Below are positions 1 through 64,000 of a DNA stretch of 64,000 bases, piece after piece; positions within the stretch are counted from its first letter, which is position 1, and every line of letters begins with the position of its first letter. Under the pieces are notes generated by a model. It was not told the origin of the DNA, ran no database searches, and saw only the letters and a list, made by a program, of their open reading frames with translations. Made by a program: the position numbers and the translations under genes. The DNA comes from an uncultured Planctomycetaceae bacterium (lineage in GTDB: Bacteria; Planctomycetota; Phycisphaerae; SM23-33): positions 4,862-68,861 of the forward strand of contig CAZVYJ010000009.1 of assembly GCA_964631565.1 (NCBI GenBank), given 5' to 3'.

Positions 1-152
1 ATGACCTTGTAGTCTTCCAGCCTGTCGGCCTTAAGCCCGGTAACCATCGCGACCCGCTGAACCCTCGGCTTGCAGCCTGCCGTCATGGAGACTGCGGCCA
101 TAAGGAGAACCAGCATCGTGGTTTTTCCGATGTCTTTTCCGATGTGTTTCAT
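1..152 (-). CDS. Putative lipoprotein, N-terminal fragment only; the gene continues past the left edge of the window
   Basis: The reverse complement reads MKHIGKDIGKTTMLVLLMAAVSMTAGCKPRVQRVAMVTGLKADRLEDYKV... from an ATG at 152. AAGGAG lies 8 nt upstream. It has a signal peptide and a lipobox (MTAGC). The six-frame track does not list it because it is under 60 aa. Confidence 0.4.
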   Translation of the reverse strand, partial: MKHIGKDIGKTTMLVLLMAAVSMTAGCKPRVQRVAMVTGLKADRLEDYKV

Positions 153-608
153 CCTGGACATCTCCTTTCATCCGATCATCTCAAATTCAAAAACCGAAGC
201 GCCTGCGTCCCTGTCCGCCGTCTCGGCGAGCGAATATCAGGGTTCCATTAAATCGCGATGTACATCGGAATTGCAAGCACCTTGACAAGTATATCGTCAG
301 GCCGGGTTTTGGCCACCATGATGTCAGGCCGCCCCTCAGGGGCCGCCAGGCGACATTAAAAATGTTCCGCTTGAAATCAATCGTAAGCTTCGATTTTCTA
401 ATGCCTTGCCGAGCATAAATATATGCCGCCATATCCGAATTTCGCCAAGTTCCTCTCTTGTGTCGGCCAAATCCTCCGATAACAATACCGGCTGCCGTAA
501 AATCAGGCTGCCAAATTGCTTTGAGCGGCATGAAGCCGACTGGCAATCAACAATAACAACTCGCCCCCGGAGGCGCAGCTGGCAGTACAACATGGAAGGA
601 GCATTTAA

Positions 609-1988
609 GTGCATTACAGTAGTAAGAAGTCCCAGTGGGCCGGATTCCTGACAACTGTTCTGCTTTGCACATGGGGCGGGGCGACCTTGGCTCAAGTCGC
701 CGAAACCGCCTCCACTTCGCAGCCGGACAGAACCTGGCTCGACATGATCAAGAATCCGACGCCGTGGCTGTCGATAGGCGGCGACTGGCGGCTGCGAACT
801 CATTACGACAATAACTTCAGCAAACTCGACAAGGATTCCGCCGGCCACGAACGTATCTGGCAAAGGTACCGCACAAGGCTCTGGTGGAAGGTTACACCCG
901 TCGAAAACCTGGACTTCAATTTCCGCCTCGTGTGGGAATTCAAGCAGTACTGCAAACCGGAAGGCTCACGCAAGGTCGATCTCAGTGAGGTACTGTTCGA
1001 TGACTTCAACGTGAAATGGTCGAAGGCGTTCGGCCTGCCGCTGACAGCGACGATAGGCCGACAGAATTTTATGCTCGGCGACGGCTGGCTGGTATTCGAC
1101 GGCACACCGAGGGACGGTACGCGGACAAACTTCATCGACGCCGCAAGACTGACCCTCGACGTCCAGGAATGGGACACGGTTTTCGACGCGATATACGTTG
1201 ACCAGGCCGCTGACTCGGACCGCTGGCTGCCCGTGTTCAACGACCGCAATTTCGACCTCGTTGAGCACGACCAGAAGGGCGTCATTCTTTACGCCACCAA
1301 CAAGTCTCTCAGGAACACGGAGCTGTCAGGCTACTTCATTTACGTCGATGAAGAACGCGTGATGTCCACGGGCGATAATGCCGACATCTACACTTACGGC
1401 GGCCGCGTCCAGCACGACTTCAACGAGAACTGGCGAGGGCGTGCGGAACTCGCCCAGCAGCTCGGCCACAAAAATTGCGAAGACCTCTGCGCGCTCGGCT
1501 TCAACAGCCGCCTGACATACTTCACCCGCGACAGGTGGGACAACCAGTTCCGCTTAGGCTATGAATACCTCTCAGGCGACGACCCCAGCACGGACACCAA
1601 CGAGGCGTTCGACCGCCTGTGGGGCCGCTGGACGCAGTTCAGCAACGTCTATGAAAGCGTGTGGGGAATGGAAGGCCTGCCTTCGATGCAGACCAACATG
1701 CACCGCATTCAGTTCGGCTGGTCCATCTGGCCGGTAAAGGACATACTCGAACTCTGCTCGGATTACCACCTGCTGTTCGCCGACCAGAACTCGATGAAAG
1801 GCACAGCGGGTTTCAGCGACGCCGGGCATTTCCGCGGCCAGCTTTTTACAACGGTGCTGAGATATAAACAGAACGAGCACCTCTGCCACACCCTGACCGG
1901 CGAAGTTTTCTTCCCCGGCGATTATTACACGGACGATAAAAACGACCCGGCCGTCTTCGCACGATACGAACTCGTGATAAGCTGGTAA
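609..1988 (+). CDS. Outer-membrane beta-barrel protein, alginate-export (AlgE)-like
   Basis: GTG start at 609 with GGAAGGAG 8 nt upstream. N-terminal signal peptide ending ...ATLAQ. The sequence is rich in alternating aromatic and polar residues and ends ...YELVISW, the aromatic C-terminus typical of beta-barrel outer membrane proteins. I matched the family by eye to alginate-export/porin-like barrels. Confidence 0.5.
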   Translation: MHYSSKKSQWAGFLTTVLLCTWGGATLAQVAETASTSQPDRTWLDMIKNPTPWLSIGGDWRLRTHYDNNFSKLDKDSAGHERIWQRYRTRLWWKVTPVENLDFNFRLVWEFKQYCKPEGSRKVDLSEVLFDDFNVKWSKAFGLPLTATIGRQNFMLGDGWLVFDGTPRDGTRTNFIDAARLTLDVQEWDTVFDAIYVDQAADSDRWLPVFNDRNFDLVEHDQKGVILYATNKSLRNTELSGYFIYVDEERVMSTGDNADIYTYGGRVQHDFNENWRGRAELAQQLGHKNCEDLCALGFNSRLTYFTRDRWDNQFRLGYEYLSGDDPSTDTNEAFDRLWGRWTQFSNVYESVWGMEGLPSMQTNMHRIQFGWSIWPVKDILELCSDYHLLFADQNSMKGTAGFSDAGHFRGQLFTTVLRYKQNEHLCHTLTGEVFFPGDYYTDDKNDPAVFARYELVISW

Positions 1989-1995
1989 TAAAAAC

Positions 1996-2030
1996 GAGTT
2001 CAGAGTTCAGAGTTCGGAGTTCTGAGTTCA
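1996..2030. repeat. Heptanucleotide tandem repeat (GAGTTCN) x5, in the gap between two convergent genes
   Basis: Read directly: gagttca gagttca gagttcg gagttct gagttca, starting 8 nt after the stop codon at 1988. Confidence 0.9.
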
Positions 2031-2158
2031 AACATGCCGGGGCAGACAAAACGCCTGCTCCGGTTTTTTATGCGCAATGTTTACACGAAGTTTCGCCATC
2101 ACTCAGCCGGCCGGGTTGCAGGCTGCGTTTCAGGCTGGGTTGCAGGTCGTGTTTTAGG

Positions 2159-3862
2159 TTACGACTCCGGCTGGGACTGCGAGGCGGCCTTCTGCTTCTT
2201 GTCCGCCTGCTGCTGGAGATATGTCTTGTGGTTTTTGAAGCCTTCCAGCCGTTTCACAAATCTCTGCTTAGTCTCGGCGTCATTCTCGTATTCAACGGCT
2301 TTTTTCTGCGTTTCGATCGCCTTGTCCCACTGGCCGTCTTCGGCATAGGCGCAGGCGAGCGTATCCATATAGCAGGCACTGAAGTTTGTGTCATTGCAGG
2401 CTTTCGTGGCGTATTCAATCGCGGCCTTGACGTCGCGGTAGGCCGGGTCTTCGCAGGTCACATAAAACCATGCCAGATTGTTGCAGCAGGATGAATACGT
2501 GAATGTCTGATAGCCGATTTCAATGCTCTTTTTGAAATCGGCAACGACTTTTTCCATGTCGCCGAGTTTTTCCCACACCCGGGCCCTTCTGCAATACCAC
2601 CACGCCTTTTCGTAGTCGTGGGTGCCAAGGCTGATGGCCGCAGTAATATCTTCAATGGCCTTTTCGTTCTCGTTGAACGATTCGTAGATATACGCCCTGC
2701 TTATATAGCTATCCGCATCGTTCAGATCCAGTTCAATGGCCCTAGTGCTGTCCGCGACGGCTTTTTCTCTCTGTTTGAGTTCACCATACGCCGCCGCCCG
2801 ACAGACGTAGTACTTGGGCTTCGACGGCTTCAACTCGATGGCCCTGCTGAAATCAGTCTCTGCCTCTTTAGGTCTTTGGGTATGCATCAAAAACTCTCCC
2901 CGCAAACAATAACACTCGTCATTTTCGGGAGAGAACTCTATGGCTTTTGTAAAATCGGAGTATGCTTCGTCGTTCCGGTCGAGGTTGCGATGAAACCAGC
3001 CCCGGCATATGTAGGCTGCTGAATTGTCCGGCATCAGTTTTACGGCAATATTCATAAGGGCCATGGGCGAATTTTTGTCATTTACCGGAATCTCCAGGTT
3101 GTCGATAATCGCACATCCCAGAATATCCCCATGAAATGCCTCGTAATAGGGATCAGCAATCCTTCTTTTTGCAAATATATAGTCCCTGTTATAGAGGAGC
3201 CATGCGGCATGGTGGACACTTTCCAGGAACAGAGCGACTAAATCAGTTGTGAACTTCACATTGCCGGATCCCTCTTTGACCTTGGTGATACTACGAGCGA
3301 TCGCCCATGAACTCTCCGTGTCAATCCTGATAAGAATCGCAATGGCGGTCATGAAATGCTGTCGATACGCATTAACAATTTCATTGAGCCTGATTTTTGC
3401 TTCTTTTGACACGGCAGATTCAACTGCGGCATGAATCGCGTCCGCTTGGCAGAAACCCCTTGCCTTGAGCTTATCGGTAGCGGCCTCTCGCTTTTTCCAC
3501 CTGTCGGAATCCAGGTCCGCGATGAGCTTGGCGACGGCTTCCTTGCTGAGCTTCACTTCGACAAACTGCTCATGCAGGAACGCAACGACCAGGTCTTTTT
3601 CATCAAGCATCGCCTTCCATGCATTGGCGAAGGCTTCTTTGTCGCTGCTGTCGGCCGCCAGGAGTTTCTCCCACAGGGCCGAGATTTTGTCTCTCTGCTC
3701 GTCAGTGAGCTGAGGCAGCTTTATTTCCTCGGCCGGCGCGTCCGGGCGGGTTTCCACCTGGATAGCCGGCTGAGTTTCGGATTGAGTCGCCTGACCTGCA
3801 GCAAAAGGCAAATTGGCACCCCAAATAATCCCCAGTGCAATAAATGCAGTTTTACAATACAT
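2159..3862 (-). CDS. Secreted TPR-repeat protein
   Basis: The track ORF is 2159..3880. I prefer the ATG at 3862 (MYCKTAFIALGIIWGANLPFAAGQ..., a signal peptide) with AGGGGTG 8 nt upstream. At least six TPR-like 34-residue units are visible (AYICRGWF..., AYSDFTKAIEFSPEND..., AETDFSRAIELKPSKP..., AVADSTRAIELDLNDADSY..., AIEDITAAISLGTHD...). Confidence 0.7.
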   Translation of the reverse strand: MYCKTAFIALGIIWGANLPFAAGQATQSETQPAIQVETRPDAPAEEIKLPQLTDEQRDKISALWEKLLAADSSDKEAFANAWKAMLDEKDLVVAFLHEQFVEVKLSKEAVAKLIADLDSDRWKKREAATDKLKARGFCQADAIHAAVESAVSKEAKIRLNEIVNAYRQHFMTAIAILIRIDTESSWAIARSITKVKEGSGNVKFTTDLVALFLESVHHAAWLLYNRDYIFAKRRIADPYYEAFHGDILGCAIIDNLEIPVNDKNSPMALMNIAVKLMPDNSAAYICRGWFHRNLDRNDEAYSDFTKAIEFSPENDECYCLRGEFLMHTQRPKEAETDFSRAIELKPSKPKYYVCRAAAYGELKQREKAVADSTRAIELDLNDADSYISRAYIYESFNENEKAIEDITAAISLGTHDYEKAWWYCRRARVWEKLGDMEKVVADFKKSIEIGYQTFTYSSCCNNLAWFYVTCEDPAYRDVKAAIEYATKACNDTNFSACYMDTLACAYAEDGQWDKAIETQKKAVEYENDAETKQRFVKRLEGFKNHKTYLQQQADKKQKAASQSQPES

Positions 3863-4156
3863 TTCGGCACCCCTGTTCATTTGAAAGGCATTTTACCAGA
3901 ACTCCCCCGCTGGAACAATTCCGGCACCAATGAGGCGTTCGACCTTCCTTGTTGAAAACCAGCGGCACGGGCATCTCCGCAGGACGCTGTGCGTTGCCCG
4001 TGAATTGCCAGGAATGATGACATGCCCCCTGTTGCATCTGCGGCTCCCCTTGCCAGAGGGTTTGCGTTAATTAAAACAACAAACTTACCCGTAACGTCCG
4101 CCTGTGTGCGTGGTTCAACAACAAGCCCATGGCAGCGGGCACGGAGAACCTTGGTT

Positions 4157-6679
4157 ATGACCTGTTTGAGAATTACCGCCGGCATTTCGATGTTATTCTG
4201 CCTTATCGCCTGCCTGACGGGATGCCCAGGAAATAACGACAATATCTCGCCCAATGCAAACAGCTGGCAGCCCTTGACAGCCGACAACCAGCCATATAGC
4301 ATCCCGCAGCCTGTGAATGAACCCGCAAAACTTGAAGGAACTAACAGCATGGCCGCAACACCAGCCCCTGATATTCGCAGCCTTTACAATACAACCCGTG
4401 AGAAAATCGCCGAAATCCGCGCAAACGTCAACCTGGAAGAAAACCCGGCCTACCGGGTCGCGGTCAAGGAGACGGCAAGGACCATAACGCTCAGCCGCGA
4501 GCCTTACAGCATAACGTTCGACCGGAAGTCGGCGATGGTGCGATCCGCCGTCATCGACGGCGTGAAACTTGACGAAGTCATGCTGCCGCACCTGCTGATA
4601 ATCGACGAAAATGGCAAGCCGCAGAAGCAGTCGGAATCGACCGCCGGCGAGCTCAGGGTCCGCCACGAGAAATTCAGCCTGTTCCTGGAAGGATACTTCA
4701 CCATCTGCGGCCGCCGTGTGCCGGTGGTCTATGAAATGGACCGCATGACCGGCACGACGTTCTGCACGATGGACGTGCCCGGCCCGCTGAAGGTCCGGCG
4801 GCTGACGCTGGAGCACTCGCTCGGACGGACGCCGCGCCCGCTGGACACGTTCTACGCCCCGCACCACTATCTCAAGACGTTCAAGCCCTACAAGCCGACC
4901 GTGATCAACGAGCATCGCCCTGACGTGATATTCGAGAAGGACACGATGATGTTCTGGACCGACGGGCACATCGGCATGCAGGTCTATTCGATAACGTGGG
5001 ACAAAAGCAAAGTCCTGCCTGCCGAGAAGAAATACATCTACGGCACGGGGGAAATCCGCGACGGCGCCAGCTGGGCTGACCTGACGTTCATCTCGACCGG
5101 AACGAAGGAAAGCATGCTCCTGCCGGACGGCTACCGGGCGACGTGCGCATTCAGCCCTATGCCATACAAGAAGTGGCGGCCTCTCAGCGATATCGCGTCG
5201 TCGGACTGCGGTTTCGCGCCTAAGGAGGCGCCGGGCTACGAACGCGGCGCAGAAATCGCCGCCGGCCTCAAGCGGTTCGGCCAGGCCGGCACGACGCTGC
5301 TGATACACAACCAGCCGCATCCCTGCTTCGTGCCGCTCGACCCGGACTTCACGCGCTGGCAGGCGGACGAAGCCCGCCGCAACGGCATGAAGATGATTCT
5401 TTACATCGAGCGGTCGTGGGCGCGCGAGGCGGCCCATCCGAAATCGGGCCTGCTGACCGAAGAGGAACTCCTCAACGGGCGGCAGGAACTCAAAAGCCAC
5501 TGGGGCGACAAAGACGGCGGCGCCGGCCGATGGGGCGACCTGCTCACCATGTGCTGCAACTACGAGCCGTGGCGCATCCACCTGCTGACGATGTGCGACT
5601 ACTACGTCGGCACGCTGGGATTCGACGGCATCTACCTCGACACGTCGTTCATCTGCTCGTGCCAGAACACGCGGCACGGCGAAAGCCCCGACGAAAGCAC
5701 GTCGGTCCGCGGCTCAATGATTTTCCAGCAGGACCTGCGGCTGCTGATGGACGACTACGCCCGCAGGAACGGCCGACCCTACATAATCATCAATCACTAC
5801 TGGGATCAGCACGCCGCACCGGTCGCGGGCGTCATCGACTATACGCTGCCCGGCGAGCAGGACGCCAACAAGATGATGAAGACCCTCACGCCGCAGAATT
5901 TCGCCTACGGCTACTCGGCCATCCCGAACGGCGTGAACTCCATGTGGTATACCGCGGGCACGTACGACTACACCTGCCCGCAGATTTACAACGACGCAGC
6001 CGAATGCGGCGGCATGATGTTCGCAGCATGCGCGCCCAACACCGTCGGAATGATGATGCACGTCCGGCACAATCAGCCGGCCGCCCAGTACGGGCTGGAA
6101 GGCTCGACGCCCGTCCACAGGTTCAGCGCCGATTACGACAAGCTGTTCACCGGCGGCGACAGCCGCACCCGGGCCATGATGTATATCAAGGACGACAGCG
6201 CGATGGTGTTCCTCATCAACGACGGCCCGAAAAGCAAAAACACGTCGTTCTCGTTCAGGCATCCACGCGCGTCGTGGAAGAAATGCCTCGTCCTCGACGC
6301 GGCAAACATGACCTGGCAGGTCGTGGACGCCAAGCGAGGAAGAATCGAAATGAGCGGTCTGGACTGCTCCGAAGGCCCGCTGCCGATGATAGTGCGCCCC
6401 TACCCCACGCAGGTCGGCCTGAACTGGTTCGACAACCAGACCCGCAGCGTGAAGGTCGAAGTCTCCGGCACGCAGGTGACCGTGACGGCCCGCGGCGTCG
6501 CAGAATCGGTGAGCGCATGCTACCTCGAGGCCCCCGAAGGAATACAACTGACCCGCATGGGCGTCGTGATTGGCAAGGTCAATCCGAATATCTTCTGCCT
6601 GTCGCTCGCCTACGACCGCAACGGCAGGGCCATGCAGATACTGGAAATCAGCAAGGTCCCGGTTAAACCCAAACGCTGA
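4157..6679 (+). CDS. Large lipoprotein, possibly glycoside-hydrolase-like TIM barrel
   Basis: The track ORF starts at 4022. I prefer ATG 4157 (MTCLRITAGISMLFCLIACLTGC, with lipobox LTGC). The central region (ILYIERSWAREAAH... FDGIYLDTSF...) resembles glycoside-hydrolase-like barrels. That is a weak, by-eye call. The overlapping frames are R/A-rich and spurious. Confidence 0.45.
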   Translation: MTCLRITAGISMLFCLIACLTGCPGNNDNISPNANSWQPLTADNQPYSIPQPVNEPAKLEGTNSMAATPAPDIRSLYNTTREKIAEIRANVNLEENPAYRVAVKETARTITLSREPYSITFDRKSAMVRSAVIDGVKLDEVMLPHLLIIDENGKPQKQSESTAGELRVRHEKFSLFLEGYFTICGRRVPVVYEMDRMTGTTFCTMDVPGPLKVRRLTLEHSLGRTPRPLDTFYAPHHYLKTFKPYKPTVINEHRPDVIFEKDTMMFWTDGHIGMQVYSITWDKSKVLPAEKKYIYGTGEIRDGASWADLTFISTGTKESMLLPDGYRATCAFSPMPYKKWRPLSDIASSDCGFAPKEAPGYERGAEIAAGLKRFGQAGTTLLIHNQPHPCFVPLDPDFTRWQADEARRNGMKMILYIERSWAREAAHPKSGLLTEEELLNGRQELKSHWGDKDGGAGRWGDLLTMCCNYEPWRIHLLTMCDYYVGTLGFDGIYLDTSFICSCQNTRHGESPDESTSVRGSMIFQQDLRLLMDDYARRNGRPYIIINHYWDQHAAPVAGVIDYTLPGEQDANKMMKTLTPQNFAYGYSAIPNGVNSMWYTAGTYDYTCPQIYNDAAECGGMMFAACAPNTVGMMMHVRHNQPAAQYGLEGSTPVHRFSADYDKLFTGGDSRTRAMMYIKDDSAMVFLINDGPKSKNTSFSFRHPRASWKKCLVLDAANMTWQVVDAKRGRIEMSGLDCSEGPLPMIVRPYPTQVGLNWFDNQTRSVKVEVSGTQVTVTARGVAESVSACYLEAPEGIQLTRMGVVIGKVNPNIFCLSLAYDRNGRAMQILEISKVPVKPKR

Positions 6680-6709
6680 TACAAAAACACAGATTCAGAC
6701 AATCATCGC

Positions 6710-6743
6710 AACCCGGCCGGCCCGCATGACCGGCCGGTTTTAT
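6710..6743 (+). terminator. Rho-independent terminator after the lipoprotein gene
   Basis: A cccggccgg-cccgcatga-ccggccgg hairpin followed by TTTTAT. Confidence 0.6.
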
Positions 6744-6834
6744 GTATTCATGTGGGGACAAGTCCGGGCTTTCAAACTTGTAACCTCTGTTCATGCCGCC
6801 TAAAATTCCATAAGCCTCTTATAAGGACAGAGCG

Positions 6835-8379
6835 ATGGCGACGGAATCGCACGCATACGAAGCAGTGAAAATATGCGACGACGTTTACTGGATCGGCGCA
6901 GTCGACTGGGACGTCCGCAACTTCCACGGCTATCTCACCAGCCGCGGCACGACATATAACGCATATCTCATCATGGCCGACAAGCCCGCGCTCATCGACA
7001 CGGTGAAGGCGCCGTTTTTCGGCGAGATGATGTCTCGCATCGCGTCGGTCATCGACCCGGCGAAAATCGAGTACATCGTCTCCAACCATTCCGAGATGGA
7101 CCACACCGGCTCGCTGCCGGCGACCATGAAAGCCGTCGCGCCGAAAAAAGTTTTCGCCTCGGCCATGGGGCAAAAGGCGCTGACGGCCCACTTCCACATG
7201 CCGGCCGAGCAGATAACCGTCGTTAAAACCGGCGACAGCGTTGACCTCGGCGACATGCAGCTGGCCTTCGTAGAGACGCGCATGTGCCACTGGCCCGACA
7301 GCATGGTCTCTTACCTGCCGCAGCGCGAGCTTCTGTTCAGCCAGGACGGGTTCGGCATGCACCTTGCCGGTTGCGAACGCTTCGCCGACGAACTGCCGGC
7401 GGAAGTGCTGCACTACGAGGCCGCCAAGTATTACGCCAACATACTGCTGCCGCTCTCGAAGTTCATCGACAAGGCGCTTGCATCCATCGAGGGCCTCGGC
7501 GTGCCTATAAGTATGGTCGCGCCCGACCACGGCCCGATATGGCGCCGCCCGAAAGACATCGAGTGGATAATCTCCAGCTACGCCCGCTGGTCGGCTCAGA
7601 AGCCCGTGCCGAAGGCCGTCGTGGTTTACGATTCCATGTGGGGATCGACGGCGATGATGGCACGCGCCATCGGCGACGGGCTGGCCGCCGGCGGCGCGCA
7701 CGTCAAGCTCATGAGCATGAACTCCGCCCACCGCAGCGACGTGATTACCGAACTGCTGGAGGCCGGCGCACTGCTGGTCGGCTCGCCGACGATGAACAAC
7801 AACATCTTTCCCACGCTTGCCGACGTGATGACGTACGTCAAGGGCCTGCGGCCTCGCAACCTCATCGGTGCGGCGTTCGGGTCGTACGGCTGGGGCGGCG
7901 AAGCGCCGAAACAACTGACCGCCATCCTGCAGGACATGGGCGTCGAGGTCATCGCCGACCCGCTGCGGATAAATTACGTACCGGACGACGTCGCGCTCGC
8001 CCAGTGCCGGCAGCTCGGCCTGAAAACAGCCGAAATTCTCAAGGCACGCTGCGAAGGCGCGGCGCCCATCGTCCCTGAGGAGCAGCCGGCCCCCTCGAAA
8101 AAATGCGTCATCGACATCAACAACGGCGCCCGCCGGCTGGAGGTTGCGCCAGGGAAAAGCCTCTTCGAGACGCTGAACGACAACAATATTTTCCTGCCGA
8201 CCATCTGCGGCGGCGCTGGCCTGTGCGGAATGTGCAAGGTCACCGTCAAAAGCGGCGGCGGCGAGCCTACGGTCGCCGAAAAAGACCGGTTCTCGACTGA
8301 ACAACTTGCAGCCGGACTCCGGCTCGCCTGCCAGGTGCGTATATCGGGCGACATGGAAATCCAAATCCCGGATCAGTAG
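6835..8379 (+). CDS. Flavodiiron protein (metallo-beta-lactamase-like diiron domain plus flavodoxin domain) with a C-terminal plant-type [2Fe-2S] ferredoxin domain
   Basis: The N-terminus matches rubredoxin-oxygen oxidoreductase / FprA (YWIGAVDWDVRNFHGY...SNHSEMDHTGSL). A flavodoxin-like segment follows (VVYDSMWGSTAMMARAIGDGL...). The last ~95 aa carry CGGAGLCGMC...LACQ, the Cys spacing of NqrF/phenol-hydroxylase-reductase type 2Fe-2S ferredoxins. Confidence 0.8.
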   Translation: MATESHAYEAVKICDDVYWIGAVDWDVRNFHGYLTSRGTTYNAYLIMADKPALIDTVKAPFFGEMMSRIASVIDPAKIEYIVSNHSEMDHTGSLPATMKAVAPKKVFASAMGQKALTAHFHMPAEQITVVKTGDSVDLGDMQLAFVETRMCHWPDSMVSYLPQRELLFSQDGFGMHLAGCERFADELPAEVLHYEAAKYYANILLPLSKFIDKALASIEGLGVPISMVAPDHGPIWRRPKDIEWIISSYARWSAQKPVPKAVVVYDSMWGSTAMMARAIGDGLAAGGAHVKLMSMNSAHRSDVITELLEAGALLVGSPTMNNNIFPTLADVMTYVKGLRPRNLIGAAFGSYGWGGEAPKQLTAILQDMGVEVIADPLRINYVPDDVALAQCRQLGLKTAEILKARCEGAAPIVPEEQPAPSKKCVIDINNGARRLEVAPGKSLFETLNDNNIFLPTICGGAGLCGMCKVTVKSGGGEPTVAEKDRFSTEQLAAGLRLACQVRISGDMEIQIPDQ

Positions 8380-8771
8380 CACGTTTTAACCGGATTCCCG
8401 CATCAATGACGTTTATGGTCATAGGAAAACGAGCTGCCGCATGGACGGAACCTCGTACAAATGCCGGATATCCAAGGCGTTAAGTCAGGCAAAACAAATC
8501 GCGACAAGTCCGCGTCATGGGCACTGACATCGAAGCATCCGCGGCCCCTGCAACTGCCGGCAGTGCGCGGCAAGCGAAAATATCCCAAGCGGGCGCGACG
8601 AATAATTGCGTTAATTCTTTCTTGCCGCGCGTTTATAGCTGCAGGTAGAATTACGCTGTTCCAGTAAGCCACATAGTTTGTGGCTGAATGCGATGCGAGG
8701 CCGAATCGGCTTGCCTCGTGCAGCCGACAGAGGTGTGCATCGTTAACCTTATTGTGGAGCTTGGAGAAATC

Positions 8772-9107
8772 GTGGCTAAGAACATTTATGTAGGCAACCT
8801 GAGTTACAGCACTTCCGAAGCAGACGTTGAAAAGCTGTTCTCGCAGTATGGCCCAATCGACAGTGTCAAGATCATCACCGATCGTCAGACCGGCCGCAGC
8901 AAAGGCTTCGGCTTCGTCGAAATGACCAACGCAGAAGACGCTGACAAGGCAATCGCGGAACTTAACGGCAAAGACGTCGGCGGCAGAGCGCTGACAGTCA
9001 ACGAAGCTCGCCCGCGTGAAGCAGGCGGCGGCGACCGCGGCGGACGCGGTGGCAATCGCGGCGGACGCGGCGGACGCGGCGGCAGTCGCAACGGCGACAG
9101 CTGGTAA
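8772..9107 (+). CDS. RRM-domain RNA-binding protein with an RGG/GGR-rich C-terminal tail
   Basis: GTG at 8772, GGAG 5 nt upstream. RNP1 motif KGFGFVEM and RNP2 motif IYVGNL. The tail is GGGDRGGRGGNRGGRGGRGGSRNG. The track ORF start at 8688 is upstream of any plausible ribosome binding site. Confidence 0.8.
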   Translation: MAKNIYVGNLSYSTSEADVEKLFSQYGPIDSVKIITDRQTGRSKGFGFVEMTNAEDADKAIAELNGKDVGGRALTVNEARPREAGGGDRGGRGGNRGGRGGRGGSRNGDSW

Positions 9108-9129
9108 GAAAACTCACCGCAAAATAATT

Positions 9130-9170
9130 CAGCGCCAGTCGCGATAACGCGACTGGCGCTGCCTTTTGCG
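9130..9170 (+). terminator. Rho-independent terminator after the RRM gene
   Basis: cagcgccagtcgcg-ataa-cgcgactggcgctg (14-bp stem) followed by ccTTTTg. Confidence 0.75.
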
Positions 9171-9206
9171 CCAAGTGAAAACAATGGCCGCGGAATACCG
9201 CATCTG

Positions 9207-9668
9207 TCAGGTGTGCATTCTTTCATAAGTTAAATGAACGATTTTCACATTCCCCCACTTTCGGGCTAAAAATTCCGCCGCCAGTCTTCTATGGCAATGA
9301 TTTGGAGATGCCTCGCTGCACAGCAGGCATGCGCCGTCGAACTCTTCACGATTAAGTTTCGCATCGGGCTTTCTCTGTTGCAGGATTGCAATGTATTCCC
9401 GTTCATACTCTCCCCATGTGACGCCGCCCTTTTTATATCCGTCCAGAAGCTCTTTTGACGGGGCCAGAATCGGCTGGTGCTCGTAGCCGACATCGAGGAT
9501 TGAACGCAAAAAATACCGCAGGTCGTCGCTCTTCGTGAAACCAGCCAGTTGCGACCGGTTATACAGACGGACGTCTATTACTTTGCGTACGGAATTCTGA
9601 CGCAATATTTCAAAGAACTCTTTGGCCGTCTTCCCCGCAGAACCTATTGTGTAAAGAGCAATATCCAT
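9207..9668 (-). CDS. DUF488-family protein, function unknown
   Basis: MDIALYTIGSAGKTAKEFFEILRQNSVRKVIDVRL... matches the DUF488 N-terminal signature (IYTIGHS...EF...L). GC is ~50%, versus ~62% in the flanks. Confidence 0.6.
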   Translation of the reverse strand: MDIALYTIGSAGKTAKEFFEILRQNSVRKVIDVRLYNRSQLAGFTKSDDLRYFLRSILDVGYEHQPILAPSKELLDGYKKGGVTWGEYEREYIAILQQRKPDAKLNREEFDGACLLCSEASPNHCHRRLAAEFLARKWGNVKIVHLTYERMHT

Positions 9669-9988
9669 TGTTCATCTCCATTCCAGATGGCGACATCATC
9701 CTTGAGCCATAAACCTCTATCACATAATTTCATCCCCCCATACTTATAGCCCATGACGCCCAATTCTCACGAATTCGTATCCCAAAAAGGTTTATCCATC
9801 CCATAACTCCAGTCCTTGCAAAGAAATAATTTTTTTACAGAATTTCCTTTGTCGCCAAAAATGCGGAATCAATTGCGTGCGCAAATACGTCCGAAACAGA
9901 TGTTCGACAAGGTCGCGAATCTTCGCGGCTGCCGCACGCTGGAGATGTACTGGGGCGGCATCGGCGACTGGAGAGCGTAGCGGAAGCT

Positions 9989-10432
9989 TTGTATAATTAC
10001 CGCATGACCGATTCGACGCAAAACGGGGAAGTCGCATCCAAAACCAACGTGGTGACGTTCGCGGTTGCAATATATTGCGTTCTTTCGGCGGGCTTGATCG
10101 CCTCGTGTGTAATCGCCTTCATGGATATCCCCGGCTGTTTATGGCTGGCCCTGCCCTACGTTTGCCTTTTACTTTTGGAAAGGGTTTTTCATAAAAACAG
10201 ATTCGAGCGGGTTATTGTTTTCGTGTTCGCACTGTTCGTCGCATCTTACGGCGTGCTGGCCCTGCTGGACGGGCTGGTGCTGCACGAAGGTTTCCTGGTT
10301 TCGACAGACATAAGAATTTCACATCTGGTAACTTTATTCCTGCCAATCAATCAGATGCAGTATTGCTTCCTTTTTGCAGCCTTTATGTTGCTGTCGCGGC
10401 TATTGGCGCACATGTGCAAAGAAACGTTTTAG
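9989..10432 (+). CDS. Small hypothetical membrane protein, about 4 transmembrane helices
   Basis: Four hydrophobic stretches. GC ~48%. It is transcribed divergently from the DUF488 gene. Confidence 0.45.
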   Translation: MYNYRMTDSTQNGEVASKTNVVTFAVAIYCVLSAGLIASCVIAFMDIPGCLWLALPYVCLLLLERVFHKNRFERVIVFVFALFVASYGVLALLDGLVLHEGFLVSTDIRISHLVTLFLPINQMQYCFLFAAFMLLSRLLAHMCKETF

Positions 10433-10502
10433 ATAACTTCCGCCAATCGCTTTCTCCCGCTTGACGCTCCAATGGCCAGTGCCTATTATCCTGAGCATTG
10501 CC

Positions 10503-11480
10503 ATGAGAGTACTATCAGGAATACAACCATCGGGCAGGCTGCACCTGGGCAACTATTTCGGCGCGATCCGGCAGCATCTGAAGCTGCAGGACGACGGGCA
10601 TTCGTGCTTCTACTTCATCGCCAATTACCACGCCCTGACCAGTCTGCAGGACAAGGCCGTCCTTGAAGACCTCACCACGCACGTGGCCATGGTCTATCTC
10701 GCCCTCGGCATGGACCCGCAGAAAACCGTTTTCTTCGCGCAGAGCGACGTGCCTCAGGTGACCGAGCTGTGCTGGATACTTAACACGGTCTGCCCGGTAA
10801 GCCTGATGGAAAAAGGCACGAGCTACAAGGATAAGATAGCCCGCGGCCTGCCGGCCAGCATGGGCCTGTTCGACTACCCGGTGCTGCAGGCGGCTGACAT
10901 CGTCATATACGACGCCGAGTGCGTGCCCGTGGGCGCCGATCAGAAGCAGCACATCGAAATGACACGCGACCTGGCCGCCAAGTTCAACCGCACGTACAAC
11001 TGCGAGGCGCTCGTGCTGCCGGAACCTTATATTGTTCCGGAAGTCGCCATCGTGCCGGGCCTCGACGGGCAGAAAATGTCCAAGAGCTACGATAACACAA
11101 TCGAGCTGATGGCCACCGCCAAGCAGACACAGAAACGGTGCGCCCAGATAGTCACCGACTCGACCCCGCTTGAAGACCCGAAAAACCCGGACACATGCAA
11201 CGTCTTCGCCCTGCTGAAGCTTTTCACCACGGACGAAGAGGCCGCGGACATCGCCGGCAGGTATCGCGCGGGCGGATACGGCTACGGCCACGCGAAGAAG
11301 CGGCTGGCCGAGCTTATCAACGAGAAGTTCGCGGCGGCCCGCGAGCGATACGTCGAACTGGAAAAAGACCCCGACTACGTGAAAGACGTTCTCCGCGACG
11401 GCGGCAGCCGGGCTCGCAAAGTGGCCGAGTTGACCATGCAGCGGGTCCGCGAAGCCTGCGGAATTGTTACGCATAAATGA
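10503..11480 (+). CDS. trpS: Tryptophan--tRNA ligase
   Basis: The class I HIGH-region equivalent is GIQPSGRLHLGNY and the KMSKS motif is KMSKS. The track start at 10461 is a TTG. I prefer ATG 10503 (MRVLSGIQPSG). Confidence 0.9.
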   Translation: MRVLSGIQPSGRLHLGNYFGAIRQHLKLQDDGHSCFYFIANYHALTSLQDKAVLEDLTTHVAMVYLALGMDPQKTVFFAQSDVPQVTELCWILNTVCPVSLMEKGTSYKDKIARGLPASMGLFDYPVLQAADIVIYDAECVPVGADQKQHIEMTRDLAAKFNRTYNCEALVLPEPYIVPEVAIVPGLDGQKMSKSYDNTIELMATAKQTQKRCAQIVTDSTPLEDPKNPDTCNVFALLKLFTTDEEAADIAGRYRAGGYGYGHAKKRLAELINEKFAAARERYVELEKDPDYVKDVLRDGGSRARKVAELTMQRVREACGIVTHK

Positions 11481-12568
11481 ACGACTACCGCGTTAATCTC
11501 GAAATATACAACGGCCCGCTTGACCTGCTGCTGTACCTCATCAGGCGGGACGAGGTGGATATCTACGATATTCCCATCGCCCACATAACCGAGCAGTACC
11601 TCCACTACGTCGAGATGCTGAAGGAGCTTGACCCGAACATCGTTGGCGACTTCCTTGTGCTGGCGGCCACGCTCATGGAGATAAAGACGCGCATGCTCCT
11701 GCCGGCCGCCCCCGCCGAGGAAGGCGGCGAAGGCGACGAGCTGCAGCTCGACCCGCGTGCGGAGCTGGTCCGCCAGCTTCTGGAATACAAGGCGTTCAAG
11801 GACGCCGCCGGCGATCTGCATGAAGCAGCCGAAATGCAGTCGCAGAAATTCCCCCGCCGCCCGGCCGACGTCAAGCTCGACGACGGCACGACCGACCTCG
11901 AGGATGTCCAGATATGGGACCTGTTCGACGCGTTCAGCCGGATAATGGAGGAAATCGGGCAGCGGAAAACGCATCACGAGGTCATATACGACGACACGCC
12001 GGTCGAGCTTTACGCCGAAGACCTGCTGGACAGGCTGAAACGCGAAGGGCCGATGACGTTCCGCCGCGTTTTCGAGGGACGCGGCAGCCGAAGCGAACTG
12101 GTCGGGCTTTTCCTGGCCATGCTGGAGCTTGTGAGGCAGAAAAAAATATTCGCAACACAGGATGACAACTTCAGTGAGATACATGTACACTTGAACCCGA
12201 ATCCGCCGGCCGACGATGAGGAAATCATCTCGCACGAGATGGACATGCCCTCCGGCGGCGAGCCGGCCGATATAAATGATGCAAGCAGTGAAAACGGCGA
12301 AAATGATGAAAAAACGTCGGGACAGTACGTCCCGCAGACTCCTGTAAATGACGAAGAGGAAGACAAGAATATGATGGACACGGAAACAGACTTCGCCATG
12401 GATATCGATCTGGACGACCAGGAAGAGGAAGAGAACGACGACTTCGAGTTTGACGATGACGACGAGGATGAGGAGTTCGACGACGATTTCGATGACGACT
12501 TCGACGATGACGATGAAGAATTTGAAGACGATGATGAAGAAGAGGCCGACTTCGACGAGGAAGAATAG
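11477..12568 (+). CDS. scpA: Segregation and condensation protein A (kleisin) with a ~110-aa polyacidic C-terminal extension
   Basis: LEIYNGPLDLLLYLIRRDEVDIYDIPIAHITEQYL is the ScpA N-terminal signature. Its start overlaps the trpS stop (ATGA). The tail is DDQEEEENDDFEFDDDDEDEEFDDDFDDDFDDDDEEFEDDDEEEADFDEEE. Confidence 0.85.
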   Translation: MNDYRVNLEIYNGPLDLLLYLIRRDEVDIYDIPIAHITEQYLHYVEMLKELDPNIVGDFLVLAATLMEIKTRMLLPAAPAEEGGEGDELQLDPRAELVRQLLEYKAFKDAAGDLHEAAEMQSQKFPRRPADVKLDDGTTDLEDVQIWDLFDAFSRIMEEIGQRKTHHEVIYDDTPVELYAEDLLDRLKREGPMTFRRVFEGRGSRSELVGLFLAMLELVRQKKIFATQDDNFSEIHVHLNPNPPADDEEIISHEMDMPSGGEPADINDASSENGENDEKTSGQYVPQTPVNDEEEDKNMMDTETDFAMDIDLDDQEEEENDDFEFDDDDEDEEFDDDFDDDFDDDDEEFEDDDEEEADFDEEE

Positions 12569-12589
12569 CCGATTAGAGCGTATTATGAC

Positions 12590-12850
12590 AGGGTCTGGCG
12601 TTATCGGATTGTAGCCCACGGCAGCCAGCCCGTATGGGTGAGCCGTGGGTATATGGAGCATATCTAATATAAATAAGCCCCGTAAGGGGCGGCACGTGCG
12701 TCCACGCCTGCCATAACGATTAACATTTGTGTCGCCCCTTATGGGGCTGTGTATAAACAGGCGTTTTAAGCCCAGCCCTCACGGGCTGGGCTGATATGTA
12801 AGCCTGAAATTACAGGTCAGCGGGCGCCATGGCTTGCTTGCAAGCCATGT
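12590..12850. repeat. Cluster of five GC-rich palindromic (REP-like) hairpins in an intergenic region
   Basis: cccacggc...gccgtggg; gcccc-gtaa-ggggc; gcccc-ttat-ggggc, an inverted near-copy of the previous one; gcccagccc-tcac-gggctgggc; catggcttg-ctt-caagccatg. None is followed by a T-run. Confidence 0.7.
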
Positions 12851-12886
12851 AGTCGCACAACGGTGAATATCCACGGGGAGAAAAAA

Positions 12887-14590
12887 ATGAAACGGACGCC
12901 GATAGCTGCAGCCGCCCTGCTGGCGTGCATAGCTGCATACAGTTTTCACGCAACCTTTGCCGACGAGCCGGCCGCCACAAAACCGGACGGAGAAAACGCG
13001 GAAAAACCTAACAAGTTCGGCATCACCGTCTCGAAAGAAACCACGTTCATCACCGAGCCTCTCAACGCCGACGGCACGGTGGACTATGTCGCAGCCGCCA
13101 ATAACATGCTCTCGAAGGGCGTAACGAAGGACAACAACGCGGCCGTTCTGATAATCAAGGCCTTCGGCCCGAAGTTTTTCAGAGACGAAGACCCCGCCCC
13201 CATACTGAAAGTACTCGACATAACGCTGCCGGAAGACAAAGACGGCGTTCAGTACTATCATAATTACCTGGAATACGCCAGTTTGGCATTTTCAGACAAT
13301 GAATATAAGGCAAAAATGGAGTTTCAGAAAAACATGGGGGATGCAGAACTGGCGACAGAACAGCAGAAACCTCTGACCAAAGACCAGCGGCGGTGCGCGA
13401 AAGACTGGCTACAGTCAAATGCCATGCCCCTGCAGCAACTGACGGAGGCTTCCAGCCGCCCGCAGTTTTACATTCCCTTCATACCGGAAAAAGATCCTGG
13501 CGGCGACACTGCCGTTTTTCTGAATACAAGCTATTTGGCCAACATGAGGCTGATCGCCAATACATTTCGCATGCGGGCTCTTCTGCTGGCAGACGAAGGC
13601 GAGATCGACGCGGCCATAAGAGACACATGTACAATCGCCCGCCTAGGAAACCTTGTGTCCAAGAAAAATCTGATGATTGACCGCATAGTCGGAATCTCGA
13701 TTAATGTCATGGCACACAAAACGGCCGGCTATATCGCATCGCATTGCAATCTGACCGCCGAAGAGGCAAAAAAATGCCTTACCGAATTTCAAAAAGTTCC
13801 ATCTTTACCTCCCATAACAAAGATTTTCGAATCAAACGAACGGTTCTTCGCACTCAGCTTCTGGCAGTCCTCAGCGAGATTCAGTCTGGATGAGGTTACG
13901 CTGTCTTATGCATACCCTGAAGAAGACAAAAAAATCAAAGTACCTGATGTTCAGCTCAACTGGGACATGCTGCTGAAAATGGAAAACGACTATTTTGATA
14001 AACTCGCCGAAGCCGCATCGGCAAAGACATTCAGAGAACAATACGAGAATCTCAGAAAACTGGACGGCGGCGACGAAAAGGACGATGTCATTCTAAATCC
14101 CGACGAATTCGGCGGGACAAGAGGCAAACTGAAGAAACTTATCGAAGAAATAGGCACGGATGACTGTGATAAACTGACACTAGCTATCTGGAATTTTTCC
14201 CATAAAGATTTCATTCCGACACACCGATTTTTTGCTCTCGATGCCAGGCAAACTGCAATGCGCCATCTGGCCGAAGTAGCTTTCGCGATGGCGGCTTACA
14301 AGGCGGAGAAAGGCGAGTACCCTCAGAAGCTTGCTGACCTGGCGCCGGATTATCTGAAAACCGTCCCCAACGACATCTACACAGATAAACCTCTTATATA
14401 CAGACTCGCAGATGATGGCTACGTGTTGTACAGCGTCGGCGAGGACATGAAAGACGACGGCGGCGACGAAGGGGACGATTCAGTCGAGAAAAGTCTGCTG
14501 GTCCGCGTCGGCGAAAAACCAAAAGAGGACGAATCTGTCCCGTCGCCCCAGCCTGGTCCTAATCCGCCGGCTGTTCTTCCGGGACTATAA
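12887..14590 (+). CDS. Secreted hypothetical protein with a C-terminal domain like the type II secretion pseudopilin GspG
   Basis: ATG 12887 (MKRTPIAAAALLACIAAYSFHATFA, a signal peptide) with GGGGAG 7 nt upstream. The C-terminus AMAAYKAEKGEYPQKLADLAPDYLKTVPNDIYTDKPLIYRLADDGYVLYSVGEDMKDDGGDEGDD follows the GspG C-terminal pattern (A..Y....G.YP..L..L...YL...P.DP...PY.Y......Y.L.S.G.D...GG). It lacks the prepilin N-terminal hydrophobic helix. Confidence 0.6.
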   Translation: MKRTPIAAAALLACIAAYSFHATFADEPAATKPDGENAEKPNKFGITVSKETTFITEPLNADGTVDYVAAANNMLSKGVTKDNNAAVLIIKAFGPKFFRDEDPAPILKVLDITLPEDKDGVQYYHNYLEYASLAFSDNEYKAKMEFQKNMGDAELATEQQKPLTKDQRRCAKDWLQSNAMPLQQLTEASSRPQFYIPFIPEKDPGGDTAVFLNTSYLANMRLIANTFRMRALLLADEGEIDAAIRDTCTIARLGNLVSKKNLMIDRIVGISINVMAHKTAGYIASHCNLTAEEAKKCLTEFQKVPSLPPITKIFESNERFFALSFWQSSARFSLDEVTLSYAYPEEDKKIKVPDVQLNWDMLLKMENDYFDKLAEAASAKTFREQYENLRKLDGGDEKDDVILNPDEFGGTRGKLKKLIEEIGTDDCDKLTLAIWNFSHKDFIPTHRFFALDARQTAMRHLAEVAFAMAAYKAEKGEYPQKLADLAPDYLKTVPNDIYTDKPLIYRLADDGYVLYSVGEDMKDDGGDEGDDSVEKSLLVRVGEKPKEDESVPSPQPGPNPPAVLPGL

Positions 14591-15485
14591 GCCGGTCGTC
14601 GTCGGTTTCCGGTTCTTCTTTTTTCGCCGTAACGCCGAGGATGAACGGTTTTGTGTCCAGCTTGGGTTCTGTCCCAGCCGGGCGGCCGCACGCAGGGTCG
14701 GCCTTGTCGGGAATCTCAAACTTCACCGGCTCCGATTTGCCCTCCGGCGAAATGTAAACGCTCAGCTGCGGGTAATACTCCACGGAAATCTTCCGCCAGT
14801 CGTCCAGTTTCATCCGCTCGCGGCGGAGCACGTGTTCCTGGTTGGCGACGCGTTGCCAGCCGCCAGAGTCGAACTCGAAATACCACAGCTCAATCCGCCA
14901 GATTATTTCATCCGGTTTCTGGCCGTAGAACTGCCGCCGGCGGATGCCCTCGACGAGCATCGTCGCCCGCCGGCCGTGGCCCTGTATGTAAATCGGCCGG
15001 CGGATATCCAGAAAATCGTCCAGGTCGGCGACGTATTTTTCAAGCTGCTTCGCGTCGTCCTCGCTGAAGTCGTGCGTCTGCTCAGCCGGCAGTTTTAGCT
15101 GCTCGCGGCGTTTGGCGGCCATCCGAAGCAGGCGGGCGTCGGTGAATTCCAGGTCTATCCCCTCTATCGCCCTGCCGTCGGCGGTTTCGATGCAGACATC
15201 ATACGTCGCGTCGCCGGCCAGCGCCTTGAACGCAAACGCCCCGGTTTTCGCGTCGAACGAATCGGGCTTGAATGTTTCGCCCGTCGCCCGCGAGACGAGC
15301 CGGACGCTTTCAGCCTTGACCTTGTCAGCCGGGCTTATGGCGCCTGTAACGTCGCCGCTTTGCGGCTTGGGCAGTGGAGGCGGATCTTCGGCCAGTTCGC
15401 CCGCGGCCAGCCACGCCGCAAGCACGCAAATCGGAAGCGTTACAACGACGGCGGTCCTGATTTTCGCAGCAATTCGCATGGACAC
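14559..15485 (-). CDS. Secreted hypothetical protein
   Basis: N-terminal signal peptide (AVVVTLPICVLAAWLAAG). No recognisable domain. Its 3' end overlaps the 3' end of the convergent upstream gene by 32 bp. Confidence 0.5.
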   Translation of the reverse strand: MSMRIAAKIRTAVVVTLPICVLAAWLAAGELAEDPPPLPKPQSGDVTGAISPADKVKAESVRLVSRATGETFKPDSFDAKTGAFAFKALAGDATYDVCIETADGRAIEGIDLEFTDARLLRMAAKRREQLKLPAEQTHDFSEDDAKQLEKYVADLDDFLDIRRPIYIQGHGRRATMLVEGIRRRQFYGQKPDEIIWRIELWYFEFDSGGWQRVANQEHVLRRERMKLDDWRKISVEYYPQLSVYISPEGKSEPVKFEIPDKADPACGRPAGTEPKLDTKPFILGVTAKKEEPETDDDRLIVPEEQPAD

Positions 15486-15821
15486 AATCGCCTGATATTA
15501 ATTGTTTATGCGCGGCGGCCTTCCCAGGCTGTCGCGCCGATTGCAGTCGCTTAAACATATCCATGGCGGCATGGGAAGGCCGCCATGCAAATGCGCAGGC
15601 TGTATTTTCGGGTCAAACCCGGCGGCGTCTTGCATTAAACACGCCAGTCATTATACTCTGGACGTTTCGTATTAGCATCTTTTCGGAAATGTTCTCCTTG
15701 CTGGCCGCGAGCGGGAGCGGGAATCTTGGGTTGATTTTATTTACCGCTCACTGCCGTTCGCGGCTAGTTTAGTTGCCGCACAAAATACGAAAATGCCGCA
15801 GTGTACGTTTAAGAAACGAAT

Positions 15822-18203
15822 ATGATCGGCTCGAAGTACTCAAATACATTGTTGGTCTGCCTCATGGCGGTTGTCGTCAGCCTGTCGGCTTTTTCGAGCT
15901 TGTCGTCCGCCCAGGAATCGCCCATCAGCATGTCGCTGTCCAAGGGCGGGTTCACGCTCTACGCCAGGAAAAACACGTGGCGGCAGCAGAGCGTCGCGGT
16001 AACCAACATAACCGGCTCGCCCCGCGATCTGACCGTCGTATACGCCACCAGCGACCCGAAAAAAGGCGAGGCCCGCTTCACCCGGACAGTCACGGTTCCG
16101 CCCCACTGCACAAGAAGCGTCGATCTGTTCGTGCACATGACGGAGCTTGAGCAGATCGGCAAAAAGATCGGACGCTTCGACGCCGCCGGCGTGGCGTTCA
16201 AGCTGTTCGACGCTGAAACCGGCGAACAATTGAACTTCGGCAACGACATGGCATCCATCGTGCCGGACGATAATATGCTCATCGCGTTCATCACGGATTC
16301 ATCGGACGAAAACGAGGTCCGGACCTATCTGACCGACATGAAAGACCAGCCGCTCGGCGAAGTCTGCGTCATCGATCCGCAGCTTGCGACCTATCCCGAC
16401 CGCTGGTTCGGGTACGACATGACCGACATCGTCATTGTCGGCGGCCAGGATTTCTGCAAGCTGCGCCCCTCGCAGGTGCAGGCCGTCCTCGACTGGACCA
16501 GCCGCGGCGGCGTGCTGGTTCTTCGCGGCAGCGCAGCGATGCTGGATGTGCTTGACGGCCCCTTAGGGGAGGCTGCGGGCGTCGAGACGGTCGGCTTCCA
16601 TCGCACGATTTCGCTGGATGTCAGCGAGTCGTCCGGCCTGCATGTTGCGAAGGTAACACTGCCGCAAGCCCTTGAAATGGTCGAAATCGTCCCCAACGGA
16701 GCCGATGTGCTTTACACCGCAAACGGCCTGCCGCTGCTTACAAGGCATCGTTACGGCCAGGGATGGGTGTTCGCGCTCGCGACGCCGGCGGCGGGACTTC
16801 AGGACGAAAAACTACAGCAGATATGGAAAGTCGTATACGCAGCCAGGAATACGCTGCCCACAGTCGATGACACAGAGTTCGCATCACCGACACTGACCGC
16901 CCTTGAGCAGATTGCCGGGCGGAAAGCCCCGCCTCGCAGCGTTCCGATGGCGATGCTGCTCGTGCTGGCGGCGGCGACCGTGCTGGCCGGGTTCCTCCTT
17001 CGCCGCAAGCACGGCGAATGGCTGTGGGCTGCACTTGCGCCGGCGGCCGTGATTATCGGCATAGTTCTGTACGTCATGGGAGTGCAGCAGACCGACCCGC
17101 CGCGGCTGTCATATGTCGGCGTCATCTCCGCACTGGACGGGGATAAAGTTTCCGTCAAGGGCGCGTTCGCATACTACAGCGGTCCGGACAGCCGAGATAT
17201 GAACTTCGTCGCGGGCAATGAGCTGACCCTCATCGAAGACGCCTCGGGCGGACAGATAGGTACGCTCACACTGACCCGCACGCAATGCGGGGCGCAGCTT
17301 TCGCTGCCTGACGTGCCGCTGCCGCCCAACAGCATCAGGACTTTCCTGCTGGACGGAATCGCGACGATGCCGCCCGTGCGGGCGTCGTTCACATTCGGGC
17401 CGGACGGAGCCGTCGGCACGATAACGAACAACACCGGCGTCGACGTCCAGGACGCCGTGTTATACATCCGCCGCCGCAGCTACAAGGTGGGCGACCTGCC
17501 GGCCGGCAAAACGACATCCGTCACGCTCGCGACATCCGACCTGCTCGGCGACGGCAACTTCACAGGCAGTCTCACGCCGAGCACCGGCGACAAGCTCCGG
17601 AACGCGATGCTGCATGCAATGACCTTCGGCAGGAGAAATCTTCGCAGACACGACGACAGGCCGCTGCTTATCGCTCACGCGGCGATAATGCCTCTCGACC
17701 CGCTGCCGGGCGACGGGCTGACGCGACAGGGCTGGTCCGTGCTCATCTGGCCGGTTGAAATATCGTCCCCACCGGCAGGCACGCAGATAATCATGCCGTC
17801 AGGTTTCATAGAGACACGTATAATCGCCCCGAATGCATATAACGAACTGGACAACACTTTCACCGGCACTTACCGCCCCACCGAGGTGCTGCTGCTCGTG
17901 GGCAGGCCGGAAATAACATACAACCTCTCCGGCGCCGCGTTGAAACTGGCCATCGGCATAAACGCCCCGACCTGCCGCATGACAGTCGCCGGCAAAAGCG
18001 GAGATGAATACACCGAAATCAAGTCCTTCACAGGCCCGGTCGGTCTGCTGGGCGAAATAGAAATCCCGGACGCCGAGAGGTTCCTCAACGCCGACGGACA
18101 ATACGAGATATCGATTAAAATCGAGAAACCGGCCGGGCCGGAAGACCTGACGCTGTGGCAGTTCAGAAGCATAGACGTCTCGCTGGAAGGAAAAACCAGG
18201 TGA
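15822..18203 (+). CDS. Bitopic ABC-transporter auxiliary protein, GldG-like (ABC_transp_aux-like)
   Basis: Signal peptide. A central pair of transmembrane helices (MAMLLVLAAATVLAGFLL...ALAPAAVIIGIVLYVMGV). The GldG-like family call is tentative and made by eye. It is the first gene of a translationally coupled operon. Its stop overlaps the next gene's start (GTGA). Confidence 0.45.
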   Translation: MIGSKYSNTLLVCLMAVVVSLSAFSSLSSAQESPISMSLSKGGFTLYARKNTWRQQSVAVTNITGSPRDLTVVYATSDPKKGEARFTRTVTVPPHCTRSVDLFVHMTELEQIGKKIGRFDAAGVAFKLFDAETGEQLNFGNDMASIVPDDNMLIAFITDSSDENEVRTYLTDMKDQPLGEVCVIDPQLATYPDRWFGYDMTDIVIVGGQDFCKLRPSQVQAVLDWTSRGGVLVLRGSAAMLDVLDGPLGEAAGVETVGFHRTISLDVSESSGLHVAKVTLPQALEMVEIVPNGADVLYTANGLPLLTRHRYGQGWVFALATPAAGLQDEKLQQIWKVVYAARNTLPTVDDTEFASPTLTALEQIAGRKAPPRSVPMAMLLVLAAATVLAGFLLRRKHGEWLWAALAPAAVIIGIVLYVMGVQQTDPPRLSYVGVISALDGDKVSVKGAFAYYSGPDSRDMNFVAGNELTLIEDASGGQIGTLTLTRTQCGAQLSLPDVPLPPNSIRTFLLDGIATMPPVRASFTFGPDGAVGTITNNTGVDVQDAVLYIRRRSYKVGDLPAGKTTSVTLATSDLLGDGNFTGSLTPSTGDKLRNAMLHAMTFGRRNLRRHDDRPLLIAHAAIMPLDPLPGDGLTRQGWSVLIWPVEISSPPAGTQIIMPSGFIETRIIAPNAYNELDNTFTGTYRPTEVLLLVGRPEITYNLSGAALKLAIGINAPTCRMTVAGKSGDEYTEIKSFTGPVGLLGEIEIPDAERFLNADGQYEISIKIEKPAGPEDLTLWQFRSIDVSLEGKTR

Positions 18204-19204
18204 CAGAAAAAAACGACATCATTGTTAACTGCGAGGGCCTGACGAAAACCTACGAAGAGCTGACGGCGCTGAACAATCTGACGCTCCAGATCCGCCGCGG
18301 GCAGATATTCGGCTATATCGGGCACAACGGCGCCGGCAAGACCACGACCATCCGCATACTGGCGGGCCTGCTGAAGGCCTCCAGCGGAAAGGCGACGATA
18401 GCTGGCGTTGATGTTGAGAGCGGCCGCGACGAGCTCAAGCAGGTAGTCGGATATATGCCGGACAGCTTCGGCGTCTACGATCAGATGCGCGTCTGGGAAT
18501 ACCTGGACTTTTTCGGAGCCGCATTCCGCATCCCTCGCAAGCAGCGGCGAGAGAGAATCGACCATGTGCTGAACATCACCGACGCCGAATACATGCGCGA
18601 CCGCTTCGTCGACACGCTGTCGAAGGGCATGAAGCAGCGGGTCGGAATCGCCAGGACGCTCATTCACGACCCGGAGGTGCTGCTGCTCGACGAGCCCGCC
18701 AACGGCCTGGACCCGCGGGCCAGAATCCAGATGCGGCAACTTCTCCGCAAGCTCGCCGATTCGGGCAAGACGCTGCTTGTAAGCTCGCACATACTTCCGG
18801 AACTGGCGGCCGTCTGCGACGCCATCGGCATCATCCACCAGGGCAACCTGCGAACGTACGGGCCGATACAGAAAGTCCTCAGCGAAATACAGCGCGACCG
18901 GCTGATGGAAGCGAAACTGCTCAGCGGCGCCGACGCCGTCGCAAAACATATCGGGACGAACCAGCACTGCAAGAACATCGACACGTCCGACATCGCCGAG
19001 GGCGTCGTCCGCTTCCGTTTCAGCGGCGACGACGGCGAATTGTCGGCTCTGCTGGGCGGGCTGATTTCAAAAGGCGTCAAGGTTGTCACGTGGCGTGAAG
19101 TGCCGCTGAGCCTCGAAGACGCATATATGGCCGTCAGCGGCATAAGCTCCGAGGTTCCAGGAGAAGCCGAAGAAAACTCCGACGAAAACAAAAAGAATGA
19201 TTAG
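18200..19204 (+). CDS. ABC transporter ATP-binding protein
   Basis: Walker A GHNGAGKTT, ABC signature LSKGMKQR, Walker B LLLDEP. GTG start at 18200. Confidence 0.9.
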   Translation: MTEKNDIIVNCEGLTKTYEELTALNNLTLQIRRGQIFGYIGHNGAGKTTTIRILAGLLKASSGKATIAGVDVESGRDELKQVVGYMPDSFGVYDQMRVWEYLDFFGAAFRIPRKQRRERIDHVLNITDAEYMRDRFVDTLSKGMKQRVGIARTLIHDPEVLLLDEPANGLDPRARIQMRQLLRKLADSGKTLLVSSHILPELAAVCDAIGIIHQGNLRTYGPIQKVLSEIQRDRLMEAKLLSGADAVAKHIGTNQHCKNIDTSDIAEGVVRFRFSGDDGELSALLGGLISKGVKVVTWREVPLSLEDAYMAVSGISSEVPGEAEENSDENKKND

Positions 19205-20891
19205 CAACCCGATCATACACAAGGAAGTCCTCTCGGCCTTGCGAACGCGAAAGGCGGTCGCGATGCAGGGATTGTTCTTCCTGATTACCGCGATGCTTAT
19301 CTGGCGGCACTGGCCGGCGGACGGCCTGCAGGACCTGGGAGGCCAGCAGGCGCTGCAGATTCTCAGCAGCCTGGCAATCGGCGAAATGGTGATGATCGCC
19401 CTCTTCGCGCCGGCATTCACCGCCACTTCGCTGACGCTGGAGAAGGAACGCAATACGTTCGAATCGCTTTTCGCCACGGCGATGAGGCCGTGGCAAATAG
19501 CCGTCGGCAAGATGATAGGCTCGCTCTGCTTCCTCTGCCTGCTGGTGGTAAGCGGCATACCGGCGATAGCGGCGGTGTTCCTGCTGGGCAACATAAGCGG
19601 CGGCACCGTCGTCGCTCTCGTGGCGATTCTGCTGCTGACGGCTGCCTATCTCGGGTTTATCGGCCTGCTGGTAGGCGCGTACATGCACCGCAGCTACAGG
19701 GCGATTGTCGTAACCTACGCGATTCTGCTGGTAGTGTGCGTCCTGTTCGCCCTGCCGGCGATGACGGGCCTTATCTCACGCGGCAGCGGCATATGGCAGA
19801 ACATTCTGCACACTCTGGCGTCGTTCAGCCCGATACAGGCCGTCGTGTCGCTCATCTGGCCGAGCGGAACAAGCAGCCTGTCTCAGGAAGCCGGCAACAT
19901 GCCCGCATACTGGAAGATGTACATCCCGCTGAGTCTGCTGACAATCTGCGTGACGGCGGTGATATGCCTCATAAAGCTTCACCGCCCCGTCGCCCCGCCG
20001 CGACCGAGAGAAAACGTAAAAGTCATCGAGCGGAACAAGTTTTCCGGCCGTTCGGTGCTGTACATGTGGTTCTTCGACCCGCGAAGGCGCCGCCGCAACA
20101 TCGGCCCGCTGCAGAACCCGGTGCTGATGAAGGAATTCCGCAGCCGACCGATGCTGCAGACTCGCTGGCTGATGCGGGCGATAGCAATCAGCCTCATCTG
20201 CTCGGTGCTGCTCATGTTCCTGGTGAACGTGAGCGTGATGACAATGTCGCAGGAATCGCAGACCGGCTCGGCGATACCGGGCATGATGGCGTCGGTCGCG
20301 GCCCTCATGACGATGCTGGTCATGCTGGTCGGCCCGGCGATGGCGAGCGGCGCGATATGCTCCGACCGCGAAACCGGCGTCTGGGACCTGATGCGGACGA
20401 CGCGGCTGTCAAGCTGGCGAATCGTCAGTGGAAAATTCCAGGCTTCCATCATTCCCATGCTGCTTCTGGTGCTGGCCACGACGCCCTCGCTGGTCGTACT
20501 GCTTTACTTCTCGCAGTCCATCTGGCCGAACATTTTGAGAATTCTATACGTGGTGGCCGTGACGATTTTGTTCGTCTCAACGGCCGGAACGTTCTTCTCA
20601 AGCGTGTTTTCGAAAACCTCCACCGCTACGGCATGGACCTACTCGCTGATAATCATCATCGCCATGGGATCGTTCGTGGTGCTCATGGACCCGGAAGGCT
20701 TCTCGCCGAGATTCGTGCGTGGAATTTTCCTGTTCAACCCGATAGCTGCGGCGCTGAGCGCGGCCGGTTATGCAGCCGTCGAAAAATACGGACTGGTGGT
20801 CGGCGACCATCTCGCCCTGATGGCTGCGGCGACCGCGATGATGTTCATCGCCACCGTCGTTCGTGTGGTGCAGCTGCGGAAGGCAACCTAG
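19197..20891 (+). CDS. ABC-2 family permease, tandem duplication fused into one ~12-TM protein
   Basis: Two homologous halves. Each has the loop motif after transmembrane helix 2 (LTLEKERNTFESL, and SDRETGVWDLMRTTRLSS) followed by about five more transmembrane helices. The ATG overlaps the ATPase stop. Confidence 0.75.
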   Translation: MISNPIIHKEVLSALRTRKAVAMQGLFFLITAMLIWRHWPADGLQDLGGQQALQILSSLAIGEMVMIALFAPAFTATSLTLEKERNTFESLFATAMRPWQIAVGKMIGSLCFLCLLVVSGIPAIAAVFLLGNISGGTVVALVAILLLTAAYLGFIGLLVGAYMHRSYRAIVVTYAILLVVCVLFALPAMTGLISRGSGIWQNILHTLASFSPIQAVVSLIWPSGTSSLSQEAGNMPAYWKMYIPLSLLTICVTAVICLIKLHRPVAPPRPRENVKVIERNKFSGRSVLYMWFFDPRRRRRNIGPLQNPVLMKEFRSRPMLQTRWLMRAIAISLICSVLLMFLVNVSVMTMSQESQTGSAIPGMMASVAALMTMLVMLVGPAMASGAICSDRETGVWDLMRTTRLSSWRIVSGKFQASIIPMLLLVLATTPSLVVLLYFSQSIWPNILRILYVVAVTILFVSTAGTFFSSVFSKTSTATAWTYSLIIIIAMGSFVVLMDPEGFSPRFVRGIFLFNPIAAALSAAGYAAVEKYGLVVGDHLALMAAATAMMFIATVVRVVQLRKAT

Positions 20892-20900
20892 GAGCGTGAT

Positions 20901-22688
20901 TTGAAGCTGCGAATCGTCATTTTGATTCTTACTGTCGCGAGTCTTGCCTCCGCGGGTGTCGCGGCTGAAAAAATATTGAAACCTTCACGAGGCGAAGGCC
21001 TGCTGGAGCGGGCGTATTTCGGCGATTCCGAAAGCGTCAGCCGGCTGGCCGTCCTGCTGGACGATGACGACCCGCTGGTCCGCGAAAAAGCCGTCCTCGA
21101 CCTCGGCGAAACACACAATCGCGAGGCCTTGCCGCACATTCTGCGGGCTATTAAGGATCCCGAGCCGACTGTACGAGCCGCTGCGGTCAAGGCGGCTGCC
21201 GAATCCGGCTTCGACGAGATGAATACGCATATCATCTCCGCACTCGGAGACGGAGACAGCGGCGTTGTTCTTGCGGCGATATCAACCGTGCGAGCCTTGA
21301 AGCTCGCCGACGCGAAAGACACCCTGCTCAAAACGTCTGTCACTAAAAACCGGACCGTTCAGCATCTCGCAATCAAAACGCTTACGGAACTCGGCTTAGC
21401 CCTCAGCGGCGACGAAATCAACAATCTGCTGCAGAGCGGCTGGCTGGGCGTTCGCCTGGCGGCGCTTGAAAATGCCCTGCTGCTGGACAGTCTGGCCGAC
21501 ACGACGGCGATAGCCGTCGCAGCCGACAGCGGTGAACCGGCTCAGCAGGCGGCGGCAATGGCGGTTCTGGGCAAATTCAACTATTCCGCAGCGGAAACAT
21601 ACATCGGCAAGGTCGAAAACAGCAGCAATCCGATTCTGCGTCGCGGTGCGGTGTGGGCGTATCAGTATGCCGGCAAGGCCGACTGCATCAGGAAATTCCT
21701 CGACGACGAATCGCCGCTGGTCCGCCTGGCGGCCATCAAGGCGGCCGGAATCACAAAAGCCGACGACTGCAACGACAGGCTGTTTGAACTGATGACATCG
21801 GCCCCGCACAAACTTTCGCACGACGCCTGCCTGGCGAGCCTGCTGGCCATCGCGAAACCCGAAACCGCCAAGCTCGCGGCGAAATGGCTGAAAGAAAACG
21901 CCGACAATATGGTGGCCGTCGACCAATGGGTCGCCCAGCAAAACAAAAAAATGGAAGCTCCGGTTTCCGAAATAATCGCAAAAAAGGAAGCACTTGCAGT
22001 GCTTCAGCGCAACGCGTCCTCGTGCTGCCGACTGCTGGCCTCGCTCAAAAGCACGCTGGCGGCCGACCAGCTGCGAGCGATGCTGGCCGGCGTTCAGATG
22101 GACTCGCCCGTCCTGGTCGCATTGGCGGAGTATTATTCGACGGTCACCGGCGAGGCCGACACCAAAGCCATGGCGAACCTGCTGGACCGCCTGAAAGCCC
22201 GCTGCGGGGAATATCTGGCGGCAATCATGGCCATGCAGCCGCCTCCGCCGTACAGCAGGGAAGTGACCGTCGCCGTCATAAAAACGCTTGGAAAACTCAA
22301 GTCGCCGGATATCGAACGGAGCCTCATCGGAATCATGGCTTTCCAGTTCGGCGCCACCCGGCAGGAAGCCGAATGCGCCGCCGCTATTCGCGCAGTCAGG
22401 CCGATTCTTTCTCCGGAAAACAGCAAGGCTGTCGAAGGAATACTGGCGGATATCGTCAATAACAGCCTGCTGCTCACGCTGCAGTACGAAGCTGCCATCA
22501 GCCTCGGCGAGATGAAAAGCACAGACTCCCTAGATGCCCTTCGCACGCTGCTGAATAAGAAGCGTCCGAACAAGACGGTAATGCAGGCCGCGGCGTGGGC
22601 GATACAGGAAATCTCGGGCGAAACGCCGGCCGTTCCAGACCCGGTCCGCCATGAAGGAAACTGGATCATCCGCGCGGCGAAGCGGTAG
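20901..22688 (+). CDS. Secreted HEAT-repeat (PBS-lyase-like) protein
   Basis: TTG 20901 with AGGAG 6 nt upstream. Signal peptide. Repeated units DPLVREKAVLDLGE / EPTVRAAAVKAAAE / SPLVRLAAIKAAG are typical HEAT_2 repeats. Confidence 0.65.
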   Translation: MKLRIVILILTVASLASAGVAAEKILKPSRGEGLLERAYFGDSESVSRLAVLLDDDDPLVREKAVLDLGETHNREALPHILRAIKDPEPTVRAAAVKAAAESGFDEMNTHIISALGDGDSGVVLAAISTVRALKLADAKDTLLKTSVTKNRTVQHLAIKTLTELGLALSGDEINNLLQSGWLGVRLAALENALLLDSLADTTAIAVAADSGEPAQQAAAMAVLGKFNYSAAETYIGKVENSSNPILRRGAVWAYQYAGKADCIRKFLDDESPLVRLAAIKAAGITKADDCNDRLFELMTSAPHKLSHDACLASLLAIAKPETAKLAAKWLKENADNMVAVDQWVAQQNKKMEAPVSEIIAKKEALAVLQRNASSCCRLLASLKSTLAADQLRAMLAGVQMDSPVLVALAEYYSTVTGEADTKAMANLLDRLKARCGEYLAAIMAMQPPPPYSREVTVAVIKTLGKLKSPDIERSLIGIMAFQFGATRQEAECAAAIRAVRPILSPENSKAVEGILADIVNNSLLLTLQYEAAISLGEMKSTDSLDALRTLLNKKRPNKTVMQAAAWAIQEISGETPAVPDPVRHEGNWIIRAAKR

Positions 22689-22723
22689 CTTCCTGCTGAA
22701 TAACTTTTCCGTCCGTCTCGCCG

Positions 22724-23260
22724 TTAACCCTTTATGAGTTTCGCGGCGTTTTTCTCGGCGCGGGCGTCGAGGATTTTCCCGAAGTAAATGCGGTGGAAAT
22801 CGCCGTCCACATAAGCGCCGCTGAGAATTTCGTCCGCCAGCTTCGCGGGGAGAACGTCGTTGCTGTGGATTACCTGGCACTCGTAGACAATCGGGCACTG
22901 GGCCACAGTCGGGGCTAGCACCGTCATGCCTCGCTCCGCGGTCAGGCCGCAGGCGGCGAATTTGTCCGTATCGCGTCCGCTGCTCGACCCGCATTTCGCG
23001 GAAACCATGCCCATGTCGCGCGTCGGCACGTTGACGGTGAAGCACCCGCCATGCTCGATGCACTGGTATGTGTGCCTGCTGGGACGCACGAGCACTATCC
23101 ACACAGGAATGCCCCATATCGAGCCTATCGAGCCCCAGCCTATCGTCATGACATTCGCCTTGCCGGTCGCATCATAGCTCCCAAGGAGCAGGCCCTGGCT
23201 GGTCATGATGTCCATGACGCCGCTGTAGTGGTCATAATAGTTAATCTTTGACTTTGCCAT
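22724..23260 (-). CDS. Flavin-reductase-like FMN-binding split-barrel protein
   Basis: NVMTIGWGSIGSIWGIPVWIVLVRPSRHTYQCIEHGGCFTVNVP matches the flavin reductase-like domain. Confidence 0.65.
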   Translation of the reverse strand: MAKSKINYYDHYSGVMDIMTSQGLLLGSYDATGKANVMTIGWGSIGSIWGIPVWIVLVRPSRHTYQCIEHGGCFTVNVPTRDMGMVSAKCGSSSGRDTDKFAACGLTAERGMTVLAPTVAQCPIVYECQVIHSNDVLPAKLADEILSGAYVDGDFHRIYFGKILDARAEKNAAKLIKG

Positions 23261-23308
23261 TTGAGTCTCCCTTCGCTGGCTTAAACCATTATAGGCGACT
23301 GGGCGGGA

Positions 23309-24886
23309 TTATTCGTAGGTTCTGCCGCTCTTGCCTTTGGCGAGATTTTCGCGGGCGCGTTTTATCAGCTTGTTGCCCCATTTGCTGGGATATCTGCCGG
23401 TAACGCAGCCGCGGCACAGCCTGCCGCCCGGAATGCCGATGCAGCCGGCAAGGTCCTTGACCGGAATGTACTTCAGGCTGTCAACGTCGAGGTGGCGGGC
23501 CATTCTAGCCAGCATTTCTTCGTCGGGCGTGCCGTCGTAATTTTCATCGATGAATTTCGGCGCGAACAGTTCGCCGAGCGTTGACATGTCGATGCCGTAG
23601 AAGCACGGCGCCACGATAGGCGGGCATGCGACGCGAACGTGGATTTCCTTCGCCCTGCCGCCGCTGCGCATCTTGTGAACCAGCGACTTCAGCGTCGTCG
23701 AGCGGACGATGGAGTCTTCTATCATGAACACCTTTTTGCCGGCACAGACGCCCGGCAGCGCGGTGTATTTGCTTTTTGCGCTTCGGCCGCGACTGGAATC
23801 CGGCTGGATGAACGTCCGCCCGACGTAGCGGTTGCGGATAAGGCCCTCGACGCACGGAATGCCCATGTTGTAGGCGAAGGAGTCCGCGGCGGCCTTGGCG
23901 GTGTCAGGCACGGGAACGACGATGCAGCTGTCGTCCATCTTCTGGTCTTCCATCTCGGCGAGTTTTTCGCCGGAGCGGGCGCGGGCCATGTACACGCTCG
24001 CATCGTCGTGCACGCTGGCGACGTTCGAGAAATACACCCATTCGAAGAAGCAGTGCGCCGGCCTGCGCGGAGCGGCGAACCGCTCGAATCGCAGTTTGCC
24101 CTTCTCGATAATCGCCATTTCGCCCGGCTCGATGGACTTTACGTCCTTGAAGCCCATGTTCGTCAGCGCCACCGATTCACTGGCGGCAGCGAACAGCCTG
24201 CCCTGCACGCCCCAGCACAGCGGCCTCAGACCAAGCGGGTCGCGGGCGACGAACATGCGCCCCATGGCGTCAAGGAACACAAGGTTGTACGCACCGTCGA
24301 ACTGCCTCGCCAGCGAGTTCATTACGCTCTTCAGGCCGGCCGGCTTGTCCCCGCGAAGGCAGTAGGACAGCATGTGCATTATTATTTCGGTATCGGTGTT
24401 AAGCGACAGGTGATAGCTGCCGCGGCTGAGGAGCTTCCTGCCCAGCTCGCTGTAATTGGCGAGGTTGCCGTTGAAGGCGAAGCTGAACCATTTCCACGTC
24501 CTGCCGTGATGCCGCTCGAAAGGCTGGGCGTATCTGGAATCGTCCTGCCCGCATGTGGCGTATCGCGTGTGGCCGATGGCGGCCGGCCCGGAGTATTCGT
24601 TGAGGATCGACTGGTACTTCTGAGGATGCGACATGCGGAACGCCTCCGCGACGGTTCCGATGTCTTTGTAGGTGTCCAGAAGCTGAGCGCGTCCGGGTTT
24701 GTAGCTGCTCATGCCGGCGGCAAGCTGCCCACGGTTCTGCAGGTCCAGCAGCATAGGCGGAACGAGGCCGACCACGTCGCCGCCGTTTTGGGATATCGCC
24801 TTGCTGACTGGTCCGCCGCTGCCGGCCGACTTGTCCAGCCAATACAGGGCCAGCACTCCGCATTCGTGATGCAATTCGTTGCTCAA
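23309..24886 (-). CDS. purF: Amidophosphoribosyltransferase
   Basis: The propeptide plus N-terminal nucleophile cysteine reads MSNELHHECGVLAL. The PRPP-binding region is VFMIEDSIVRSTT. TTG start with GGAGG 6 nt upstream. Confidence 0.9.
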   Translation of the reverse strand: MSNELHHECGVLALYWLDKSAGSGGPVSKAISQNGGDVVGLVPPMLLDLQNRGQLAAGMSSYKPGRAQLLDTYKDIGTVAEAFRMSHPQKYQSILNEYSGPAAIGHTRYATCGQDDSRYAQPFERHHGRTWKWFSFAFNGNLANYSELGRKLLSRGSYHLSLNTDTEIIMHMLSYCLRGDKPAGLKSVMNSLARQFDGAYNLVFLDAMGRMFVARDPLGLRPLCWGVQGRLFAAASESVALTNMGFKDVKSIEPGEMAIIEKGKLRFERFAAPRRPAHCFFEWVYFSNVASVHDDASVYMARARSGEKLAEMEDQKMDDSCIVVPVPDTAKAAADSFAYNMGIPCVEGLIRNRYVGRTFIQPDSSRGRSAKSKYTALPGVCAGKKVFMIEDSIVRSTTLKSLVHKMRSGGRAKEIHVRVACPPIVAPCFYGIDMSTLGELFAPKFIDENYDGTPDEEMLARMARHLDVDSLKYIPVKDLAGCIGIPGGRLCRGCVTGRYPSKWGNKLIKRARENLAKGKSGRTYE

Positions 24887-24899
24887 GCCACGCCTCCAG

Positions 24900-24945
24900 C
24901 CTTCCCTGGCCAGGGTTAAGCTGCCCCCAAGGGGCAGCTAGAGCA
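24900..24945 (-). promoter_or_regulatory. Two stable hairpins in the purF 5' leader, directly upstream of its RBS
   Basis: Perfect palindrome ccctggccaggg at 24904-24915. Hairpin agctgcccc-caa-ggggcagct at 24919-24939. A longer imperfect inverted repeat lies further upstream, around 24945-25040. Confidence 0.4.
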
Positions 24946-25270
24946 GGCGAACAGGAGAATAGTTGAGCAGGAGAAAGAGGAATTGGCCTGTTTTGCCAAT
25001 TATCGTTCGCCTGCTGTCTCCTGATCTCCTGTTCTACTGTTCAAATAACCTAAAGGTGACTTAGGGCGTTTCATTTCGACAACCGCCCTAAAAAAGAATG
25101 ATAACACAATCACCCCGCCCGGGAAAACACCGTCCGAGTAAAACCAGGCATAAGAAAAACTAATATTAACAGCGGTAATATGAACGGAGCCGCCCACACA
25201 CGCAGCGGAGGCTCCGTTGTCAAACCGGCAATGAACGCCGGCAGCAGGCTTGTTAAGTCTCTGCAAAAGC

Positions 25271-27538
25271 TTACTTTATACGATACACCTGGCTGCGGAG
25301 GCGGATTATCAGTTCCTCGCCTTCCTGCTGGCTGGCGAGAATCTGGTTTTCCTCGGTAGTATTGGCCTTGACCAGCTCGAAATACTTCTCGCTGTACCGC
25401 TCCACATCCTCGATTTTCTCTTTGTCCTTTTCCGGGTCTACGTCGGATGCGTTGGATGCTATCCACACCCTGCCCCGCTGATAGACGGCCTGATTGCCGA
25501 TATTCCGGACGCCGGAAACTTTCTCTTTCTCGTCTTTCTCGTAAGTATCCTTTCTGCCGTAGCCGATCTGCTCTGAATCCGTTACACCGGGAGCCGATGC
25601 GCCCTTTACCTGTGTTGCCTCGTTGAGTACGCTCCTGTTTTTCGCACCACGCTGGCCGGTCTCGCCCTCCACCTTTCTCAACTCACTGGTGCTTCTCCTG
25701 GCCCGCTCGCGGACTTCACCCGGCCTGGACAATGTCGTTCTCTCGTCGGCGAGGAAGCTGGTGTACGGCGTCATTATGCCGTAGGCCATGGAAAGGCGGA
25801 CAAGTTCGTCGATGACTTCCTTGTTCTCGCCGTGAAGCTGTATCTGGTCGAGCAGCCAGCCTACCCGCCGCATCGCCCAGAGTTTTTCGACGAACTTGTA
25901 CGGGTCGTATTCGCCGCCGCCGACTGCATTCCGAACGGTAACGGGATATTCAAATGCCTTCTGCTGGCCTTCGTATACGCCCTTGACCACCAGCGTGGCG
26001 GAAACATTGTCACGCGAATCCCCGCCGCCTTCCACGCTGTAGCGGCCGAGCAGCACTATCTGGTCGCCTTCGAAAATGTCGCCGATCTCGCGCGGGTACA
26101 CATCGGAGAGCTTCACGCCCGGCATTTCAACGGTGACGTTGGTCATGACGGGATTTTTAATCTTCGTGTAAAGTGACGAAACCTTGGTCTCGATGGGTTC
26201 GTTGGGCTTTACGTATTCGCTTCTGCCGCCGTTGTCGCCGACCATCTTGTCCAGCAGGCGGACGTTGACGTCGTAGCCCACGCCGAACGCGAACAGCCTT
26301 GCGCCGGCCTTGTTGGCGTCTTTCGTGTCGGCGATGATTTTATCTTCCTTGGTATGCGCCGGCGTCTTGCCAGCCGTCGGCAGACCATCGGTCAGGAAAA
26401 TTATGTACTTGGGCCTGCCGGTCGGTTTGTCGGCCTCACCGGCCCAGCTGCCCATGGCGACCTGAAGCGCCTCGTGTATGTCGGTCGAGCCGTTGGCCTC
26501 GATGCCGTCAAGCATCTTAAGGGCCTCTTTGACCTTGTCGCCGGCCGGGGCAAGCTCCTTGAAGAAAGGCGAAACTGTATCGCTGTAGACGATGATATTG
26601 AAGCGGTCTCCGCTGTTAAGGCCTCCCAGCACCTGGGCGGCCGCCTTGCGGGCCTGCTCGATCTTCTCGCCGCTCATCGAGCCGCTCTTGTCCAGCACGA
26701 TAACCACGTCCTTGGCGACGACGCCGGTCTGGGCCGTCCGCGGATTCGGAGTAGCGAGCACCATGAAATAGCCGTCTTCGCTGGTGGGCTTGCTGGTTAT
26801 CATCGTCGCGCCGATTGCCTCGTCACCCTCCCTGTAGAACACCTGAATGTCGCTGGTCGGCAGCGTGTTTTTCGCCGAGTAGACGGCCGTCACGTGGCCG
26901 GTGTCTTTCGGGTCGCGATTGACCGTCAGGTCGTGGGTCGGCGAGTAGACGGCGGAAACGTCGGTATTGGACTTGATGTCAACCGTCACCTGCACGTCTT
27001 CAATCGGCCGGGCGGAAAACTTCTCGGTGTTCAGCGGGTACCATACCTCGACCAGGCCGTTGTCTTTCTTGCAGACGTACTTGTAGTTGACGACGATTCT
27101 GGCCGGCGTGCCCGGCTCCAGCGGAAACGCCCTGGTCCGGTAAAGACCGAACCCGGCGTATTCCAGAAGCGCAGGGTCCTTCTTCTGGCGGACGATGTCT
27201 TCGTAGATTTTCCGGGCTTCGTCGGCCTTCATCAGCCTGGCGGAGTATTCCTTGTCGTTGACCAGCAGCGTCATTGAATCGATCGCCGCCCCCGGAGGCA
27301 CGGGGAAGAGATACTCCACCTCTATCATTCCCTTGCCGGTGTTGATGAATTCCTGGTCGATGCTCACCGAAGCGACCTGGTCGCGGACCTTGATGTTCAC
27401 GCGATGATATTTGACCGCCCACGAGCCGGTGACCCGAACCTCAGGATTGACCGGCACGATAAGGCCGTCGGCCGCAGCAATCGATGCGGCAAACCCCACA
27501 AGCAGAACAGCAGTTAAGAACCTTATTTTCCCCGTCAT
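25271..27538 (-). CDS. Secreted VIT-domain plus von Willebrand factor A-domain protein
   Basis: Signal peptide. The N-terminal region is VIT-like. The vWA MIDAS motif reads VVIVLDKSGSMSGEKI...NIIVYSDTV...FLTDGLPT. Confidence 0.8.
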   Translation of the reverse strand: MTGKIRFLTAVLLVGFAASIAAADGLIVPVNPEVRVTGSWAVKYHRVNIKVRDQVASVSIDQEFINTGKGMIEVEYLFPVPPGAAIDSMTLLVNDKEYSARLMKADEARKIYEDIVRQKKDPALLEYAGFGLYRTRAFPLEPGTPARIVVNYKYVCKKDNGLVEVWYPLNTEKFSARPIEDVQVTVDIKSNTDVSAVYSPTHDLTVNRDPKDTGHVTAVYSAKNTLPTSDIQVFYREGDEAIGATMITSKPTSEDGYFMVLATPNPRTAQTGVVAKDVVIVLDKSGSMSGEKIEQARKAAAQVLGGLNSGDRFNIIVYSDTVSPFFKELAPAGDKVKEALKMLDGIEANGSTDIHEALQVAMGSWAGEADKPTGRPKYIIFLTDGLPTAGKTPAHTKEDKIIADTKDANKAGARLFAFGVGYDVNVRLLDKMVGDNGGRSEYVKPNEPIETKVSSLYTKIKNPVMTNVTVEMPGVKLSDVYPREIGDIFEGDQIVLLGRYSVEGGGDSRDNVSATLVVKGVYEGQQKAFEYPVTVRNAVGGGEYDPYKFVEKLWAMRRVGWLLDQIQLHGENKEVIDELVRLSMAYGIMTPYTSFLADERTTLSRPGEVRERARRSTSELRKVEGETGQRGAKNRSVLNEATQVKGASAPGVTDSEQIGYGRKDTYEKDEKEKVSGVRNIGNQAVYQRGRVWIASNASDVDPEKDKEKIEDVERYSEKYFELVKANTTEENQILASQQEGEELIIRLRSQVYRIK

Positions 27539-27600
27539 GGCGATGTCTCCTGCATAAGACGTTTCCGTGTGTCAATGTCTTCTACAGAAGATTGGACGCG

Positions 27601-27683
27601 GAACCGCCCCCGCGGTTCACCGTTTTGGAAGAATAATATTTCAGATTGGAAATTTCGGATTTGAAATTTGAGATTTCAAATCC
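27601..27683. promoter_or_regulatory. Palindromes and GATTTGAAATTT-like direct repeats between the glyQS stop and the VIT-vWA gene start
   Basis: gaaccgc-cccc-gcggttc at 27601-27618. ggatttgaaat-ttgag-atttcaaatcc at 27657-27683. A further degenerate copy (GGAAATTTCG) lies just before it; I count three copies in total. Confidence 0.4.
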
Positions 27684-27693
27684 CGGATTTTAT

Positions 27694-29208
27694 TCAGCTT
27701 ATCCGCTCTCTGATGTACTGCAGAACCTTGTCAGCCGCGACGCGGTCCTGCTTGAGCGAGTCGCGATCGCGGATAGTCACGGTCTGGTCTTCGCCGGTCT
27801 GTCCGTCGACGGTCACGCAGAACGGCGTGCCGGCTTCGTCCTGGCGGCGGTAGCGTCGGCCGACCGCGCCCTTCTCGTCGTAGAAGCTGGCAAGCCCGGC
27901 TGACTGCATTTCCCGATGAATCTTCAAGGCGACTTCCGGCATGCCGTCTTTCTTGACCAGCGGGAAGACGGCGACTTTGGTCGGGGCCAGCCGCGGGTGA
28001 AATTTCATCACAGTCCGCGTCTGCATGACGCCGTTCTCGTCGGGCGCTTCGTCTTCACAGTAGGCCTCGCAGAGGAACGCCAGCGTCGCGCGGTCGACGC
28101 CGCCGGACGGCTCGATGACGTAAGGAATGAAACGCTCCTTCGTCTCGTCATCGAAATATGTCATGTCGCGGCCGGAAGCGTTCTGATGGCTCTTCAGGTC
28201 GAAGTCGGTCCGGTTCGCCACGCCTTCAAGCTCGCTTATGCCGAACGGGAACTGGTATTCGATATCCGCGCAGGCCCGGGCGTAGTGGGCTAGCTCGCTC
28301 TTTTCGTGATCGCGAAGCCGCAGCTTGCTGCTGGTCAGCCCGTGTTTTACATACCATTGATACCGCGCGTCGCGCCAGTACGTGTACCACTGGTCGGCCT
28401 CGTTGGGATGGCAGAAGAACTCGATTTCCATCTGCTCGAACTCGCGGCTGCGGAAGGTGTAATTCCGAGGGTTAATCTCGTTGCGGAACGACTTGCCTAT
28501 CTGGGCGATGCCGAATGGCATCTTCAGACGCGACGTGTCCAGCACGTTCTTGTAGTTGCAGAAAATGCCCTGCGCCGTTTCCGGGCGCAGGTAAGCGACG
28601 GCGGATGAATCTTCCATCGCGCCGACGAATGTTTTGAACATCATGTTGAACTTGCGGGCGTCGGTAAGCTCGCCGCCGCAAAGCGGGCATACGCCGTGCT
28701 GACCCTGCGGCAACTGGTCGCCGCGCGAGATTGTCCATTTCAGCGAGTCGGCCTTCTGTTCGAGCCTGCGGCGTGTCTTGCTGTTCGCCCTGGCGATGAC
28801 GGCTTCCCTGGCCTTTTCCGGGTCGTCCGCCTCGACGCCGGCCGACAGAAGCACGTTCTCGCCGTCGGCGGCGATGACATTGAACACCTTGTCCGCGCGG
28901 AAGCGGGCCTTGCAGCCCTTGCAGTCGACCAGCGGGTCGTTGAAGTTCACGACGTGCCCGGAGGCCTCCCAGACCTTCGGGTTCATGATAATCGTGCAGT
29001 CCAGGCCCACCATGTCGTCGCGGCGGCGGACGATATCCTCCCACCATGCGGTCTTGACGTTGCGCTTAAGCTCCACGCCCAGCGGGCCGTAGTCCCAGAA
29101 CCCGTTTATGCCGCCGTAAATCTCCGACGACTGAAAAATGAACCCGCGCCGCTTGCACAGCGCCACCAGCTTGTCCATGAGATCGTTGCTGTTCTCTGCC
29201 ATTGTCAC
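27694..29208 (-). CDS. glyQS: Glycine--tRNA ligase, dimeric class II type
   Basis: LVALCKRRGFIFQSSEIYGGINGFWDYGPLG is the signature N-terminus. Class II motifs are present. Confidence 0.9.
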   Translation of the reverse strand: MTMAENSNDLMDKLVALCKRRGFIFQSSEIYGGINGFWDYGPLGVELKRNVKTAWWEDIVRRRDDMVGLDCTIIMNPKVWEASGHVVNFNDPLVDCKGCKARFRADKVFNVIAADGENVLLSAGVEADDPEKAREAVIARANSKTRRRLEQKADSLKWTISRGDQLPQGQHGVCPLCGGELTDARKFNMMFKTFVGAMEDSSAVAYLRPETAQGIFCNYKNVLDTSRLKMPFGIAQIGKSFRNEINPRNYTFRSREFEQMEIEFFCHPNEADQWYTYWRDARYQWYVKHGLTSSKLRLRDHEKSELAHYARACADIEYQFPFGISELEGVANRTDFDLKSHQNASGRDMTYFDDETKERFIPYVIEPSGGVDRATLAFLCEAYCEDEAPDENGVMQTRTVMKFHPRLAPTKVAVFPLVKKDGMPEVALKIHREMQSAGLASFYDEKGAVGRRYRRQDEAGTPFCVTVDGQTGEDQTVTIRDRDSLKQDRVAADKVLQYIRERIS

Positions 29209-29362
29209 TTCCTGTAAAATTTTCCGGTTTTCCGCGAGCGGGCAACAAGAGGTACCATGATAGGCACCCGGTGTCCGTCAGACAAGGGGCCTACTCACTC
29301 TTAAGTGAGTATGCCCAATTAAGTGTTCATATCGTCCGAACTGTCAGGTAAACTCCACCCTT

Positions 29363-30166
29363 ATGAGCACGATAGACATTCACACGCACGCTTTTCCGGA
29401 CAGGCTGGCGCCGCGGGCGATAGAATCGCTGCAGGACAAGGCGCCGTGGCAGGCCGTCGGCGACGGAACGCTAAGCGGGCTGCTGGACTCGATGGACGAC
29501 GCGGATATCGACATGTCCGTAATCTGCATGATAGCCACCAAACCCGACCAGGTCAGCGACATATTCCGCTGGTGCAAAAAGGTGCGGTCGGAGCGCATCG
29601 AGCCGTTTCCGTCGGTGCATCCGGCCGTCAAGAAACCGGGCAAGTGGGTGGAGAAAATCGCCAAGGCCGGCTTCGTCGGCATAAAACTGCACCCGATGTA
29701 CCAGGACTTCCTCGCCGACGATCCGAAAATGGATGAAATATACGCAGCCGCGTCGGACAACAACCTGACGGTGACGCTGCACTGCGGACGTGACATCGCT
29801 TTCGGCGATGACGACGACCGGGCCAGTCCCGCACGCGTCGCCGAGGTCGCCGGTCGGTTCTCGCATCTCAAACTGCTCTGCACGCACCTGGGGGGCTGGA
29901 ACTCGTGGGACGACGTGGAAAAATACCTGCTCGGGAGCAGCGTCTGCCTGGAAACGTCGTTCGCGATACAGTTCCTCGGTAACGAACGTGCAGCCGGGAT
30001 TATCCGTCGCCACGGCGCCGAAAAGGTGCTGTTCGGCACGGACTGGCCGTGGCAGAATCAGCGTGACGAGATCGAACGCATCAACGCCCTGCCGCTGACG
30101 AACCAGCAGAAGCGGGACATCCTCCTGAAAAACGCCGCATCGCTGCTTGGACTTTACGAACGGTAA
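29363..30166 (+). CDS. Amidohydrolase-2 family metal-dependent hydrolase
   Basis: IDIHTHAFP and related motifs fit a TIM-barrel hydrolase of the ACMSD/LigI type. Confidence 0.65.
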   Translation: MSTIDIHTHAFPDRLAPRAIESLQDKAPWQAVGDGTLSGLLDSMDDADIDMSVICMIATKPDQVSDIFRWCKKVRSERIEPFPSVHPAVKKPGKWVEKIAKAGFVGIKLHPMYQDFLADDPKMDEIYAAASDNNLTVTLHCGRDIAFGDDDDRASPARVAEVAGRFSHLKLLCTHLGGWNSWDDVEKYLLGSSVCLETSFAIQFLGNERAAGIIRRHGAEKVLFGTDWPWQNQRDEIERINALPLTNQQKRDILLKNAASLLGLYER

Positions 30167-30217
30167 GGGCGGCTAAAATTCGACGCCGGTTTCAATTTCG
30201 TCCGCATGGATAATCCG

Positions 30218-30733
30218 CTACTGGCCGCCGCTTTTTATCCAGTAAAGGTTCAAAAGCAACGGCGCCGAACCTCCCTCCTCGACAACCGAAACGCCGGCCC
30301 GCATTTTTCGTGTCGAGCCGGTGTCGTCGACAACCATGCGGGTGATTTTTATCCGTGTTATCCGGTTGCGATTTATCTCCAGTTTCAGCCGGTTGAGTGC
30401 GGACTCCTTGTCGGTTATATATCCGCCGCCCGTAAACTCGTCATCGACGTACTTCTCGAACGCCGCGGTGCCGCCGTTTTCCACGTCGCTGACTATTTCG
30501 CGGAAGTTGGCGATTATCTGCTCGCGATCGGTGACGACTGCGCGTTCTATCGCGAAAACCACGCCGGCGAGCAGAATCGGCGCCGCAAGCAGCATCGCAA
30601 TCCGTCGCGAACGGCGTTCATACCAGATGCCAGCCAGGGCCAGTTCCGCGACCGCCATGGCGACGTAGAGATATGCAGGGTCTTCGAACAAAACTCTCTT
30701 CAGCTCGTTCATGGGCGATATTTTAACTGTCAA
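30218..30733 (-). CDS. Hypothetical membrane-anchored protein
   Basis: Two N-terminal transmembrane helices, then a soluble domain. No recognisable motif. Confidence 0.4.
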   Translation of the reverse strand: MTVKISPMNELKRVLFEDPAYLYVAMAVAELALAGIWYERRSRRIAMLLAAPILLAGVVFAIERAVVTDREQIIANFREIVSDVENGGTAAFEKYVDDEFTGGGYITDKESALNRLKLEINRNRITRIKITRMVVDDTGSTRKMRAGVSVVEEGGSAPLLLNLYWIKSGGQ

Positions 30734-30786
30734 AGTCCTGCTTTCTAAAGTTTTATGCCCGAAACTGGCGATAATTCTTTCGGAAG

Positions 30787-31041
30787 ATGATCATGACACC
30801 CGCTAAACCCGCAGATGCCGAACTGATGCGTATTTCCGCAGCGGCAAAAGCCGCTGGGGTAAGCACTCAGACAATCGAGTATTACATAATGCTGGGGCTG
30901 GTTTCGCCGCTGCGCCGCGGAGGAAAAAAGGGGCGTTTTTTCGACAAAAAGCTCGTCAAGCGAATTCGTCTCATTCGCCAGCTCAATGAATCCGGCTATA
31001 CGCTTCGCGCTATCCGCGAAACCTACATGCACAGACGATAG
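30787..31041 (+). CDS. MerR-family helix-turn-helix transcriptional regulator (short, DNA-binding domain only)
   Basis: ISAAAKAAGVSTQTIEYYIMLGLVSP...GYTLRAIRE is a MerR-type HTH. Confidence 0.65.
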   Translation: MIMTPAKPADAELMRISAAAKAAGVSTQTIEYYIMLGLVSPLRRGGKKGRFFDKKLVKRIRLIRQLNESGYTLRAIRETYMHRR

Positions 31042-31272
31042 CCGGCGGTTGAAAACTCCAAAATCCCAAAACACAAATTCCAAACAAATTCCAACGTTCA
31101 AGCTCCAAACCTTTGCAACCCATGCGTCACGGAAAACATTCGAGTTTGTTTTTTGTGATTTGGATTTTTATGGCGAGTCTGAGGCGCCGGCCTTGTGACG
31201 GATGCATTTGTCATATACAGCAGGTCGGCACTGCTTCCATCACGGGCCGCCTTAGCGTAGAATAGCTTCGCC

Positions 31273-32940
31273 ATGGCAAAAAAGTTCGTCAAAATCTCTC
31301 TGGCTACCAAGTTCCGCCTGCTGCTAGGAACCGCCCTGCTGGTGGTCATAGCCGCCGCGCTCGTCGTGCCGTGGTATTTCGTGGAGTTGCTGGCCGAGCA
31401 GAGCCTGCAGCGAAGCGCCGACGAACTCACAAGGCTGCGGCTGAACGAATGGGTGGACAGGCATCCCGGAAACAAACAGGACGCGAAAGATAAAAGCGAA
31501 ATCGCCGCATATTACAGCCGCGGCGCGTCAGCCTCCGACGAGGACGCACAGAACCGCGACCGCGAAGGGCCCGCCGTTATCACGCTCACCAGCGACAACG
31601 AGCCCGACCGTCCGCTGGACGCCTCCGGACGAAACGCGCAGAAGGCGTTCCTGAAAAATCCTGACCAGAAGCTCGCCGTGATACGCGGCGAAACCGAACG
31701 CGGGCGAACCGTCTATTACTGCTACAGGGCCATGAGAATGGACCCGACATGCATGGCCGCCAGCTGCCACGGGCCGGGCGCGTCGCTGGAAAACCAGCGA
31801 CAATCGGGCCAGCTTGTCGGAATGATAAAAGTCACCATGCCGCCCAACGCGGGCGGCAGTTCGATCGTATGGTGGGCGAGGCTGGCGTTCCTCATAGGCG
31901 GCGGACTTGCGGCGCTGCTTGCGACGATATTCCTTGCCGTCATCACACAGCGGCTGATACTCCGCCCGGTGCGCAAGCTGAGGCAGATGTCGGAAAAAGT
32001 CGCCGAAGGCGACCTGACCGTCCGCAGCGACCTGCACACTCGCGACGAGCTGCAGCTTCTCGGCGAACGTTTCAACGAAATGCTCGAGGCCATCAGCGAC
32101 CAGCACAACAAGCTGCGTTCCGCCAACCGCGCCGCTGATCTTAAGCTGAACGAGCTGGCCGAGGCAAACGTCACGCTGTTCCAGGCCAACAAGGTCAAGA
32201 CGGAGTTCCTTACGAACGTCTCGCACGAACTGCGAACGCCGCTGAACAGCATTATCGGTTTCGCGGAACTGCTTAGCGAAAACGCCGACGAACGCGTCAG
32301 CCGGTACAGCCAGAATATAGCGACGGCCTCACGAAACCTGCTCAACATGATAAACGACCTGCTGGACCTCGCGAAGATCGAGGCCGGCCGGGCACAAGTC
32401 CGCATAGACAAGGTCTCGCTGACCGGCACCTGTCAGACGATGATTTCGCTCATGCAGCCTCAGGCCGACAAAAAACAGATCGCCCTGAACATGGAACTCG
32501 ACGAAGACCTGCCGCTGATAACGACCGACGGCGGTAAGCTTCAGCAGATTCTCTACAACCTGCTCGCCAACGCCATCAAGTTCACTCCGGTCGCCGGCCA
32601 GGTAACGCTGTCGGCCAAATGCAACGGCAGGCAGGCCGGGCAGGAAGGCCAGCCGCCGCGCGAAGTGTCCATTTCGGTCGCCGACACAGGCCCGGGCATA
32701 AGCGAAGCCGACCAGAAGCACGTGTTCGAGAAGTTCTACCAGGCCGACGCCACGCTGACGAAAAAGACAACCGGCACGGGACTGGGACTTGCGATATCGA
32801 AGGAACTCTCCAACCTGCTCGGCGGCAGGCTGACATTCCGAAGCTCCCCCGGCAACGGAACGGTATTCACGCTGACTCTTCCAGTCAATGGCGCAGACGA
32901 CAATCCCACCGGCCGGGGCGCGGCAGGCAGTCAGGTCTGA
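31273..32940 (+). CDS. Membrane sensor histidine kinase (HAMP, HisKA, HATPase_c)
   Basis: H-box SHELRTPLNSIIGFAELL. N and G boxes LLANAIKFTP, DTGPGI and GTGLGLAI. HAMP region LRPVRKLRQMSEKVAEGDLTVR. Confidence 0.9.
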   Translation: MAKKFVKISLATKFRLLLGTALLVVIAAALVVPWYFVELLAEQSLQRSADELTRLRLNEWVDRHPGNKQDAKDKSEIAAYYSRGASASDEDAQNRDREGPAVITLTSDNEPDRPLDASGRNAQKAFLKNPDQKLAVIRGETERGRTVYYCYRAMRMDPTCMAASCHGPGASLENQRQSGQLVGMIKVTMPPNAGGSSIVWWARLAFLIGGGLAALLATIFLAVITQRLILRPVRKLRQMSEKVAEGDLTVRSDLHTRDELQLLGERFNEMLEAISDQHNKLRSANRAADLKLNELAEANVTLFQANKVKTEFLTNVSHELRTPLNSIIGFAELLSENADERVSRYSQNIATASRNLLNMINDLLDLAKIEAGRAQVRIDKVSLTGTCQTMISLMQPQADKKQIALNMELDEDLPLITTDGGKLQQILYNLLANAIKFTPVAGQVTLSAKCNGRQAGQEGQPPREVSISVADTGPGISEADQKHVFEKFYQADATLTKKTTGTGLGLAISKELSNLLGGRLTFRSSPGNGTVFTLTLPVNGADDNPTGRGAAGSQV

Positions 32941-32948
32941 AAACCGCT

Positions 32949-33341
32949 TTAGTACCACACGCTCAGAATGATGTTAGGCTCAGGCGTCTTGCCAGACATC
33001 GTCCCGATGACGGTTGATGCGTGCTTGACCTCGACTTCTTCCGAGTCAAGCCACTCGTTGACCATGTGCTCCATGTGCTCCAGCGACGCAACCGCTATCT
33101 TCGAGTGGAACATCTTGAAGCGGGTGGCCCCCGTCCTGTTCACGTTGAGCGGCCTTTTGAACTCCGACTTCGCTTCGGTCCTGATGGCCGTCGCGCCGAA
33201 CGCCCTGACCTCGCCCTGAACCGCGCCGTCTTCAACCAGGCTGATAGGCTCGGCAGCAGGCGGAATCGCAACGGCGTCGTCCCCGCCCTCCACCGAAATG
33301 GGCTTTTCGTCCGGGTCCGGCAAATCCAATGCTTCAGGCAT
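32949..33341 (-). CDS. Hypothetical protein
   Basis: Non-repetitive ORF of normal composition. No motif recognised. Confidence 0.35.
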   Translation of the reverse strand: MPEALDLPDPDEKPISVEGGDDAVAIPPAAEPISLVEDGAVQGEVRAFGATAIRTEAKSEFKRPLNVNRTGATRFKMFHSKIAVASLEHMEHMVNEWLDSEEVEVKHASTVIGTMSGKTPEPNIILSVWY

Positions 33342-33479
33342 AATAAAACTCCTGCAAACGAACTGACAATTTCGATGCGGAAAGAAGTGCTTACGTTGGT
33401 TATTATATGGCCACAGTGATGTCGGTCAAGTAAACCCGGCAGCCAAAGGCAGCCACCTGCCAAGGAATCGCAGGCATCG

Positions 33480-34565
33480 ATGCGTAAAGAGAAGCTGATA
33501 ATTTTCGGTCTGTTCGCAGTAATAATTCTGGGGGCGGTCATTCTGCAGGTGAGTGACAGCGGCGGTTCCATCGCCGAAAAAAAGGCCCCGCCCCCGCTCA
33601 AACCGTCGACGGCGGGCGAGTTCCGCGGCATATGCCTGCAGATTCACGGCAACAGCTCGCCGTACGAAAAATATATCGACGAGATATCCCGGACCGGCGC
33701 AAATACGGTATCCATCGTAATTCACGCCTACCAGGAAAACGGCGCCTCGACCAGCATATTCATCGAGGCCAGAAAAAACCTTCCGGACGAAAAACTCGTC
33801 GAACTTATAGCCCACGCGAAAAGCAGAGGCCTGCGCGTGGTCCTGATGCCCGTCGTGCTGCTGGAAAACCCGATTGGCGACGAGTGGCGGGGAAAAATAA
33901 ACCCGACCAACTGGAACGACTGGTGGTCGGACTACAACGATTTAATCATGCACTATGCCAGGCTTTCACAGCAGGCCGGCGTCGACGTGTTCCTGGTAGG
34001 CTCGGAACTGAACAGCACGCAGAAGAACGAGCTGCAGTGGCGGGCACTGATCAAGAAAGTCCGGGAAAATTTCCACGGCAAACTCTGCTACTCCGCAAAC
34101 TGGGACTGCTACGACAAAATCCAATGGTGGGACGCGGTGGACATTGTCGGCATGACGGGCTACTACAATCTGACAAAAGGCGACGAACCCACGGTCGAAC
34201 GGCTTATCGAGGGGTGGTCGGGCTTTAAGGAGAAAATCCTCGCCTTCCAGAAGCAGGTGAACCGACCCATCATGTTCACCGAAGCGGGCTGGCCGAATAT
34301 GGCGAACTGCGGCGAAGAACCGTGGAACTACTGCCGCGAAAGCATAGCCGCCGACCCGCAGGCACAGGCGAACTGCTTCGAGGCGTTCTTCAGGACATGG
34401 TACGGCGAGCCGAGCGTGGCCGGCTACCTCGTTTGGGAATGGCGGAATTCAGAATCACAGACGATCGGCCCGGAGGATAAATCGTACAGGCCGTGCGGCA
34501 AGCCCGCCATGGATGTAATCCGCAAATACTTCCAGCTTCCCGAGCCGGCCGCCCGGAGCGAGTAA
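33480..34565 (+). CDS. Putative glycoside hydrolase (TIM-barrel; GH5/GH26/GH113-like) with a signal anchor
   Basis: N-terminal transmembrane/signal segment. FTEAGWPN is a candidate catalytic Glu motif. It contains aromatic-rich strand motifs. Confidence 0.5.
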   Translation: MRKEKLIIFGLFAVIILGAVILQVSDSGGSIAEKKAPPPLKPSTAGEFRGICLQIHGNSSPYEKYIDEISRTGANTVSIVIHAYQENGASTSIFIEARKNLPDEKLVELIAHAKSRGLRVVLMPVVLLENPIGDEWRGKINPTNWNDWWSDYNDLIMHYARLSQQAGVDVFLVGSELNSTQKNELQWRALIKKVRENFHGKLCYSANWDCYDKIQWWDAVDIVGMTGYYNLTKGDEPTVERLIEGWSGFKEKILAFQKQVNRPIMFTEAGWPNMANCGEEPWNYCRESIAADPQAQANCFEAFFRTWYGEPSVAGYLVWEWRNSESQTIGPEDKSYRPCGKPAMDVIRKYFQLPEPAARSE

Positions 34566-34569
34566 TTCC

Positions 34570-37515
34570 GTGCGAAACTTCGTGTTCATTCCGGCAGTGC
34601 TGCTTTTGTCAGCCGCCTATGCGCCCGCCCAGCAGGCCCCGATACGCTGCCTGTCATACGACGGCAAGACCATGCTGGCCGTCGGCGACCGCGGTACGAT
34701 ACTCGCCAGCGACGACATGGGTGCCTCGTGGAAGCCGCTGGAAAGCCCGGCCAAAGGAAACTTCCAGTCCGTCGCATACGAGGGGAAACATACCATCTAC
34801 GTTTTCGGCGGCGTCGCCCTGCCGGGACACAACGGCGGCGCGGGCGAGGCCGTAATGCTTAGAAGCGACGACGCTGGAAAAACTTTCAAAGCCGTCCCGT
34901 GCGGACGGGCGCAATGGCTTTACGGCGGCTGCTTCAAAGGCGAAACGGGCGTAATCTTCGGGCAGGCGTCGCCGGACTGCCCTTCCGGGCTGATGCGAAC
35001 CGTGACTGCCGGTGCGGACTGGCTGCCGATGGACACCGATTCGCGAGGTCCGATGTCGGCCGGCGCTTTCCAGACGACAAATCTGGGCCGCATCGTCGGG
35101 GCCAGGCACAGGATACTCTCGATCAAGGCTCTCAAGTCGGCCGACATTCAGCCGCCGCCCACAGAGTCCGAGCTTAACCTGTCAGCCGTCTGCATCGCCG
35201 ACGACAATCGCTACTGGGCCGTCGGCGAAAACGGCACCATTCTCCGCAGCCGCGCCGCCGACCAGACGTGGGAGCAGATTCCCGTCAGCCTGCCGATTGG
35301 TGCAAGACTGCTGGCCGACTACGAAGCAATCGCATTCGCGCCGCCTCGCTCAATATGGGTCGGCGGCGGACAGCTTGGCTGCATACTCCACACCACAGAC
35401 GGCGGCGTAAACTGGCGGAGGCTGGCCGCGCCAGGCCCCGGTGAAATACACGCCCTGCTCGCCATCGACGACAAAACCGTTCTCGCCGGCGGCGACGGCG
35501 GAAGGATATGGCGAAGCACAGACGCCGGCACGACGTGGAAGCTCGCTCACGGTTCGGAGAAAACCGATGTGCTGTTCATACTGGCCGCCGGCGACCTGAG
35601 CTGCTACCCGGCGATTGTCGCGCATGCTCAGGCCGGCCTGGACGTAGCCGTCCTGTTCGTCACTCGCCCCTGCTACAACAAATACATCCTGCCCGATCAG
35701 CCGCTGCGCGCCGCTGCGATTCAGGCCGGAGCTTCGTCGGTTGCGGTACTCAGCGACTTTCCGTCGCAGGTGCTGCCTGTCTGCGACGCGGACCTCAGCG
35801 AAGATAAAATCATAAAAACATGGTCGGACTCGCTCGACGCGCCGGCCGAGCCTGTGTTGCTGCGGCAGATTGCCGCCGTCATGCGCCAGTACCGCCCCGC
35901 AGTCGTGGCCACCGGCCCAAATGAATCCGGCCCCAGCGGTGCGGAGGCGGAAACCCGGCTCGTCGCCCGCCTGGCCTGCTGGGCAGTCCAGCTCGCCGGT
36001 GAAAAAGAGGCATTCCCGGAACTGGATTTAGTGAATCTTCCGCCGTGGTCGGTTCAGCGAGTCTTCACTGCACTGGAAAGCAATGCTCGCTGGGACTCGC
36101 CGTGGGAGAAGGCCGCCCGTCACGACAGAAACGACACGACGACGGTTATCGACACGGCCGGCTTCCCGAGGGACGGCGGCACGAACATCGAAATGCTCTG
36201 TCAGGCCGCGATATGGCGGCTGCCGTGGCTAACGGCCCTCGAAAACCGTCCGGGCAGGTTCAACTCGTACAAATGCAAAACGGCCGGGAAAAAACTGCTG
36301 CTGTTCACGACAGGCCTGGCTGACAAGCGGCTGAAATTCACAGTCGCAGACAAGGACCTGAACGATCTATCCATGGCCGCCACGATGAAGTTCACACTGG
36401 AAACCGGAAACGTCGCCACGCTTATCGGCAGGCTGGTCGAAATCTCGAAAAAATTCCCCGCCGACCCGCTCGGCCCGGACCGCCTGCTGCTGGTTCGCGA
36501 CAAGCTGCTGGCGGAAGGCAGGCTGCTGGAGGCCGACGAGGCTGCGATGAATTTCGTGTCGTTCGGTGTCAGGCATCCGCTCTGGAATCAGGTCTGCGCG
36601 CAGGTTCTCGCGTCGTACGTCTCCAGCGAATGGAAGGCGCAGAGGCTCCGCCAGGGTCTTTCGCGATGGAACCCCGCCGAAATCCTCGACGCGGCGGCCA
36701 AACGTTTCTCCGCCCAGCCGGCATGGAACGCCACGCCGCAAGGCCGCCTGCTGCTGGCGAGGACGATGGCGTCGCTAGACAAAAAGAAGAATGCCAACGA
36801 CATTCTCGTTTCACTGTCCGGCGACACCTATCCGGACGAATGGAAATCGCTGGCAGAGCGCGAACTGGCCGGAAACCCGGTGAACAAGAAGGATAAAACG
36901 CTCACTCGCATGGAGGCGTCCATAGAACTCGACGGCGGCAAAATCGACGGCCTGCTGGACGAGCCATTCTGGAAGACCGCGCCGACGGTCACGCTGAAGC
37001 AGAGCCTGGGCCACAATTTCGAGACGCCGCCGGCCGGAACGTTCCAGGCCATCCGCACGAAAACGCACATTGTCTTCGGCATCTCGCTGCCGTCGGAAAA
37101 CGCGTGGAACTGGAAGCTGCGAATCGCCGTCGACGCCGACCGCGACGCATGGACGCAGGTCGTGCTGACATGCGACACGTACGGCAGCCGCAGTCTGGAA
37201 CTGCTCACACGGGGCGGACCGGCGGCGACATTGGACAAGCGACTCATGCTGGCCGGCGGGCAGGACGACAAAAAGTCATACACAATCGAGCTAGCCCTGC
37301 CGCTTGCGAGCTTCGACACAAACACGACCGGCCCGGCGACGTGGCTGTTTCAGGTGACGGCTGAGGGCGACAACTTCGGCAAAAAGGCGACGCTGCATTA
37401 TCAGAAGCAACCGGACGCCAGACTGCTGCCCGAGCGTTACGGCCTGTTCGACCTGCCGGAATTCAAACCGGCTGATGAAAACAAGGAAGCCCCCGAAAAA
37501 TCCGAGACCGAGTGA
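34570..37515 (+). CDS. Secreted multidomain protein with N-terminal BNR/Ycf48-like propeller repeats and a C-terminal CBM9-like domain
   Basis: GTG start. Repeats GTILASDDMGASWKPL / LRSDDAGKTFKAV / GTILRSRAADQTWEQI / ILHTTDGGVNWRRL / RIWRSTDAGTTWKL. The C-terminal DGKIDGLLDEPFWKTAP resembles CBM9. Confidence 0.6.
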   Translation: MRNFVFIPAVLLLSAAYAPAQQAPIRCLSYDGKTMLAVGDRGTILASDDMGASWKPLESPAKGNFQSVAYEGKHTIYVFGGVALPGHNGGAGEAVMLRSDDAGKTFKAVPCGRAQWLYGGCFKGETGVIFGQASPDCPSGLMRTVTAGADWLPMDTDSRGPMSAGAFQTTNLGRIVGARHRILSIKALKSADIQPPPTESELNLSAVCIADDNRYWAVGENGTILRSRAADQTWEQIPVSLPIGARLLADYEAIAFAPPRSIWVGGGQLGCILHTTDGGVNWRRLAAPGPGEIHALLAIDDKTVLAGGDGGRIWRSTDAGTTWKLAHGSEKTDVLFILAAGDLSCYPAIVAHAQAGLDVAVLFVTRPCYNKYILPDQPLRAAAIQAGASSVAVLSDFPSQVLPVCDADLSEDKIIKTWSDSLDAPAEPVLLRQIAAVMRQYRPAVVATGPNESGPSGAEAETRLVARLACWAVQLAGEKEAFPELDLVNLPPWSVQRVFTALESNARWDSPWEKAARHDRNDTTTVIDTAGFPRDGGTNIEMLCQAAIWRLPWLTALENRPGRFNSYKCKTAGKKLLLFTTGLADKRLKFTVADKDLNDLSMAATMKFTLETGNVATLIGRLVEISKKFPADPLGPDRLLLVRDKLLAEGRLLEADEAAMNFVSFGVRHPLWNQVCAQVLASYVSSEWKAQRLRQGLSRWNPAEILDAAAKRFSAQPAWNATPQGRLLLARTMASLDKKKNANDILVSLSGDTYPDEWKSLAERELAGNPVNKKDKTLTRMEASIELDGGKIDGLLDEPFWKTAPTVTLKQSLGHNFETPPAGTFQAIRTKTHIVFGISLPSENAWNWKLRIAVDADRDAWTQVVLTCDTYGSRSLELLTRGGPAATLDKRLMLAGGQDDKKSYTIELALPLASFDTNTTGPATWLFQVTAEGDNFGKKATLHYQKQPDARLLPERYGLFDLPEFKPADENKEAPEKSETE

Positions 37516-37525
37516 GACACGCCTC

Positions 37526-38329
37526 TCAGTCCCTGCCGACTTTTATTATTCTTTCCCACGCGACCTGGTTAATCGCAAATGTCGTGTCCGGGCCGATGGC
37601 GGCTTTTTTCACCGAGTTCGCCTTCTCGTCGGGAACCAGCGCGAGCACCTTGACCTGTCCGCGGTCGGCAATCTGCTTCGGGTTGGTCATTACCGACGGG
37701 TCTTCGCCGGCTGAGCCGGGTTCGCAGCGGTTCATCACCACGCCGGCGACGGTAAGCCCGGCCGAACGTGCGGCGTGAAGCGTAAGCAGCGTGTGGTTTA
37801 TCGTGCCCAGGCCGCTGCGGGCGACTACCACGAGCGGCAGCTTCATCATGACGGCAAGATGGATTACCCAGAAGTCGTCGGTAATCGGGCAGAGCAGCCC
37901 GCCGACGCCCTCGACGATAACCGGCCCGCCGCTGGCGGCGATTCGCCTGTAGCCGTCGAAAATCGCGTCCAGGTCGACCGGCCGTCCCTCTCGCTCCGCC
38001 GCCACGTTGGGCGCAAGCGGCATTGTGTAGCGGACCGGGTTTATTTCGTCCAGCGTTCTGCGTGAGTCGGCGCACGCTGCGAGAAACTCGGCGTCCTCGC
38101 TGACGAGGTTTCCGGAAACCGTCCTGCACCCGCTCGCCACGGGCTTGAAAACATCCACAAGAACGCCCGACCGCCGCAGGTAGCGTGCAATCGCGCCTGC
38201 AACAAGCGTCTTGCCGACAGCAGTGTCGGTGCCGGTCACGAACAATCCTCTGGCTTCCGGCAGCGGCGGATACGCCGACACGTCGAAATCGAACGGATTT
38301 CTGTGTTTATTTTTGCCTGAAAAACTCAT
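37526..38329 (-). CDS. bioD: Dethiobiotin synthetase
   Basis: P-loop GTDTAVGKT and the downstream motifs. Confidence 0.85.
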   Translation of the reverse strand: MSFSGKNKHRNPFDFDVSAYPPLPEARGLFVTGTDTAVGKTLVAGAIARYLRRSGVLVDVFKPVASGCRTVSGNLVSEDAEFLAACADSRRTLDEINPVRYTMPLAPNVAAEREGRPVDLDAIFDGYRRIAASGGPVIVEGVGGLLCPITDDFWVIHLAVMMKLPLVVVARSGLGTINHTLLTLHAARSAGLTVAGVVMNRCEPGSAGEDPSVMTNPKQIADRGQVKVLALVPDEKANSVKKAAIGPDTTFAINQVAWERIIKVGRD

Positions 38330-39701
38330 TTATGCTCGCAATCGCAGCCGTCAGCAGCCGCTCAAGTGTCGCTTCGTCCATCGCCGGGGCGGGCATCAGC
38401 ACGACGACGTCGCCCAGCGGCCGGATTATTACACCATGTTTCATCGCCCATTTGCAAACTTCGACGCCCGCCCGCTTCTGCGGGTCGAACGGTTTTCTGG
38501 CGGGGCGGTCCGCGACTAGCTCGATGCCGACCATCATGCCGCACTGGCGAATGTCGCCGACGTGCGGATGGTCAGCCAGTTCGGCAAGTCTGCTGCGAAT
38601 CAGCTCGACCTTGCCGGGCAGCTTATCCAGCAGGCCGCTCTTGAATATCAGGTCCGCGCTCGCGACGGCCGCTGCGCAGCCGAGCGCGTTGCCCGTGTAG
38701 GTATGCCCGTGATAGAAAGTTTTGCCTTCGCTCAACTCGCCGCAGAACGCGTCGAATATCCGCTGCGTCACCAGCGTAGCCGCCACGGGCAGGTAGCCGC
38801 CTGTAAGCCCTTTTCCGACGCACATCAGGTCGGGCGAGACGTTCTCATGCTCGCATGCGAACATTTTTCCGGTGCGGCAGAAGCCGGTGGCGACTTCGTC
38901 GGCGATGAGCAGCACGTCGTGTTTTCGCGTAATTTCGCGAAGGCCCGCAAGAAAGCCCGGCGTATGCGTAATCATGCCGGCCGCCGCCTGTATGAGCGGC
39001 TCGACGATGACAGCGCAGTATTCATCCGGCGATTCACTCAACGCACGTTCTATCTGCTCGAGGACGGCTTTTCCCGCCTCGTCGCCGGCCGGGTGATGGT
39101 ACGCGTTCGGCGAGTCGACGAACGTCACGTCGAACAGCAGCGGGCGGAACAGGCTGTGGAATGTTTCGATGCCGCCGACGCTTACCGAGCCTATCGTGTC
39201 GCCGTGGTAGCTGTCGCGAAGCGCGATGAACCGCCGCCGCTTTCGCTGCCCGATGTTGTGGTAATACTGGAACGCCATCTTGAGTGCGACCTCGACGGCC
39301 GTCGCGCCGCTGTCGCTGTAAAAAACCTTATCAAGCCCCGCCGGCGAAATTCGCACCAGCCGCTCGGCCAGTTCTATGCTCGGCGGCGAGCTGTGCCCCA
39401 GCAGCGTGGTGTGCGCGATGCGGTCGAGCTGGGCGCGAACTGCCGCATTTATCGCCGCCACGCGATGCCCGTGAAGATTGCACCACAGGCTCGAAAACCC
39501 GTCGATGTACCGCCCGCCGCGGGCATCGATAAGCTCGAAGCCCTCGCCCTTCACGATAATCCTGCCGGCGTCATCGCTGTCCGCCAGCCACTGCTTCATC
39601 GGCGTAAACGGATGCCATACATATTCGTTGTCCATCGCGACCATGCGGTCGGCGTATTCGCTGCCGTCATGAGGAACCGGTTTCGCCATTCGCTGCTGCA
39701 C
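38307..39701 (-). CDS. bioA: Adenosylmethionine-8-amino-7-oxononanoate aminotransferase
   Basis: Class III aminotransferase. Pyridoxal-phosphate lysine region LLIADEVATGFCRTGKMFACEH. Confidence 0.85.
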   Translation of the reverse strand: MQQRMAKPVPHDGSEYADRMVAMDNEYVWHPFTPMKQWLADSDDAGRIIVKGEGFELIDARGGRYIDGFSSLWCNLHGHRVAAINAAVRAQLDRIAHTTLLGHSSPPSIELAERLVRISPAGLDKVFYSDSGATAVEVALKMAFQYYHNIGQRKRRRFIALRDSYHGDTIGSVSVGGIETFHSLFRPLLFDVTFVDSPNAYHHPAGDEAGKAVLEQIERALSESPDEYCAVIVEPLIQAAAGMITHTPGFLAGLREITRKHDVLLIADEVATGFCRTGKMFACEHENVSPDLMCVGKGLTGGYLPVAATLVTQRIFDAFCGELSEGKTFYHGHTYTGNALGCAAAVASADLIFKSGLLDKLPGKVELIRSRLAELADHPHVGDIRQCGMMVGIELVADRPARKPFDPQKRAGVEVCKWAMKHGVIIRPLGDVVVLMPAPAMDEATLERLLTAAIASINEFFRQK

Positions 39702-39747
39702 TCCTGCCTTTTAAAGTGTTAAAACCGCCGCTCCGGCGACATATAAT

Positions 39748-40413
39748 ATGTTCATCATGTCCTCCGAGGAAGAAAATCTGCTTCTCGCCCGCCGCGATAT
39801 GGTCGAAACGCAGCTTCGCGCCCGCGGCATCAGCGACCAGACCGTCCTGGACGCATTCATGGAAATACCCCGCGAGCTGTTCGTCCCGCAGGAACTGCGG
39901 CATGAGGCATACGAGGACCATCCGATACAGATAGGCTTCGGCCAGACCATATCGCAGCCTTATGTGACGGCCCTTATGGTGCAGGAACTCCGCCCCGGGC
40001 GAAACGACCGCGTGCTGGACGTCGGCGCCGGCAGCGGCTACCAGACAGCGATACTGGCCCGGCTCGCCGGGCATGTATACGCCGTCGAGCGGATAGAGGC
40101 CCTTACCGCCCAGGCGGCAAGCGTGCTGGCGGCCGTCAATGCGGAAAACGTGACGCTGCGAACCGGCGACGGCACGCTGGGCTGGCCTGAGGAGGCCCCG
40201 TTCGACGGGATAATCTGCGGGGCAGCCGCCCCGCAGGTGCCGAAGCCCTGGCTGGACCAGCTTGCCGACGGCGGCAGAATCGTAACGCCGGTCGGCGGGC
40301 ACAATTCGCAGGTAATCCAGGTTATCGAAAAGCAAGGCGGCGGCATCCGCAAACGTGAGCTTTGCGCCGTGCGGTTCGTGAAACTCATCGGACAGGAGGG
40401 GTGGCCCGCTTGA
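39748..40413 (+). CDS. pcm: Protein-L-isoaspartate O-methyltransferase
   Basis: GQTISQPYVTALM and the SAM motif VLDVGAGSGYQTAILA. Confidence 0.9.
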   Translation: MFIMSSEEENLLLARRDMVETQLRARGISDQTVLDAFMEIPRELFVPQELRHEAYEDHPIQIGFGQTISQPYVTALMVQELRPGRNDRVLDVGAGSGYQTAILARLAGHVYAVERIEALTAQAASVLAAVNAENVTLRTGDGTLGWPEEAPFDGIICGAAAPQVPKPWLDQLADGGRIVTPVGGHNSQVIQVIEKQGGGIRKRELCAVRFVKLIGQEGWPA

Positions 40414-40470
40414 CAGCGGCGCCGCCTGCGGTATCATCGCTGGCGTTGTTTCCATTAAAACTCAACTGCT

Positions 40471-40821
40471 TTGGAGAAAACCATGCGATATGTACTGTCT
40501 CTGGCTTTAGTGCTGTCACTGCTCGCAGGCTGCGAAAAGAAAAACGAAGTCAAGACCACCGAAGTTCCGCCGGACAGGACAATGGAAGAACTTGCCCCTC
40601 CGACTCCGACGGACAACGGCGGATCGACCATTGACGACTCGACACCGACTCGGTTGACCCCGGTCGAGAGAACTTACACAATCCAGAAGGGCGACACGCT
40701 CTGGTCGATCGCCCGCACCCAGCTCGGCGACGGCAAGCGATACAAGGAAATCATGGAGCTTAATCCGGGCCTCGAACCGAACAAGCTGCGCATCGGCACG
40801 GTAATCAAGCTTCCTGAATAG
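40471..40821 (+). CDS. LysM-domain lipoprotein
   Basis: Lipobox LLAGC. The C-terminus TYTIQKGDTLWSIA...GTVIKLPE is a LysM domain. Confidence 0.8.
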   Translation: MEKTMRYVLSLALVLSLLAGCEKKNEVKTTEVPPDRTMEELAPPTPTDNGGSTIDDSTPTRLTPVERTYTIQKGDTLWSIARTQLGDGKRYKEIMELNPGLEPNKLRIGTVIKLPE

Positions 40822-40826
40822 CCAAG

Positions 40827-42902
40827 GTGCCTAAACTCGAACTCGACACGCCCGTTCAGTATGTCAAAGGCGTCGGCCCGGTCCGCGCGGAGCAACTGGC
40901 CGAGCTTGGCGTGCGTACCGTCGAGGATCTGCTCACATACTTCCCGCGGCGGTTTAATCTGCGCAGGCAGGTTCAGCCCATCGAAACGCTGCACGGCGAC
41001 GAGCCGGCCGCAACCGTCGCGGGCGAGGTAATCGAGACGCGAGAGCTGCGCTTCGGAAAGAGGCCGTTCTTCGAGTGCAGCCTCGACGACGGCACGGGCT
41101 GCGTCACCGTGAAATGGTTCCACGGCGGATACCTGCGCGACCGGATAAAATCCGGCTCGAACATGGTCGTAAGCGGCAGAGTTTCCACCTACAAGGAAGC
41201 CATCCAGTTCATCAACCCGCGATTCGAGGTGCTCTGGGACGCGGAAGCCGCCGATTTATCACAGGACGAGCTGCTGCCGGTCTACCCGGCCGGGGCAAAA
41301 CTCACCAGCGGGCATATCGCCCAGATAATAAAAAAAGTTCTGCCGCAGGCGAAAGACCTGCTGCCGCGATGGTTCGATCAGAAATATCTCGCCGACCGCG
41401 GCCTGCCCGACCGCCCCGCCGCCATCGCCGCGATGCACCACCCGGAAGACAAGGACCAGTGGGCCTCCGCCCGCCGGCGCATGGCCTACGACGAGTGCCT
41501 GCTCATGCAGCTCGGCATAGCACTGATGCGAATGCGCGAGGTCAGCCGGCCTGCTCACCCCGTGAAATGCAGCGAGGAAATCGACAAGCGCATCCGCGCG
41601 AGGTTCCCGTTCGCCCTGACGGCCGCCCAGGATAAGGCCGTCGCGGAAATCGCAGCTGATATGGCCCGCGAGAAACCGATGAACCGCCTGCTTCAGGGCG
41701 ACGTAGGCTCCGGCAAAACGGTCGTCGCGCTCTACGCAGCGCTGGCTGCCGTCGCCGGAGGCTACCAGACGGCTATCATGACCCCGACGGAAATCCTCGC
41801 CACGCAGCATTACAATAAAATCGAAAATTATCTTTCCGGCAGCAGGGTCCGCACCGCCCTGCTTGTCGGCGGGCAGCCGGCCGCCAGGCGGAAGGAAATT
41901 CTCGACTCGCTGGCCGCTGGCGAAATCGACATCGTCGTCGGCACGCACGCGCTGATAAGCGAGGGCGTGAAGTTCGGCAAGCTGGCACTTGTGGTCATCG
42001 ACGAGCAGCACAAGTTCGGCGTCCGCCAGCGCACGGTAATCCGCGGCAAGGGTTTCGCGCCGCATTACCTGGTGATGACGGCTACGCCAATCCCCCGCAC
42101 GCTGGCAATGACGGTTTTTGGCGATCTGGACGTGTCGGTAATAGACGCGATGCCGCCCGGCCGCGGCAAAACCGAAACCCGCTGCATCCGCGAAACCGAA
42201 CTGCCGGACACGCTGCATTTCGTCGCGGAGAAACTCGAGTCCGGCCAGCAGGCGTATTTCATCTATCCGCTGGTCAATCCCTCGCCGCAGCTGGAGCTGA
42301 CTGCAGCAGAGGACGCATGCAGGGAGCTTTCGGCAAGCGAGCTTGGACGGTTCGGCGTGGGGCTTATCCATGGGCAGATGCCGGCCGCCAAAAAGGACGC
42401 CGTAATGGCCGACTTCCGCAGCGGGAAAATCAGGGTGCTCGTTGCGTCGGTGGTCGTGGAGGTCGGCGTCGACGTGCCGGCCGCCAACGTGATGGTCGTC
42501 ATGCACGCCGAGCGATTCGGGCTGGCGCAGCTGCACCAGCTTCGCGGGCGAATCGGCCGGTCGACGCAGGACGCCGTGTGCATACTCGTCGCGTCGCCGA
42601 GAAATCCCATCGCGAAGCAGCGACTGGACGTGCTGGTCAAGACGAACGACGGCTTCAAAATCGCCGAGGAAGACCTGCGGCTTCGCGGGCCGGGCGAAAT
42701 TTTCGGCACGAAACAGCACGGCCTGCCGGAACTGAAGGTCGCGGACCTTATAGAAGACTTCGAGCTGCTGCGGATGGCCAGGCGCGACGCGTTCGGAATA
42801 GTAAAGGACGACCCGACGCTGTCTGCCCCCCACAACCAGCAGCTCCGCCGCGAGGTCGTCAAGGCCTACGCAGGAAGGCTGAGCTTCCTGGCGGGAGCGT
42901 AG
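40827..42902 (+). CDS. recG: ATP-dependent DNA helicase RecG
   Basis: GTG start. Wedge domain plus helicase motifs: GDVGSGKT, DEQH, TATPIPRT, QLRGRIGR. Confidence 0.9.
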   Translation: MPKLELDTPVQYVKGVGPVRAEQLAELGVRTVEDLLTYFPRRFNLRRQVQPIETLHGDEPAATVAGEVIETRELRFGKRPFFECSLDDGTGCVTVKWFHGGYLRDRIKSGSNMVVSGRVSTYKEAIQFINPRFEVLWDAEAADLSQDELLPVYPAGAKLTSGHIAQIIKKVLPQAKDLLPRWFDQKYLADRGLPDRPAAIAAMHHPEDKDQWASARRRMAYDECLLMQLGIALMRMREVSRPAHPVKCSEEIDKRIRARFPFALTAAQDKAVAEIAADMAREKPMNRLLQGDVGSGKTVVALYAALAAVAGGYQTAIMTPTEILATQHYNKIENYLSGSRVRTALLVGGQPAARRKEILDSLAAGEIDIVVGTHALISEGVKFGKLALVVIDEQHKFGVRQRTVIRGKGFAPHYLVMTATPIPRTLAMTVFGDLDVSVIDAMPPGRGKTETRCIRETELPDTLHFVAEKLESGQQAYFIYPLVNPSPQLELTAAEDACRELSASELGRFGVGLIHGQMPAAKKDAVMADFRSGKIRVLVASVVVEVGVDVPAANVMVVMHAERFGLAQLHQLRGRIGRSTQDAVCILVASPRNPIAKQRLDVLVKTNDGFKIAEEDLRLRGPGEIFGTKQHGLPELKVADLIEDFELLRMARRDAFGIVKDDPTLSAPHNQQLRREVVKAYAGRLSFLAGA

Positions 42903-43115
42903 AAAATGATGGATTGTCATACTATTTCTTCACACACTAGCCCAGAGTGCAAACGAGGGGTTATCTGCTGTTTTTTACTTAAATACCCCTCACTTACGTT
43001 CAGGGCTAGTTTTGCGCCGTTTCTTTCTGCGTTTGACGTTGCGTCTTGCGGTAGTTAGCATGTTTGCTGATTTTACGCGGGCGATAATGCCCGGCACACG
43101 GCATGGGAGTGCAAT

Positions 43116-43517
43116 GTGAGCAAGTTAGAAGACAGCATCAAGGGTTTGAAGTACGATTCAGCCGGGCTTATCCCGGCCGTCTGCATAGACGCGAAGACGA
43201 AACAGGTTCTCATGGTCGCGTACATGAACGAGGCGTCGCTGCTGGACACGATAAAGACCGGCAAGACGCATTTCTGGTCTCGCAGCCGGCAGAAATACTG
43301 GATGAAAGGCGAATCGTCCGGCCATACGCAGGAAGTCAAGGCCATCTACACCGACTGCGACAAAGACACGCTGGTAATCGAAGTTACCCAGCATGGCGCC
43401 GCCTGCCACGAAGGCTACTACTCATGCTTCTACCGCAAACTGAGCAAGGCCGGCGAATGGGAAGTAGTTGCGGAAAAGCTTTTCGACCCGGAAAAAATTT
43501 ACAAAGACAAAAAATAG
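43116..43517 (+). CDS. hisI: Phosphoribosyl-AMP cyclohydrolase
   Basis: GLIPAVCIDAKTKQVLMVAYMNEASL...SGHTQEV...DCDKDTLVIEV matches HisI. GTG start. Confidence 0.85.
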   Translation: MSKLEDSIKGLKYDSAGLIPAVCIDAKTKQVLMVAYMNEASLLDTIKTGKTHFWSRSRQKYWMKGESSGHTQEVKAIYTDCDKDTLVIEVTQHGAACHEGYYSCFYRKLSKAGEWEVVAEKLFDPEKIYKDKK

Positions 43518-43559
43518 CCGCAAGGGATCAATAAGTTTCCGCCTGCCCGGGGAACATAT

Positions 43560-45482
43560 ATGGCAGAAATCGCAAGTCCAACCCGCAAGGAAGCTAAAAG
43601 GCGCATAACGATGTCGCTGGACATCATGCTGGCGATAACCGGCCTGGCCGCCATCGCCGCGCTGATACTGGACTACGGTTTCCGCCAGCCTCCGGTTCCA
43701 AAACATATTCTGCACGTCGTCCAGTCGGTAATTGTGCTGCTGTTCATCGGCGACCGGACGGCCAGGCTGCTGCTGGCGAAGCACAGGCTGACCTATCTGC
43801 GCGAGAACTGGATGGACTTCGCGTTGATTCTGCTGATAGTAGTCGGCGGATTCGCGGCGATACAGTTCCGCAGCGACATGGTGTCCGCCGGCGCGCTGTA
43901 CATTTTCATCACGCAGGCGTACATACTGATAACCCTCATACTTCGCGGCGTCGGCGTAAATCTGCGGTTCGCCAGCAGCGGCATATCGCCGAGCCTGCTG
44001 CTTGTCGGCAGTTTCGCGGTGATCTGCCTCATCGGCTCGGGCCTGCTGATGCTGCCCGTAGCAACGCCAGTCGACAGCCCGATTACATACGACCAGGCGA
44101 TTTTCACGGCTACAAGCGCCACGTGCGTAACCGGGCTTACAGTGCGTGACACCGGCGGCGACTTCACGCTGTTCGGCCAGGCCGTCATACTCATGATGAT
44201 ACAGGTCGGCGGCCTGGGCATAATGTTGTTCGGCACGGTGCTGGCGATGCTGGTCGGCAAATCGCTGTCGATGCGGACAAACACAGCCATCGGCGAGATG
44301 CTTTCCACCGAGCAGGTGGGCAGGCTCGGGCGAATCGCCATGTTCGTCGTGGCGGTGACGTTCCTGCTGGAACTTATCGGCGCAATAATGTTCTACCCGA
44401 TGTTCGCTGCGGCCCGCGACGCCGCCGGCCAGCCGCTCTCCACTGCCGGCGCCATCTGGTACAGCGCATTCCACAGCGTGTCGAGTTTCTGCAACGCCGG
44501 CTTCTCGCTGTACAACGCGAACATGATGGAAGGCGTCGGCAAGTGGGCCGAACCGCTGCGGGACCACTGGCAGGTGTTCGGCGTGATGATGCCGCTGATT
44601 GTTCTCGGCGGATTGGGCTTCCCGGTGCTGCAGGACTGCGCGAAGTGGACGATTTCGTTCGCCAGGCGCGTCGCCGGGCGGCTTAAGGGCAGGCCGATTC
44701 TGCCTGATTACTCACAGAGAGTCCGTCTCTCGCTGCACAGCAAAATCGTGCTGACCACGACGGCGGCGCTGATAATCGTCGGAGCGGCCGTCCTTCTGGC
44801 GGTCGAGCCACGACCGATCGGCCGCAATGAAGACACCGATCCCCGGCGAATCGGCGGCAATCCGGTTAACAGCTACCAGCCGCGACCCATCGGCGACTGG
44901 GAAGGCATGGGCTGGCCGCAGCGGGCGCGCGAGGCGCTGTTCCAGTCGGTCAGCGCGCGGACGGCCGGCTTCAACACGATCGACATGGCGGAACTTTCCG
45001 ACGCCGGCAAGTTGTGGATGTGCGGGCTGATGAGCATCGGCGGCAGCCCGGCCGGCACTGCGGGCGGCATGAAAACCGTCACATTCGCCATGCTCATAGT
45101 CGCGACATACAGCGTGCTCCGCAAACGCGGCGAGGCGGAAGTGTTCAAGCGGTCCGTGCCCTCGCAGCTTATGCACCGGGCGGCGGCGATCGCGCTGATG
45201 TACATGGGCCTGGTCTGCGTGATAACTCTGCTGCTGTGCGTGTCGATGCGGAACGGCAGCGGGTGCAAATTCATCGACCTGATGTTCGAGTCGTGCAGCG
45301 CATGCGGAACGGTTGGCCTGTCCACCGGCGTCACCAGGAGCTTGACACTCTCGGGCAAACTAATCATTGTAGCCGGTATGTTCATCGGGCGAATCGGGCC
45401 GCTGACGCTTCTGCTTGCTCTGACAGCCGGCGTCAAGCCCGCAAGATACTCTTACCCGACTGAGCCGGTCGTAATAGGATAA
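43560..45482 (+). CDS. trkH: TrkH/KtrB-family K+ transporter membrane subunit, with an N-terminal extension
   Basis: Repeated pore-loop (M-P-M-P) glycine motifs. 640 aa. The first ~100 aa are an extra membrane region. Confidence 0.8.
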   Translation: MAEIASPTRKEAKRRITMSLDIMLAITGLAAIAALILDYGFRQPPVPKHILHVVQSVIVLLFIGDRTARLLLAKHRLTYLRENWMDFALILLIVVGGFAAIQFRSDMVSAGALYIFITQAYILITLILRGVGVNLRFASSGISPSLLLVGSFAVICLIGSGLLMLPVATPVDSPITYDQAIFTATSATCVTGLTVRDTGGDFTLFGQAVILMMIQVGGLGIMLFGTVLAMLVGKSLSMRTNTAIGEMLSTEQVGRLGRIAMFVVAVTFLLELIGAIMFYPMFAAARDAAGQPLSTAGAIWYSAFHSVSSFCNAGFSLYNANMMEGVGKWAEPLRDHWQVFGVMMPLIVLGGLGFPVLQDCAKWTISFARRVAGRLKGRPILPDYSQRVRLSLHSKIVLTTTAALIIVGAAVLLAVEPRPIGRNEDTDPRRIGGNPVNSYQPRPIGDWEGMGWPQRAREALFQSVSARTAGFNTIDMAELSDAGKLWMCGLMSIGGSPAGTAGGMKTVTFAMLIVATYSVLRKRGEAEVFKRSVPSQLMHRAAAIALMYMGLVCVITLLLCVSMRNGSGCKFIDLMFESCSACGTVGLSTGVTRSLTLSGKLIIVAGMFIGRIGPLTLLLALTAGVKPARYSYPTEPVVIG

Positions 45483-45486
45483 AAAC

Positions 45487-46173
45487 ATGGAACGCTACGC
45501 CATAATAGGACTGGGACGTTTCGGCTCGCGGCTGGCCACACTGCTGGTCGACGCCGGCGCCGAAGTTATCGCCATAGACAAACAACGCGAACTGGTCGAG
45601 GCCATGCGCGACCGCGTAACGCTGGCGGTATGCCTCGACAGCACCGACGAGGAAGCCCTTCTCGCGCAGGGCATCGACAAGGTCGACGTAGCAATCGTCG
45701 GCATAGGCACAGCCTTCGAAGCCAGCGCGCTGACCACAGTCATACTCAAGCAGATAGGCGTGCCCCGCGTAATCGCAAGGGCCACCACATCGGTCAGGGC
45801 GCAGATACTTTCACGCATCGGGGCAGACGACATCGTGAACCCGGAGCAGGAATCGGCCGAACGGTGGCGGAACCGCCTGATGGCGCCGTCGATAATGGAA
45901 CGGATAGAGCTGGCCGAGGGGTTCAGCCTGGTTCAGGTGGCGGCCCCGGAAAAATTCGCCGGCAAAACGCTGATGGAGCTGAACGTCCGCAACAAGTACA
46001 ACGTCAACGTGGTGGCAATCCGGAGAACCGTCGCCGAAAGCGACGAAGAAGGCATAAAGCGGACTCGACAGTTCGTTCTCAGCGTGCCGATGGCTGACAC
46101 GAAAATAGAGTCCGGCGACGTGCTGCTGATAATCGGCGACAATGAATCGATACGCAATTTCCCCGCGGCGTAA
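45487..46173 (+). CDS. trkA: TrkA/KtrA regulatory subunit (RCK: TrkA-N plus TrkA-C)
   Basis: The Rossmann motif GLGRFGSRLA is the NAD-binding site. The C-terminus is a TrkA-C-like domain. Confidence 0.85.
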   Translation: MERYAIIGLGRFGSRLATLLVDAGAEVIAIDKQRELVEAMRDRVTLAVCLDSTDEEALLAQGIDKVDVAIVGIGTAFEASALTTVILKQIGVPRVIARATTSVRAQILSRIGADDIVNPEQESAERWRNRLMAPSIMERIELAEGFSLVQVAAPEKFAGKTLMELNVRNKYNVNVVAIRRTVAESDEEGIKRTRQFVLSVPMADTKIESGDVLLIIGDNESIRNFPAA

Positions 46174-46194
46174 GTTCGCAACCATCGTAAACAG

Positions 46195-46233
46195 AATAAA
46201 AAGCCCACCTATCAGGGGTGGGCTTTTTATTTT
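46195..46233. terminator. Bidirectional Rho-independent terminator between trkA and rpiB
   Basis: AATAAAA-agcccacc-tatcagg-ggtgggct-TTTTATTTT. Confidence 0.8.
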
Positions 46234-46256
46234 CGATATATACAGGATCGCCCCGC

Positions 46257-46751
46257 TTATCTTCCGTTGTCGGTCAGACCGTTGAAATCGTCGAAGTCGG
46301 CAGGGTTTTTGTTCTGCTCGATCCATCCTATTTTGCGGACTCGGCGTTCGTGCCGCCCGCCGCCGTCGAACTCGGTCGTCAGCCAGCTCGACACGATTCT
46401 TCGCATCAGTTCTTCGCCCAGCACGTCGCTGGCAAGGCAGAGAATATTCGCGTTGTTGTGTCTGCGGGAAAGCTGGGCGGTCAGTTCGTCGTGGCAGAGG
46501 GCAGCCCGGGCGCCGCAAACCTTGTTGGCGCAGATTGTCATGCCGATGCCGCTTCCGCAGATCAGTATGGCCCTGTCAACCTTGCCGCCCGTGACAGCCA
46601 TCGCGACAGGATATGCAATGTCCGGGTAGTCGCAGCTCTTGGAGCTGTTTGTGCCCATGTCAATAACTTCGTGTCCCTGCTCATTGAGAAGGACAGTTAT
46701 CTTTTCCTTAAAACTGTGTCCTCGATGGTCCGCGCCGACAGCGATTCTCAT
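46257..46751 (-). CDS. rpiB: Ribose-5-phosphate isomerase B
   Basis: MRIAVGADHRG...ILICGSGIGMTICANK matches the RpiB/LacAB family. Confidence 0.9.
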   Translation of the reverse strand: MRIAVGADHRGHSFKEKITVLLNEQGHEVIDMGTNSSKSCDYPDIAYPVAMAVTGGKVDRAILICGSGIGMTICANKVCGARAALCHDELTAQLSRRHNNANILCLASDVLGEELMRRIVSSWLTTEFDGGGRHERRVRKIGWIEQNKNPADFDDFNGLTDNGR

Positions 46752-46769
46752 TTTTCGATCCCGTTTAAC

Positions 46770-47873
46770 CTATTTAAGAACAGACTTAAGAGCCTGCTGT
46801 ATTTTAAGAGCGGTTTTTTCATAAACTTCCGCTCCTCCGCCGATGGGGTCCGGAATGTCGCCGCTTGATGCCAGTGTTCTGACTTTTCCGACTGCTGAAG
46901 GCAACATTTGACGAACCGCTTCGACATGGAAATCCGTCATGCAGAATACCACATCTGCATCATTTATCAATTCTGTTGTCAATTTTCGGCTGCGGTGGCG
47001 GGAAATATCCGCACCAAGCGATTTCGCCGCTAAAATCGCTTCGGGCGTGGCTTTATTGCCGTCTGCGGCGAAAATTCCGGCAGAAATAATGTCAATACCG
47101 TAATTCCGCAGATCGCCGGCGCTGCACCCGAACTTTTCCGCAAAATATTTTTTCGCCAGGCCGGCCGCCATGGGGCTTCGACAAGTATTGCCCGTGCATA
47201 CGAATACGATTTTCCGCCTCAGCAGCCTCCTGATTGTACGCTCGCAGTAAACGCCCGAGCGGACAAGCTTCCAGCCGCCCTCTTCGAAGCTGACAATCGT
47301 ACTGTCCTTGCCGAATTCCGTCGCCCCGGTGTCTATGAGCAGGTCGATCCGGCCGTTGAGGTATCTGATGACATCATCGGCGTTGCGAGGGGATTTTTTT
47401 CCGGCCGGGTTCGCGCTGGGCGCCACGACCGGCCCGCCGGCGGCAGCCAGCATTCTCTCGCACAGCAGGCCGCGCGGGCATCGCAGCCCTATCGTGTCAT
47501 CCGAGCAGAGCACGTCGTACAAACCGGCCTGCTGAAGCTTCCGGTCGGCCAGCTTTCCGCCGGTCGGCAGAATGATGGTGACCGGACCCGGCCAGGTCTT
47601 GGCCATAAGCCGGGCGGCATCTTCAGGAATCTCCCGAACGAACATCGACACGTCCCGCGCCGAGGCGATATGAACGCTGAAAGGCCCCTTCGGGCGGGAT
47701 TTCACCCGGCGAAGGCGTTCGATGGCCCCTTCGTGCGAGGCAAGAGCGGCTATGCCGTAAACCGTCTCGGTGGCGAATCCCACAAGCTTGCCGGCCCGCA
47801 AGGCTTCTGCGCCGGCCGCGGCGGCCGCGACGACTTCAGACTCCGTTCCGGGTTTTATGACCTTCGTTTCCAT
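46770..47873 (-). CDS. tsaC: Fusion protein: L-threonylcarbamoyladenylate synthase domain (TsaC/YrdC/Sua5) plus low-molecular-weight protein-tyrosine phosphatase (LMW-PTP)
   Basis: N-terminal GKLVGFATETVYGIAA...KSRPKGPFSVH is the YrdC signature. The C-terminal VFVCTGNTCRSPMAAG is the CX5R P-loop of LMW-PTP / ArsC-like phosphatases. The track start at 47954 is a GTG. I prefer ATG 47873 (METKVIKPG). Confidence 0.8.
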   Translation of the reverse strand: METKVIKPGTESEVVAAAAAGAEALRAGKLVGFATETVYGIAALASHEGAIERLRRVKSRPKGPFSVHIASARDVSMFVREIPEDAARLMAKTWPGPVTIILPTGGKLADRKLQQAGLYDVLCSDDTIGLRCPRGLLCERMLAAAGGPVVAPSANPAGKKSPRNADDVIRYLNGRIDLLIDTGATEFGKDSTIVSFEEGGWKLVRSGVYCERTIRRLLRRKIVFVCTGNTCRSPMAAGLAKKYFAEKFGCSAGDLRNYGIDIISAGIFAADGNKATPEAILAAKSLGADISRHRSRKLTTELINDADVVFCMTDFHVEAVRQMLPSAVGKVRTLASSGDIPDPIGGGAEVYEKTALKIQQALKSVLK

Positions 47874-47947
47874 ACCGTTCTGCAAGAGCAATTTATTATC
47901 CCAACTGAACCGAGGCAGTTCAAGGTGAACCGGCGGCAAGGCCGTGC

Positions 47948-50014
47948 TTACCACTTTGTCAGCAGGTTTGCAGCCTCGGCCGACAGCGGAGATTCCGGGT
48001 AATCCACGGTTATTTTTTTGAGCATTTCGGTGCTCTTTTCCTTTCGGCCGAGCTTTCGATACGACCTGGCGGCAATCATCAGCAGTTCCGCGGCATAATC
48101 GGACCGCGGATTGACCCGTACAAGCGTCTCGGCCTCGATTACGGCGGCGATGTTGCGGCCGCGGGCGAAAAGCTGCCTGGCCTTCAGCAGCGACCAGTAG
48201 CCTTCGAGCTTGTCAGTCGGTATCGCCGCCGCCCAGCTGGCGAGATACTCGTCGGCGGAGGCGTATTCCCGGCGGCGGGTGAAATCCTCGATGCTGCGGG
48301 CGAAATTGCCGCGATGGAACTCCGCCCCGCCGGCTGCGGTGTCGAACTGCATGCCGGCCTGCTCGTAGGAGTTCTTCGCCTTGTCATAGTCGCCCTCGGC
48401 CCGCCGGACGTCGCCGATGCCGATAAGTCCGAGGCGAATCACATGCTTGTCGACCCGCCCCGGATAATTCTCCACGACGTCGCTGAAAATGCTCCCGGCA
48501 CGTTTCGTGTCGCCCAGTTCATCGACAGCAATCTGTCCGGCATAAAGAAGCGCCTTGGCGGAAATATACGGCGCCTTGGCGAGGGCGGCGAGTTTCAGCA
48601 TCGCCTCGACGGCCTGCTCGGGCCTGCCGGAATTGACAAGCGAGGGAGCATAAATCAGTCCGACGCGCCTTATATCGACATCGTCCGCGCTGCTGCGGAG
48701 AACAAACGCATTGCCGGCCTTCAGCAGTTCTTCGTTCATCGCCGCGCAGTCGAACAGAACCACCGCGTTGGCATTGGCCTCGGGAGAAAGTTTCGCGAAA
48801 TCGTATTTCGCCGCGATGCCTGCGTGCATGGCGTTGCTGTCGATATCCCGGTTTATGACGCAGTCCCACGGACGGGCGACGACAATAACATTTGTGCACG
48901 TCAGTTCCCCGACACGGGTTTTTGCAGAGAGTTTCACGGTGTACCGCCCATCGGCGAGATAAACATGCTCGACCTTTTCGCCGGGAGCGGTCTGCCCGTC
49001 GCCAAAGTCCCACTGCCACTGCAGCTCGCCGGCAGTCTTGCCGACAATGTCGGCGGCGAACGTGAAACGCTGGGTGTAGCGGTCGCCGATGAATGTTTCG
49101 CCCGCATGGGTCGGCGTGAAATCCACCGACAGCGTTTTGCCGTACTGCTCCGCCGGCCCGAAGCTCGCCTGAATCACCGGCGCGAAGCTGTTGGCGGCAA
49201 TCGGCCAGATGCGGTCGTCCCCCGGGGACTTCCACGCCGCGACCGCTATTGGATCGCCGTTATTGGTCACGTGCATGTATGTAAGCTTGTGCAGGCCGGA
49301 CTTGAGCTGAACTTTGTTCTGCTTCACCGGAGTATTCTGCGGCCAGTGCGCCCCGCCGTTGTCCACCACCAGCTTGTCGTCTATCAGCAGAAACGACGCG
49401 TTCATGCTCGACGAGCAGAACACATAATCTCCGTCGGCCGGCGCAAAAAACCACGCCGTGTAAAGCGCAGCCAGCGAGGCTTCCGGCCCGAAGGGGTTAT
49501 GGCCGAGGAATATGTTTTCGCGGAAGTCCCGCCCGAACAGCTGTTTTTCGGCGGCGAAAATCTTTTCCGCATCTTCGAGCTTTCCCGGAGGCTGACCCTG
49601 GAACTTCCACATCTCAAGCAGCACGCCGCGTTTTATTTCCAGAGGCCTGGCCGGTCTGGCATTCGGGTTGCCGTAATAGACATGATATTTCCGCACGCCG
49701 TCGCGAACGGCGAACGCAACTTTCGCCGTGTCGCCCGGGCCGGTCATGAGAACCCGCGACGGCATGACATCGCCGTTGGCGGCTACCACGCATATATCGC
49801 TGCCGTCCGGTTTTATATGGCCGCCGGTCGGCATGGTGAAGACGGCTACGTCATCGCCGCCGAAATTGGTCGGCTTTGTTTCAGGAATTGTCACTTCCCT
49901 GCGGAACGGCCACTCGTATTTCCACCATCCCGCAGCCGACGCGTCGGACGCCAGGCAAAACAATGCCGCAGCCGTTACAATCATATGAATTGTTTTTCCC
50001 GACGCAGTAGTCAT
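47948..50014 (-). CDS. Secreted PA14-domain, PKD-domain and TPR-repeat protein
   Basis: ATG 50014 (MTTASGKTIHMIVTAAALFCLASDASAA, a signal peptide) with GGAG upstream. The PA14-like segment is YTAWFFAPADGDYVF. The PKD motif is WQWDFGDGQTAPGEKVEHVY. The C-terminus has TPR repeats. Confidence 0.65.
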   Translation of the reverse strand: MTTASGKTIHMIVTAAALFCLASDASAAGWWKYEWPFRREVTIPETKPTNFGGDDVAVFTMPTGGHIKPDGSDICVVAANGDVMPSRVLMTGPGDTAKVAFAVRDGVRKYHVYYGNPNARPARPLEIKRGVLLEMWKFQGQPPGKLEDAEKIFAAEKQLFGRDFRENIFLGHNPFGPEASLAALYTAWFFAPADGDYVFCSSSMNASFLLIDDKLVVDNGGAHWPQNTPVKQNKVQLKSGLHKLTYMHVTNNGDPIAVAAWKSPGDDRIWPIAANSFAPVIQASFGPAEQYGKTLSVDFTPTHAGETFIGDRYTQRFTFAADIVGKTAGELQWQWDFGDGQTAPGEKVEHVYLADGRYTVKLSAKTRVGELTCTNVIVVARPWDCVINRDIDSNAMHAGIAAKYDFAKLSPEANANAVVLFDCAAMNEELLKAGNAFVLRSSADDVDIRRVGLIYAPSLVNSGRPEQAVEAMLKLAALAKAPYISAKALLYAGQIAVDELGDTKRAGSIFSDVVENYPGRVDKHVIRLGLIGIGDVRRAEGDYDKAKNSYEQAGMQFDTAAGGAEFHRGNFARSIEDFTRRREYASADEYLASWAAAIPTDKLEGYWSLLKARQLFARGRNIAAVIEAETLVRVNPRSDYAAELLMIAARSYRKLGRKEKSTEMLKKITVDYPESPLSAEAANLLTKW

Positions 50015-50101
50015 GACAAACTCCGATTCTATATTGGCATAACGCGGCTTGTCGCGGTTAAATTGCCGCATAACGGAACTGCAAATGAAGCCCAATGTCC
50101 C

Positions 50102-50680
50102 ATGAAACGGTTTGACGGCATAATTTTCGACATGGACGGCACGCTGATCGAGTCGCTGCTGGACTTCGCGGCAATCCGCCGGCACCTTGGGATATCCGAC
50201 GACACCGGCATAATCGAGGGTATCGACGCCATGCCGCCCGACAAGCGCACCGCCGCGGCCGACTGGCTGCTCGAGCAGGAAATGACAGCCGTTCAGAACG
50301 CAACGCTGCTGCCCGGCGTGCATGATTTGCTGGCCGCCTGCAGGAAGGCCGGCCTGAAAACCGCCCTGCTCACGCGCAACGCGCGGCAGGTTATGGAAAC
50401 GGTCATCGAAAAATTCCGCCTGACATTCGACCTCGCATGGTCGCGGGAAAAAGGCCCGATAAAGCCCGAGCCCGACGGCGTGCTGAGGGCGTGCAGGGAC
50501 ATGGGAATTAAACCGCAGCGAACCGTCTGTGTGGGCGACTTCAAATACGATATAATCGCCGCCAACGCTGCCGGCGCGACGAGCATACTGCTGGCGAGGC
50601 GTGACCGGCCCGATTTCGCCGACGACGCCGACTACGTGGTGGCCGACCTGGCGGAACTGTACGAAATACTGGGAATCTGA
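50102..50680 (+). CDS. HAD-superfamily hydrolase
   Basis: Motif I FDMDGTL. Motif III is KPEPD; the sequence there reads EKGPIKPEPD. Motif IV is GDFKYD; the sequence there reads VCVGDFKYDI. The rest of the long track ORF 48314..50680 is antisense to the PA14 gene and spurious. Confidence 0.8.
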   Translation: MKRFDGIIFDMDGTLIESLLDFAAIRRHLGISDDTGIIEGIDAMPPDKRTAAADWLLEQEMTAVQNATLLPGVHDLLAACRKAGLKTALLTRNARQVMETVIEKFRLTFDLAWSREKGPIKPEPDGVLRACRDMGIKPQRTVCVGDFKYDIIAANAAGATSILLARRDRPDFADDADYVVADLAELYEILGI

Positions 50681-51892
50681 ATGGCTTATCTACCCCTGGC
50701 AAACATTCTGCATCACAAGCTGAGAAGCACGCTCAGCGCGGTGGGCATCGGCATCGGCATCTGCATGCTGGTGACGCTGTCCGGCCTGGCGCGAGGCAGC
50801 CTGAACGAAGTCGCCGACCGATGGGAAGCCGTGGACGCCGACCTGATTCTGTTTCCCGGCGGACTGGGCGAAAACCTCATCACGCTCAGCGGCATCGGCC
50901 TGCCGGACAGGGTCGCAGAAGACGCGATAAAAAAACACGGCGATATCGTGCAGCGGGTTACGCCGGTTTTTCTGTGGAACGTGAAGCTCGCCGGGCAGAA
51001 CCATCTGGCAGCCGGCGTCGACCCGGAGCAGTGGCACACGCTGACCGGCGGCAGAAAGTTGCAAGAAGGCAGGCTCTTCGACCCGGAAAACGGATTCTCG
51101 AAATGGATCGAGTCGAAGCTGCTGGCCGCCGGCCATTCGGACGAAGTCATGGATATCACCAGGGCTGATCTTTCCGACCCGGCACATAACGGCCTGGAGC
51201 TGGTTATCGACAGCCGCCTCGCAGCAGCGGGCAATCTGAAAGTCGGAGACACGGTGAATACGGCAAATCACAAATGGCGGATTGTCGGCATCGTCCCGGA
51301 CGGCGGCATGGCGCGGGTTTTCATGCCGCGGCGGACTGCGCAGTTCCTGTTCGGCAGCGGCGACATAACCAAGAGCACGGTGATGTTCGTCAAGCTGCAC
51401 AAGGGCGCCGACGCCGATGCAGCCGCCAGGACGCTCTCCAACCAGCGGCAGGAGGCGATACAGCTGCGACAGTACCGCGACATGCTGCAGGAAAAATTCA
51501 GCATGATGTTCCGCTACGTCGACGCCGTGAACGCCGTCGCGCTTATCATCGCGTTCCTGTTCATCATGATCACGCTTTACACCATAGTCCTGCAGCAGAC
51601 ACGTGAGATAGCGATACTCAAATCGTTCGGCGCGTCGAACAGCCTGATACTTCGCCAGGTGATGGCCGAGTCGGCCATTCTCACCGCAGCAGGATCGGTG
51701 CTGGGCATCGCGATGAGCTTCGCCGCGGCGTGGATAATCCAGACATTCCGGCCGCTGCTCACAGTGAGCATAACGCCCCAGTGGCTGGCAATCGCCGTAG
51801 TGGCCGCCGCTGCCGGCGCAGCCCTGAGCGCAATCTACCCCGCATACCGGGCGACGCGGGTCGACATGGTTTCGGCCCTGACACTGGAGTAA
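50681..51892 (+). CDS. FtsX/MacB-type ABC permease, LolC/E-like
   Basis: N-terminal transmembrane helix, a large periplasmic domain, then a C-terminal three-helix FtsX bundle (ILKSFGASNSLILRQVM...). Confidence 0.8.
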   Translation: MAYLPLANILHHKLRSTLSAVGIGIGICMLVTLSGLARGSLNEVADRWEAVDADLILFPGGLGENLITLSGIGLPDRVAEDAIKKHGDIVQRVTPVFLWNVKLAGQNHLAAGVDPEQWHTLTGGRKLQEGRLFDPENGFSKWIESKLLAAGHSDEVMDITRADLSDPAHNGLELVIDSRLAAAGNLKVGDTVNTANHKWRIVGIVPDGGMARVFMPRRTAQFLFGSGDITKSTVMFVKLHKGADADAAARTLSNQRQEAIQLRQYRDMLQEKFSMMFRYVDAVNAVALIIAFLFIMITLYTIVLQQTREIAILKSFGASNSLILRQVMAESAILTAAGSVLGIAMSFAAAWIIQTFRPLLTVSITPQWLAIAVVAAAAGAALSAIYPAYRATRVDMVSALTLE

Positions 51893-51899
51893 CCGGCAC

Positions 51900-52595
51900 G
51901 TGAACGATACTGATACTGAAAACATTCTGGAAGCTGCGGGCCTGCACAAGTCATTCGGCAAGGGCCGGGCCGCCGTTCACGTGCTTCGCGGGCTTGATCT
52001 GGCTGTCCGGCGCGGCGAATTCCTGGCCGTCATGGGCCCGAGCGGCTGCGGAAAAAGCACGCTGCTGCACGTTCTTGGGCTTATGACGCCGCCGGACAGC
52101 GGAACGATAAGCATCAACGGAAAGCCCGTGGGCAACAGCAGCGCCGCAAGGACGCTGCTGCGGCGAAAAGATATCGGCTTCGTATTTCAGCGTTTCAACT
52201 TGCTCGGCACGCTGACGGCGGCGGATAATGTCGCCGTCTCCCTGCGGGTGCGGGGCATCAGGGGCGACGGCCGCTGCGACGAACTGTTCGGAAAGATGGG
52301 CATCGCCCACGTCGCCGGACGCAAGCCGGGGCAGATGTCCATCGGCGAGCAGCAGCGGGTTGCGGTCGTCAGGGCCATCGCGCACAGGCCCGCCCTGCTG
52401 CTTGCGGACGAACCGACGGGAAACCTGGACTCGGACAACAGCGTCTCGCTGCTGAAACTGTTCAGGCAGATGAACCGCGACGAGGGGCAGACGATTGTAA
52501 TGATTACGCACTCCGCCGAGGCGGCTGCGGCCGCCGACCGCGTCGTGCACATGAAAGACGGGTTGATTCTTGATGAGCGATCATCACATTCTTGA
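51900..52595 (+). CDS. ABC transporter ATP-binding protein, LolD/MacB-type
   Basis: Walker A GPSGCGKST, ABC signature MSIGEQQR, Walker B LLLADEP. Confidence 0.9.
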   Translation: MNDTDTENILEAAGLHKSFGKGRAAVHVLRGLDLAVRRGEFLAVMGPSGCGKSTLLHVLGLMTPPDSGTISINGKPVGNSSAARTLLRRKDIGFVFQRFNLLGTLTAADNVAVSLRVRGIRGDGRCDELFGKMGIAHVAGRKPGQMSIGEQQRVAVVRAIAHRPALLLADEPTGNLDSDNSVSLLKLFRQMNRDEGQTIVMITHSAEAAAAADRVVHMKDGLILDERSSHS

Positions 52596-53355
52596 GCCGC
52601 ACCTGCCCGACGATATAACGGTCAGGCACTGGCTGGCGGCGTACATCGTGATGCTTGCGGCAGCCGCCGTGCCGATGGTCATGCTCATCGCAGCCGACGG
52701 GCTTGGCTGGGAAAACTGGAGGCATGCCCCGCAGAAAACGTTTACCGAGGCAAGTGCGATTATCAAGCTGCTGGGCTTCGCCATCTACATGTCGTTTTGC
52801 TGCACCGTCCTGCCCATGCCCACGAGCTGGATAGTCGCCGCAGTAGCCACGCGCGACGCCGCAGTGGGCGACGGCGTGTGGGACACTGTCGCACTGGTCG
52901 CTGTCGTCGGGGCATTCGCATCCACCGTGGCGAACCTCAACGATTACCACCTGTTCACGTGGATACTCCGCCACAAGAAAATTGCGAAGGTCCGCAACAC
53001 GAAAACCTACCAGAAGGCGGCGGCGTGGTTTTCGAGATCGCCGTTCCTGCTGCTGGTGGTTTTCAACCTCATTCCGATACCTATCGACATCGTCCGGATG
53101 CTCGCCATCACCTACCGCTACCCGCGAGTGCCGTTCGCGGCGGCGAACTTTATCGGCAGATTGATCCGGTATGCGATACTCGCGTTCGTTATATACTGGT
53201 GGAACCTCGGATGGTACGCGGTGGTCGCCCTGCTGGCCCTTGCGGTGGTGCTTGGCGGCGGCAGAGGCGTAATAGCGATGTACAGGCGACTTACCCGGCG
53301 GACAAACGCCGCGGCGGTGAACGTGTCGGAATCAATAGAAACACAGGAGCAGTAA
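52570..53355 (+). CDS. Polytopic inner-membrane protein, possibly DedA/VTT-like
   Basis: About 5-6 transmembrane helices. Its start overlaps the upstream ATPase gene. The family assignment is weak. Confidence 0.45.
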   Translation: MMSDHHILEPHLPDDITVRHWLAAYIVMLAAAAVPMVMLIAADGLGWENWRHAPQKTFTEASAIIKLLGFAIYMSFCCTVLPMPTSWIVAAVATRDAAVGDGVWDTVALVAVVGAFASTVANLNDYHLFTWILRHKKIAKVRNTKTYQKAAAWFSRSPFLLLVVFNLIPIPIDIVRMLAITYRYPRVPFAAANFIGRLIRYAILAFVIYWWNLGWYAVVALLALAVVLGGGRGVIAMYRRLTRRTNAAAVNVSESIETQEQ

Positions 53356-53357
53356 GC

Positions 53358-54242
53358 ATGAAATTTTTCGTTATAACACTCGCGATATTCGCACTGCCGC
53401 TGGCATGCGTGTCAGCCGGCGACAAAACGGAAACAACTTCAACCACCCAGCCGGCAACAGACGCCGATAACGCAGCAAAAACCGATGAAAACACGGAAAA
53501 TCCGACCACCGCGCCGGAAGCGGAAATAACTCCCGAGGCCAAGGAAATTCTCGACAGGCTCGAGAAGGCCGGCGACAAGTACAAAACCCTCAAGGCTGAC
53601 ATCGATTACACCGTCGTCATGACGCAGCTGGGCGATACCGACAAGCGGACCGGCTGGGTCGCCTTCCAGCAGAAAACCAAGGACTCCCCGGCGAAATTCC
53701 GCGTCCAGTTCGCAACCAGGCAGCTCGGCGAAGGCGCCGCCTTCCGCGAAAAGGAAGATTACGCGTTCAACGGCTACTGGCTGACCGTCGCGAAGCATAA
53801 AATCCGCGAGATAACGAAATACGAGATTTGCAAAAAAGGCGACGAAGTGGACGTTCTGACAATCGGCAAGGGGCCGTTCCCGATACCGTTCGGGCAGAAG
53901 GCCGCCGACGTGATGAAATACTGCGAAGTCACCACGCGCCCGCTGGAAAAAGGCGAGCCGGAAAAAACCAGCTACCTGAAGCTCGCCCCACGCAAGGAAT
54001 GCAAAGAGGATTTGAACTTCACACAGCTCGAAATGTGGGTGAACGACAAATACCTGCCCGTCCGCATCGTCAGCCGCGACAAGAACAAGGACATCACAAC
54101 CGTCGTCTTCAGCAAAATCGAAACTGACGTCACGCTCGACAAGGACGTCTTCAATATTCCCGTCCCGGCCGGCTGGCAGTCACACGAGCAGCCGCTCGAT
54201 AATAAGCAGTCCGACGGCTCGACCAAACCTGACAAGGAATAA
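53358..54242 (+). CDS. LolA-like periplasmic protein (lipoprotein-carrier / outer-membrane lipoprotein-sorting fold)
   Basis: ATG 53358 with AGGAG upstream. Signal peptide. The length and an alternating hydrophobic beta-strand pattern of the LolA/LppX type run through WVAFQQKTKDSPAKFRVQFA...YWLTVAKHK. The call is by eye. Confidence 0.5.
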   Translation: MKFFVITLAIFALPLACVSAGDKTETTSTTQPATDADNAAKTDENTENPTTAPEAEITPEAKEILDRLEKAGDKYKTLKADIDYTVVMTQLGDTDKRTGWVAFQQKTKDSPAKFRVQFATRQLGEGAAFREKEDYAFNGYWLTVAKHKIREITKYEICKKGDEVDVLTIGKGPFPIPFGQKAADVMKYCEVTTRPLEKGEPEKTSYLKLAPRKECKEDLNFTQLEMWVNDKYLPVRIVSRDKNKDITTVVFSKIETDVTLDKDVFNIPVPAGWQSHEQPLDNKQSDGSTKPDKE

Positions 54243-54248
54243 CCGACA

Positions 54249-57122
54249 ATGACTCTCCCCCGCCTCGCAAGCGTTACAGCGGTCGTGATGTTTCTTTCAA
54301 TCATCGGCCCGGCCGACTTCGCGTTCGCCCAGCAGGCCGAAGACACCCGGCCGCTTGCCGAGCAGCCTTACATCGGGCTGCGGTTCGAGGATCATCAGCC
54401 CACCGGCGCATGCCTTGTAACGTGGGTTCTGCCCGGCCCGCTGTTCGGCGAGAAAGACCCGGCCCCGCTGGTTAACAGCGGCGACCTGATACTTAAGGTG
54501 GACGGCAAGAACCTCAAGGCCGACGAACTCCAGAAATACGTCGCGGCCAAAAAGCCCGGCGACGAGATGACGCTCACCGTCCGCTTCACGAAGATGCCGC
54601 CGAACACATACCCGTTCGCGCCGGGCGAAGGCACGGAAACGAAGGACCTGAAAATCAGGCTGGCCGCCCGCGCCGACTGGGCAGGACCGATTTCATTCCC
54701 ACGCCAAAAATATCTTCCACTCAAACCGGAAACATTGCTGGACCCAGCCAAAACGTTCAGCTTCGAAGCTCTCGTCATGCAAAAAGCCGGAGAGAACAAT
54801 CTCACCGACGCTTACAACAAGCTCTGCGGCGTGCTGAAGGAAGCCCAGAGCACGACCGTCGGCTACAACAACCTGGCCCGCGTCGCATATCCGTTTTACT
54901 ACCCGCTGCGGATGAGCGAGCTTCAGGAAGAGATAACCGCCCCGCTCGCCGATTACGCGAAGGATCCGTCCGGCATATGCAGCTACGCCGCAAAGATGCT
55001 CGACCTCAGTGCATACAAAACCAAGAATACGGAAAAGGCCAACATGTCCATTCCTCGCGATGCGCTGAAGTTTTCGGCAAAACAGGTCGCCGCGGCCAAC
55101 GAATACCTTCGCAAGGCATTCGAAAAAATTCCCGCCGACCACCGGGCCACGCTGGCCGAGGACATCGACACGCTTGTCGCCGGGCTGCCCGCCACGGTCT
55201 ACGTGGCCGGCCACAAAAACCCCGCCCGCATGATAAAAACTCTCCAGGCGAGCATGTCGATTGATTTCAGCTCTTTAATACTGGCCGCCGGTGAAATGTC
55301 GGAGCTTATACAACGCGGCACACCGCCGGCGAAGGACACCAAAACTGTCGAAATTCCGCAGGAAATGCAGAACGCCGTCACCGGCGACGTGCTGGACATC
55401 GTGCAGATTGACGGCCGATGGTACGTCTACGGCGGCTTCGGGGCGAATACATACGACATGTCGAAGATAACCGGTGTAATCGACGCAGGCGGCGACGACA
55501 CGTACAACTATCCGCAACAGGCGCCGTGGACTGTCCGCTTCATCATCGACATGGCCGGCAACGACCGTCACATCGGCTCAGCCGGTGGACCCGCTGCGGC
55601 GCTGTGTGGAATAAGCCTGCTGGTCGATTACGCCGGCGATGATTTCTACGCCGGCCAGAAACCATGCTGCGGTGCGGGCATCATGGGCGTCGGCATGCTG
55701 ATAGATTACGACGGCAACGACGAATATCAATCGCTGTACTGGTCGCAGGGCGCCGGGTTCTACGGGTTCGGCCTCATCGCCGACCTCGGCTACGGGCGCG
55801 ACCTGTACCAGTCGCAGATTATGAGCCAGGGCATCGGCGGGCCGCGCGGGCTCGGGCTGATTCTCGAACAGGGAGGCGAAGATTACTACCGCGTCAACGG
55901 ACCGGTGAAATCGTCCTACGGAACGCCCGGCGTCTACAACGCATGCAGCCAGGGCTTCGGGTTCGGCTGCCGGACTTACGAATCCGGCGGCATCGGCATC
56001 ATCGAAGACCTTGAGGGCAACGACCGCTACGACGCCGGCGAGATGGCGCAGGGCGGCGGATATTACTACGGGCTTGGCATTCTCCATGACCGCAAGGGCA
56101 ACGACAGCTACACCGGCGTCCGCTGGGCGCAGGGCTTCGGCTGCCATCAGGCGCACGGCATACTCGCCGACGACGAGGGCGATGACACGTACTACGCGCT
56201 GCAGGTCGCCATTCAGGGGTCTGCGTGGGACATCGCAGTCGGGGCACTTATCGACCGGGCCGGCAACGATTCATACCAGTGCGGCGCCGGCCTGTCGCAG
56301 GGTGGAGCTTCCATGCAGGGTGTTGCATATCTCATGGACCTCGCCGGGCGCGACAGATACATCGCACCGCCCTACGCCTCGCAGGGCAAGAGCGGCGGCA
56401 ACAGCTACCACTACGCACGGACCGGCGCGATGAGCTTTTCGGTCCTGTTCGACTCCGGCGGCGATGACGACCTTTACTCCACCGGCCGGCCCAACAACAA
56501 AACTATTTCCGTCGGCGAGCCGGATGAAAAGAACCCGGCCGAAAGTCCGCTGTACGGCCTGTTCATAGACACAGCGGGCGACGACCTGGCCGTCATGACA
56601 TTCAAGGATAGATTCCCCCGCTCGGTCAAGTGCGACAGTTCCGGACACATCACCAGCCTCGGCCTGCGCAAAGAAACTCTCACCACAGAGGCTCTCACTG
56701 AAGCCGACTTTGATATCATAGCCTCTCTGACACACCTTGAACTGCTCGCACTGAGTGAATCGAACGTCTCCGACGAGACCGTTGCGAAGCTCATGAATCT
56801 CAGGAGCCTGAAGCGGTTGTACCTGGGCGACACCGCCGTTTCTGACACCGGGTTGCGCGAACTCGCCGCCCTGTCCGAAATGGAATGGCTGGAACTTGAC
56901 AATACGAAGATTACCGGCAAAACCCTCCCGGCAATAACAAAAATGAGTAAAATTCAGCATGTGGGAATCAGCACGACGGCTGTTACCGAAGCCGATATCA
57001 GAGACCTCGCATGGCCGCTTTCGCTCAGGACTCTGGTCGTGTCACAAAATATGATTTCCAAGGCTACAATCGAGAAACTAAAGAAAGACAACCCCAATCT
57101 GGAAGTCATAATTTCAGATTGA
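54249..57122 (+). CDS. Secreted 957-aa protein: PDZ-like N-terminus, about twelve ~27-residue GND-x-Y/QG-x-G repeats (putative beta-solenoid), and C-terminal leucine-rich repeats
   Basis: Signal peptide. A PDZ-like segment (GDLILKVDGKNLKADELQKYVAAKKPGDEMTLTV). Repeats such as GNDRHIGSAGGPAAALCGISLLVDYA / GDDFYAGQKPCCGAGIMGVGMLIDYD / GNDEYQSLYWSQGAGFYGFGLIADLGY. LRRs of the form LxxLxLxxTxVSD (LELLALSESNVSDETVAKLMNLRSLKRLYLGDTAVSDTGLRELAALSEMEWLELDNTKITG). Confidence 0.6.
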   Translation: MTLPRLASVTAVVMFLSIIGPADFAFAQQAEDTRPLAEQPYIGLRFEDHQPTGACLVTWVLPGPLFGEKDPAPLVNSGDLILKVDGKNLKADELQKYVAAKKPGDEMTLTVRFTKMPPNTYPFAPGEGTETKDLKIRLAARADWAGPISFPRQKYLPLKPETLLDPAKTFSFEALVMQKAGENNLTDAYNKLCGVLKEAQSTTVGYNNLARVAYPFYYPLRMSELQEEITAPLADYAKDPSGICSYAAKMLDLSAYKTKNTEKANMSIPRDALKFSAKQVAAANEYLRKAFEKIPADHRATLAEDIDTLVAGLPATVYVAGHKNPARMIKTLQASMSIDFSSLILAAGEMSELIQRGTPPAKDTKTVEIPQEMQNAVTGDVLDIVQIDGRWYVYGGFGANTYDMSKITGVIDAGGDDTYNYPQQAPWTVRFIIDMAGNDRHIGSAGGPAAALCGISLLVDYAGDDFYAGQKPCCGAGIMGVGMLIDYDGNDEYQSLYWSQGAGFYGFGLIADLGYGRDLYQSQIMSQGIGGPRGLGLILEQGGEDYYRVNGPVKSSYGTPGVYNACSQGFGFGCRTYESGGIGIIEDLEGNDRYDAGEMAQGGGYYYGLGILHDRKGNDSYTGVRWAQGFGCHQAHGILADDEGDDTYYALQVAIQGSAWDIAVGALIDRAGNDSYQCGAGLSQGGASMQGVAYLMDLAGRDRYIAPPYASQGKSGGNSYHYARTGAMSFSVLFDSGGDDDLYSTGRPNNKTISVGEPDEKNPAESPLYGLFIDTAGDDLAVMTFKDRFPRSVKCDSSGHITSLGLRKETLTTEALTEADFDIIASLTHLELLALSESNVSDETVAKLMNLRSLKRLYLGDTAVSDTGLRELAALSEMEWLELDNTKITGKTLPAITKMSKIQHVGISTTAVTEADIRDLAWPLSLRTLVVSQNMISKATIEKLKKDNPNLEVIISD

Positions 57123-57476
57123 CTTCAGGCTAATGCCGGGCTGCCCGCAAAAAAATAACTACCGTCAGCTGGAACCAAGCACTTTTTTTGCAGCCGTCTT
57201 TGCGGACAAAAATCGTCTTTAAGACAAAAATATCCACCCGTTAATCCCCAAAAACGGAAATCTCCTGTTATGCGCAGCTCAAATTGCCCTTTAGGAATCC
57301 GTTAAGGCGACGATAAGCCTTACGGAGAGAAATATATTCACCGAGTCATTACAGGAGCATGCTGACGTACGAGTGGGTCGCACGCAGTAGTTGTTTGATA
57401 ACTTTCAGCTAATTAAGCAGTAACAGCAGACAGGCCCGCCACGGCGAATCCCCTGCCTGCGGCGGTTTTTCAGCCT

Positions 57477-58277
57477 TTGGCTATTATGGAATTACCGGTT
57501 ACACAGCATGGCAGTTTCAACACTAACCGTGAAGAAGCGGTTGTTTTGCCGTTTCCGGGTGTTTTTGATGTTCTGAATGAGGTACTCGGCGGGAGCGCCC
57601 CAAGCGATTTCGCCATGGAGATATCCCGCGCGGAAGATAACGAGCGGCAGAGAATCGCAGAAGATCTGCACGATTGCCTTGGGCAGAATATCGCGGCGCT
57701 CAGCCTGAATCTCCAGCTTCTCAACGGCAATAATCTGCCGCCCGATCAGGCCAATATCCTGACCCGGTCGCTTGCTCTTGTCAGGCAGCTCAGCCAGGAC
57801 ATAAGAACGTTTACGTTTGAGCTTTGTCCGCCGACACTGTACGAGCAGGGTATCTCAGCCGCCCTCGCACACCTGGTGGAGAATTTCCGGAAAAGATACT
57901 CGCCGCACATACAGTATCACGACGACAGCCGGCCCAAGAACATGCCGCCCGGAAAAGCGGCTTTCCTGTATCGCTCGGTTCGCGAACTGCTCATTAACGC
58001 AGTCAAACATGGCAAAGCGGACAATATCACCATCATTACCCGCACCGTCGGGCATCATGTCGAAGCAGAAGTGGAAGATGACGGCATGGGTTTCGACAGT
58101 TCGTTTGAACTCAGCCGATCCGAGAAAACCGGCTTCGGACTTTTCAGCATATCCCGCCGCCTGAAAAACTTTGGCGGGCGTCTGGATATCGACTCCGCTC
58201 CGAAGCGGGGAACAAAAATCAAAATACGACTCCCAATCGCCGCAAAAGCAGGCCGCGGAGAATTTTCAAAGTTATGA
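57477..58277 (+). CDS. Cytoplasmic histidine kinase, HisKA_3 / NarX-LiaS type, with no sensor domain
   Basis: ERQRIAEDLHDCLGQNIAAL is a HisKA_3 H-box. HATPase motifs NAVKHGKA, DDGMGF and GFGLFSI. No transmembrane segment. Confidence 0.8.
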   Translation: MAIMELPVTQHGSFNTNREEAVVLPFPGVFDVLNEVLGGSAPSDFAMEISRAEDNERQRIAEDLHDCLGQNIAALSLNLQLLNGNNLPPDQANILTRSLALVRQLSQDIRTFTFELCPPTLYEQGISAALAHLVENFRKRYSPHIQYHDDSRPKNMPPGKAAFLYRSVRELLINAVKHGKADNITIITRTVGHHVEAEVEDDGMGFDSSFELSRSEKTGFGLFSISRRLKNFGGRLDIDSAPKRGTKIKIRLPIAAKAGRGEFSKL

Positions 58278-58924
58278 CCACCAGAATACTGCTTGCAGAC
58301 GACCACACGATGGTAAGAGAAGGCATAAGCGCCTTGCTGAACAATCAACCCGGCATGACTGTCGTCGGGGAGGCGTCAAACGGCCGCGATGCGCTGCAAA
58401 TGGCCCAATCCCTCCTGCCCGATGTGGTCATCATGGACGTGTCCATGCCGGACATGAACGGAGTCAGCGCCACCGAAAAGCTCTCCGAAGTGTGCCCCGC
58501 CGCCCGCGTTCTGGCGCTGTCAATGCATACCGACCGGGATAACGTCACGCGGATGCTTCGGGCCGGCGCATCGGGATACGTGGTCAAGACCTGCGACGTT
58601 AACGAAATTCTTCGCGCCATAACCACTGTCCGCGCCGGCAGAACATACCTCAGTCCCGAAATAACCGGAACCGTGGTGGAAGATTACGTCTCGTCAAAAA
58701 ACACATCAAAGCCGGACCTGGACGATCTGACATCCAGAGAACGTGAAATCCTCCAGATGATAGCGGAAGGCAAAAGTTCCAAGCAGATAGGAACGATACT
58801 GCATATCAGTCCGAGAACCGCCGACTCGCATCGTCAGCGTATTATGGACAAACTCAACCTCTATTCGCTGGCGGAGTTGACCAAATATGCGATTCGGGCA
58901 GGACTTACATCCCTCAACACCTGA
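58274..58924 (+). CDS. NarL/FixJ-family response regulator (receiver plus LuxR-type HTH)
   Basis: Receiver motifs LLADDH, D in DVVIMD, and LSMHT. The LuxR HTH reads LTSREREILQMIAEGKSSKQIGTILHISPRTADSHRQRIMDKL. The gene overlaps the kinase stop. Confidence 0.9.
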   Translation: MTTRILLADDHTMVREGISALLNNQPGMTVVGEASNGRDALQMAQSLLPDVVIMDVSMPDMNGVSATEKLSEVCPAARVLALSMHTDRDNVTRMLRAGASGYVVKTCDVNEILRAITTVRAGRTYLSPEITGTVVEDYVSSKNTSKPDLDDLTSREREILQMIAEGKSSKQIGTILHISPRTADSHRQRIMDKLNLYSLAELTKYAIRAGLTSLNT

Positions 58925-59057
58925 CGGCAAACTCTGAATAAGCCTAAAGATAGTCATTCTCGCATCATTAATTGCGAATTCCGGCAATTACGCCTTTCCT
59001 TATATCTACCGATATCAGAAATACCTGCGGTCCGCAGTGCCAGAAAAGGACAATGCA

Positions 59058-60233
59058 ATGAGTGACTACAACGGGGAAACATCTCAAACCACAGGGCTGC
59101 TGAGGCATCTCCTCAGCATAGGAGCGAAACTGCACGGGTCCAGAACGCGGCAGGAAATGCTGGAAACCATCCTCTCGCAAGCCAGGAAATTCACGGGCGC
59201 CGAAGCTGGCAGCCTTTATCTCGTACAGAGAAATCAACTCCGATTCGTGGCCGTCCAGAACGAAACCATGGACACCTCGAACATTGTCCGCCACCTGTTC
59301 GGCCAGACCATAGCGATCTCGCCGGAGTCGCTGGCGGGGTTTGCAGCCCTGACCGGCCGAATCATAAATATCCCGGACAGCTATAATCTTCCTGAAGGCA
59401 CTCCATTCAGAATCAATCGCGAACTGGACGCCAAAACAGGTTATTCCGCCAGGAGCATACTCGCCATCCCGCTGAAATGCCCTGACGGCGTGTGCGTAGG
59501 CGTCATGCAGCTGTTCAATCGCCGCGATGCGAACGGCGGCAATCAGCCTTTCGAAGAAATAACCGATGCGTTCATCGAGGGCCTGGTTTCAACCGCAGCA
59601 ATCGCAGTGCATAATCTCAGCCTGCAGGAACAGCTCCGCAGCGTTCATCTGAACACGATATTCCGCCTGTCGACAATAGCCGAATATCGCGATGCGGACA
59701 CAGGCAACCATATTCAGCGTGTCAGCCGGATTTCGGAACTCGTCGCACGAGAACTCTCGATGCCGCCGGACCAGGTTGAACTCATAAAGTACGCCAGCCC
59801 GATGCACGATGTCGGCAAGGTAGCCGTTCCCGACGCCATACTGTTCAAACCCGGCCACCTTACCACCGAGCAGCGGAAGATCATGGAAAAACATACGATC
59901 ATAGGCGGCGAAATCTTCGAAGGCGCCGATGATGACGTACTGGTAATGGCGCAGGATGTCGCCCTGCATCATCATGAAAGATGGGACGGCAAAGGGTATC
60001 CCGACGGGCTTGCGGGAGATCAGATAGCCCTGCCAAGCCGTATTGTCGGTCTCGCCGACGTTTTCGACGCCGTTGTCTCCAGACGATGCTACAAACAGGC
60101 ATTTTCGCTTGATGTGGCGCTGGATATTCTGGATCAGGACAGCGGCAAACACTTCGATCCGGCCGTGGTCAAGGCATTCATGCAGGTGCTCGAAAGCGTG
60201 CTGGAATCCTATCCCGAACTGCGAGCCGCCTGA
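59058..60233 (+). CDS. GAF-domain HD-GYP phosphodiesterase (c-di-GMP)
   Basis: N-terminal GAF (AGSLYLV...RFVAVQN). HD motif SPMHDVGKVAVPD. HD-GYP signature HHERWDGKGYPDGL. Confidence 0.85.
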   Translation: MSDYNGETSQTTGLLRHLLSIGAKLHGSRTRQEMLETILSQARKFTGAEAGSLYLVQRNQLRFVAVQNETMDTSNIVRHLFGQTIAISPESLAGFAALTGRIINIPDSYNLPEGTPFRINRELDAKTGYSARSILAIPLKCPDGVCVGVMQLFNRRDANGGNQPFEEITDAFIEGLVSTAAIAVHNLSLQEQLRSVHLNTIFRLSTIAEYRDADTGNHIQRVSRISELVARELSMPPDQVELIKYASPMHDVGKVAVPDAILFKPGHLTTEQRKIMEKHTIIGGEIFEGADDDVLVMAQDVALHHHERWDGKGYPDGLAGDQIALPSRIVGLADVFDAVVSRRCYKQAFSLDVALDILDQDSGKHFDPAVVKAFMQVLESVLESYPELRAA

Positions 60234-60329
60234 AAACCGGCAAGCATGAAGTTCCATACACACCGGGCCGGATGACACCCCAGTCGTCCGGCCTTGTTAT
60301 GCGCACACGCCCCCTGTCTCCCCCCGCCC

Positions 60330-60368
60330 CTGCGCATTTGCGCAGCGTCAATTGCGAAATAGCGCAAT
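60330..60368. promoter_or_regulatory. Two adjacent perfect palindromes upstream of cheY; candidate operator
   Basis: CTGCGCA-ttt-GCGCAG at 60330-60345. ATTGCG-aaatag-CGCAAT at 60351-60368. They lie about 70 bp upstream of the cheY start. Confidence 0.4.
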
Positions 60369-60437
60369 TACGGACCCATCACCGATTTCCGATGACTGTT
60401 GCAGCGACTATACCCAAGAACCAGGAGAACCAGAAAA

Positions 60438-60881
60438 ATGAACATTCACGCGATGGTGGTAGATGACTCAGCGATCATGAGAAAAATGGTCATGAAGTCC
60501 CTCAAGGAAACTGAGTTGGCCGACTTCATCTTTACCGAGGCCGGCGACGGCGTGGAAGCCCTTCAAAAACTCGACCCCAAGTCAGTAGGCATTATGTTCG
60601 TCGACTGGAATATGCCGAATATGACAGGCATAGAACTTGTCCGGGCCGTTCGTTCAACTCACAAGAAGTACCCGATACCGATCGTCATGATTACAACCGA
60701 AGGCACCATGGAGCGGGTTGAGGAAGCTCTCGATAACGCCGGCGCCAACGGTTATGTGGTCAAACCCTTCACGCCGGAAATACTCAAGAAAAAGCTGGCG
60801 CCGCTTTTTGAACAGATCGGCAACGACAAGGGTAAATCAAAAGGATTCTTTGGGAAGCTGGCTACGAAGCTGGCTTCATAA
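60438..60881 (+). CDS. cheY: CheY-like single-domain response regulator with a ~25-aa basic C-terminal extension
   Basis: ATG 60438 with AGGAGAA upstream. Receiver residues are VVDDS, D in FVDWNMPNMTG, T in MITTEG, K in VVKPF. The tail is FEQIGNDKGKSKGFFGKLATKLAS. Confidence 0.85.
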   Translation: MNIHAMVVDDSAIMRKMVMKSLKETELADFIFTEAGDGVEALQKLDPKSVGIMFVDWNMPNMTGIELVRAVRSTHKKYPIPIVMITTEGTMERVEEALDNAGANGYVVKPFTPEILKKKLAPLFEQIGNDKGKSKGFFGKLATKLAS

Positions 60882-60935
60882 AACGGGAACCGAAGAACAT
60901 TCACTATTTCTCTGGAGAGACCTAATGACACCGAC
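60803..60935 (+). repeat. Direct repeat copy 1: the 3' end of cheY (its tail), the spacer, and the first codons of cheX1
   Basis: About 70% nucleotide identity to 61441-61577, including the non-coding spacer (...TCTCTGGAGAGAC.TAATGA.ACCGACC...). Confidence 0.75.
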
Positions 60936-61521
60936 CACCATTCAGCAGGGACCTGCAGTAGAGCATAAGGAATGTCTTGGACTGGCCGTAAAGAAAATTT
61001 TTCGGACGGCTTGCGGGGCGGAGCTTAAAACGCTTAAAAGCACCCCTGATACCGACGGCAGCGTCATTGTTGGAATGATATCGCTGTCCGGCGACCTGAA
61101 CTGGTCGATATTCATAGGTCTTTCAAGCGAAACCGCCTCGTCACTGATCTCAAAATTCTTCGGGTTCGAAATTCCCTTCGACAGCGATGACATGTGCGAC
61201 GCCGCAGGCGAACTGGCAAGTATTCTCGCCGGGGAAATAAAAACCCAGCTCAGCCGCCGCGGAATAAAAGTCAACCTTTCGCTGCCGAGCGCCATACGCG
61301 CAAAAAATGTTTATATCCCCAGACAAAACGAGTCGGACACCTTCAGGCTCAGCCTCGGAACGTCCGGCGGCAATCTCTGGGCTGGCATCACGACGCGAAG
61401 TATCGGCATTGTCAAAACCCTCGCGTCCAAAACAGTCAAGCCCCCTTTTGAACAAATAAACGGCGACAACGGCGAATCAGAAGAAACTTTCGTAAAGCAG
61501 GCCGCAAAGCTGGCCTCATAG
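60925..61521 (+). CDS. cheX: CheX-family chemotaxis phosphatase, paralogue 1, with a C-terminal tail homologous to the CheY tail
   Basis: The CheC/CheX/FliY-like core has EIPFDSDDM...GELASILAGEIK...GNLWAGITT. The tail is PPFEQINGDNGESEETFVKQAAKLAS. Confidence 0.7.
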   Translation: MTPTTIQQGPAVEHKECLGLAVKKIFRTACGAELKTLKSTPDTDGSVIVGMISLSGDLNWSIFIGLSSETASSLISKFFGFEIPFDSDDMCDAAGELASILAGEIKTQLSRRGIKVNLSLPSAIRAKNVYIPRQNESDTFRLSLGTSGGNLWAGITTRSIGIVKTLASKTVKPPFEQINGDNGESEETFVKQAAKLAS

Positions 61522-61577
61522 AACAGGAACTTAAAGCGAACACGGAGATTCTCTGGAGAGACATAAATGAGACCGAC
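61441..61577 (+). repeat. Direct repeat copy 2: the 3' end of cheX1 (its tail), the spacer, and the first codons of cheX2
   Basis: See copy 1. Confidence 0.75.
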
Positions 61578-62064
61578 CGACACAAAGCAGAATCATCTGG
61601 CAGAGCACCAGGAATGCCTTGGGCTGGCCGCCAAAGAAATTTTCCATGCAACATGCGGTGTGGAGCTTCAGCCGCTCGAAGACGCGACACCAACTGACGG
61701 AGGCGTCATCATTGCCCTTATTTCGCTGGTGGGAGACGTTGACTGGTCAATATTCCTGGGCCTGCCGCGGAGCACTGCTTCTCCGCTGACAGCCAAATTC
61801 TGCGGGTTCGAAATTCCCTTCGACAGCGATGACATGGGCGATGCCGTCGGCGAACTGACGAACATCCTCGCCGGTGAAGTCAAGGCCAGACTCGACAGGC
61901 AGGGAGTCAAGGCGAACATCTCGCTGCCGAGCGTGATACGTGCAGAAAGCATTCACGTACTCAAGCAAAGTTCGGTTGAAACGTTCAAGCTCTGTTTCGG
62001 CACGCCGCAGGGCAACCTCTGGGCGGGCATCACGACGCACAAAAACGGAGCCTTCGCAGCGTAA
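61567..62064 (+). CDS. cheX: CheX-family chemotaxis phosphatase, paralogue 2 (no tail)
   Basis: About 65% identical to paralogue 1 over the core. Same motifs. Confidence 0.7.
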   Translation: MRPTDTKQNHLAEHQECLGLAAKEIFHATCGVELQPLEDATPTDGGVIIALISLVGDVDWSIFLGLPRSTASPLTAKFCGFEIPFDSDDMGDAVGELTNILAGEVKARLDRQGVKANISLPSVIRAESIHVLKQSSVETFKLCFGTPQGNLWAGITTHKNGAFAA

Positions 62065-62108
62065 ATAAGCACGGTAAACGGGCAGCATCGGCTCAAGGAA
62101 GCCACGAC

Positions 62109-64000
62109 ATGGATTGCAAAAACAAATCATACGACGTTCTCAACGCACTCAGCGCCGAGATTCTTGCCGCAGACCCTGCCGACAAGGACGCCGTCGTCGG
62201 CATAGGCTCGTCTCTGGAAGGTTTTCTTGACAAGGCCGACGGCATGCCGGCTGAGCTTGAAAAACTCTTTTCCGTCGCCCTCGAGCTGCTCCAGTGCGTT
62301 TATGGCGAAAGCCTGCCCGACCCTGCAGCGGCAATGGAAGCGGTCGCAACCGCAGTAAGCGCCGCAGCCGAATTTCTCGCCGACGGCGGCGACAGTCAAT
62401 CGCTGCAGGCCGTCGCGGCAACCATGCAAAAAATGCTCTCGCTCTCCAAAGACGGCGACGCCCCTGCCGCCGCCAGCCAGCCCGACAATCAGCCACAGAA
62501 GCCGCAGGCGACAAACGCCCCGGCACAAAACACAACCTCGGAAACCAATCTGCTTCCGGGCGATACCGACATGGACCTGCTGAGCGAGTTCATAGTCGAA
62601 TGTCTCGATCACATCGCCGCAGCCGAGGCCGCCCTGCTGGAACTCGAAAGCAACCCTGACGACGCCGAGCAGATAAACACTATTTTCCGCGCGTTCCACA
62701 CCATCAAAGGCACGTCGGGCTTCCTCGGCCTGAACCTCGTCCAGAACCTGGCCCACAAGGCCGAAAACCTGCTGGACCGCGCCCGCGACGGCGAAATAAA
62801 AATCCAGGGCGGATACGCCGACCTGGCGCTGAAATCCAGCGACGCCCTGCGGACGATGATATCCGGTCTCGAAGGCGTCAAGCCGGGCGATAAGCTCACG
62901 CCGCCGGCATACTATGACGACCTGATGACCCAGCTTGCCGATCCGGAAGCCGCCGGAATCAGCGATGAAGCCAATGTCGAAGACATGCGGCTGGGCGACA
63001 TCCTCGTCGGCAAGGGTCAGGCAAAGCGATCCCAGGTTGAAGCGGCAGCCAAAAAACAAGGCTCGCAGCGCATAGGCCAGGTGCTCGTCGAAAACAATAT
63101 CGCAACCGCCGGCGAAGTTATCGACGCCGTCCGCACGCAGAAAAAAATATCCGGCCGCCAGACCGGCGAAAACACCATTCGCGTCGGAACCGACCGGCTC
63201 GACAATCTGGTCAACATGGTGGGCGAACTGGTGATAGCCCATTCGATGGTCACGCAGGACCCCGACGTATGCAACAACGCAAGCCCCAGACTCGCCAGAA
63301 ACGTATCGCACGCCGGCAAGATCATTCGGGAACTCCAGGACCTTGCCATGTCGCTGCGCATGGTGCCGCTGAAGGGAACGTTCCAGAAAATGAACCGCCT
63401 TGTCCGCGATCTCGCCCGCAAGGCAGGCAAGAGCGTCCAGTTCATCACGGAAGGCGAAGAAACCGAAATAGACCGGACAATGGTTGAAACGCTCGGCGAC
63501 CCGCTGGTTCACATGATGCGCAACGCCGTGGATCACGGTATCGAAACCGCAGAGGTGCGGAAGGCCAGAGGCAAGAGCGGCACGGGAACAATCACGCTGA
63601 GAGCCTACCACTCCGCCGGCAACGTCGTCATCGAACTGCAGGACGACGGCAAGGGTCTCGATAAAGACAAGATCATCGCCAAGGCCGTCGAACGCGGGCT
63701 GATCGAATCCGCCAAGGACATGACTGAAAGCGAAGTGTTCGCGCTTATCTTCCAGGCGGGCTTCTCGACCGCCGAAAAGGTAACCGACATATCAGGCCGC
63801 GGCGTGGGAATGGATGTGGTGAAACGCGGCATCGAATCGCTGCGAGGAAAAATCGAACTTGCGTCAAAACTCAACAAAGGCACGACCTTCACGGTGCGCC
63901 TGCCGCTGACGATGGCGATTACGGACGCCATGCTCATACGCGTCGGCAGCGAGCGGTACCTGCTGCCGACAATCTCCATCGAGCGCAGCTTCCGTCCGGA
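62109..64000 (+). CDS. cheA: Chemotaxis histidine kinase CheA, 5' portion; the gene continues past the right edge of the window
   Basis: The track does not list it because there is no stop codon in the window. The frame from ATG 62109 gives the Hpt motif FHTIKGTSGFLG, a long P2/linker, the dimerisation region, N-box HMMRNAVDHGIE, G1 DDGKGLD and G2 GRGVGMDVV. The track's 62127..63611 minus ORF is antisense junk. Confidence 0.85.
   Translation, partial: MDCKNKSYDVLNALSAEILAADPADKDAVVGIGSSLEGFLDKADGMPAELEKLFSVALELLQCVYGESLPDPAAAMEAVATAVSAAAEFLADGGDSQSLQAVAATMQKMLSLSKDGDAPAAASQPDNQPQKPQATNAPAQNTTSETNLLPGDTDMDLLSEFIVECLDHIAAAEAALLELESNPDDAEQINTIFRAFHTIKGTSGFLGLNLVQNLAHKAENLLDRARDGEIKIQGGYADLALKSSDALRTMISGLEGVKPGDKLTPPAYYDDLMTQLADPEAAGISDEANVEDMRLGDILVGKGQAKRSQVEAAAKKQGSQRIGQVLVENNIATAGEVIDAVRTQKKISGRQTGENTIRVGTDRLDNLVNMVGELVIAHSMVTQDPDVCNNASPRLARNVSHAGKIIRELQDLAMSLRMVPLKGTFQKMNRLVRDLARKAGKSVQFITEGEETEIDRTMVETLGDPLVHMMRNAVDHGIETAEVRKARGKSGTGTITLRAYHSAGNVVIELQDDGKGLDKDKIIAKAVERGLIESAKDMTESEVFALIFQAGFSTAEKVTDISGRGVGMDVVKRGIESLRGKIELASKLNKGTTFTVRLPLTMAITDAMLIRVGSERYLLPTISIERSFRP

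Follow-up and report, generated by a model that had tools for sequence, protein, structure and literature searches.

Gene organization of the operon

The window, a 64,000-nucleotide stretch of DNA from an uncultured Planctomycetaceae bacterium, carries four co-directional ORFs on the plus strand (15822-22688), encoding a 793-residue protein, an ABC ATPase, a 564-residue permease, and a 595-residue HEAT protein. An earlier note on this DNA had proposed a four-gene operon, and this is confirmed: the ORFs lie exactly where it had placed them, and their homologues are conserved. The four ORFs are genuine genes and not a chance array, since all of them have conserved homologues. At the first junction, the GTG start of gene 2 and the TGA stop of gene 1 overlap in GTGA (18200-18203), as had been described, and a GGAAGG motif lies 9 nt upstream of this GTG. 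The second junction does overlap at 19197-19204 as claimed, but not through ATGA: it is the 8-bp ATGATTAG, and the stop codon is TAG instead of TGA. The third was read correctly, the permease TAG ending at 20891 and gene 4 starting with TTG at 20901. The Shine-Dalgarno sequence of gene 4, AGGAG (20890-20894, plus strand), overlaps the permease stop and precedes the TTG by 6 nt. Upstream of the operon, reading of the divergent intergenic region and its comparison with the related locus L003 point to a putative promoter block (15619-15675, plus strand), nearly identical in L003 while the rest of the intergenic region has diverged. This block contains the promoter-like hexamers TTGCAT (15630-15635) and TATACT (15652-15657), spaced by 16 nt, and may drive the operon; a consensus promoter scan passed over it, its -35 match being too weak.

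Gene 1 (15822-18203, plus strand; defined from the ORF, its translation, hydropathy, AF2, and a family alignment) encodes the accessory protein. It comprises a signal peptide (residues 1-31), a β-sandwich (35-157), a DUF4350-like α/β domain (163-345), a transmembrane hairpin (373-422), and C-terminal β-rich domains (428-792). Besides the signal-like N-terminal segment, hydrophobic helices cover residues 374-392 and 403-421, and both hydropathy and the AF2 model (pLDDT 77, pTM 0.72) bear out the notion of a central, not terminal, TM pair. The flanking domains had been put at ~370 residues each; the lobes measure ~340 and ~370 residues. The label "bitopic" is a misnomer, the topology being that of a central TM hairpin between two lobes. 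In this hairpin (16938-17087, plus strand; alignment, AF2, and hydropathy), the short cytoplasmic loop is basic (RRKH) and displays a conserved R-R-G-E-x-x-W motif, of which E399 and W402 are invariant in the family alignment.

The gene 1 family is large and unannotated, with 1793 cluster representatives at E<1e-10 in a profile search. Its sole recognisable domain would be the DUF4350/GldG-superfamily-like α/β domain (16308-16856, plus strand), suggested by sub-threshold Pfam matches and by the AF2 model, which places an α/β domain at residues 163-345. Residues 201-322 match Pfam DUF4350 and DUF7408 below threshold (DUF4350, PF14258: 15.3 bits, gathering threshold 30.4). Among ten close family members, eight match DUF4350 at the equivalent position, all below threshold, the best relatives reaching 28.7 and 28.9 bits against the cut-off of 30.4. 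An HHpred relationship between DUF4350 and GldG has been reported (PMC5898192). GldG itself (NCBIfam TIGR03521) returns no match in gene 1 at E<=0.1, and PF09822 (ABC_transp_aux) is absent from the Pfam matches at E<=1 in all 10 family members. With no TIGR03521 or PF09822 match, the earlier wording that gene 1 "only loosely resembles" GldG is accurate. A relation to ABC auxiliary proteins is nonetheless supported by the consistency of the sub-threshold DUF4350 matches across most family members, and gene 1 appears to be distantly related to GldG/DUF4350. The DUF4350-like domain is probably not catalytic because it is devoid of an invariant Cys. A flavodoxin/GATase1-like α/β fold, of the type found in the β-galactosidase trimerisation domain, would be expected of a DUF4350 superfamily member; Foldseek analysis of the whole gene 1 chain reports chains of a GH164 β-mannosidase (probability 1.0, ~410 columns), but with a query-normalised TM-score (TMq) of only 0.17-0.18.

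Gene 2 (18200-19204, plus strand) encodes a 334-residue ABC ATPase of the DrrA/GldA/NatA-like subfamily. ORF calling gives 18155/18200-19204; the GTG at 18200, read from the junction, yields 334 residues, which fits the homologues of 334-341 residues with an identical 4-bp overlap between genes 1 and 2. The protein matches Pfam ABC_tran (106.4 bits, cut-off 25), and its motifs GHNGAGKTT, LSKGMKQR, LLLDEP, and SSH are intact and kept in 19-20 orthologues; Walker A, signature, Walker B, and H-loop, which the type V class requires of its nucleotide-binding domain (NBD), are thus all present. The best subfamily model is NCBIfam drrA (221 bits, below its cut-off of 312), and GldA (TIGR03522) reaches 196.8 bits, below its cut-off of 402.6.

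Gene 3 (19197-20891, plus strand; Pfam, hydropathy, AF2, and Foldseek) encodes a 564-residue single-chain double ABC-2 (type V) permease. Its first transmembrane domain (TMD1, residues 1-262) is connected by a K/R-rich cytoplasmic linker (~263-306) to TMD2 (307-564), with 6+6 hydrophobic TM helices according to hydropathy and AF2. Three Pfam families each match in two stretches: ABC2_membrane_3 (72.1 bits, cut-off 31.6), ABC2_membrane_2 (53.6 bits, cut-off 27.2), and ABC2_membrane (46.1 bits, cut-off 26.9). The internal duplication that had been proposed is confirmed by BLASTP of one half against the other (E 1e-7, 18% identity), and hhalign aligns the halves with 98.4% probability (E 6e-15, 249 columns, 14% identity). 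The fused layout of ~560 residues recurs in at least 189 homologues. A related conserved motif does follow TM2 in each half, as had been noticed, but the literal E-x-E-x-G-T-x-E is found in neither: TMD1 has EKERNTFE (residues 82-89; 19440-19463, plus strand) at the end of TM2, in the predicted coupling-helix region, and TMD2 has its diverged counterpart DRETGVWD (residues 390-397; 20364-20387, plus strand) at the end of TM8. The consensus is E-[KR]-E-x-N-T-x-E in the first half and D-R-E-[TS]-G-V-W-[DE] in the second, each conserved in ~120 homologues; each half keeps its own variant, which points to a conserved asymmetry. The AF2 model (pLDDT 81.7, pTM 0.78) predicts that gene 3 is of the type V fold: Foldseek returns NosY, Rv1217c, ABCG25, ABCG2, ABCG5/8, and PmtCD, all at probability 1.0.

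Gene 4 (20901-22688, plus strand) encodes a secreted HEAT-repeat protein of 595 residues, with a signal peptide at residues ~1-22 and five stretches matching Pfam HEAT_2 (PF13646; 104.7 bits, cut-off 27.7). A signal-like hydrophobic N-terminal segment occurs in all 11 orthologues examined, and the TTG start is common to the L003 orthologue.

Conservation of the module in Planctomycetota

A search for the same gene order, which the earlier note had proposed as a check, finds it in at least 12 other loci (L001-L004, L006-L008, L010-L014, L020). Those with organism titles are all Phycisphaerae/Planctomycetota MAGs, and the flanks are unrelated in some of them: L004 is bordered by transposases and transketolase, and L007 by PolX and PFL activase, while the module is kept. 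Both the 4-bp overlap of genes 1 and 2 and the overlap of genes 2 and 3 are repeated in L001-L004, L006, and L020. Identity is 62-87% for the ATPase and 50-89% for the permease, the cytoplasmic and membrane parts, and lower for the periplasmic parts (31-72% for gene 1, 28-64% for the HEAT protein). More distantly placed relatives, a Ca. Brocadiia MAG among them, possess a three-gene core (L021, L023, L024) that persists at 22-24% identity for gene 1 and 28-33% for the permease. No HEAT gene adjoins the core in these three loci, and it is therefore not essential to the core mechanism; the distant locus L020 still has a HEAT_2 gene downstream of its permease. The HEAT partner is thus outside the universal core.

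Pfam analysis of the neighbouring genes in the window identifies a flavin reductase, a GATase, a VIT-vWA protein, ScpA, and a class I tRNA synthetase, none of which points to a cargo. Much of the operon conservation comes from a single class, in which the flavin reductase, GATase, and ScpA genes are syntenic as well, and this tempers its weight as evidence for one machine. The operon, conserved in Planctomycetota, encodes a probable envelope transporter of the ABC-2 (type V) class. The earlier reading of an uncharacterised envelope ABC machine is supported, both checks that the note had set for its refutation having come out in its favour: the operon is conserved, and gene 1 is not unrelated to ABC auxiliary proteins. 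The motility-type role suggested with it found no support.

Relationship to known ABC systems

In PDB sequence searches with gene 3 (phmmer, hmmsearch), NosY is the sole match at E<=1 (profile E 3e-5), and it superimposes on each half with a target-normalised TM-score (TMt) of 0.65-0.73. The closest solved permease relative is NosY, not GldF (TIGR03518), with which gene 3 scores 41.2 bits, below the cut-off of 288.5. The NosDFY(L) system (PDB 7o0y, 7qba, 7znq) matures nitrous oxide reductase and, as we propose for the present module, associates a separate homodimeric ATPase with a large periplasmic partner. However, NosY homodimerises from separate 6-TM chains, whereas here one polypeptide carries both halves in diverged form; the periplasmic partner is not the NosD β-helix (gene 1 has no NosD or β-helix Pfam match), the NosL and NosZ genes are absent, and nothing in the Nos system corresponds to the HEAT protein. 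A copper-enzyme maturation system of the NosFY type, as the NosY similarity of the permease and the label "multi-copper enzyme maturation permease", given by JGI to many homologues, would have it, is scarcely credible: this label is a generic COG name, and neither the window nor any related locus examined carries NosD, NosL, NosZ, or cupredoxin genes.

The relationship to NosY is also the starting point of a reading in which no substrate crosses the membrane, the module acting as a pure mechanotransducer whose NosDFY-like TMD motion remodels or loads a client in the periplasm; either gene 1 or the HEAT protein would be this client or a chaperone platform. LolCDE, LptB2FG, and NosDFY are mechanotransmission systems, and the built-in asymmetric TMD with large periplasmic partners recalls them; NosY is the nearest solved relative in both sequence and fold, and the motor is conserved while its periplasmic partners evolve fast. 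On the other hand, no NosD-like β-helix, NosL, or client enzyme was found nearby, the type V relatives Rv1217c, ABCG transporters, and PmtCD transport hydrophobic substrates, and the sequence data fit export equally well. We consider this reading rather unlikely, albeit far from negligible.

The tandem-fused permease had been called unusual, and it is indeed rare but not unprecedented, with one solved precedent. In the mycobacterial type V exporter Rv1217c-Rv1218c (PDB 8k1m-8k1p), two non-identical fused TMDs work with a separately encoded NBD homodimer (PMC11406275). Here too, a single ATPase gene accompanies two non-identical TMDs, and Rv1217c, with the same TMD1-TMD2 fusion, is the sole full-length two-TMD structural match of gene 3 (both halves, 574 columns, TMq 0.53). 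By contrast, phmmer and hmmsearch of PDB sequences detect no homology between them at E<=1, and Rv1217c works without accessory proteins in the periplasm. The Rv1217c gate is formed by extracellular helices located between TM1 and TM2 (PMC11406275), whereas the equivalent loops of gene 3 span only ~12 residues. It is improbable that the operon encodes an efflux pump for drugs or toxic metabolites, comparable to Rv1217c-Rv1218c or DrrAB, with gene 1 and the HEAT gene as functionally unrelated neighbours. In favour of such a pump, a rifampicin-resistance pump is the sole solved match with two TMDs in a single chain, and drrA is the highest-scoring ATPase model, but the former lacks any sequence-level match and the latter stays under its cut-off. 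Moreover, the start/stop overlaps with gene 1, conserved in every locus, the auxiliary-ATPase-permease order kept down to 22% identity, and a conserved housekeeping context in which no regulator or resistance genes were found all argue against it.

The GldAFG system of Bacteroidota resembles the module in its DrrA-like ATPase, its COG1277-type ABC-2 permease, and its auxiliary protein, anchored in the membrane, exposed to the periplasm, and with a putative GATase1-like α/β domain. GldG carries terminal anchors, whereas gene 1 combines a signal peptide with a central hairpin between two lobes; the permease is fused, a HEAT partner is present, and the module resides in Planctomycetota hosts lacking gliding machinery. 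The NCBIfam matches include GldA and GldF, and the family of the gene 1 domain has been reported as GldG-related (PMC5898192). Yet all three equivalog models fail (GldA 197 versus 403 bits, GldF 41 versus 288 bits, GldG without match), which effectively refutes GldAFG membership. An orthologue of this gliding-motility transporter is highly improbable: the gene order and the central hairpin of gene 1 are unlike GldG, the relatives with organism titles are Planctomycetota, and no gliding, T9SS, gld, or spr genes are found among the Pfam matches of the window.

Gene 1 also resembles the DUF4350/arCOG01314 proteins, components of complexes predicted to act in secretion or membrane remodelling (Makarova et al. 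2015, PMC5898192), in its signal peptide and its putative membrane-anchored extracytoplasmic DUF4350-type domain. vWA genes often lie near the genes of these proteins; here a VIT-vWA gene is located at 25271-27538, and BatA/DUF58 genes lie near L023 and L024. However, the arCOG01314 proteins have a single C-terminal TM, and their partners are MoxR AAA+ ATPases and vWA proteins, not an ABC transporter.

A candidate envelope machine

The evidence leans towards the four gene products forming one envelope ABC machine of the ABC-2/type V class. The analysis establishes the gene structure and coupling, the domain content and fold class, the permease duplication, and the conservation of the module. 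From these parts, we infer a physical complex with a stoichiometry, a transport direction, and a type of cargo, in which two copies of the gene 2 ATPase would sit beneath one gene 3 polypeptide, whose diverged 6-TM halves would form a built-in pseudo-heterodimer. Gene 1 would be exported via its signal peptide and anchored in the inner membrane by its central helical hairpin, probably packed against the asymmetric permease. Its two periplasmic lobes, made up of the GldG/DUF4350-like α/β domain and β-sandwiches, would stand above the transporter. In Phycisphaerae, the soluble periplasmic HEAT solenoid of gene 4 might be produced in fixed proportion to the other proteins and serve as a scaffold or acceptor. 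If, as in NosFY and Rv1217c-1218c, the two TMDs close upon ATP binding and hydrolysis, this closure may drive a hydrophobic component of the envelope out of the membrane towards the periplasmic partners, or its motion may be passed on to them mechanically.

A bolder version of this envelope machine, which we hold to be quite unlikely, takes the core of auxiliary protein, ATPase, and fused permease as a phylum-wide, probably housekeeping machine of the Planctomycetota envelope and as a new architectural class of type V systems. The permanently asymmetric single-chain TMD would clamp the gene 1 hairpin and drive the two-lobed protein by mechanotransmission, the HEAT solenoid of Phycisphaerae bridging towards the outer membrane. 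If so, the machine would carry out a step of envelope biogenesis, e.g., the delivery of lipids, lipoproteins, or glycolipids, for which other Gram-negative bacteria rely on unrelated systems.

Lastly, a divergent gene upstream of the operon (14559-15485, minus strand) encodes a secreted 308-residue protein without known domain. It may be associated with the module, although its position could reflect no more than synteny: of the 16 Phycisphaerae-type loci whose upstream sequence is available, 11 have it beside the module (45-69% identity), and it is absent from L004, L006-L008, L015, and the distant loci.

Operon layout and transporter core

The earlier note had placed four plus-strand genes at 15822-22688, and the ORFs found here coincide with it exactly. 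They encode a 793-aa accessory protein (gene 1, 15822-18203), a 334-aa ABC ATPase or NBD (gene 2, 18200-19204), a 564-aa fused double ABC-2 permease (gene 3, 19197-20891) and a 595-aa secreted HEAT-repeat protein (gene 4, 20901-22688, TTG start). Direct reading confirms that the TGA stop of gene 1 and the GTG start of gene 2 share the GTGA at 18200-18203, with GGAAGG 9 nt upstream of that GTG. The longest gene 2 ORF begins at 18155, and GTG 18200 is taken as the start since the resulting 334 aa fit homologues of 334-341 aa with the identical 4-bp overlap. The ATPase and permease genes do overlap at 19197-19204, by 8 bp (ATGATTAG), but not through the ATGA reported previously, the stop being TAG. 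As proposed, the HEAT gene follows the permease behind an AGGAG (permease TAG at 20889-20891, AGGAG at 20890-20894, TTG at 20901). A 336-bp divergent intergenic region limits the cluster upstream and a convergent flavin-reductase gene downstream. Genes 1-4 form a translationally coupled operon, for which a promoter and terminator consensus scan returned nothing informative. A block of the divergent intergenic region (15619-15675) is conserved in the closest related locus, L003, unlike an adjacent perfect 9-bp inverted repeat, CATGGCGGC-N8-GCCGCCATG (15562-15587). Long overlapping or antisense ORFs of up to 469 aa lie inside the operon (17870-18967 on the minus strand, 19490-20899 on the plus strand, and others); nothing independent supports them, and such ORFs are to be expected at about 60% G+C.

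Gene 2 encodes an ordinary ABC ATPase from the DrrA/GldA/NatA-like group (Pfam ABC_tran, 106 bits), and its NCBIfam matches to TIGR01188 drrA (221 bits) and GldA (197 bits) both fall under the cut-off. The motifs GHNGAGKTT, LSKGMKQR, LLLDEP and SSH are intact and kept in orthologues, and the NBD is, judging by its sequence, catalytically competent. The Asp of VGYMPD (residues ~95-100), conserved in all orthologues examined, occupies what we take to be the position of the Q-loop Gln. The signature is non-canonical, LS[KRH]GMKQR, in all orthologues examined.

Gene 3 scores above threshold for three ABC-2 families of Pfam, with two stretches each. The proposed internal duplication is borne out, as the two halves, TMD1 and TMD2, align by BLASTP (18% identity, E 1e-7) and by profile-profile comparison (98.4% probability, E 6e-15, 249 columns). 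Hydropathy and the AF2 predicted structure (pLDDT 81.7, pTM 0.78) give 6+6 TM helices and a disordered K/R-rich cytoplasmic linker joining the halves, each of which starts with an NP[IV][IL]xKE motif. The E-x-E-x-G-T-x-E motif assigned to each half is present only as variants, E-[KR]-E-x-N-T-x-E in TMD1 and D-R-E-[TS]-G-V-W-[DE] in TMD2, located in the model at the end of TM2/TM8, the predicted coupling-helix region. Some 120 homologues conserve the two variants, each in its own half; the duplication is therefore old and its asymmetry maintained. Gene 3 is a single-chain pseudo-heterodimeric type V TMD. NosY is the only PDB sequence detected for it (E 0.026 with the single sequence, 3e-5 with a profile), and Foldseek analysis of the model reports NosY chains at the top (target-normalised TM-score 0.65-0.73 for one half), with Rv1217c (8k1m-8k1p) next, the sole target spanning both halves (574 columns, query-normalised TM-score 0.53), followed by ABCG25, ABCG2, ABCG5/8 and PmtCD. 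Rv1217c carries two TMDs fused in a single polypeptide, partners with an Rv1218c homodimer and has the type V fold (PMC11406275). The fused permease can fairly be called unusual, but it is not unprecedented, since Rv1217c already shares its layout. The module provides a second case of a double ABC-2 permease in one chain, and the two fusions may be independent of each other, since no sequence similarity is detectable between them. The two systems differ in that only the module has dedicated periplasmic partners.

Predicted periplasmic partners

Hydropathy analysis of gene 1 shows a signal-like N-terminus and, in the centre, two hydrophobic helices (residues 374-392 and 403-421) with a basic RRKH loop between them, so that the term bitopic, applied to it before, is a misnomer. 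If the signal peptide is cleaved, both large lobes should be periplasmic. The AF2 model (pLDDT 77, pTM 0.72) comprises a β-sandwich (residues 35-157), an α/β domain (163-345), a helical hairpin (373-422) and β-rich C-terminal domains (428-792). In the family alignment, the short cytoplasmic loop of the hairpin contains a conserved RRGE-x-x-W, of which E399 and W402 are invariant, and the α/β domain has no invariant Cys, which makes glutaminase-type catalysis unlikely.

Pfam analysis assigns residues 201-322 sub-threshold matches to DUF7408 and DUF4350. These matches, likewise sub-threshold, are repeated in 7-8 of 10 close relatives, and many distant relatives yield DUF4350-type matches of up to 28.7-28.9 bits, the cut-off being 30.4; given this recurrence, we read the homology between gene 1 and DUF4350 as probably real but remote. 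DUF4350 proteins have been reported to match both GldG (TIGR03521, 99.2% HHpred probability) and the β-galactosidase trimerisation domain (Makarova et al., PMC5898192), and one of the two lobes of gene 1 probably carries a GldG-superfamily-like domain. In line with the β-galactosidase link, Foldseek analysis of the gene 1 model returns GH164 β-mannosidase chains, with a probability of 1.0 but a low TM-score. Whole-chain hits are mostly generic multi-β-sandwich proteins (GH2 glycosidases, α-2-macroglobulin/complement) with TM-scores of 0.1-0.2, and none is a specific homologue. NCBIfam assigns no family to gene 1 and gives no GldG match at E<=0.1, Pfam gives no PF09822 match at E<=1 for any of 10 family members, and PDB chains searched with the single sequence and a profile include no sequence-related solved structure. 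Except for the sub-threshold DUF4350-like stretch, current Pfam and NCBIfam offer no annotation for the family, and it merits its own family definition.

Gene 4 matches HEAT_2 over five stretches (Pfam, 104.7 bits) and, like 11 of the 11 orthologues examined, has a signal-peptide-like N-terminus; no conserved cofactor-like motif was found in it. Divergent from the operon, the minus-strand ORF at 14559-15485 encodes a secreted 308-aa protein without Pfam, NCBIfam or PADLOC match. Of the 16 Phycisphaerae-type loci for which upstream sequence exists, 11 have an orthologue (45-69% identity) adjoining the module; in L011 the orthologue lies on the opposite side of the module, beside the GATase gene. 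The protein could be a fifth partner or reflect mere synteny.

Conservation and possible function

A word-based search with gene 1 returns 9 relatives (31-72% identity), and an exhaustive HMMER profile search finds 5214 cluster representatives (E<1e-3), of which 1793 pass E<1e-10 and 159 pass E<1e-30; full-length proteins of about 800 aa are frequent among the representatives. Relatives of the fused permease, about 560 aa in length, number at least 189, the named ones originating from Phycisphaerae or Planctomycetota MAGs. Homologues are without exception annotated as hypothetical or with generic names. The four-gene order recurs in other genomes (related loci L001, L002, L003, L004, L006, L007/L008, L010-L014 and the distant L020), with differing flanks such as transposases and transketolase in L004 or PolX and PFL activase in L007/L008. 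In L020, which is much more distant, permease identity drops to 28%, and a strong HEAT_2 protein is encoded in fourth position. The 4-bp overlap of genes 1 and 2 is also found in L001-L004, L006 and L020. Three loci, L021 (Ca. Brocadiia MAG), L023 and L024, contain the accessory protein, ATPase and permease genes without an adjacent HEAT gene, at 22-23%, 49-52% and 33% identity to the window, respectively. By sequence comparison, the first three genes are co-inherited across deep divergence. Identities of the Phycisphaerae-type loci to the window (ATPase 62-87%, permease 50-89%, gene 1 31-72%, HEAT protein 28-64%) point to a conserved motor and fast-evolving periplasmic parts.

Being an ABC-2/type V transporter with periplasmic accessory proteins, the module is of a known kind. 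What is new is the combination of a fused asymmetric TMD, an unannotated family of two-lobed accessory proteins that have a central hairpin, and, in Phycisphaerae, a HEAT partner; no study of this system was found in the literature on HEAT/ABC-2 in Planctomycetes, DUF7408 and GldG. A drug-efflux pump that happens to lie beside unrelated genes is unlikely, as the overlaps and gene order are conserved. Orthology to GldAFG was rejected, all three equivalog cut-offs being failed and the taxonomic context also standing against it. Copper-enzyme maturation was likewise discarded: "multi-copper enzyme maturation permease", as JGI labels homologues, is merely the generic name of a COG, and the window contains no Nos partners. 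PADLOC yielded only generic ATPase matches, and a defence system was dismissed.

With its wide distribution in the phylum (the 1793 gene 1 representatives), tight coupling and strongly conserved motor parts, the module resembles a core function more than it does an accessory pump. The surroundings of the operon are of a housekeeping kind (class I tRNA synthetase, ScpA, ProRS-like, RecG, Sua5), a context that hints at a constitutive envelope role and does not identify role or cargo. In the mechanism that we propose, two NBD copies would dock onto the two unlike coupling regions and the gene 1 hairpin would pack against the asymmetric TMD. ATP-driven TMD closure might then push a hydrophobic envelope molecule out to the HEAT protein and the lobes in the periplasm, or move these partners mechanically, the latter option having been proposed for NosDFY. 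The cell envelope of Planctomycetota is unusual and poorly understood, and to our knowledge few of its biogenesis systems have been studied. With its dedicated periplasmic partners, the module is a useful system in which to study the coupling of type V ABC transporters to proteins outside the cytoplasm.

Other features of the window

Proteins with vWA domains are found repeatedly at a distance of a few kb or less from the module, as a VIT-vWA protein in the window (25271-27538, minus strand) and in L003 (14849-17158), L010, L013, L018 (1-1273), L023 (2126-5228) and L024 (1872-4935), those of the distant loci being BatA/DUF58. DUF4350 proteins have been reported in association with vWA/MoxR modules (PMC5898192), and the vicinity seen here may be a coincidence.

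Neither Rfam nor tRNA scans return a match in the window. Five large ORFs (481-957 aa) return no Pfam match at the thresholds used (4022-6679, 12863-14590, 52797-54242 and 54249-57122 on the plus strand, 62127-63611 on the minus strand); that of 575 aa starts with a signal-like segment, and L003 contains an orthologue of it at 53% identity. The plus-strand gene at 6835-8379 combines ODP metallo-β-lactamase-like, flavodoxin and 2Fe-2S ferredoxin domains in one protein, a flavodiiron-like fusion, and the antisense 536-aa ORF over it has no matches and is probably spurious. Lastly, the pair at 50681-52595 (plus strand), a MacB_PCD/FtsX-type permease of 403 aa and after it an ORF of 231 aa, is possibly a LolCDE/MacB-type mechanotransducing ABC system.

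Follow-up and report, generated by a model that had tools for sequence, protein, structure and literature searches.

The LolCDE-LolA and LolDF-LolA pathways of E. coli, Acinetobacter, Francisella and Helicobacter use a type VII ABC permease with four TM helices and a large periplasmic domain, and canonical LolA is soluble. Cyanobacterial DevBCA is a type VII ABC that exports glycolipids. In mycobacteria, LprG and LppX are lipid-anchored carriers of the LolA-like fold class that move lipids outward, and LprG is encoded in an operon with the inner-membrane transporter Rv1410 (P55), an MFS protein. We know of no role for DedA proteins or HAD phosphatases in any Lol pathway. Lol transporter genes are typically ordered permease then ATPase, as in lolF-lolD (PMC11784454). 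In Borrelia, a cluster combining a MacB-like ABC with a LolA-like protein (BBJ23-BBJ29) was proposed as an export system, a function inferred solely from predicted structures (PMC13078400). Members of the DedA family work as lipid flippases or scramblases; lipid transport is their sole known activity, and an outer-membrane role has been suggested for one subfamily (PMC10127716). Our literature searches found no link of DedA to a LolA-fold protein or to a type VII ABC, and the arrangement of all three that we report here is undescribed in the literature searched. We consider it rather likely that this unit (HAD-permease-ATPase-DedA/VTT-LolA-fold) serves the Phycisphaerae cell envelope as a Lol-like 'extract and hand off' module. 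The operon probably moves lipid-anchored cargo to the outer membrane.

The window analysed is a 64,000-nt stretch of DNA from a Phycisphaerae (Planctomycetota) bacterium. Five packed co-directional genes occupy positions 50681-57122 (Table 1), joined in order by a 7-nt gap, a 23-26-nt overlap, a 2-nt gap and a 6-nt gap, which confirms the ORFs and junctions of the preliminary description. The stop codon of the HAD gene directly abuts the ATG of the permease gene, so that the packed unit begins one gene earlier. The overall interpretation given earlier stood as to the LolA fold, the gene linkage and the Lol/MacB-class ABC, but not as to a coupling with the 957-aa protein. It had also missed that the HAD phosphatase belongs to the conserved unit, that the membrane protein is of the DedA/VTT family and that the LolA-like protein is probably lipid-anchored.

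Table 1. Genes of the operon and its neighbours, numbered from the first letter of the window
Product	Position	Strand	Remarks
HAD-IA family phosphatase	50102..50680	+	192 aa, cytoplasmic; first gene of the conserved unit
Type VII (MacB/LolC-class) ABC permease	50681..51892	+	403 aa; Pfam MacB_PCD, FtsX
ABC ATPase, MacB/LolD/FtsE group	51900..52595	+	231 aa, GTG start; ABC_tran
DedA/VTT-family polytopic membrane protein	52573..53355	+	260 aa; Pfam VTT_dom
LolA-fold protein	53358..54242	+	294 aa; AlphaFold and Foldseek
Secreted protein, weak PDZ, repeats, C-terminal LRR	54249..57122	+	957 aa; outside the conserved unit
PA14/PKD/TPR protein	47948..50030	-	divergent; possibly associated only

We retrieved 80 loci, each from a separate assembly and all from Phycisphaerae/Planctomycetota. 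Gene order was counted in the 54 Phycisphaerae species with enough upstream sequence, and downstream genes in the 64 species loci that extend 3 kb or more beyond the LolA-like gene. The order permease-ATPase-VTT-LolA-like was kept in 41 of the 54 species loci, 27 of them with the HAD gene, and an independent retrieval based on the VTT protein returned the same five genes in the same order in 3/3 loci. Given this recurrence, the arrangement is not due to chance, and the permease, ATPase, membrane-protein and LolA-like genes lie together in most related genomes, whereas the preliminary description would have been refuted by their being unlinked in all others. The unit is conserved across the class: among the conserved-order loci the identity of the LolA-like protein drops to 27%, while the downstream gene varies freely. 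The LolA-like gene stood alone in 7/54 loci, and in a few it was adjoined only by HAD or VTT. The start/stop overlaps of ATPase with VTT and of VTT with the LolA-like gene recur in other loci, suggesting translational coupling within the unit.

The permease (MacB_PCD, 5.6e-18; FtsX, 7.4e-17) has four TM helices and a ~230-aa periplasmic domain, as in the Lol pathways. It is followed, as in lolF-lolD, by a separately encoded ATPase (ABC_tran, 1.1e-31), and neither the window nor the inspected loci showed a membrane-fusion protein or TolC gene within the cluster or next to it. One FtsX/MacB-type permease and one ATPase without a membrane-fusion gene, as described earlier, fit a homodimeric Lol/MacB-class (type VII) ABC. 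Foldseek matched the AlphaFold model of the permease (pLDDT 80.7) to MacB (5gko, 1.6e-18), LolE (9rld_E, 1.8e-16) and Spr0695 (5xu1_M, TMq 0.59). Against E. coli proteins, a profile of the permease family scored 52 bits for MacB, 31 for LolC and 22 for LolE, and the sequence appears slightly nearer MacB than LolC/LolE. Across the 80 species loci, permease identity in tblastn was 32-65% (50-65% in the closer loci). The ATPase shares 38.8% identity with E. coli LolD and 38.6% with the nucleotide-binding domain of MacB. Membership of the LolC/E and LolD families was rejected by curated NCBIfam models, with the permease at 35 bits on lolCE (cut-off 362) and the ATPase at 180 bits on LolD (cut-off 308), both far short of what these models require. 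The ATPase was also under cut-off on DarD (205 bits) and FtsE (183 bits), and scored 173 bits on the DevA model.

MacB, the best sequence and fold match, shares the MacB_PCD domain, and JGI names some permease homologues 'ABC-type antimicrobial peptide transport system permease'. These genes could thus be read as a MacB-like efflux or antimicrobial-peptide resistance pump with VTT, LolA-like and HAD as passengers of an inherited gene order; since all loci come from one class, some inherited synteny is indeed expected. We regard this reading as very unlikely. Unlike in MacAB-TolC, the ATPase is unfused from the permease, neither a membrane-fusion protein nor an outer-membrane channel gene adjoins, and a LolA-fold protein takes the place of an adjacent MacA-type adaptor or TolC gene. 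Within this ABC class, a LolA-fold partner is a feature of the single branch not engaged in efflux. The unit also persists at 27-35% LolA-like identity despite turnover downstream, and the coding overlaps point to genes translated together.

The LolA fold, which the preliminary description had proposed and set beforehand as its refuting test, was found in the predicted structure of the 53358-54242 product (pLDDT 81.9 overall, ~95 in the core). The top Foldseek matches were all genuine LolA proteins (probability 1.0, E-values to ~1e-12, TM 0.74-0.82), the best being 2w7q (9.9e-13), 1ua8 (TMt 0.80) and 6f3z_B (TMt 0.82); LprG (2.2e-6) came well behind the LolA proteins (1e-12). In sequence, similarity of the family to E. 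coli LolA was undetectable, and the protein failed both PF03548 (19.4, cut-off 23.6) and TIGR00547 (28.7, cut-off 112). Its gene has an AGGAG 8 nt upstream of the ATG and encodes a signal peptide, a ~40-residue disordered linker and a half-barrel at residues 58-280 that bears a loop motif, GPFPxPFGQ, invariant in the family. The signal peptide ends in ...LPLAC, suggesting that the protein is probably a lipoprotein, and [AGS]-Cys closes the signal peptide in ~20/36 family members, this one included. Judged from these signal peptides, the LolA-like protein is itself probably lipid-anchored rather than free in the periplasm, as had been assumed. One clade carries the domain as a fusion with a WD40 lipoprotein.

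The nearest solved structures are thus LolA proteins, as expected of a Lol-type acceptor. In contrast to the Lol pathways, the carrier is predicted to be lipid-anchored through a long linker and is encoded in one operon with the transporter; this operon opens with HAD and has DedA placed between ATPase and carrier. A lipid-anchored carrier and an inner-membrane transporter in one operon are also found in LprG-Rv1410, and LprG is among the fold matches; however, the transporter there is an MFS protein rather than an ABC, and there is no DedA. The Borrelia cluster likewise has TPR proteins encoded nearby, but it includes an Omp85-family protein, is plasmid-borne and lacks DedA and HAD (PMC13078400), whereas the unit here is chromosomal.

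The polytopic membrane protein, whose gene overlaps that of the ATPase as first described, was identified as a DedA/VTT protein (VTT_dom PF09335, 1.8e-10, 41.7 bits, cut-off 33.9). It starts at ATG 52573 in the database copy P0195, from which the overlap is 23 nt; an alternative TTG at 52570 would give 261 aa. JGI names many of its 312 homologues 'membrane protein YqaA with SNARE-associated domain'. Compared with the DedA family, it has ~100 extra N-terminal residues and an additional hydrophobic segment. Its gene adjoins the LolA-like gene in 46/54 species loci, and it stays there without the ABC genes in loci L003, L007/L034, L060 and L061, making it at least as faithful a partner as the ABC genes. 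The HAD protein (HAD_2, 1.1e-19; Hydrolase, 2.9e-19) carries the DxDGT motif as FDMDGTL, passes only the generic NCBIfam model HAD-SF-IA-v3 (55.2 bits, cut-off 29.4) and showed no hydrophobic segment in its 192-aa sequence. Its gene is a member of the conserved unit: it occupies the permease-upstream position in 27/54 species loci, and in another 3 it directly adjoins VTT or the LolA-like gene. A HAD and DedA pairing, directly adjacent in L003, L060 and L061, also occurs in E. coli K-12, as the HAD-IA phosphatase gene yqaB and the DedA gene yqaA, which overlap by 4 nt.

The constancy of DedA beside the LolA-like gene, even where the ABC genes are gone, and the fact that DedA proteins are known solely as lipid transporters (PMC10127716) speak for another possible, if doubtful, reading, in which the unit exports a lipid rather than a lipoprotein. 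DedA would flip a particular lipid across the inner membrane to its outer leaflet, the ABC would extract the lipid, the tethered LolA-fold protein would ferry it to the outer membrane, and HAD would dephosphorylate a precursor. The predicted lipid anchor, reminiscent of LprG and LppX, the permease sequence, which is not LolC/E-like, and the export of glycolipids by type VII ABCs such as DevBCA, together with the DevA score of the ATPase, are consistent with this. On the other hand, no conserved lipid-synthesis genes (acyl- or glycosyltransferases) were found in the unit in the inspected loci, HAD-IA enzymes usually use soluble sugar phosphates, and in the fold search lipoprotein chaperones match the carrier best, with LprG and RseB ranking behind them. 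The DedA subfamily scores are also marginal (profile against E. coli representatives: YqaA 10.3 bits, YdjX 9.5, YqjA -2.1).

The 957-aa protein had been proposed as cargo or partner of a dedicated export or sorting machine, or as an adhesin. It has a signal peptide (ending ...AFAQQ), its ORF begins after a 6-nt gap from the LolA-like stop, the + strand shows no terminator-like site between the two, and the closest relative, L006, whose LolA-like protein is 68% identical, has a homologue at the same place. That homologue is 778 aa long, 79% identical over 775 aa, and has no LRR tail. The protein contains 13 repeats of ~27 aa with the pattern xxDxxG(N/D)DxY, PDZ_2 (1.2e-4) and LRR matches in Pfam, all under cut-off, and, at residues 792-938, an LRR stretch matching FLS2 and internalin. 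Its family is large, with 1489 cluster representatives at E<1e-30; the best matches are mostly 720-840 aa long and, with one exception, stop near query residue 780, before the LRR tail. No lipobox was found, so nothing plainly marks it as a Lol-type substrate. A homologue close to the cluster was present in 0/64 species loci; the gene downstream changes by lineage and may encode a rhodanese, PolA, GH130, an unrelated 800-aa protein, ADH, a glycosyltransferase or STAS. With L006 the sole exception, the protein is therefore neither a cargo nor a component that has been conserved, but a recent, lineage-specific neighbour outside the machine, and synteny largely refutes the proposed coupling, which we find scarcely credible.

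The divergent PA14/PKD/TPR gene is a frequent conserved neighbour, with a homologue divergently upstream in 26/49 loci, and is possibly associated with the unit. The protein matches PKD_4 (5.4e-13), TPR and PA14 in Pfam, and its C-terminal TPR resembles CpoB/YbgF (TIGR02795, 1.2e-12, under cut-off). Its homologues are 673-700 aa long and most tblastn matches begin at query residues ~80-133; translation probably begins near 50030, not at the ORF's ATG at 50323. Promoter-like sites occur on both strands at 50008-50055.

[quoted passage not shown] The cargo would pass to the hydrophobic half-barrel of the LolA-fold protein, which, usually lipid-anchored by its ~40-residue tether, would carry or relay it toward the outer membrane. 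DedA, whose gene appears translationally coupled to that of the ATPase and adjoins the LolA-like gene with great constancy, may act on the lipid side by flipping the cargo lipid or re-balancing inner-membrane phospholipids. Our best guess for the cargo is lipoproteins, slightly ahead of free lipid, which would make the unit a strongly diverged LolF-LolD-LolA pathway. If the cargo is instead a lipid, the unit would be a bacterial equivalent of the eukaryotic pairing of a scramblase with a lipid-transfer protein.

The five co-directional, closely packed genes placed at 50681-57122 by the preliminary description were confirmed in the ORF listing and the junction sequences. An additional gene, which that description had overlooked, encodes a HAD-IA phosphatase and ends exactly where the permease gene starts. 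A 788-aa ORF sharing its 3' end was rejected as a gene; apart from its last 192 codons, which are real and encode the HAD protein, it shadows the PA14/PKD/TPR gene of the minus strand. The first ~100 codons of the PA14/PKD/TPR ORF, which overlap the HAD gene, are probably untranslated. A promoter/terminator scan, whose counts were near shuffle expectation and carry little information, gave no terminator-like plus-strand site at the gene junctions and one weak match inside the gene for the 957-aa protein. A 355-nt gap 3' of that gene is followed by three genes for a histidine kinase, a LuxR-type regulator and a GAF-HD protein, none of which accompanies the cluster in other genomes.

Coordinates of the cluster, its neighbours and selected features of related loci (window positions unless a locus is named)
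Feature	Coordinates	Strand	Details
PA14/PKD/TPR gene	47948-50323	-	divergent from the operon
788-aa ORF, rejected	48314-50680	+	
HAD-IA phosphatase	50102-50680	+	192 aa
Permease	50681-51892	+	403 aa; Pfam MacB_PCD 5.6e-18, FtsX 7.4e-17
ATPase	51900-52595	+	231 aa, GTG start; ABC_tran 1.1e-31
Polytopic membrane protein (VTT/DedA)	52570/52573-53355	+	261/260 aa; 23-26 nt overlap with the ATPase gene
LolA-like protein	53358-54242	+	294 aa; AGGAG 8 nt 5' of ATG
957-aa protein	54249-57122	+	6-nt gap from the LolA-like gene
LRR tail of the 957-aa protein	56570-57122		residues ~775-957
HisKA_3 histidine kinase, LuxR-type response regulator, GAF-HD (HD_5) protein	57477-60233	+	kinase short (266 aa), without obvious sensor domain; regulator start overlaps the kinase gene
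Propeller-LolA fusion gene, locus L037	8324-10687	+	787 aa
yqaB-yqaA, E. coli K-12 (L089)	11513-12504		4-nt overlap
GH130 genes, locus L007	9097-11012		two copies
GH130 genes, locus L010	11054-12010		at least one copy

Conservation of this arrangement was assessed in 80 loci from 80 different species-level assemblies, retrieved with an alignment of the LolA-like protein and searched for relatives of the window proteins by tblastn; all are from metagenome-assembled genomes of one class and were reached through one conserved peptide pattern. By its homologues, the window belongs to the Phycisphaerae (Planctomycetota). The upstream tally covered the 54 loci in which 5 kb or more lay 5' of the LolA-like gene. 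The order HAD-permease-ATPase-VTT preceded this gene in 27/54 loci and permease-ATPase-VTT in 14/54, and the others carried ATPase-VTT (2/54), HAD-VTT (2/54), VTT alone (1/54), HAD alone (1/54) or no unit gene (7/54). The unit was retained even where the LolA-like proteins were only 27-35% identical, and the same five genes were present in all three loci (3/3) reached independently through the VTT protein. Start/stop overlaps of the ATPase/VTT and VTT/LolA-like gene pairs recurred in other loci. Three loci with a lone LolA-like gene (L010, L033 and L074) have upstream ORFs of cluster-like size, which were rejected as hidden partners: those with Pfam matches were unrelated (aminotransferase, argininosuccinate synthase, PP-loop ATPase, peptidase and zinc-ribbon protein) and the rest had no Pfam match. 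The downstream side of the LolA-like gene was variable, with genes for rhodanese, PolA, GH130, an unrelated 800-aa protein, ADH, glycosyltransferase and STAS proteins. In L007 and L010, both of which lack the ABC genes, the LolA-like gene is followed by genes of glycoside hydrolase family 130.

In the 957-aa protein, a signal peptide and a weak match to PDZ are accompanied by 13 repeats of ~27 residues (pattern xxDxxG(N/D)DxY, residues 408-785) and a C-terminal LRR tail, the last matching LRRs of plant receptors and internalins. No homologue was found in any of the 64 loci that extend 3 kb or more 3' of the LolA-like gene (0/64), and the sole linked copy was that of the closest relative, L006, a 778-aa protein with 79% identity over 775 residues and no LRR domain; the role of the 957-aa protein as cargo of the cluster, proposed in the preliminary description, is thus unlikely. 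The 800-aa protein that follows the LolA-like gene in locus L008 was rejected as a homologue for lack of similarity. The core family is large (1489 cluster representatives at E<1e-30), and the best matches are mostly 720-840 aa long; all but one end at around query residue 780, the exception matching the LRR tail itself. The tail is probably a recent domain gain or gene fusion in the window lineage, and by its distribution the protein is classed as a recent neighbour, not a conserved cargo or component. On the other flank, homologues of the PA14/PKD/TPR gene lay upstream in divergent orientation in 26/49 loci; the C-terminal TPR of its product resembles the Tol-Pal protein CpoB/YbgF (TIGR02795, 1.2e-12, below cut-off).

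An AlphaFold model of the LolA-like protein, built on a 36-sequence alignment, had a disordered N-terminus of 57 residues and a core (residues 58-280, pLDDT ~95) with the LolA fold, an unclosed antiparallel beta-barrel with lid helices. Foldseek against the PDB gave only LolA proteins among its 26 best matches, with E from 1e-12 to 1e-8 and a TMt of up to 0.82, including P. aeruginosa 2w7q (E 9.9e-13), E. coli 1ua8 (TMt 0.80) and 6f3z_B (TMt 0.82); LolA3, RseB/MucB, LprG and ependymin-related proteins ranked lower. Since the best matches are genuine LolA proteins, the LolA-like identity given to this product in the preliminary description stands on its predicted structure. At the level of sequence the family is remote from LolA: the protein missed the curated models (PF03548, 19.4 vs 23.6 bits; TIGR00547, 28.7 vs 112), the family profile did not detect E. 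coli LolA (-1.8 bits), and a precomputed PF03548 match was present in only 8/74 homologues. Manual inspection placed LPLAC-VSAG at the end of the window protein's signal peptide and found [AGS]-Cys at this position in ~20/36 homologues, the rest being without it, suggesting that the protein is probably a lipoprotein. In contrast to canonical LolA, which is soluble, the LolA-like domain would be held by a predicted lipid anchor through a ~40-residue Thr/Pro/Glu-rich linker. The invariant signature GPFPxPFGQ (residues 172-180) lies in a loop between the barrel halves, where model confidence is lower, and might act as a plug or docking site. In one clade, represented by locus L037, the LolA-like domain forms the C-terminus of a larger predicted lipoprotein of 787 aa (MKHRIPIIALSLLMTSC...). 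A WD40 beta-propeller (Pfam WD40, 5.8e-76) and a middle domain make up the rest of this protein, which is encoded directly 3' of permease-ATPase-VTT. Loci L040, L044 and L050 have the same spacing as L037, with ~2.3-2.8 kb from VTT to the LolA-like match. The propeller-LolA fusion suggests that the carrier operates as an anchored module.

The permease model (pLDDT 80.7) showed four TM helices, a long stalk and a periplasmic domain, which is the type VII ABC architecture; the periplasmic domain is of the Sabre/Porter type, the ATPase is separate and the gene order is permease then ATPase. The permease matched the MacB_PCD periplasmic core (PF12704, 66.4 vs 27 bits) and the FtsX C-terminal domain (PF02687, 61.9 vs 25.5). 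Its Foldseek matches included MacB (1.6e-18), LolE (1.8e-16) and S. pneumoniae Spr0695 (TMq 0.59), and further LolC, HrtB, YtrF, YbbP and BceB. The preliminary description had left the choice between LolC/LolE and MacB to the periplasmic domain. The predicted structure did not discriminate, as the full-length matches were nearly equivalent and the periplasmic domain by itself matched MacB (3ftj, TMt 0.63) about as well as LolE/F of A. baumannii (5udf, TMt 0.61-0.63), whereas sequence scores favoured MacB, both among PDB matches (MacB 5.7e-13, LolC 6.6e-7, LolF 2e-3) and when the family profile was run on E. coli proteins (MacB 52 bits, LolC 31, LolE 22). The permease scored below the curated models (TIGR02212 lolCE, 35.4 vs 362 bits; LolC NF008076, 32.7 vs 473), and the ATPase fell below LolD (TIGR02211, 180 vs 308 bits) and under every equivalog cut-off; it is as close to LolD (38.8% identity) as to the nucleotide-binding domain of MacB (38.6%). 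Identity in the periplasmic domain was 13-19%, too low for a trustworthy residue-level alignment. A low-confidence insert in the model (residues 150-172) roughly corresponds in sequence position to the LolC hook (residues 167-179), which with the pad recruits LolA; that the two are counterparts is only a lead. Judged by these scores and by gene order, the transporter is classed as a MacB/Lol-class member organised like lolF-lolD, and not as LolC/E/F or LolD by the curated tests; the lolF-lolD order described previously (PMC11784454) matches that of the window.

The MacB-like scores also raise the reading of the transporter as an efflux pump with passenger genes. Genes for a membrane-fusion (MacA/HlyD) adaptor and an outer-membrane channel (TolC) were not found between 45487 and 60233 of the window, nor was an adaptor or channel gene among the called genes of the related loci L001-L008 and L094-L096. 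A MacAB-TolC-type pump was rejected for want of an adaptor gene, and the passenger-gene reading is unlikely. FtsEX was likewise rejected, as FtsX models scored 23-24 bits against cut-offs of 225-255 and the order is permease then ATPase rather than ftsE-ftsX.

The polytopic membrane protein has five to six hydrophobic segments and a VTT domain above the Pfam cut-off (PF09335, 41.7 vs 33.9 bits), which the preliminary description had not noticed. Nearly all of 312 homologues carry a precomputed PF09335 match, and many bear the JGI name 'membrane protein YqaA with SNARE-associated domain', which is that of COG1238. Relationships to the E. coli DedA proteins were marginal, with profile scores of 10.3 bits for YqaA (COG1238), 9.5 for YdjX and 0.0 for YdjZ (both COG0398) and -2.1 for YqjA (COG0586), and an hhalign E of 0.018 against YqaA. 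By eye, a candidate first re-entrant motif, LPMPTSW, has no acidic residue, and a candidate second has an invariant Asp (D172) where UndP flippases have Arg; because of these differences, the protein does not look like a UndP flippase of the COG0586 type. To our knowledge, no function has been established for DedA proteins outside the undecaprenyl-phosphate flippase group. Non-COG0586 DedA proteins have been described as functionally unknown, with the speculation that COG1238 proteins carry lipids towards the outer membrane (PMC10127716).

The HAD protein has an intact catalytic DxDGT motif (FDMDGTL, residues 8-14) and no membrane segment. It scored above the subfamily cut-off (TIGR01509 HAD-SF-IA-v3, 55.2 vs 29.4 bits) and under the cut-offs of the specific equivalogs (Gph, 67 vs 225; HxpB, 65 vs 191; PGMB-YqaB, 50 vs 153), and is assigned by these models as a generic subfamily IA enzyme. 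The pairing of HAD and DedA genes, which are directly adjacent in loci L003, L060 and L061, is shared with E. coli K-12, where the DedA gene yqaA overlaps the HAD-IA gene yqaB; the window protein is 24% identical to YqaB (E 3e-9). This likeness, a lead rather than a demonstration, hints that the partnership could be old; the two may be an old functional pair, or their pairing a coincidence. In L071, L072, L076 and L081, whose LolA-like proteins are among the most divergent of the family (30-35% identity), a HAD gene lies 0.7-1.0 kb 5' of the LolA-like match with no VTT or ABC genes between. As the HAD gene adjoins the LolA-like gene without ABC or VTT genes in several loci, it appears to be linked to the carrier independently of the transporter.

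Collectively, the best-supported reading of the conserved unit is a Lol-like extract-and-hand-off module. Its folds, protein families, gene packing and conservation are shown; we infer that cargo is handed over, in which direction it moves, what it is, and what the DedA and HAD proteins do. A homodimeric type VII ABC transporter would draw acyl-bearing cargo from the inner membrane and load it onto the LolA-fold acceptor, while the DedA protein would act on the lipid side. The lipoprotein-sorting machine of the preliminary description keeps its LolA fold and its linked ABC-VTT-LolA-like genes, and loses the 957-aa protein as cargo. The LolA-like protein may accept lipoprotein acyl chains from the ABC transporter as in Lol, and a lipoprotein cargo, which would make the unit a strongly diverged LolF-LolD-LolA pathway, is tentatively placed slightly ahead of a free lipid. 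Points in favour of a free lipid are the coupling to DedA, the probable lipid anchor of the carrier and a permease sequence that is not of Lol type, whereas the structural neighbours of the carrier favour a lipoprotein, and we consider a free-lipid cargo somewhat doubtful. Similarly speculative is the proposal that the DedA protein belongs to the Lol-like pathway as a conserved and integral subunit or partner: it would flip the lipid, the MacB-class ABC transporter would extract it and the tethered LolA-fold carrier would deliver it to the outer membrane. The pairing of DedA with a LolA-fold carrier mirrors that of the eukaryotic VMP1/TMEM41B scramblases with lipid-transfer proteins.

By analogy, mycobacterial LprG-Rv1410 is a comparable system. 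The closest known systems to the unit are LolDF/LolCDE-LolA, the Borrelia BBJ23-29 cluster, MacAB-TolC and the DedA family, the Borrelia cluster combining a MacB-like ABC transporter with a LolA-like protein (PMC13078400). In the full-text literature searched, including that on Lol in Phycisphaerae and Planctomycetes, no Lol-like or type VII ABC operon was found described that contains a DedA gene. Published surveys of Lol and outer-membrane tethering systems depend on curated LolA and LolCDE models; since the LolA-like family mostly fails curated models, such screens could miss a pathway of this kind.

Little is known of how the outer membrane of Planctomycetota is built and supplied. A class-wide operon in which a DedA gene separates those of an ABC extractor and a LolA-fold carrier offers a concrete, testable hypothesis that specifies co-purification partners, a ligand to identify and a phenotype to look for. 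A lipoprotein cargo would make the unit the strongly diverged Lol pathway of a PVC lineage, and a lipid cargo would make it a new kind of envelope lipid transport. Should the DedA protein prove to be a partner of the pathway, this would be a previously unrecognised route of anterograde lipid transport in a diderm bacterium and the first genomic-context clue to the function of non-UndP DedA proteins.

Follow-up and report, generated by a model that had tools for sequence, protein, structure and literature searches.

A che operon downstream of a GAF-HD-GYP gene in an uncultured planctomycetal bacterium, with an MshEN_N-like module in CheA

The window, a 64,000-nucleotide stretch of DNA from an uncultured Planctomycetaceae bacterium, closes with seven genes on the + strand, whose identities and domains in the initial annotation were borne out by open reading frames and Pfam: a sensorless HisKA_3 kinase and a NarL regulator that overlap each other, a GAF-HD-GYP gene, and then cheY, cheX, cheX and cheA. 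Their features are listed below.

57486..58277, + strand: cytoplasmic HisKA_3 histidine kinase without a sensor domain, 263 aa (Pfam HisKA_3 4.4e-11, HATPase_c 1.1e-15)
58274..58924, + strand: NarL/LuxR-type response regulator, REC and GerE helix-turn-helix (Pfam Response_reg 1.6e-28, GerE 1.4e-19)
58970..59013, + strand: putative promoter/operator box 1, before the HD-GYP gene, AATTGCGAATTCCGGCAATTACG-N16-CCGAT (repeat D3; intergenic comparison)
59058..60233, + strand: GAF-HD-GYP phosphodiesterase, 391 aa, PmGH-like (Pfam HD_5 3e-35, GAF 1e-12)
60350..60393, + strand: putative promoter/operator box 2, before cheY, AATTGCGAAATAGCGCAATTACG-N16-CCGAT (repeat D3; intergenic comparison)
60438..60881, + strand: CheY, 147 aa with a 25-aa C-terminal tail, first gene of the operon (Pfam Response_reg 2.4e-24)
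60800..62079, + strand: two 640-bp tandem duplication units, about 60800-61439 and 61440-62079 (repeats D1 and D11)
60925..61521, + strand: CheX1, diverged extra copy (Pfam CheX 1.2e-12)
61567..62064, + strand: CheX2, conserved orthologue (Pfam CheX 1.4e-13)
62109..64000, + strand: cheA, 630 of 771 aa, truncated by the end of the window (ORF, Pfam)
62109..62453, + strand: CheA aa 1-115, pseudo-P1, a five-helix bundle of Hpt fold without the phospho-accepting His (AlphaFold2 pLDDT 89.2)
62574..62870, + strand: CheA aa 156-254, P1 (Hpt) with the motif FRAFHTIKG (Pfam Hpt 5.2e-16)
62988..63140, + strand: CheA aa 294-344, MshEN_N-like module between P1 and P3 (profile search, AlphaFold2, Foldseek)
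63171..63911, + strand: CheA P3 dimerisation domain (aa 355-415) and P4 kinase domain (aa 464-601) (Pfam H-kinase_dim 4e-16, HATPase_c 3.7e-21)

The kinase carries about 55 residues ahead of its H-box and is also called with 263 aa on the Logan contig L012; a TTG at 57477 provides an alternative start. The regulator start overlaps the kinase stop by 4 bp (ATGA, 58274-58277). In the orthologous locus L076, a kinase (42% identical over the core) with REC and PAS domains in front and a NarL orthologue (54% identical) lie directly 5' of cheY; no REC or PAS remnant was found within the window upstream of the kinase. A further NarL orthologue (51% identical) stands at the 3' end of the operon in L079, after cheB-CBS, and the gene order HK-NarL-cheA occurs in L001 (Planctomycetia).

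In the GAF-HD-GYP protein, whose gene has an alternative GTG start at 59037, the catalytic motifs HD and HHERWDGKGYP are intact, which by motif content points to an active-type enzyme. It matches the GAF-HD-GYP structure PDB 4mcw (E 9e-72) in an alignment that spans both domains with HHERWDGKGYP conserved; 3'3'-cGAMP-specific HD-GYP enzymes exist too, with 5z7c among the structure matches. Neither Pfam nor the alignment to 4mcw gave a receiver domain, and with a GAF domain and no receiver there is thus no phosphotransfer route from CheA. The gene is a variable neighbour of the che operon: the order HD-GYP-cheY-cheX-cheA was found again in L022, at seven orthologous che loci whose upstream sequence could be read, HD-GYP is absent (L014/15, L016/17, L075, L076, L077, L078 and L080), and no che genes were found near the HD-GYP orthologues at three of four informative loci (L019, L020 and L021).

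A box of about 45 nt is common to the HD-GYP gene and cheY, each copy ending 45 nt ahead of the ATG (59058 and 60438), and the spacing of repeat D3, 1380, equals the distance between these ATGs. Aligned without gaps over 60 nt, the two intergenic regions agree at best at 36/60 positions, which is about 6.5 sd above the 26.9 ± 1.4 (maximum 32) obtained in 300 shuffles. Box 2 includes the perfect palindrome ATTGCG-N6-CGCAAT, and the same box precedes cheY in L076 and in L022. The composite pattern, defined post hoc from sites already seen, had no further match in 849 kb scanned and is missing from L014, L016, L075 and L077, loci without a NarL orthologue beside cheY; the palindrome taken by itself shows no enrichment across the window (6 occurrences versus 5.7 expected), and a sigma-70 scan for the promoter type gave no enrichment. 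Co-regulation of the HD-GYP gene and cheY through the box is plausible from these sequence comparisons. The phosphorylated NarL-type regulator may bind the 18-bp palindrome ATTGCG-N6-CGCAAT, and, given its same position before both genes, expression of the phosphodiesterase would be switched on along with that of the chemotaxis proteins.

The initial annotation described a compact che-like module, with no cheW, MCP, cheR or cheB up to the window end. Their lack is real within the window, which ends inside cheA, and it is explained by that end; beyond it, the independent Logan contig L013, 100% identical and from the same organism, runs from cheA to cheW and a Cache_3-Cache_2 receptor gene (E 5.5e-58), so that the module is not self-contained. 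Nine orthologous loci, with CheA 58-63% identical, have the order cheY-cheX-cheA-cheW-(MCP)-cheR-cheD-cheY-cheX-cheB-CBS, and the operon is likely, by orthology, to continue after cheW and the receptor gene as cheR-cheD-cheY-cheX-cheB-CBS. CheY is 58-66% identical to the cheY products that head the orthologous operons. Flagellin, fliD and fliS lie directly upstream of the che operon in L075, and fliS and fliD downstream in L077. Ordinary flagellar chemotaxis with chance neighbours had been tied to two expectations, of which one is borne out, a standard set downstream; the other, orthologous operons that always lack HD-GYP and two-component genes, is contradicted by L022 for HD-GYP and by L076 and L079 for the NarL orthologue.

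The full-length CheA (P0001, 771 aa) is 100% identical to the part in the window, and the part beyond is the CheW-like P5 (CheW domain, aa 607-734; L013 gene call, Pfam), giving the order pseudo-P1, P1, MshEN_N-like four-helix module and P3-P4-P5. What had been described as a long P2-like linker was resolved by AlphaFold2, Foldseek and profiles into the 115-aa N-terminal pseudo-P1 and the module between P1 and P3. The pseudo-P1, which has no Pfam match, was modelled as a fold whose best Foldseek matches are the CheA P1 domains 1i5n (TM 0.69, probability 1.00) and 3kyi, and hhalign gave a weak match with the protein's own Hpt region.

The module is composed of motif 1, RLGDILVGKGQAKRSQVEAAAKKQ, the spacer GSQ and motif 2, RIGQVLVENNIATAGEVIDAVRTQ, and is conserved in 120 of 120 orthologous CheAs among the matches listed, irrespective of their neighbours; the related CheAs of L001, L002, L003 and L008 lack it and have low-complexity linkers. 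Its profile matched PilF GSPII (6f8l, 9.3e-14), the c-di-GMP-binding PilF domain (8pfa, 9e-5) and MshE (5htl, 6.7e-4). The AlphaFold2 model has four helices (pLDDT 86), and the top 15 Foldseek matches are all MshEN, GSPII or PilB N-terminal structures at an rmsd of about 1 Å, the best being c-di-GMP-bound forms; owing to the short length of the module, the E-values reach only about 0.08. Measured against the relaxed motif, each of the two agrees at 10 of 11 positions. In each, Val or Ala takes the place of Leu at two positions. The MshEN polar-contact residues, Arg opening and Gln closing each motif, are present; across the clade, conservation is at least 90% for the first Arg and for the last Gln, and the opening Arg of motif 2 is variable. 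The inter-motif spacer has 3 residues versus 5 in MshEN. Pfam T2SSE_N fails to recognise the module, and DUF4388 gave a weak match in 20 of 44 orthologue segments. In sequence and predicted fold, it resembles the c-di-GMP-bound PilF/MshE receptor.

The explanation that we favour, and hold with some confidence as a whole, is that the region comprises three adjacent transcription units rather than one module: the translationally coupled kinase and regulator, the lone GAF-HD-GYP c-di-GMP phosphodiesterase gene, and cheY, the tandem-duplicated cheX and cheA as the opening genes of the clade's conserved complete che operon, which is probably flagellar, with the shared box and putative c-di-GMP sensing by CheA as the proposed links between them. 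The phosphodiesterase would lower c-di-GMP, its activity perhaps tuned by a ligand of the GAF domain, and CheA may sense c-di-GMP directly via the four-helix module in its P1-P3 linker, whereby c-di-GMP would influence the output of the kinase, in the simplest case by limiting how freely P1 moves; our literature search found no study on the consequence of c-di-GMP binding for CheA. C-di-GMP would then feed into the pathway, or share its regulation, rather than be its output, and the c-di-GMP connection of the initial annotation is plausible through the CheA module and the shared box, not as pathway output.

A less probable, though still credible, account is ordinary flagellar chemotaxis with chance neighbours, in which the CheA module is a structural spacer or protein-docking element that does not bind c-di-GMP; as this CheA lineage lacks P2, the docking partner could be CheY. 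Most orthologous che loci indeed lack HD-GYP and most HD-GYP orthologues lie away from che genes, the homologous N-terminal domains in secretion and pilus ATPases are able to bind protein without nucleotide, the PilB N-terminus with PilZ (7lkm) is among the fold matches of the module, and XpsE has lost c-di-GMP binding according to Wang et al. (PMC5013675). The missing T2SSE_N call, the shorter spacer and the substitution of several hydrophobic contact positions agree with this account as well. However, the match of the in-register box before the HD-GYP gene and cheY far exceeds chance, a NarL orthologue occurs in either of two positions at three che loci, the Arg and Gln of the polar contacts are present, and c-di-GMP-bound forms are the best structural matches, all of which count against this account.

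A non-flagellar chemosensory pathway with c-di-GMP turnover or another second messenger as its output, towards which the initial annotation leaned and which would be a counterpart of Wsp-type systems, could draw on the HD-GYP gene directly 5' of cheY here and in L022 and on c-di-GMP-related modules beside and within CheA, but is very improbable and already largely refuted: CheA cannot phosphorylate a GAF-containing HD-GYP without a receiver, the complete, conserved operon pairs single-domain CheY with CheX, as is typical of motor control, orthologous operons have flagellin, fliD and fliS beside them (L075, L077), and the apparent absence of cheW and MCP stems from the window end. With a complete operon and an HD-GYP beyond CheA phosphorylation, a c-di-GMP-output pathway is therefore not supported.

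The two cheX genes are the result of a lineage-specific 640-bp tandem duplication, each unit running from a cheY-type tail through an intergenic spacer to a cheX body, with a mean column identity of 82% across the junction regions and a D1/D11 spacing of 640/641. The C-terminal tail of CheX1 is a copy of the cheY 3' end. CheX1 is 40-47% and CheX2 49-65% identical to orthologues. In CheX2 the D-x3-E-x2-N motif is intact, DAVGELTN aligning with DAVGEVTN of the CheX structures 3h4y and 3hm4; CheX1 has Ser in place of the catalytic Asn (DAAGELAS), and in an alignment of 13 CheX proteins it alone lacks N99. CheX2 would remove CheY-P, and CheX1 probably has weakened phosphatase activity or serves to bind CheY-P. 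Logan contigs do break exactly between the copies, L012 stopping inside cheX1 and L013 beginning inside cheX2, but an assembly artefact is hardly likely, since the copies, with 57% protein and about 70-80% DNA identity, are not collapsible repeats, each contig matches copy-specific sequence at 100% (CheX1 aa 1-87 on L012, CheX2 aa 81-165 on L013), and CheX1 forms a reading frame of its own that ends in a distinct tail.

The whole locus is a modest variant of known systems. CheY-P phosphatases of the CheC/CheX/FliY family in CheD-carrying che operons (Thermotoga, spirochaetes, Desulfovibrio; CheX structures 1xko, 3hzh and 3h4y) share with it the D-x3-E-x2-N...P active site of CheX2, the pairing with a single-domain CheY and, in the orthologous operons, CheD, CheR and CheB; the differences are two CheY-CheX pairs in the operon and, in this lineage, a third CheX without the catalytic Asn and with a CheY-derived tail. 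PmGH of Persephonella marina (4mcw) has the identical two-domain architecture and all HD...HHExxDGxGYP motifs, whereas the window enzyme, a predicted phosphodiesterase, adjoins a che operon and shares its promoter box. In Pseudomonas, CheA recruits and activates the phosphodiesterase Pch, according to the summary in PMC10118264, and in Vibrio cholerae the PilZ protein PlzC acts through CheX (PMC12799141); in both cases a c-di-GMP phosphodiesterase or effector is likewise tied functionally to core chemotaxis proteins. Those are EAL or PilZ proteins working by protein-protein contacts, whereas the link suggested here is a receptor-type module inside CheA and transcriptional coupling of the HD-GYP gene.

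MshE (5htl) and Thermus PilF (8pdk, 8pfa and 9glg) have the same two tandem 24-residue motifs of the RLGxxLVxxG...LxxxLxxQ type in a four-helix bundle, with profile E-values down to 9.3e-14 and a predicted fold superposing at about 1 Å rmsd. Unlike them, the window CheA has the helical N-subdomain only, located within the linker of a kinase and not at the front of an ATPase, and it is missed by Pfam T2SSE_N, its weak Pfam affinity being to DUF4388. The closest precedent is the CheA of Aeromonas veronii (EKB11881), reported by Wang et al. 2016 (Nat Commun 7:12481, PMC5013675) to carry an MshEN_N module, and whose fragment 261-390 binds c-di-GMP with a Kd of 2.6 uM in the supplementary table of measured affinities (PMC5013675). 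In both proteins an MshEN_N-type four-helix module lies between P1 and the P3 dimerisation domain, with motifs degenerate relative to MshE. The Aeromonas protein retains a CheY-binding P2 and has a longer inter-motif spacer, whereas the window CheA lacks P2, has an added N-terminal pseudo-P1 and a spacer of 3 residues; c-di-GMP binding was measured for the former and is putative for the latter. The CheA-MshEN_N architecture is listed in PMC5013675 for Actinobacteria and Proteobacteria and not for Planctomycetota, the phylum of the present CheA.

Between 57.4 kb and the window end, the + strand carries seven consecutive open reading frames (ORFs), and every domain named for them in the initial annotation was matched by Pfam.

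Genes of the region, in window coordinates
57486-58277, + strand: HisKA_3 and HATPase_c kinase (Pfam; 263 aa by an independent gene call on a Logan contig)
58274-58924, + strand: REC and GerE regulator (Pfam)
59058-60233, + strand: GAF and HD_5/HD protein (Pfam)
60438-60881, + strand: single-domain receiver, cheY (Pfam)
60925-61521, + strand: CheX1 (Pfam CheX, 1.2e-12)
61567-62064, + strand: CheX2 (Pfam)
62109 to the window end, + strand: cheA, cut off after the kinase domain

The other ORFs scanned in the window are housekeeping and transport genes, with no flagellar, GGDEF, EAL or PilZ gene among them. Related proteins carry labels of Phycisphaerae or Planctomycetes MAGs, and in the genome-collection scan this species was not among the genomes, the best match being 59% identical. 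Directly upstream of the region (54249-57122), a 957-aa secreted-looking protein, also present on the Logan contig, matches PDZ weakly and contains long repeats rich in Gly, Asp and Tyr as well as leucine-rich repeats at its C-terminus, with no Pfam family above its threshold.

The statement in the initial annotation that no cheW or MCP gene precedes the window end holds within the window but not beyond it, and the apparent absence arises because the window stops inside the cheA region. The full-length CheA on record (P0001, 771 aa) is 100% identical to the window fragment, and the part missing from the window is the C-terminal CheW-like P5 domain. In L013, a Logan contig of the same organism, a CheW gene (170 aa) starts 16 bp after cheA and is followed by a receptor-type gene with a transmembrane segment and Cache_3-Cache_2 (E 5.5e-58); this contig ends before any MCPsignal domain, and orthologous operons carry MCPsignal genes at the same position. 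A search with the 240-aa receptor fragment for sequence beyond L013 gave no 100% match, and look-ups with the NarL regulator and CheA returned only short Logan contigs, breaking between both cheX copies.

Nine orthologous loci, with a CheA 58-63% identical to the window CheA, share one conserved operon, cheY-cheX-cheA-cheW-(MCP)-cheR-cheD-cheY-cheX-cheB-CBS, which includes the genes for CheR, CheB and CheD. The operon is complete in L016/17, L075, L077 and L079, split in L014, without cheW in L080 and cut off in L076 and L078; cheY is the first gene in every case. A small CBS-domain gene is the last of these operons, after cheB, in L014, L016, L075, L077 and L079. Flagellar genes adjoin the operon at two of the nine loci, with flagellin-fliD-fliS directly upstream of cheY in L075 and fliS-fliD just downstream of the operon in L077. 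The operon is the standard chemotaxis system of the clade, with two CheY-CheX pairs and CheD, and it is probably flagellar. The earlier picture, in which a compact module departs from the canonical type and has a second-messenger or non-flagellar output, is not borne out. The region holds the opening portion of a conserved, complete che operon, and it provides an example of a window edge making an ordinary operon look minimal and exotic.

The two cheX genes lie in a 640-bp tandem duplication at 60800-62079 (D1 and D11 of the repeat finder), the unit of which comprises the last ~80 nt of cheY, a 44-nt spacer and the cheX body. At the position of this pair, each orthologous locus has just one cheX, and the duplication is lineage-specific. 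CheX1 and CheX2 are 57% identical to each other and share 40-47% and 49-65% identity, respectively, with orthologous CheX proteins; judged by sequence, CheX2 is the conserved copy. The C-terminus of CheX1, FEQINGDNGESEETFVKQAAKLAS, is a copy of the C-terminal tail of CheY, which reads FEQIGNDKGKSKGFFGKLATKLAS, and CheX1 ends in this way because of where the duplication junction fell. The 25-aa CheY tail is encoded at 60806-60881 and its copied counterpart on CheX1 at 61446-61521; orthologous CheY proteins, at about 144-145 aa, are nearly as long, and the tail may therefore be a conserved feature. When 13 CheX proteins are aligned (A4), D92, E96 and P121 never vary, and 12 of the proteins have N99, CheX1 being the sole exception. 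The DAVGELTN...LP stretch of CheX2 fits the active-site motif D/S-x3-E-x2-N plus a Pro ~22 residues on, and aligns with DAVGEVTN of solved CheX structures. CheX1 reads DAAGELAS, with Ser in place of Asn, and departs from this motif, though Pfam still assigns it to the CheX fold family. In the CheC/CheX/FliY family, losing the active-site Asn should cripple catalysis, and CheX1, which has lost it, is probably either a phosphatase of reduced activity or a protein that binds CheY-P. An exact look-up of CheX2 found nothing. In the independent Logan assembly of run DRR321573, the break falls exactly between cheX1 and cheX2 (contigs L012 and L013 against window 61200-61800); although diverged, the duplication is apparently still enough to fragment this short-read assembly. 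The contigs carry copy-specific cheX sequence on either side of the break, and the duplication is therefore treated as real.

CheA contains all four of the Hpt (P1, aa 156-254), dimerisation (P3, 355-415), kinase (P4, 464-601) and CheW-like (P5, 607-734) domains by Pfam, which saw no P2 domain and, even with E up to 10, nothing meaningful in the N-terminus and linker. The first 115 residues are predicted to form a five-helix bundle (pLDDT 89), for which the best structural matches are CheA P1 domains, namely 1i5n (TM 0.69, probability 1.00) and 3kyi, and a weak profile-profile match to the Hpt region of the same protein was also found. An invariant G...E, with no His, stands where P1 has FRAFHTIKG, and this P1-like fold lacking the His is therefore called a pseudo-P1. 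The fold emerged only from structure prediction; the N-terminal profile, searched against PDB sequences, retrieved designed helical proteins only. At the end of a 2.2-kb metagenome contig (L022, 1955-2210), the cheA N-terminus (MSDERTIADLLDGLAAEALAADPAD) is followed by the reverse complement of cheY-like sequence, and this contig end is probably chimeric or inverted.

The P1-P3 linker of CheA carries a module at aa 294-344, RLGDILVGKGQAKRSQVEAAAKKQ-GSQ-RIGQVLVENNIATAGEVIDAVRTQ, which is kept in 120 of the 120 listed orthologues, the clade of module-bearing CheAs comprising at least 120 clusters. A profile built from 44 orthologue sequences matched, in the PDB, Thermus PilF GSPII/MshEN (6f8l, 9.3e-14), the 'c-di-GMP binding domain of PilF' (8pfa, 9e-5) and Vibrio MshE (5htl, 6.7e-4), as well as PilB proteins. 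AlphaFold2 predicted four helices (pLDDT 86), and the top 15 Foldseek matches all belong to the MshEN/GSPII family (TM 0.65-0.77), led by c-di-GMP-bound PilF-GSPIIB and MshE at ~1.0 A rmsd (TM 0.75-0.77). The next-closest CheAs (L001 from Planctomycetia, L002, L003 and L008) have neither module nor P2 and their linkers are low-complexity; the module is therefore an insertion into a P2-less CheA lineage and not a diverged P2.

In MshEN, c-di-GMP is contacted by the Arg at the start and the Gln at the end of each motif, plus Leu residues (Wang et al. 2016, PMC5013675), and the relaxed motif of these authors consists of two tandem 24-residue [RKPN]hGxxhhxx[GAS]hhxxxxhxxxhxx[QNKRYWST] units with a short spacer. 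Each CheA motif fits 10 of the 11 defined positions; motif 1 deviates by Q at position 11 and motif 2 by N at position 10, and at least one fully fitting motif occurs in 66 of the 120 orthologues. Both Arg and both Gln are present in the window CheA, and the first Arg, both Gly and the last Gln are conserved at ≥90% across the clade; the motif fit, the Arg and Gln pairs and this conservation favour c-di-GMP binding. Against it speak a spacer of 3 residues versus 5, Val or Ala at the Leu positions, a second Arg that varies, and the failure of Pfam T2SSE_N (PF05157) to match the window segment with E up to 10 or any of the 44 orthologue segments, of which 20 weakly matched DUF4388. The fragment 261-390 of A. 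veronii CheA binds c-di-GMP with a Kd of 2.6 uM (Wang et al. 2016, PMC5013675), although its first Arg is missing and its spacer is longer than that of the window CheA; given this measured binding, the sole precedent, the CheA-MshEN_N kind is already known. On balance, c-di-GMP binding by the window CheA is possible but rather doubtful.

A profile search of the module against 1.84 billion representatives did not separate the CheAs from other module carriers. Its top matches are not CheAs but proteins such as P0136, P0137 and P0149 with 5-9 tandem modules, several with Hpt; P0136 (782 aa) has two Hpt stretches and nine modules, the repeats being named DUF4388 rather than T2SSE_N by Pfam. A family combining Hpt with module arrays seems to exist and may bear on the role of the module.

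The HD-GYP protein aligns with PmGH (4mcw, E 9e-72) over both domains. Its MHDVGK and HHERWDGKGYP align with PmGH 4mcw and PA4781 4r8z, and with the HD and HHExxDGxGYP signature intact it is, by its motifs, of the active type. The GAF domain resembles cyclic-nucleotide-type GAFs (PDE5, PDE2 and CyaB2, E ~1e-12). A Wsp-like pathway with c-di-GMP as its output, in which a GGDEF, EAL or HD-GYP enzyme would be fused to a receiver phosphorylated by CheA, drops out, since the protein consists of GAF and HD-GYP with no Response_reg domain and cannot be a CheA phosphorylation target. The c-di-GMP link is best interpreted as feeding into chemotaxis or as being co-regulated with it. Among close HD-GYP orthologues (63-68% identical), the one in L022 repeats the order HD-GYP-cheY-cheX-cheA; those in L019, L020 and L021 are accompanied neither by che genes nor by the box, the ~45-nt putative promoter/operator element described below, and seven orthologous che loci with upstream sequence have no HD-GYP gene. 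The genes after the HD-GYP orthologues in L019 (5318-7420) and L021 (3850-4326) are CBS-like by eye, from their N-termini only, the former with weak HD-GYP similarity besides.

The HD-GYP gene and cheY are preceded by copies of this box.

Copies of the putative box, in window coordinates
58970-59013: box 1, before the HD-GYP gene, AATTGCGAATTCCGGCAATTACG-N16-CCGAT, ending 45 nt before the ATG at 59058
60350-60393: box 2, before cheY, AATTGCGAAATAGCGCAATTACG-N16-CCGAT, ending 45 nt before the ATG at 60438

The pair was independently reported by the repeat finder (D3, spacing 1380), and the best ungapped 60-nt match between the two intergenic regions scored 36, compared to 26.9 +/- 1.4 (maximum 32) in 300 shuffles. 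The cheY copy contains the perfect palindrome ATTGCG-N6-CGCAAT. The box also precedes cheY in L076 (TTGCGTAGCCCCGCAATCACG-N16-TCGAT) and L022, and the composite pattern had no further match in 849 kb of window and loci; it is absent from L014, L016, L075 and L077, all of which lack a NarL-type gene beside cheY. Specificity resides in the longer composite box; the bare palindrome TTGCG-N6-CGCAA was not enriched in the window. With the transcription start guessed, the placement of the box would suit an activator site that overlaps the -35 region. Scans for sigma-70 promoters and terminators gave no enrichment over shuffles. By eye, a GCCGATAA-like element (CCGATAT, CCGATGA, GCCGATAA, GCCGATTT) recurs before cheY in several loci; inspection for a sigma-28-type promoter before cheY revealed no consistent -35 TAAA at the right spacing, and a FliA promoter is not claimed. 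Upstream of the kinase gene (57271-57330), a weaker relative of the box with other spacing, TGCGCAGCTCAAATTGC, shares 82% identity with the copy before cheY and is followed by GACGATAA, which could mean autoregulation of the two-component pair.

The regulator ATG overlaps the kinase TGA by 4 bp (ATGA), and the EDLHD H-box and the receiver Asp residues are readable in the translations, pairing a HisKA_3 kinase with a REC-GerE regulator. In L076 the orthologous pair lies directly upstream of cheY (NarL 54%, kinase core 42% identical), its kinase having REC and PAS in front; the window kinase has only ~55 residues before the H-box, and no sensor-domain remnant was found upstream of it. In L079 (GCA_030642005.1) a NarL orthologue (51% identical, 12610-13263) comes after cheB-CBS, at the operon's 3' end, and a related palindrome, AATCGCAG-N4-CTGCGATT, occurs ~150 nt upstream of cheY; an unannotated gene of >400 aa follows this orthologue. 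The distant Planctomycetia locus L001 reads HK-NarL-cheA-cheW... The recurrence of the regulator in different positions, together with its co-occurrence with the box, makes the NarL-type regulator the best candidate for the box-binding protein.

The region contains the start of a conserved complete che operon, a lineage-specific cheX duplication, a recurrent NarL regulator, a box-sharing HD-GYP gene and a CheA bearing a pseudo-P1 and an MshEN_N-like module. We tentatively propose that the CheA of this Phycisphaerae clade would itself be a c-di-GMP receptor, in which the module in the P2-less linker would gate delivery of P1 to the kinase core; in the window lineage, the NarL-type two-component system would co-induce the GAF-regulated HD-GYP phosphodiesterase with the che operon, and the phosphodiesterase would set the c-di-GMP level perceived by CheA. 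As a whole, this scheme is unlikely. The locus provides a compact natural test case, with at least 120 CheA clusters that lack P2 and carry a conserved MshEN_N-like insert, sister CheAs that lack the insert and could serve as controls and, in the window lineage, an active-type HD-GYP gene on the same putative box as cheY with a candidate regulator adjoining. The practical value is limited, since metagenomes are the only source from which the organism is known.

Chemotaxis is known to interact with c-di-GMP at the motor, the methyltransferase and some receptors, and via recruited phosphodiesterases. If the proposal is true, the target of c-di-GMP would be the kinase step and not the motor (YcgR), the methyltransferase (MapZ) or the receptors (PilZ-MCPs). 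Our literature search found no study on the effect of c-di-GMP binding on a CheA-MshEN_N kinase, and such a fusion was shown to bind c-di-GMP in 2016 (PMC5013675). The window CheA is a variant of this architecture, already described, and partly tested, in Aeromonas.
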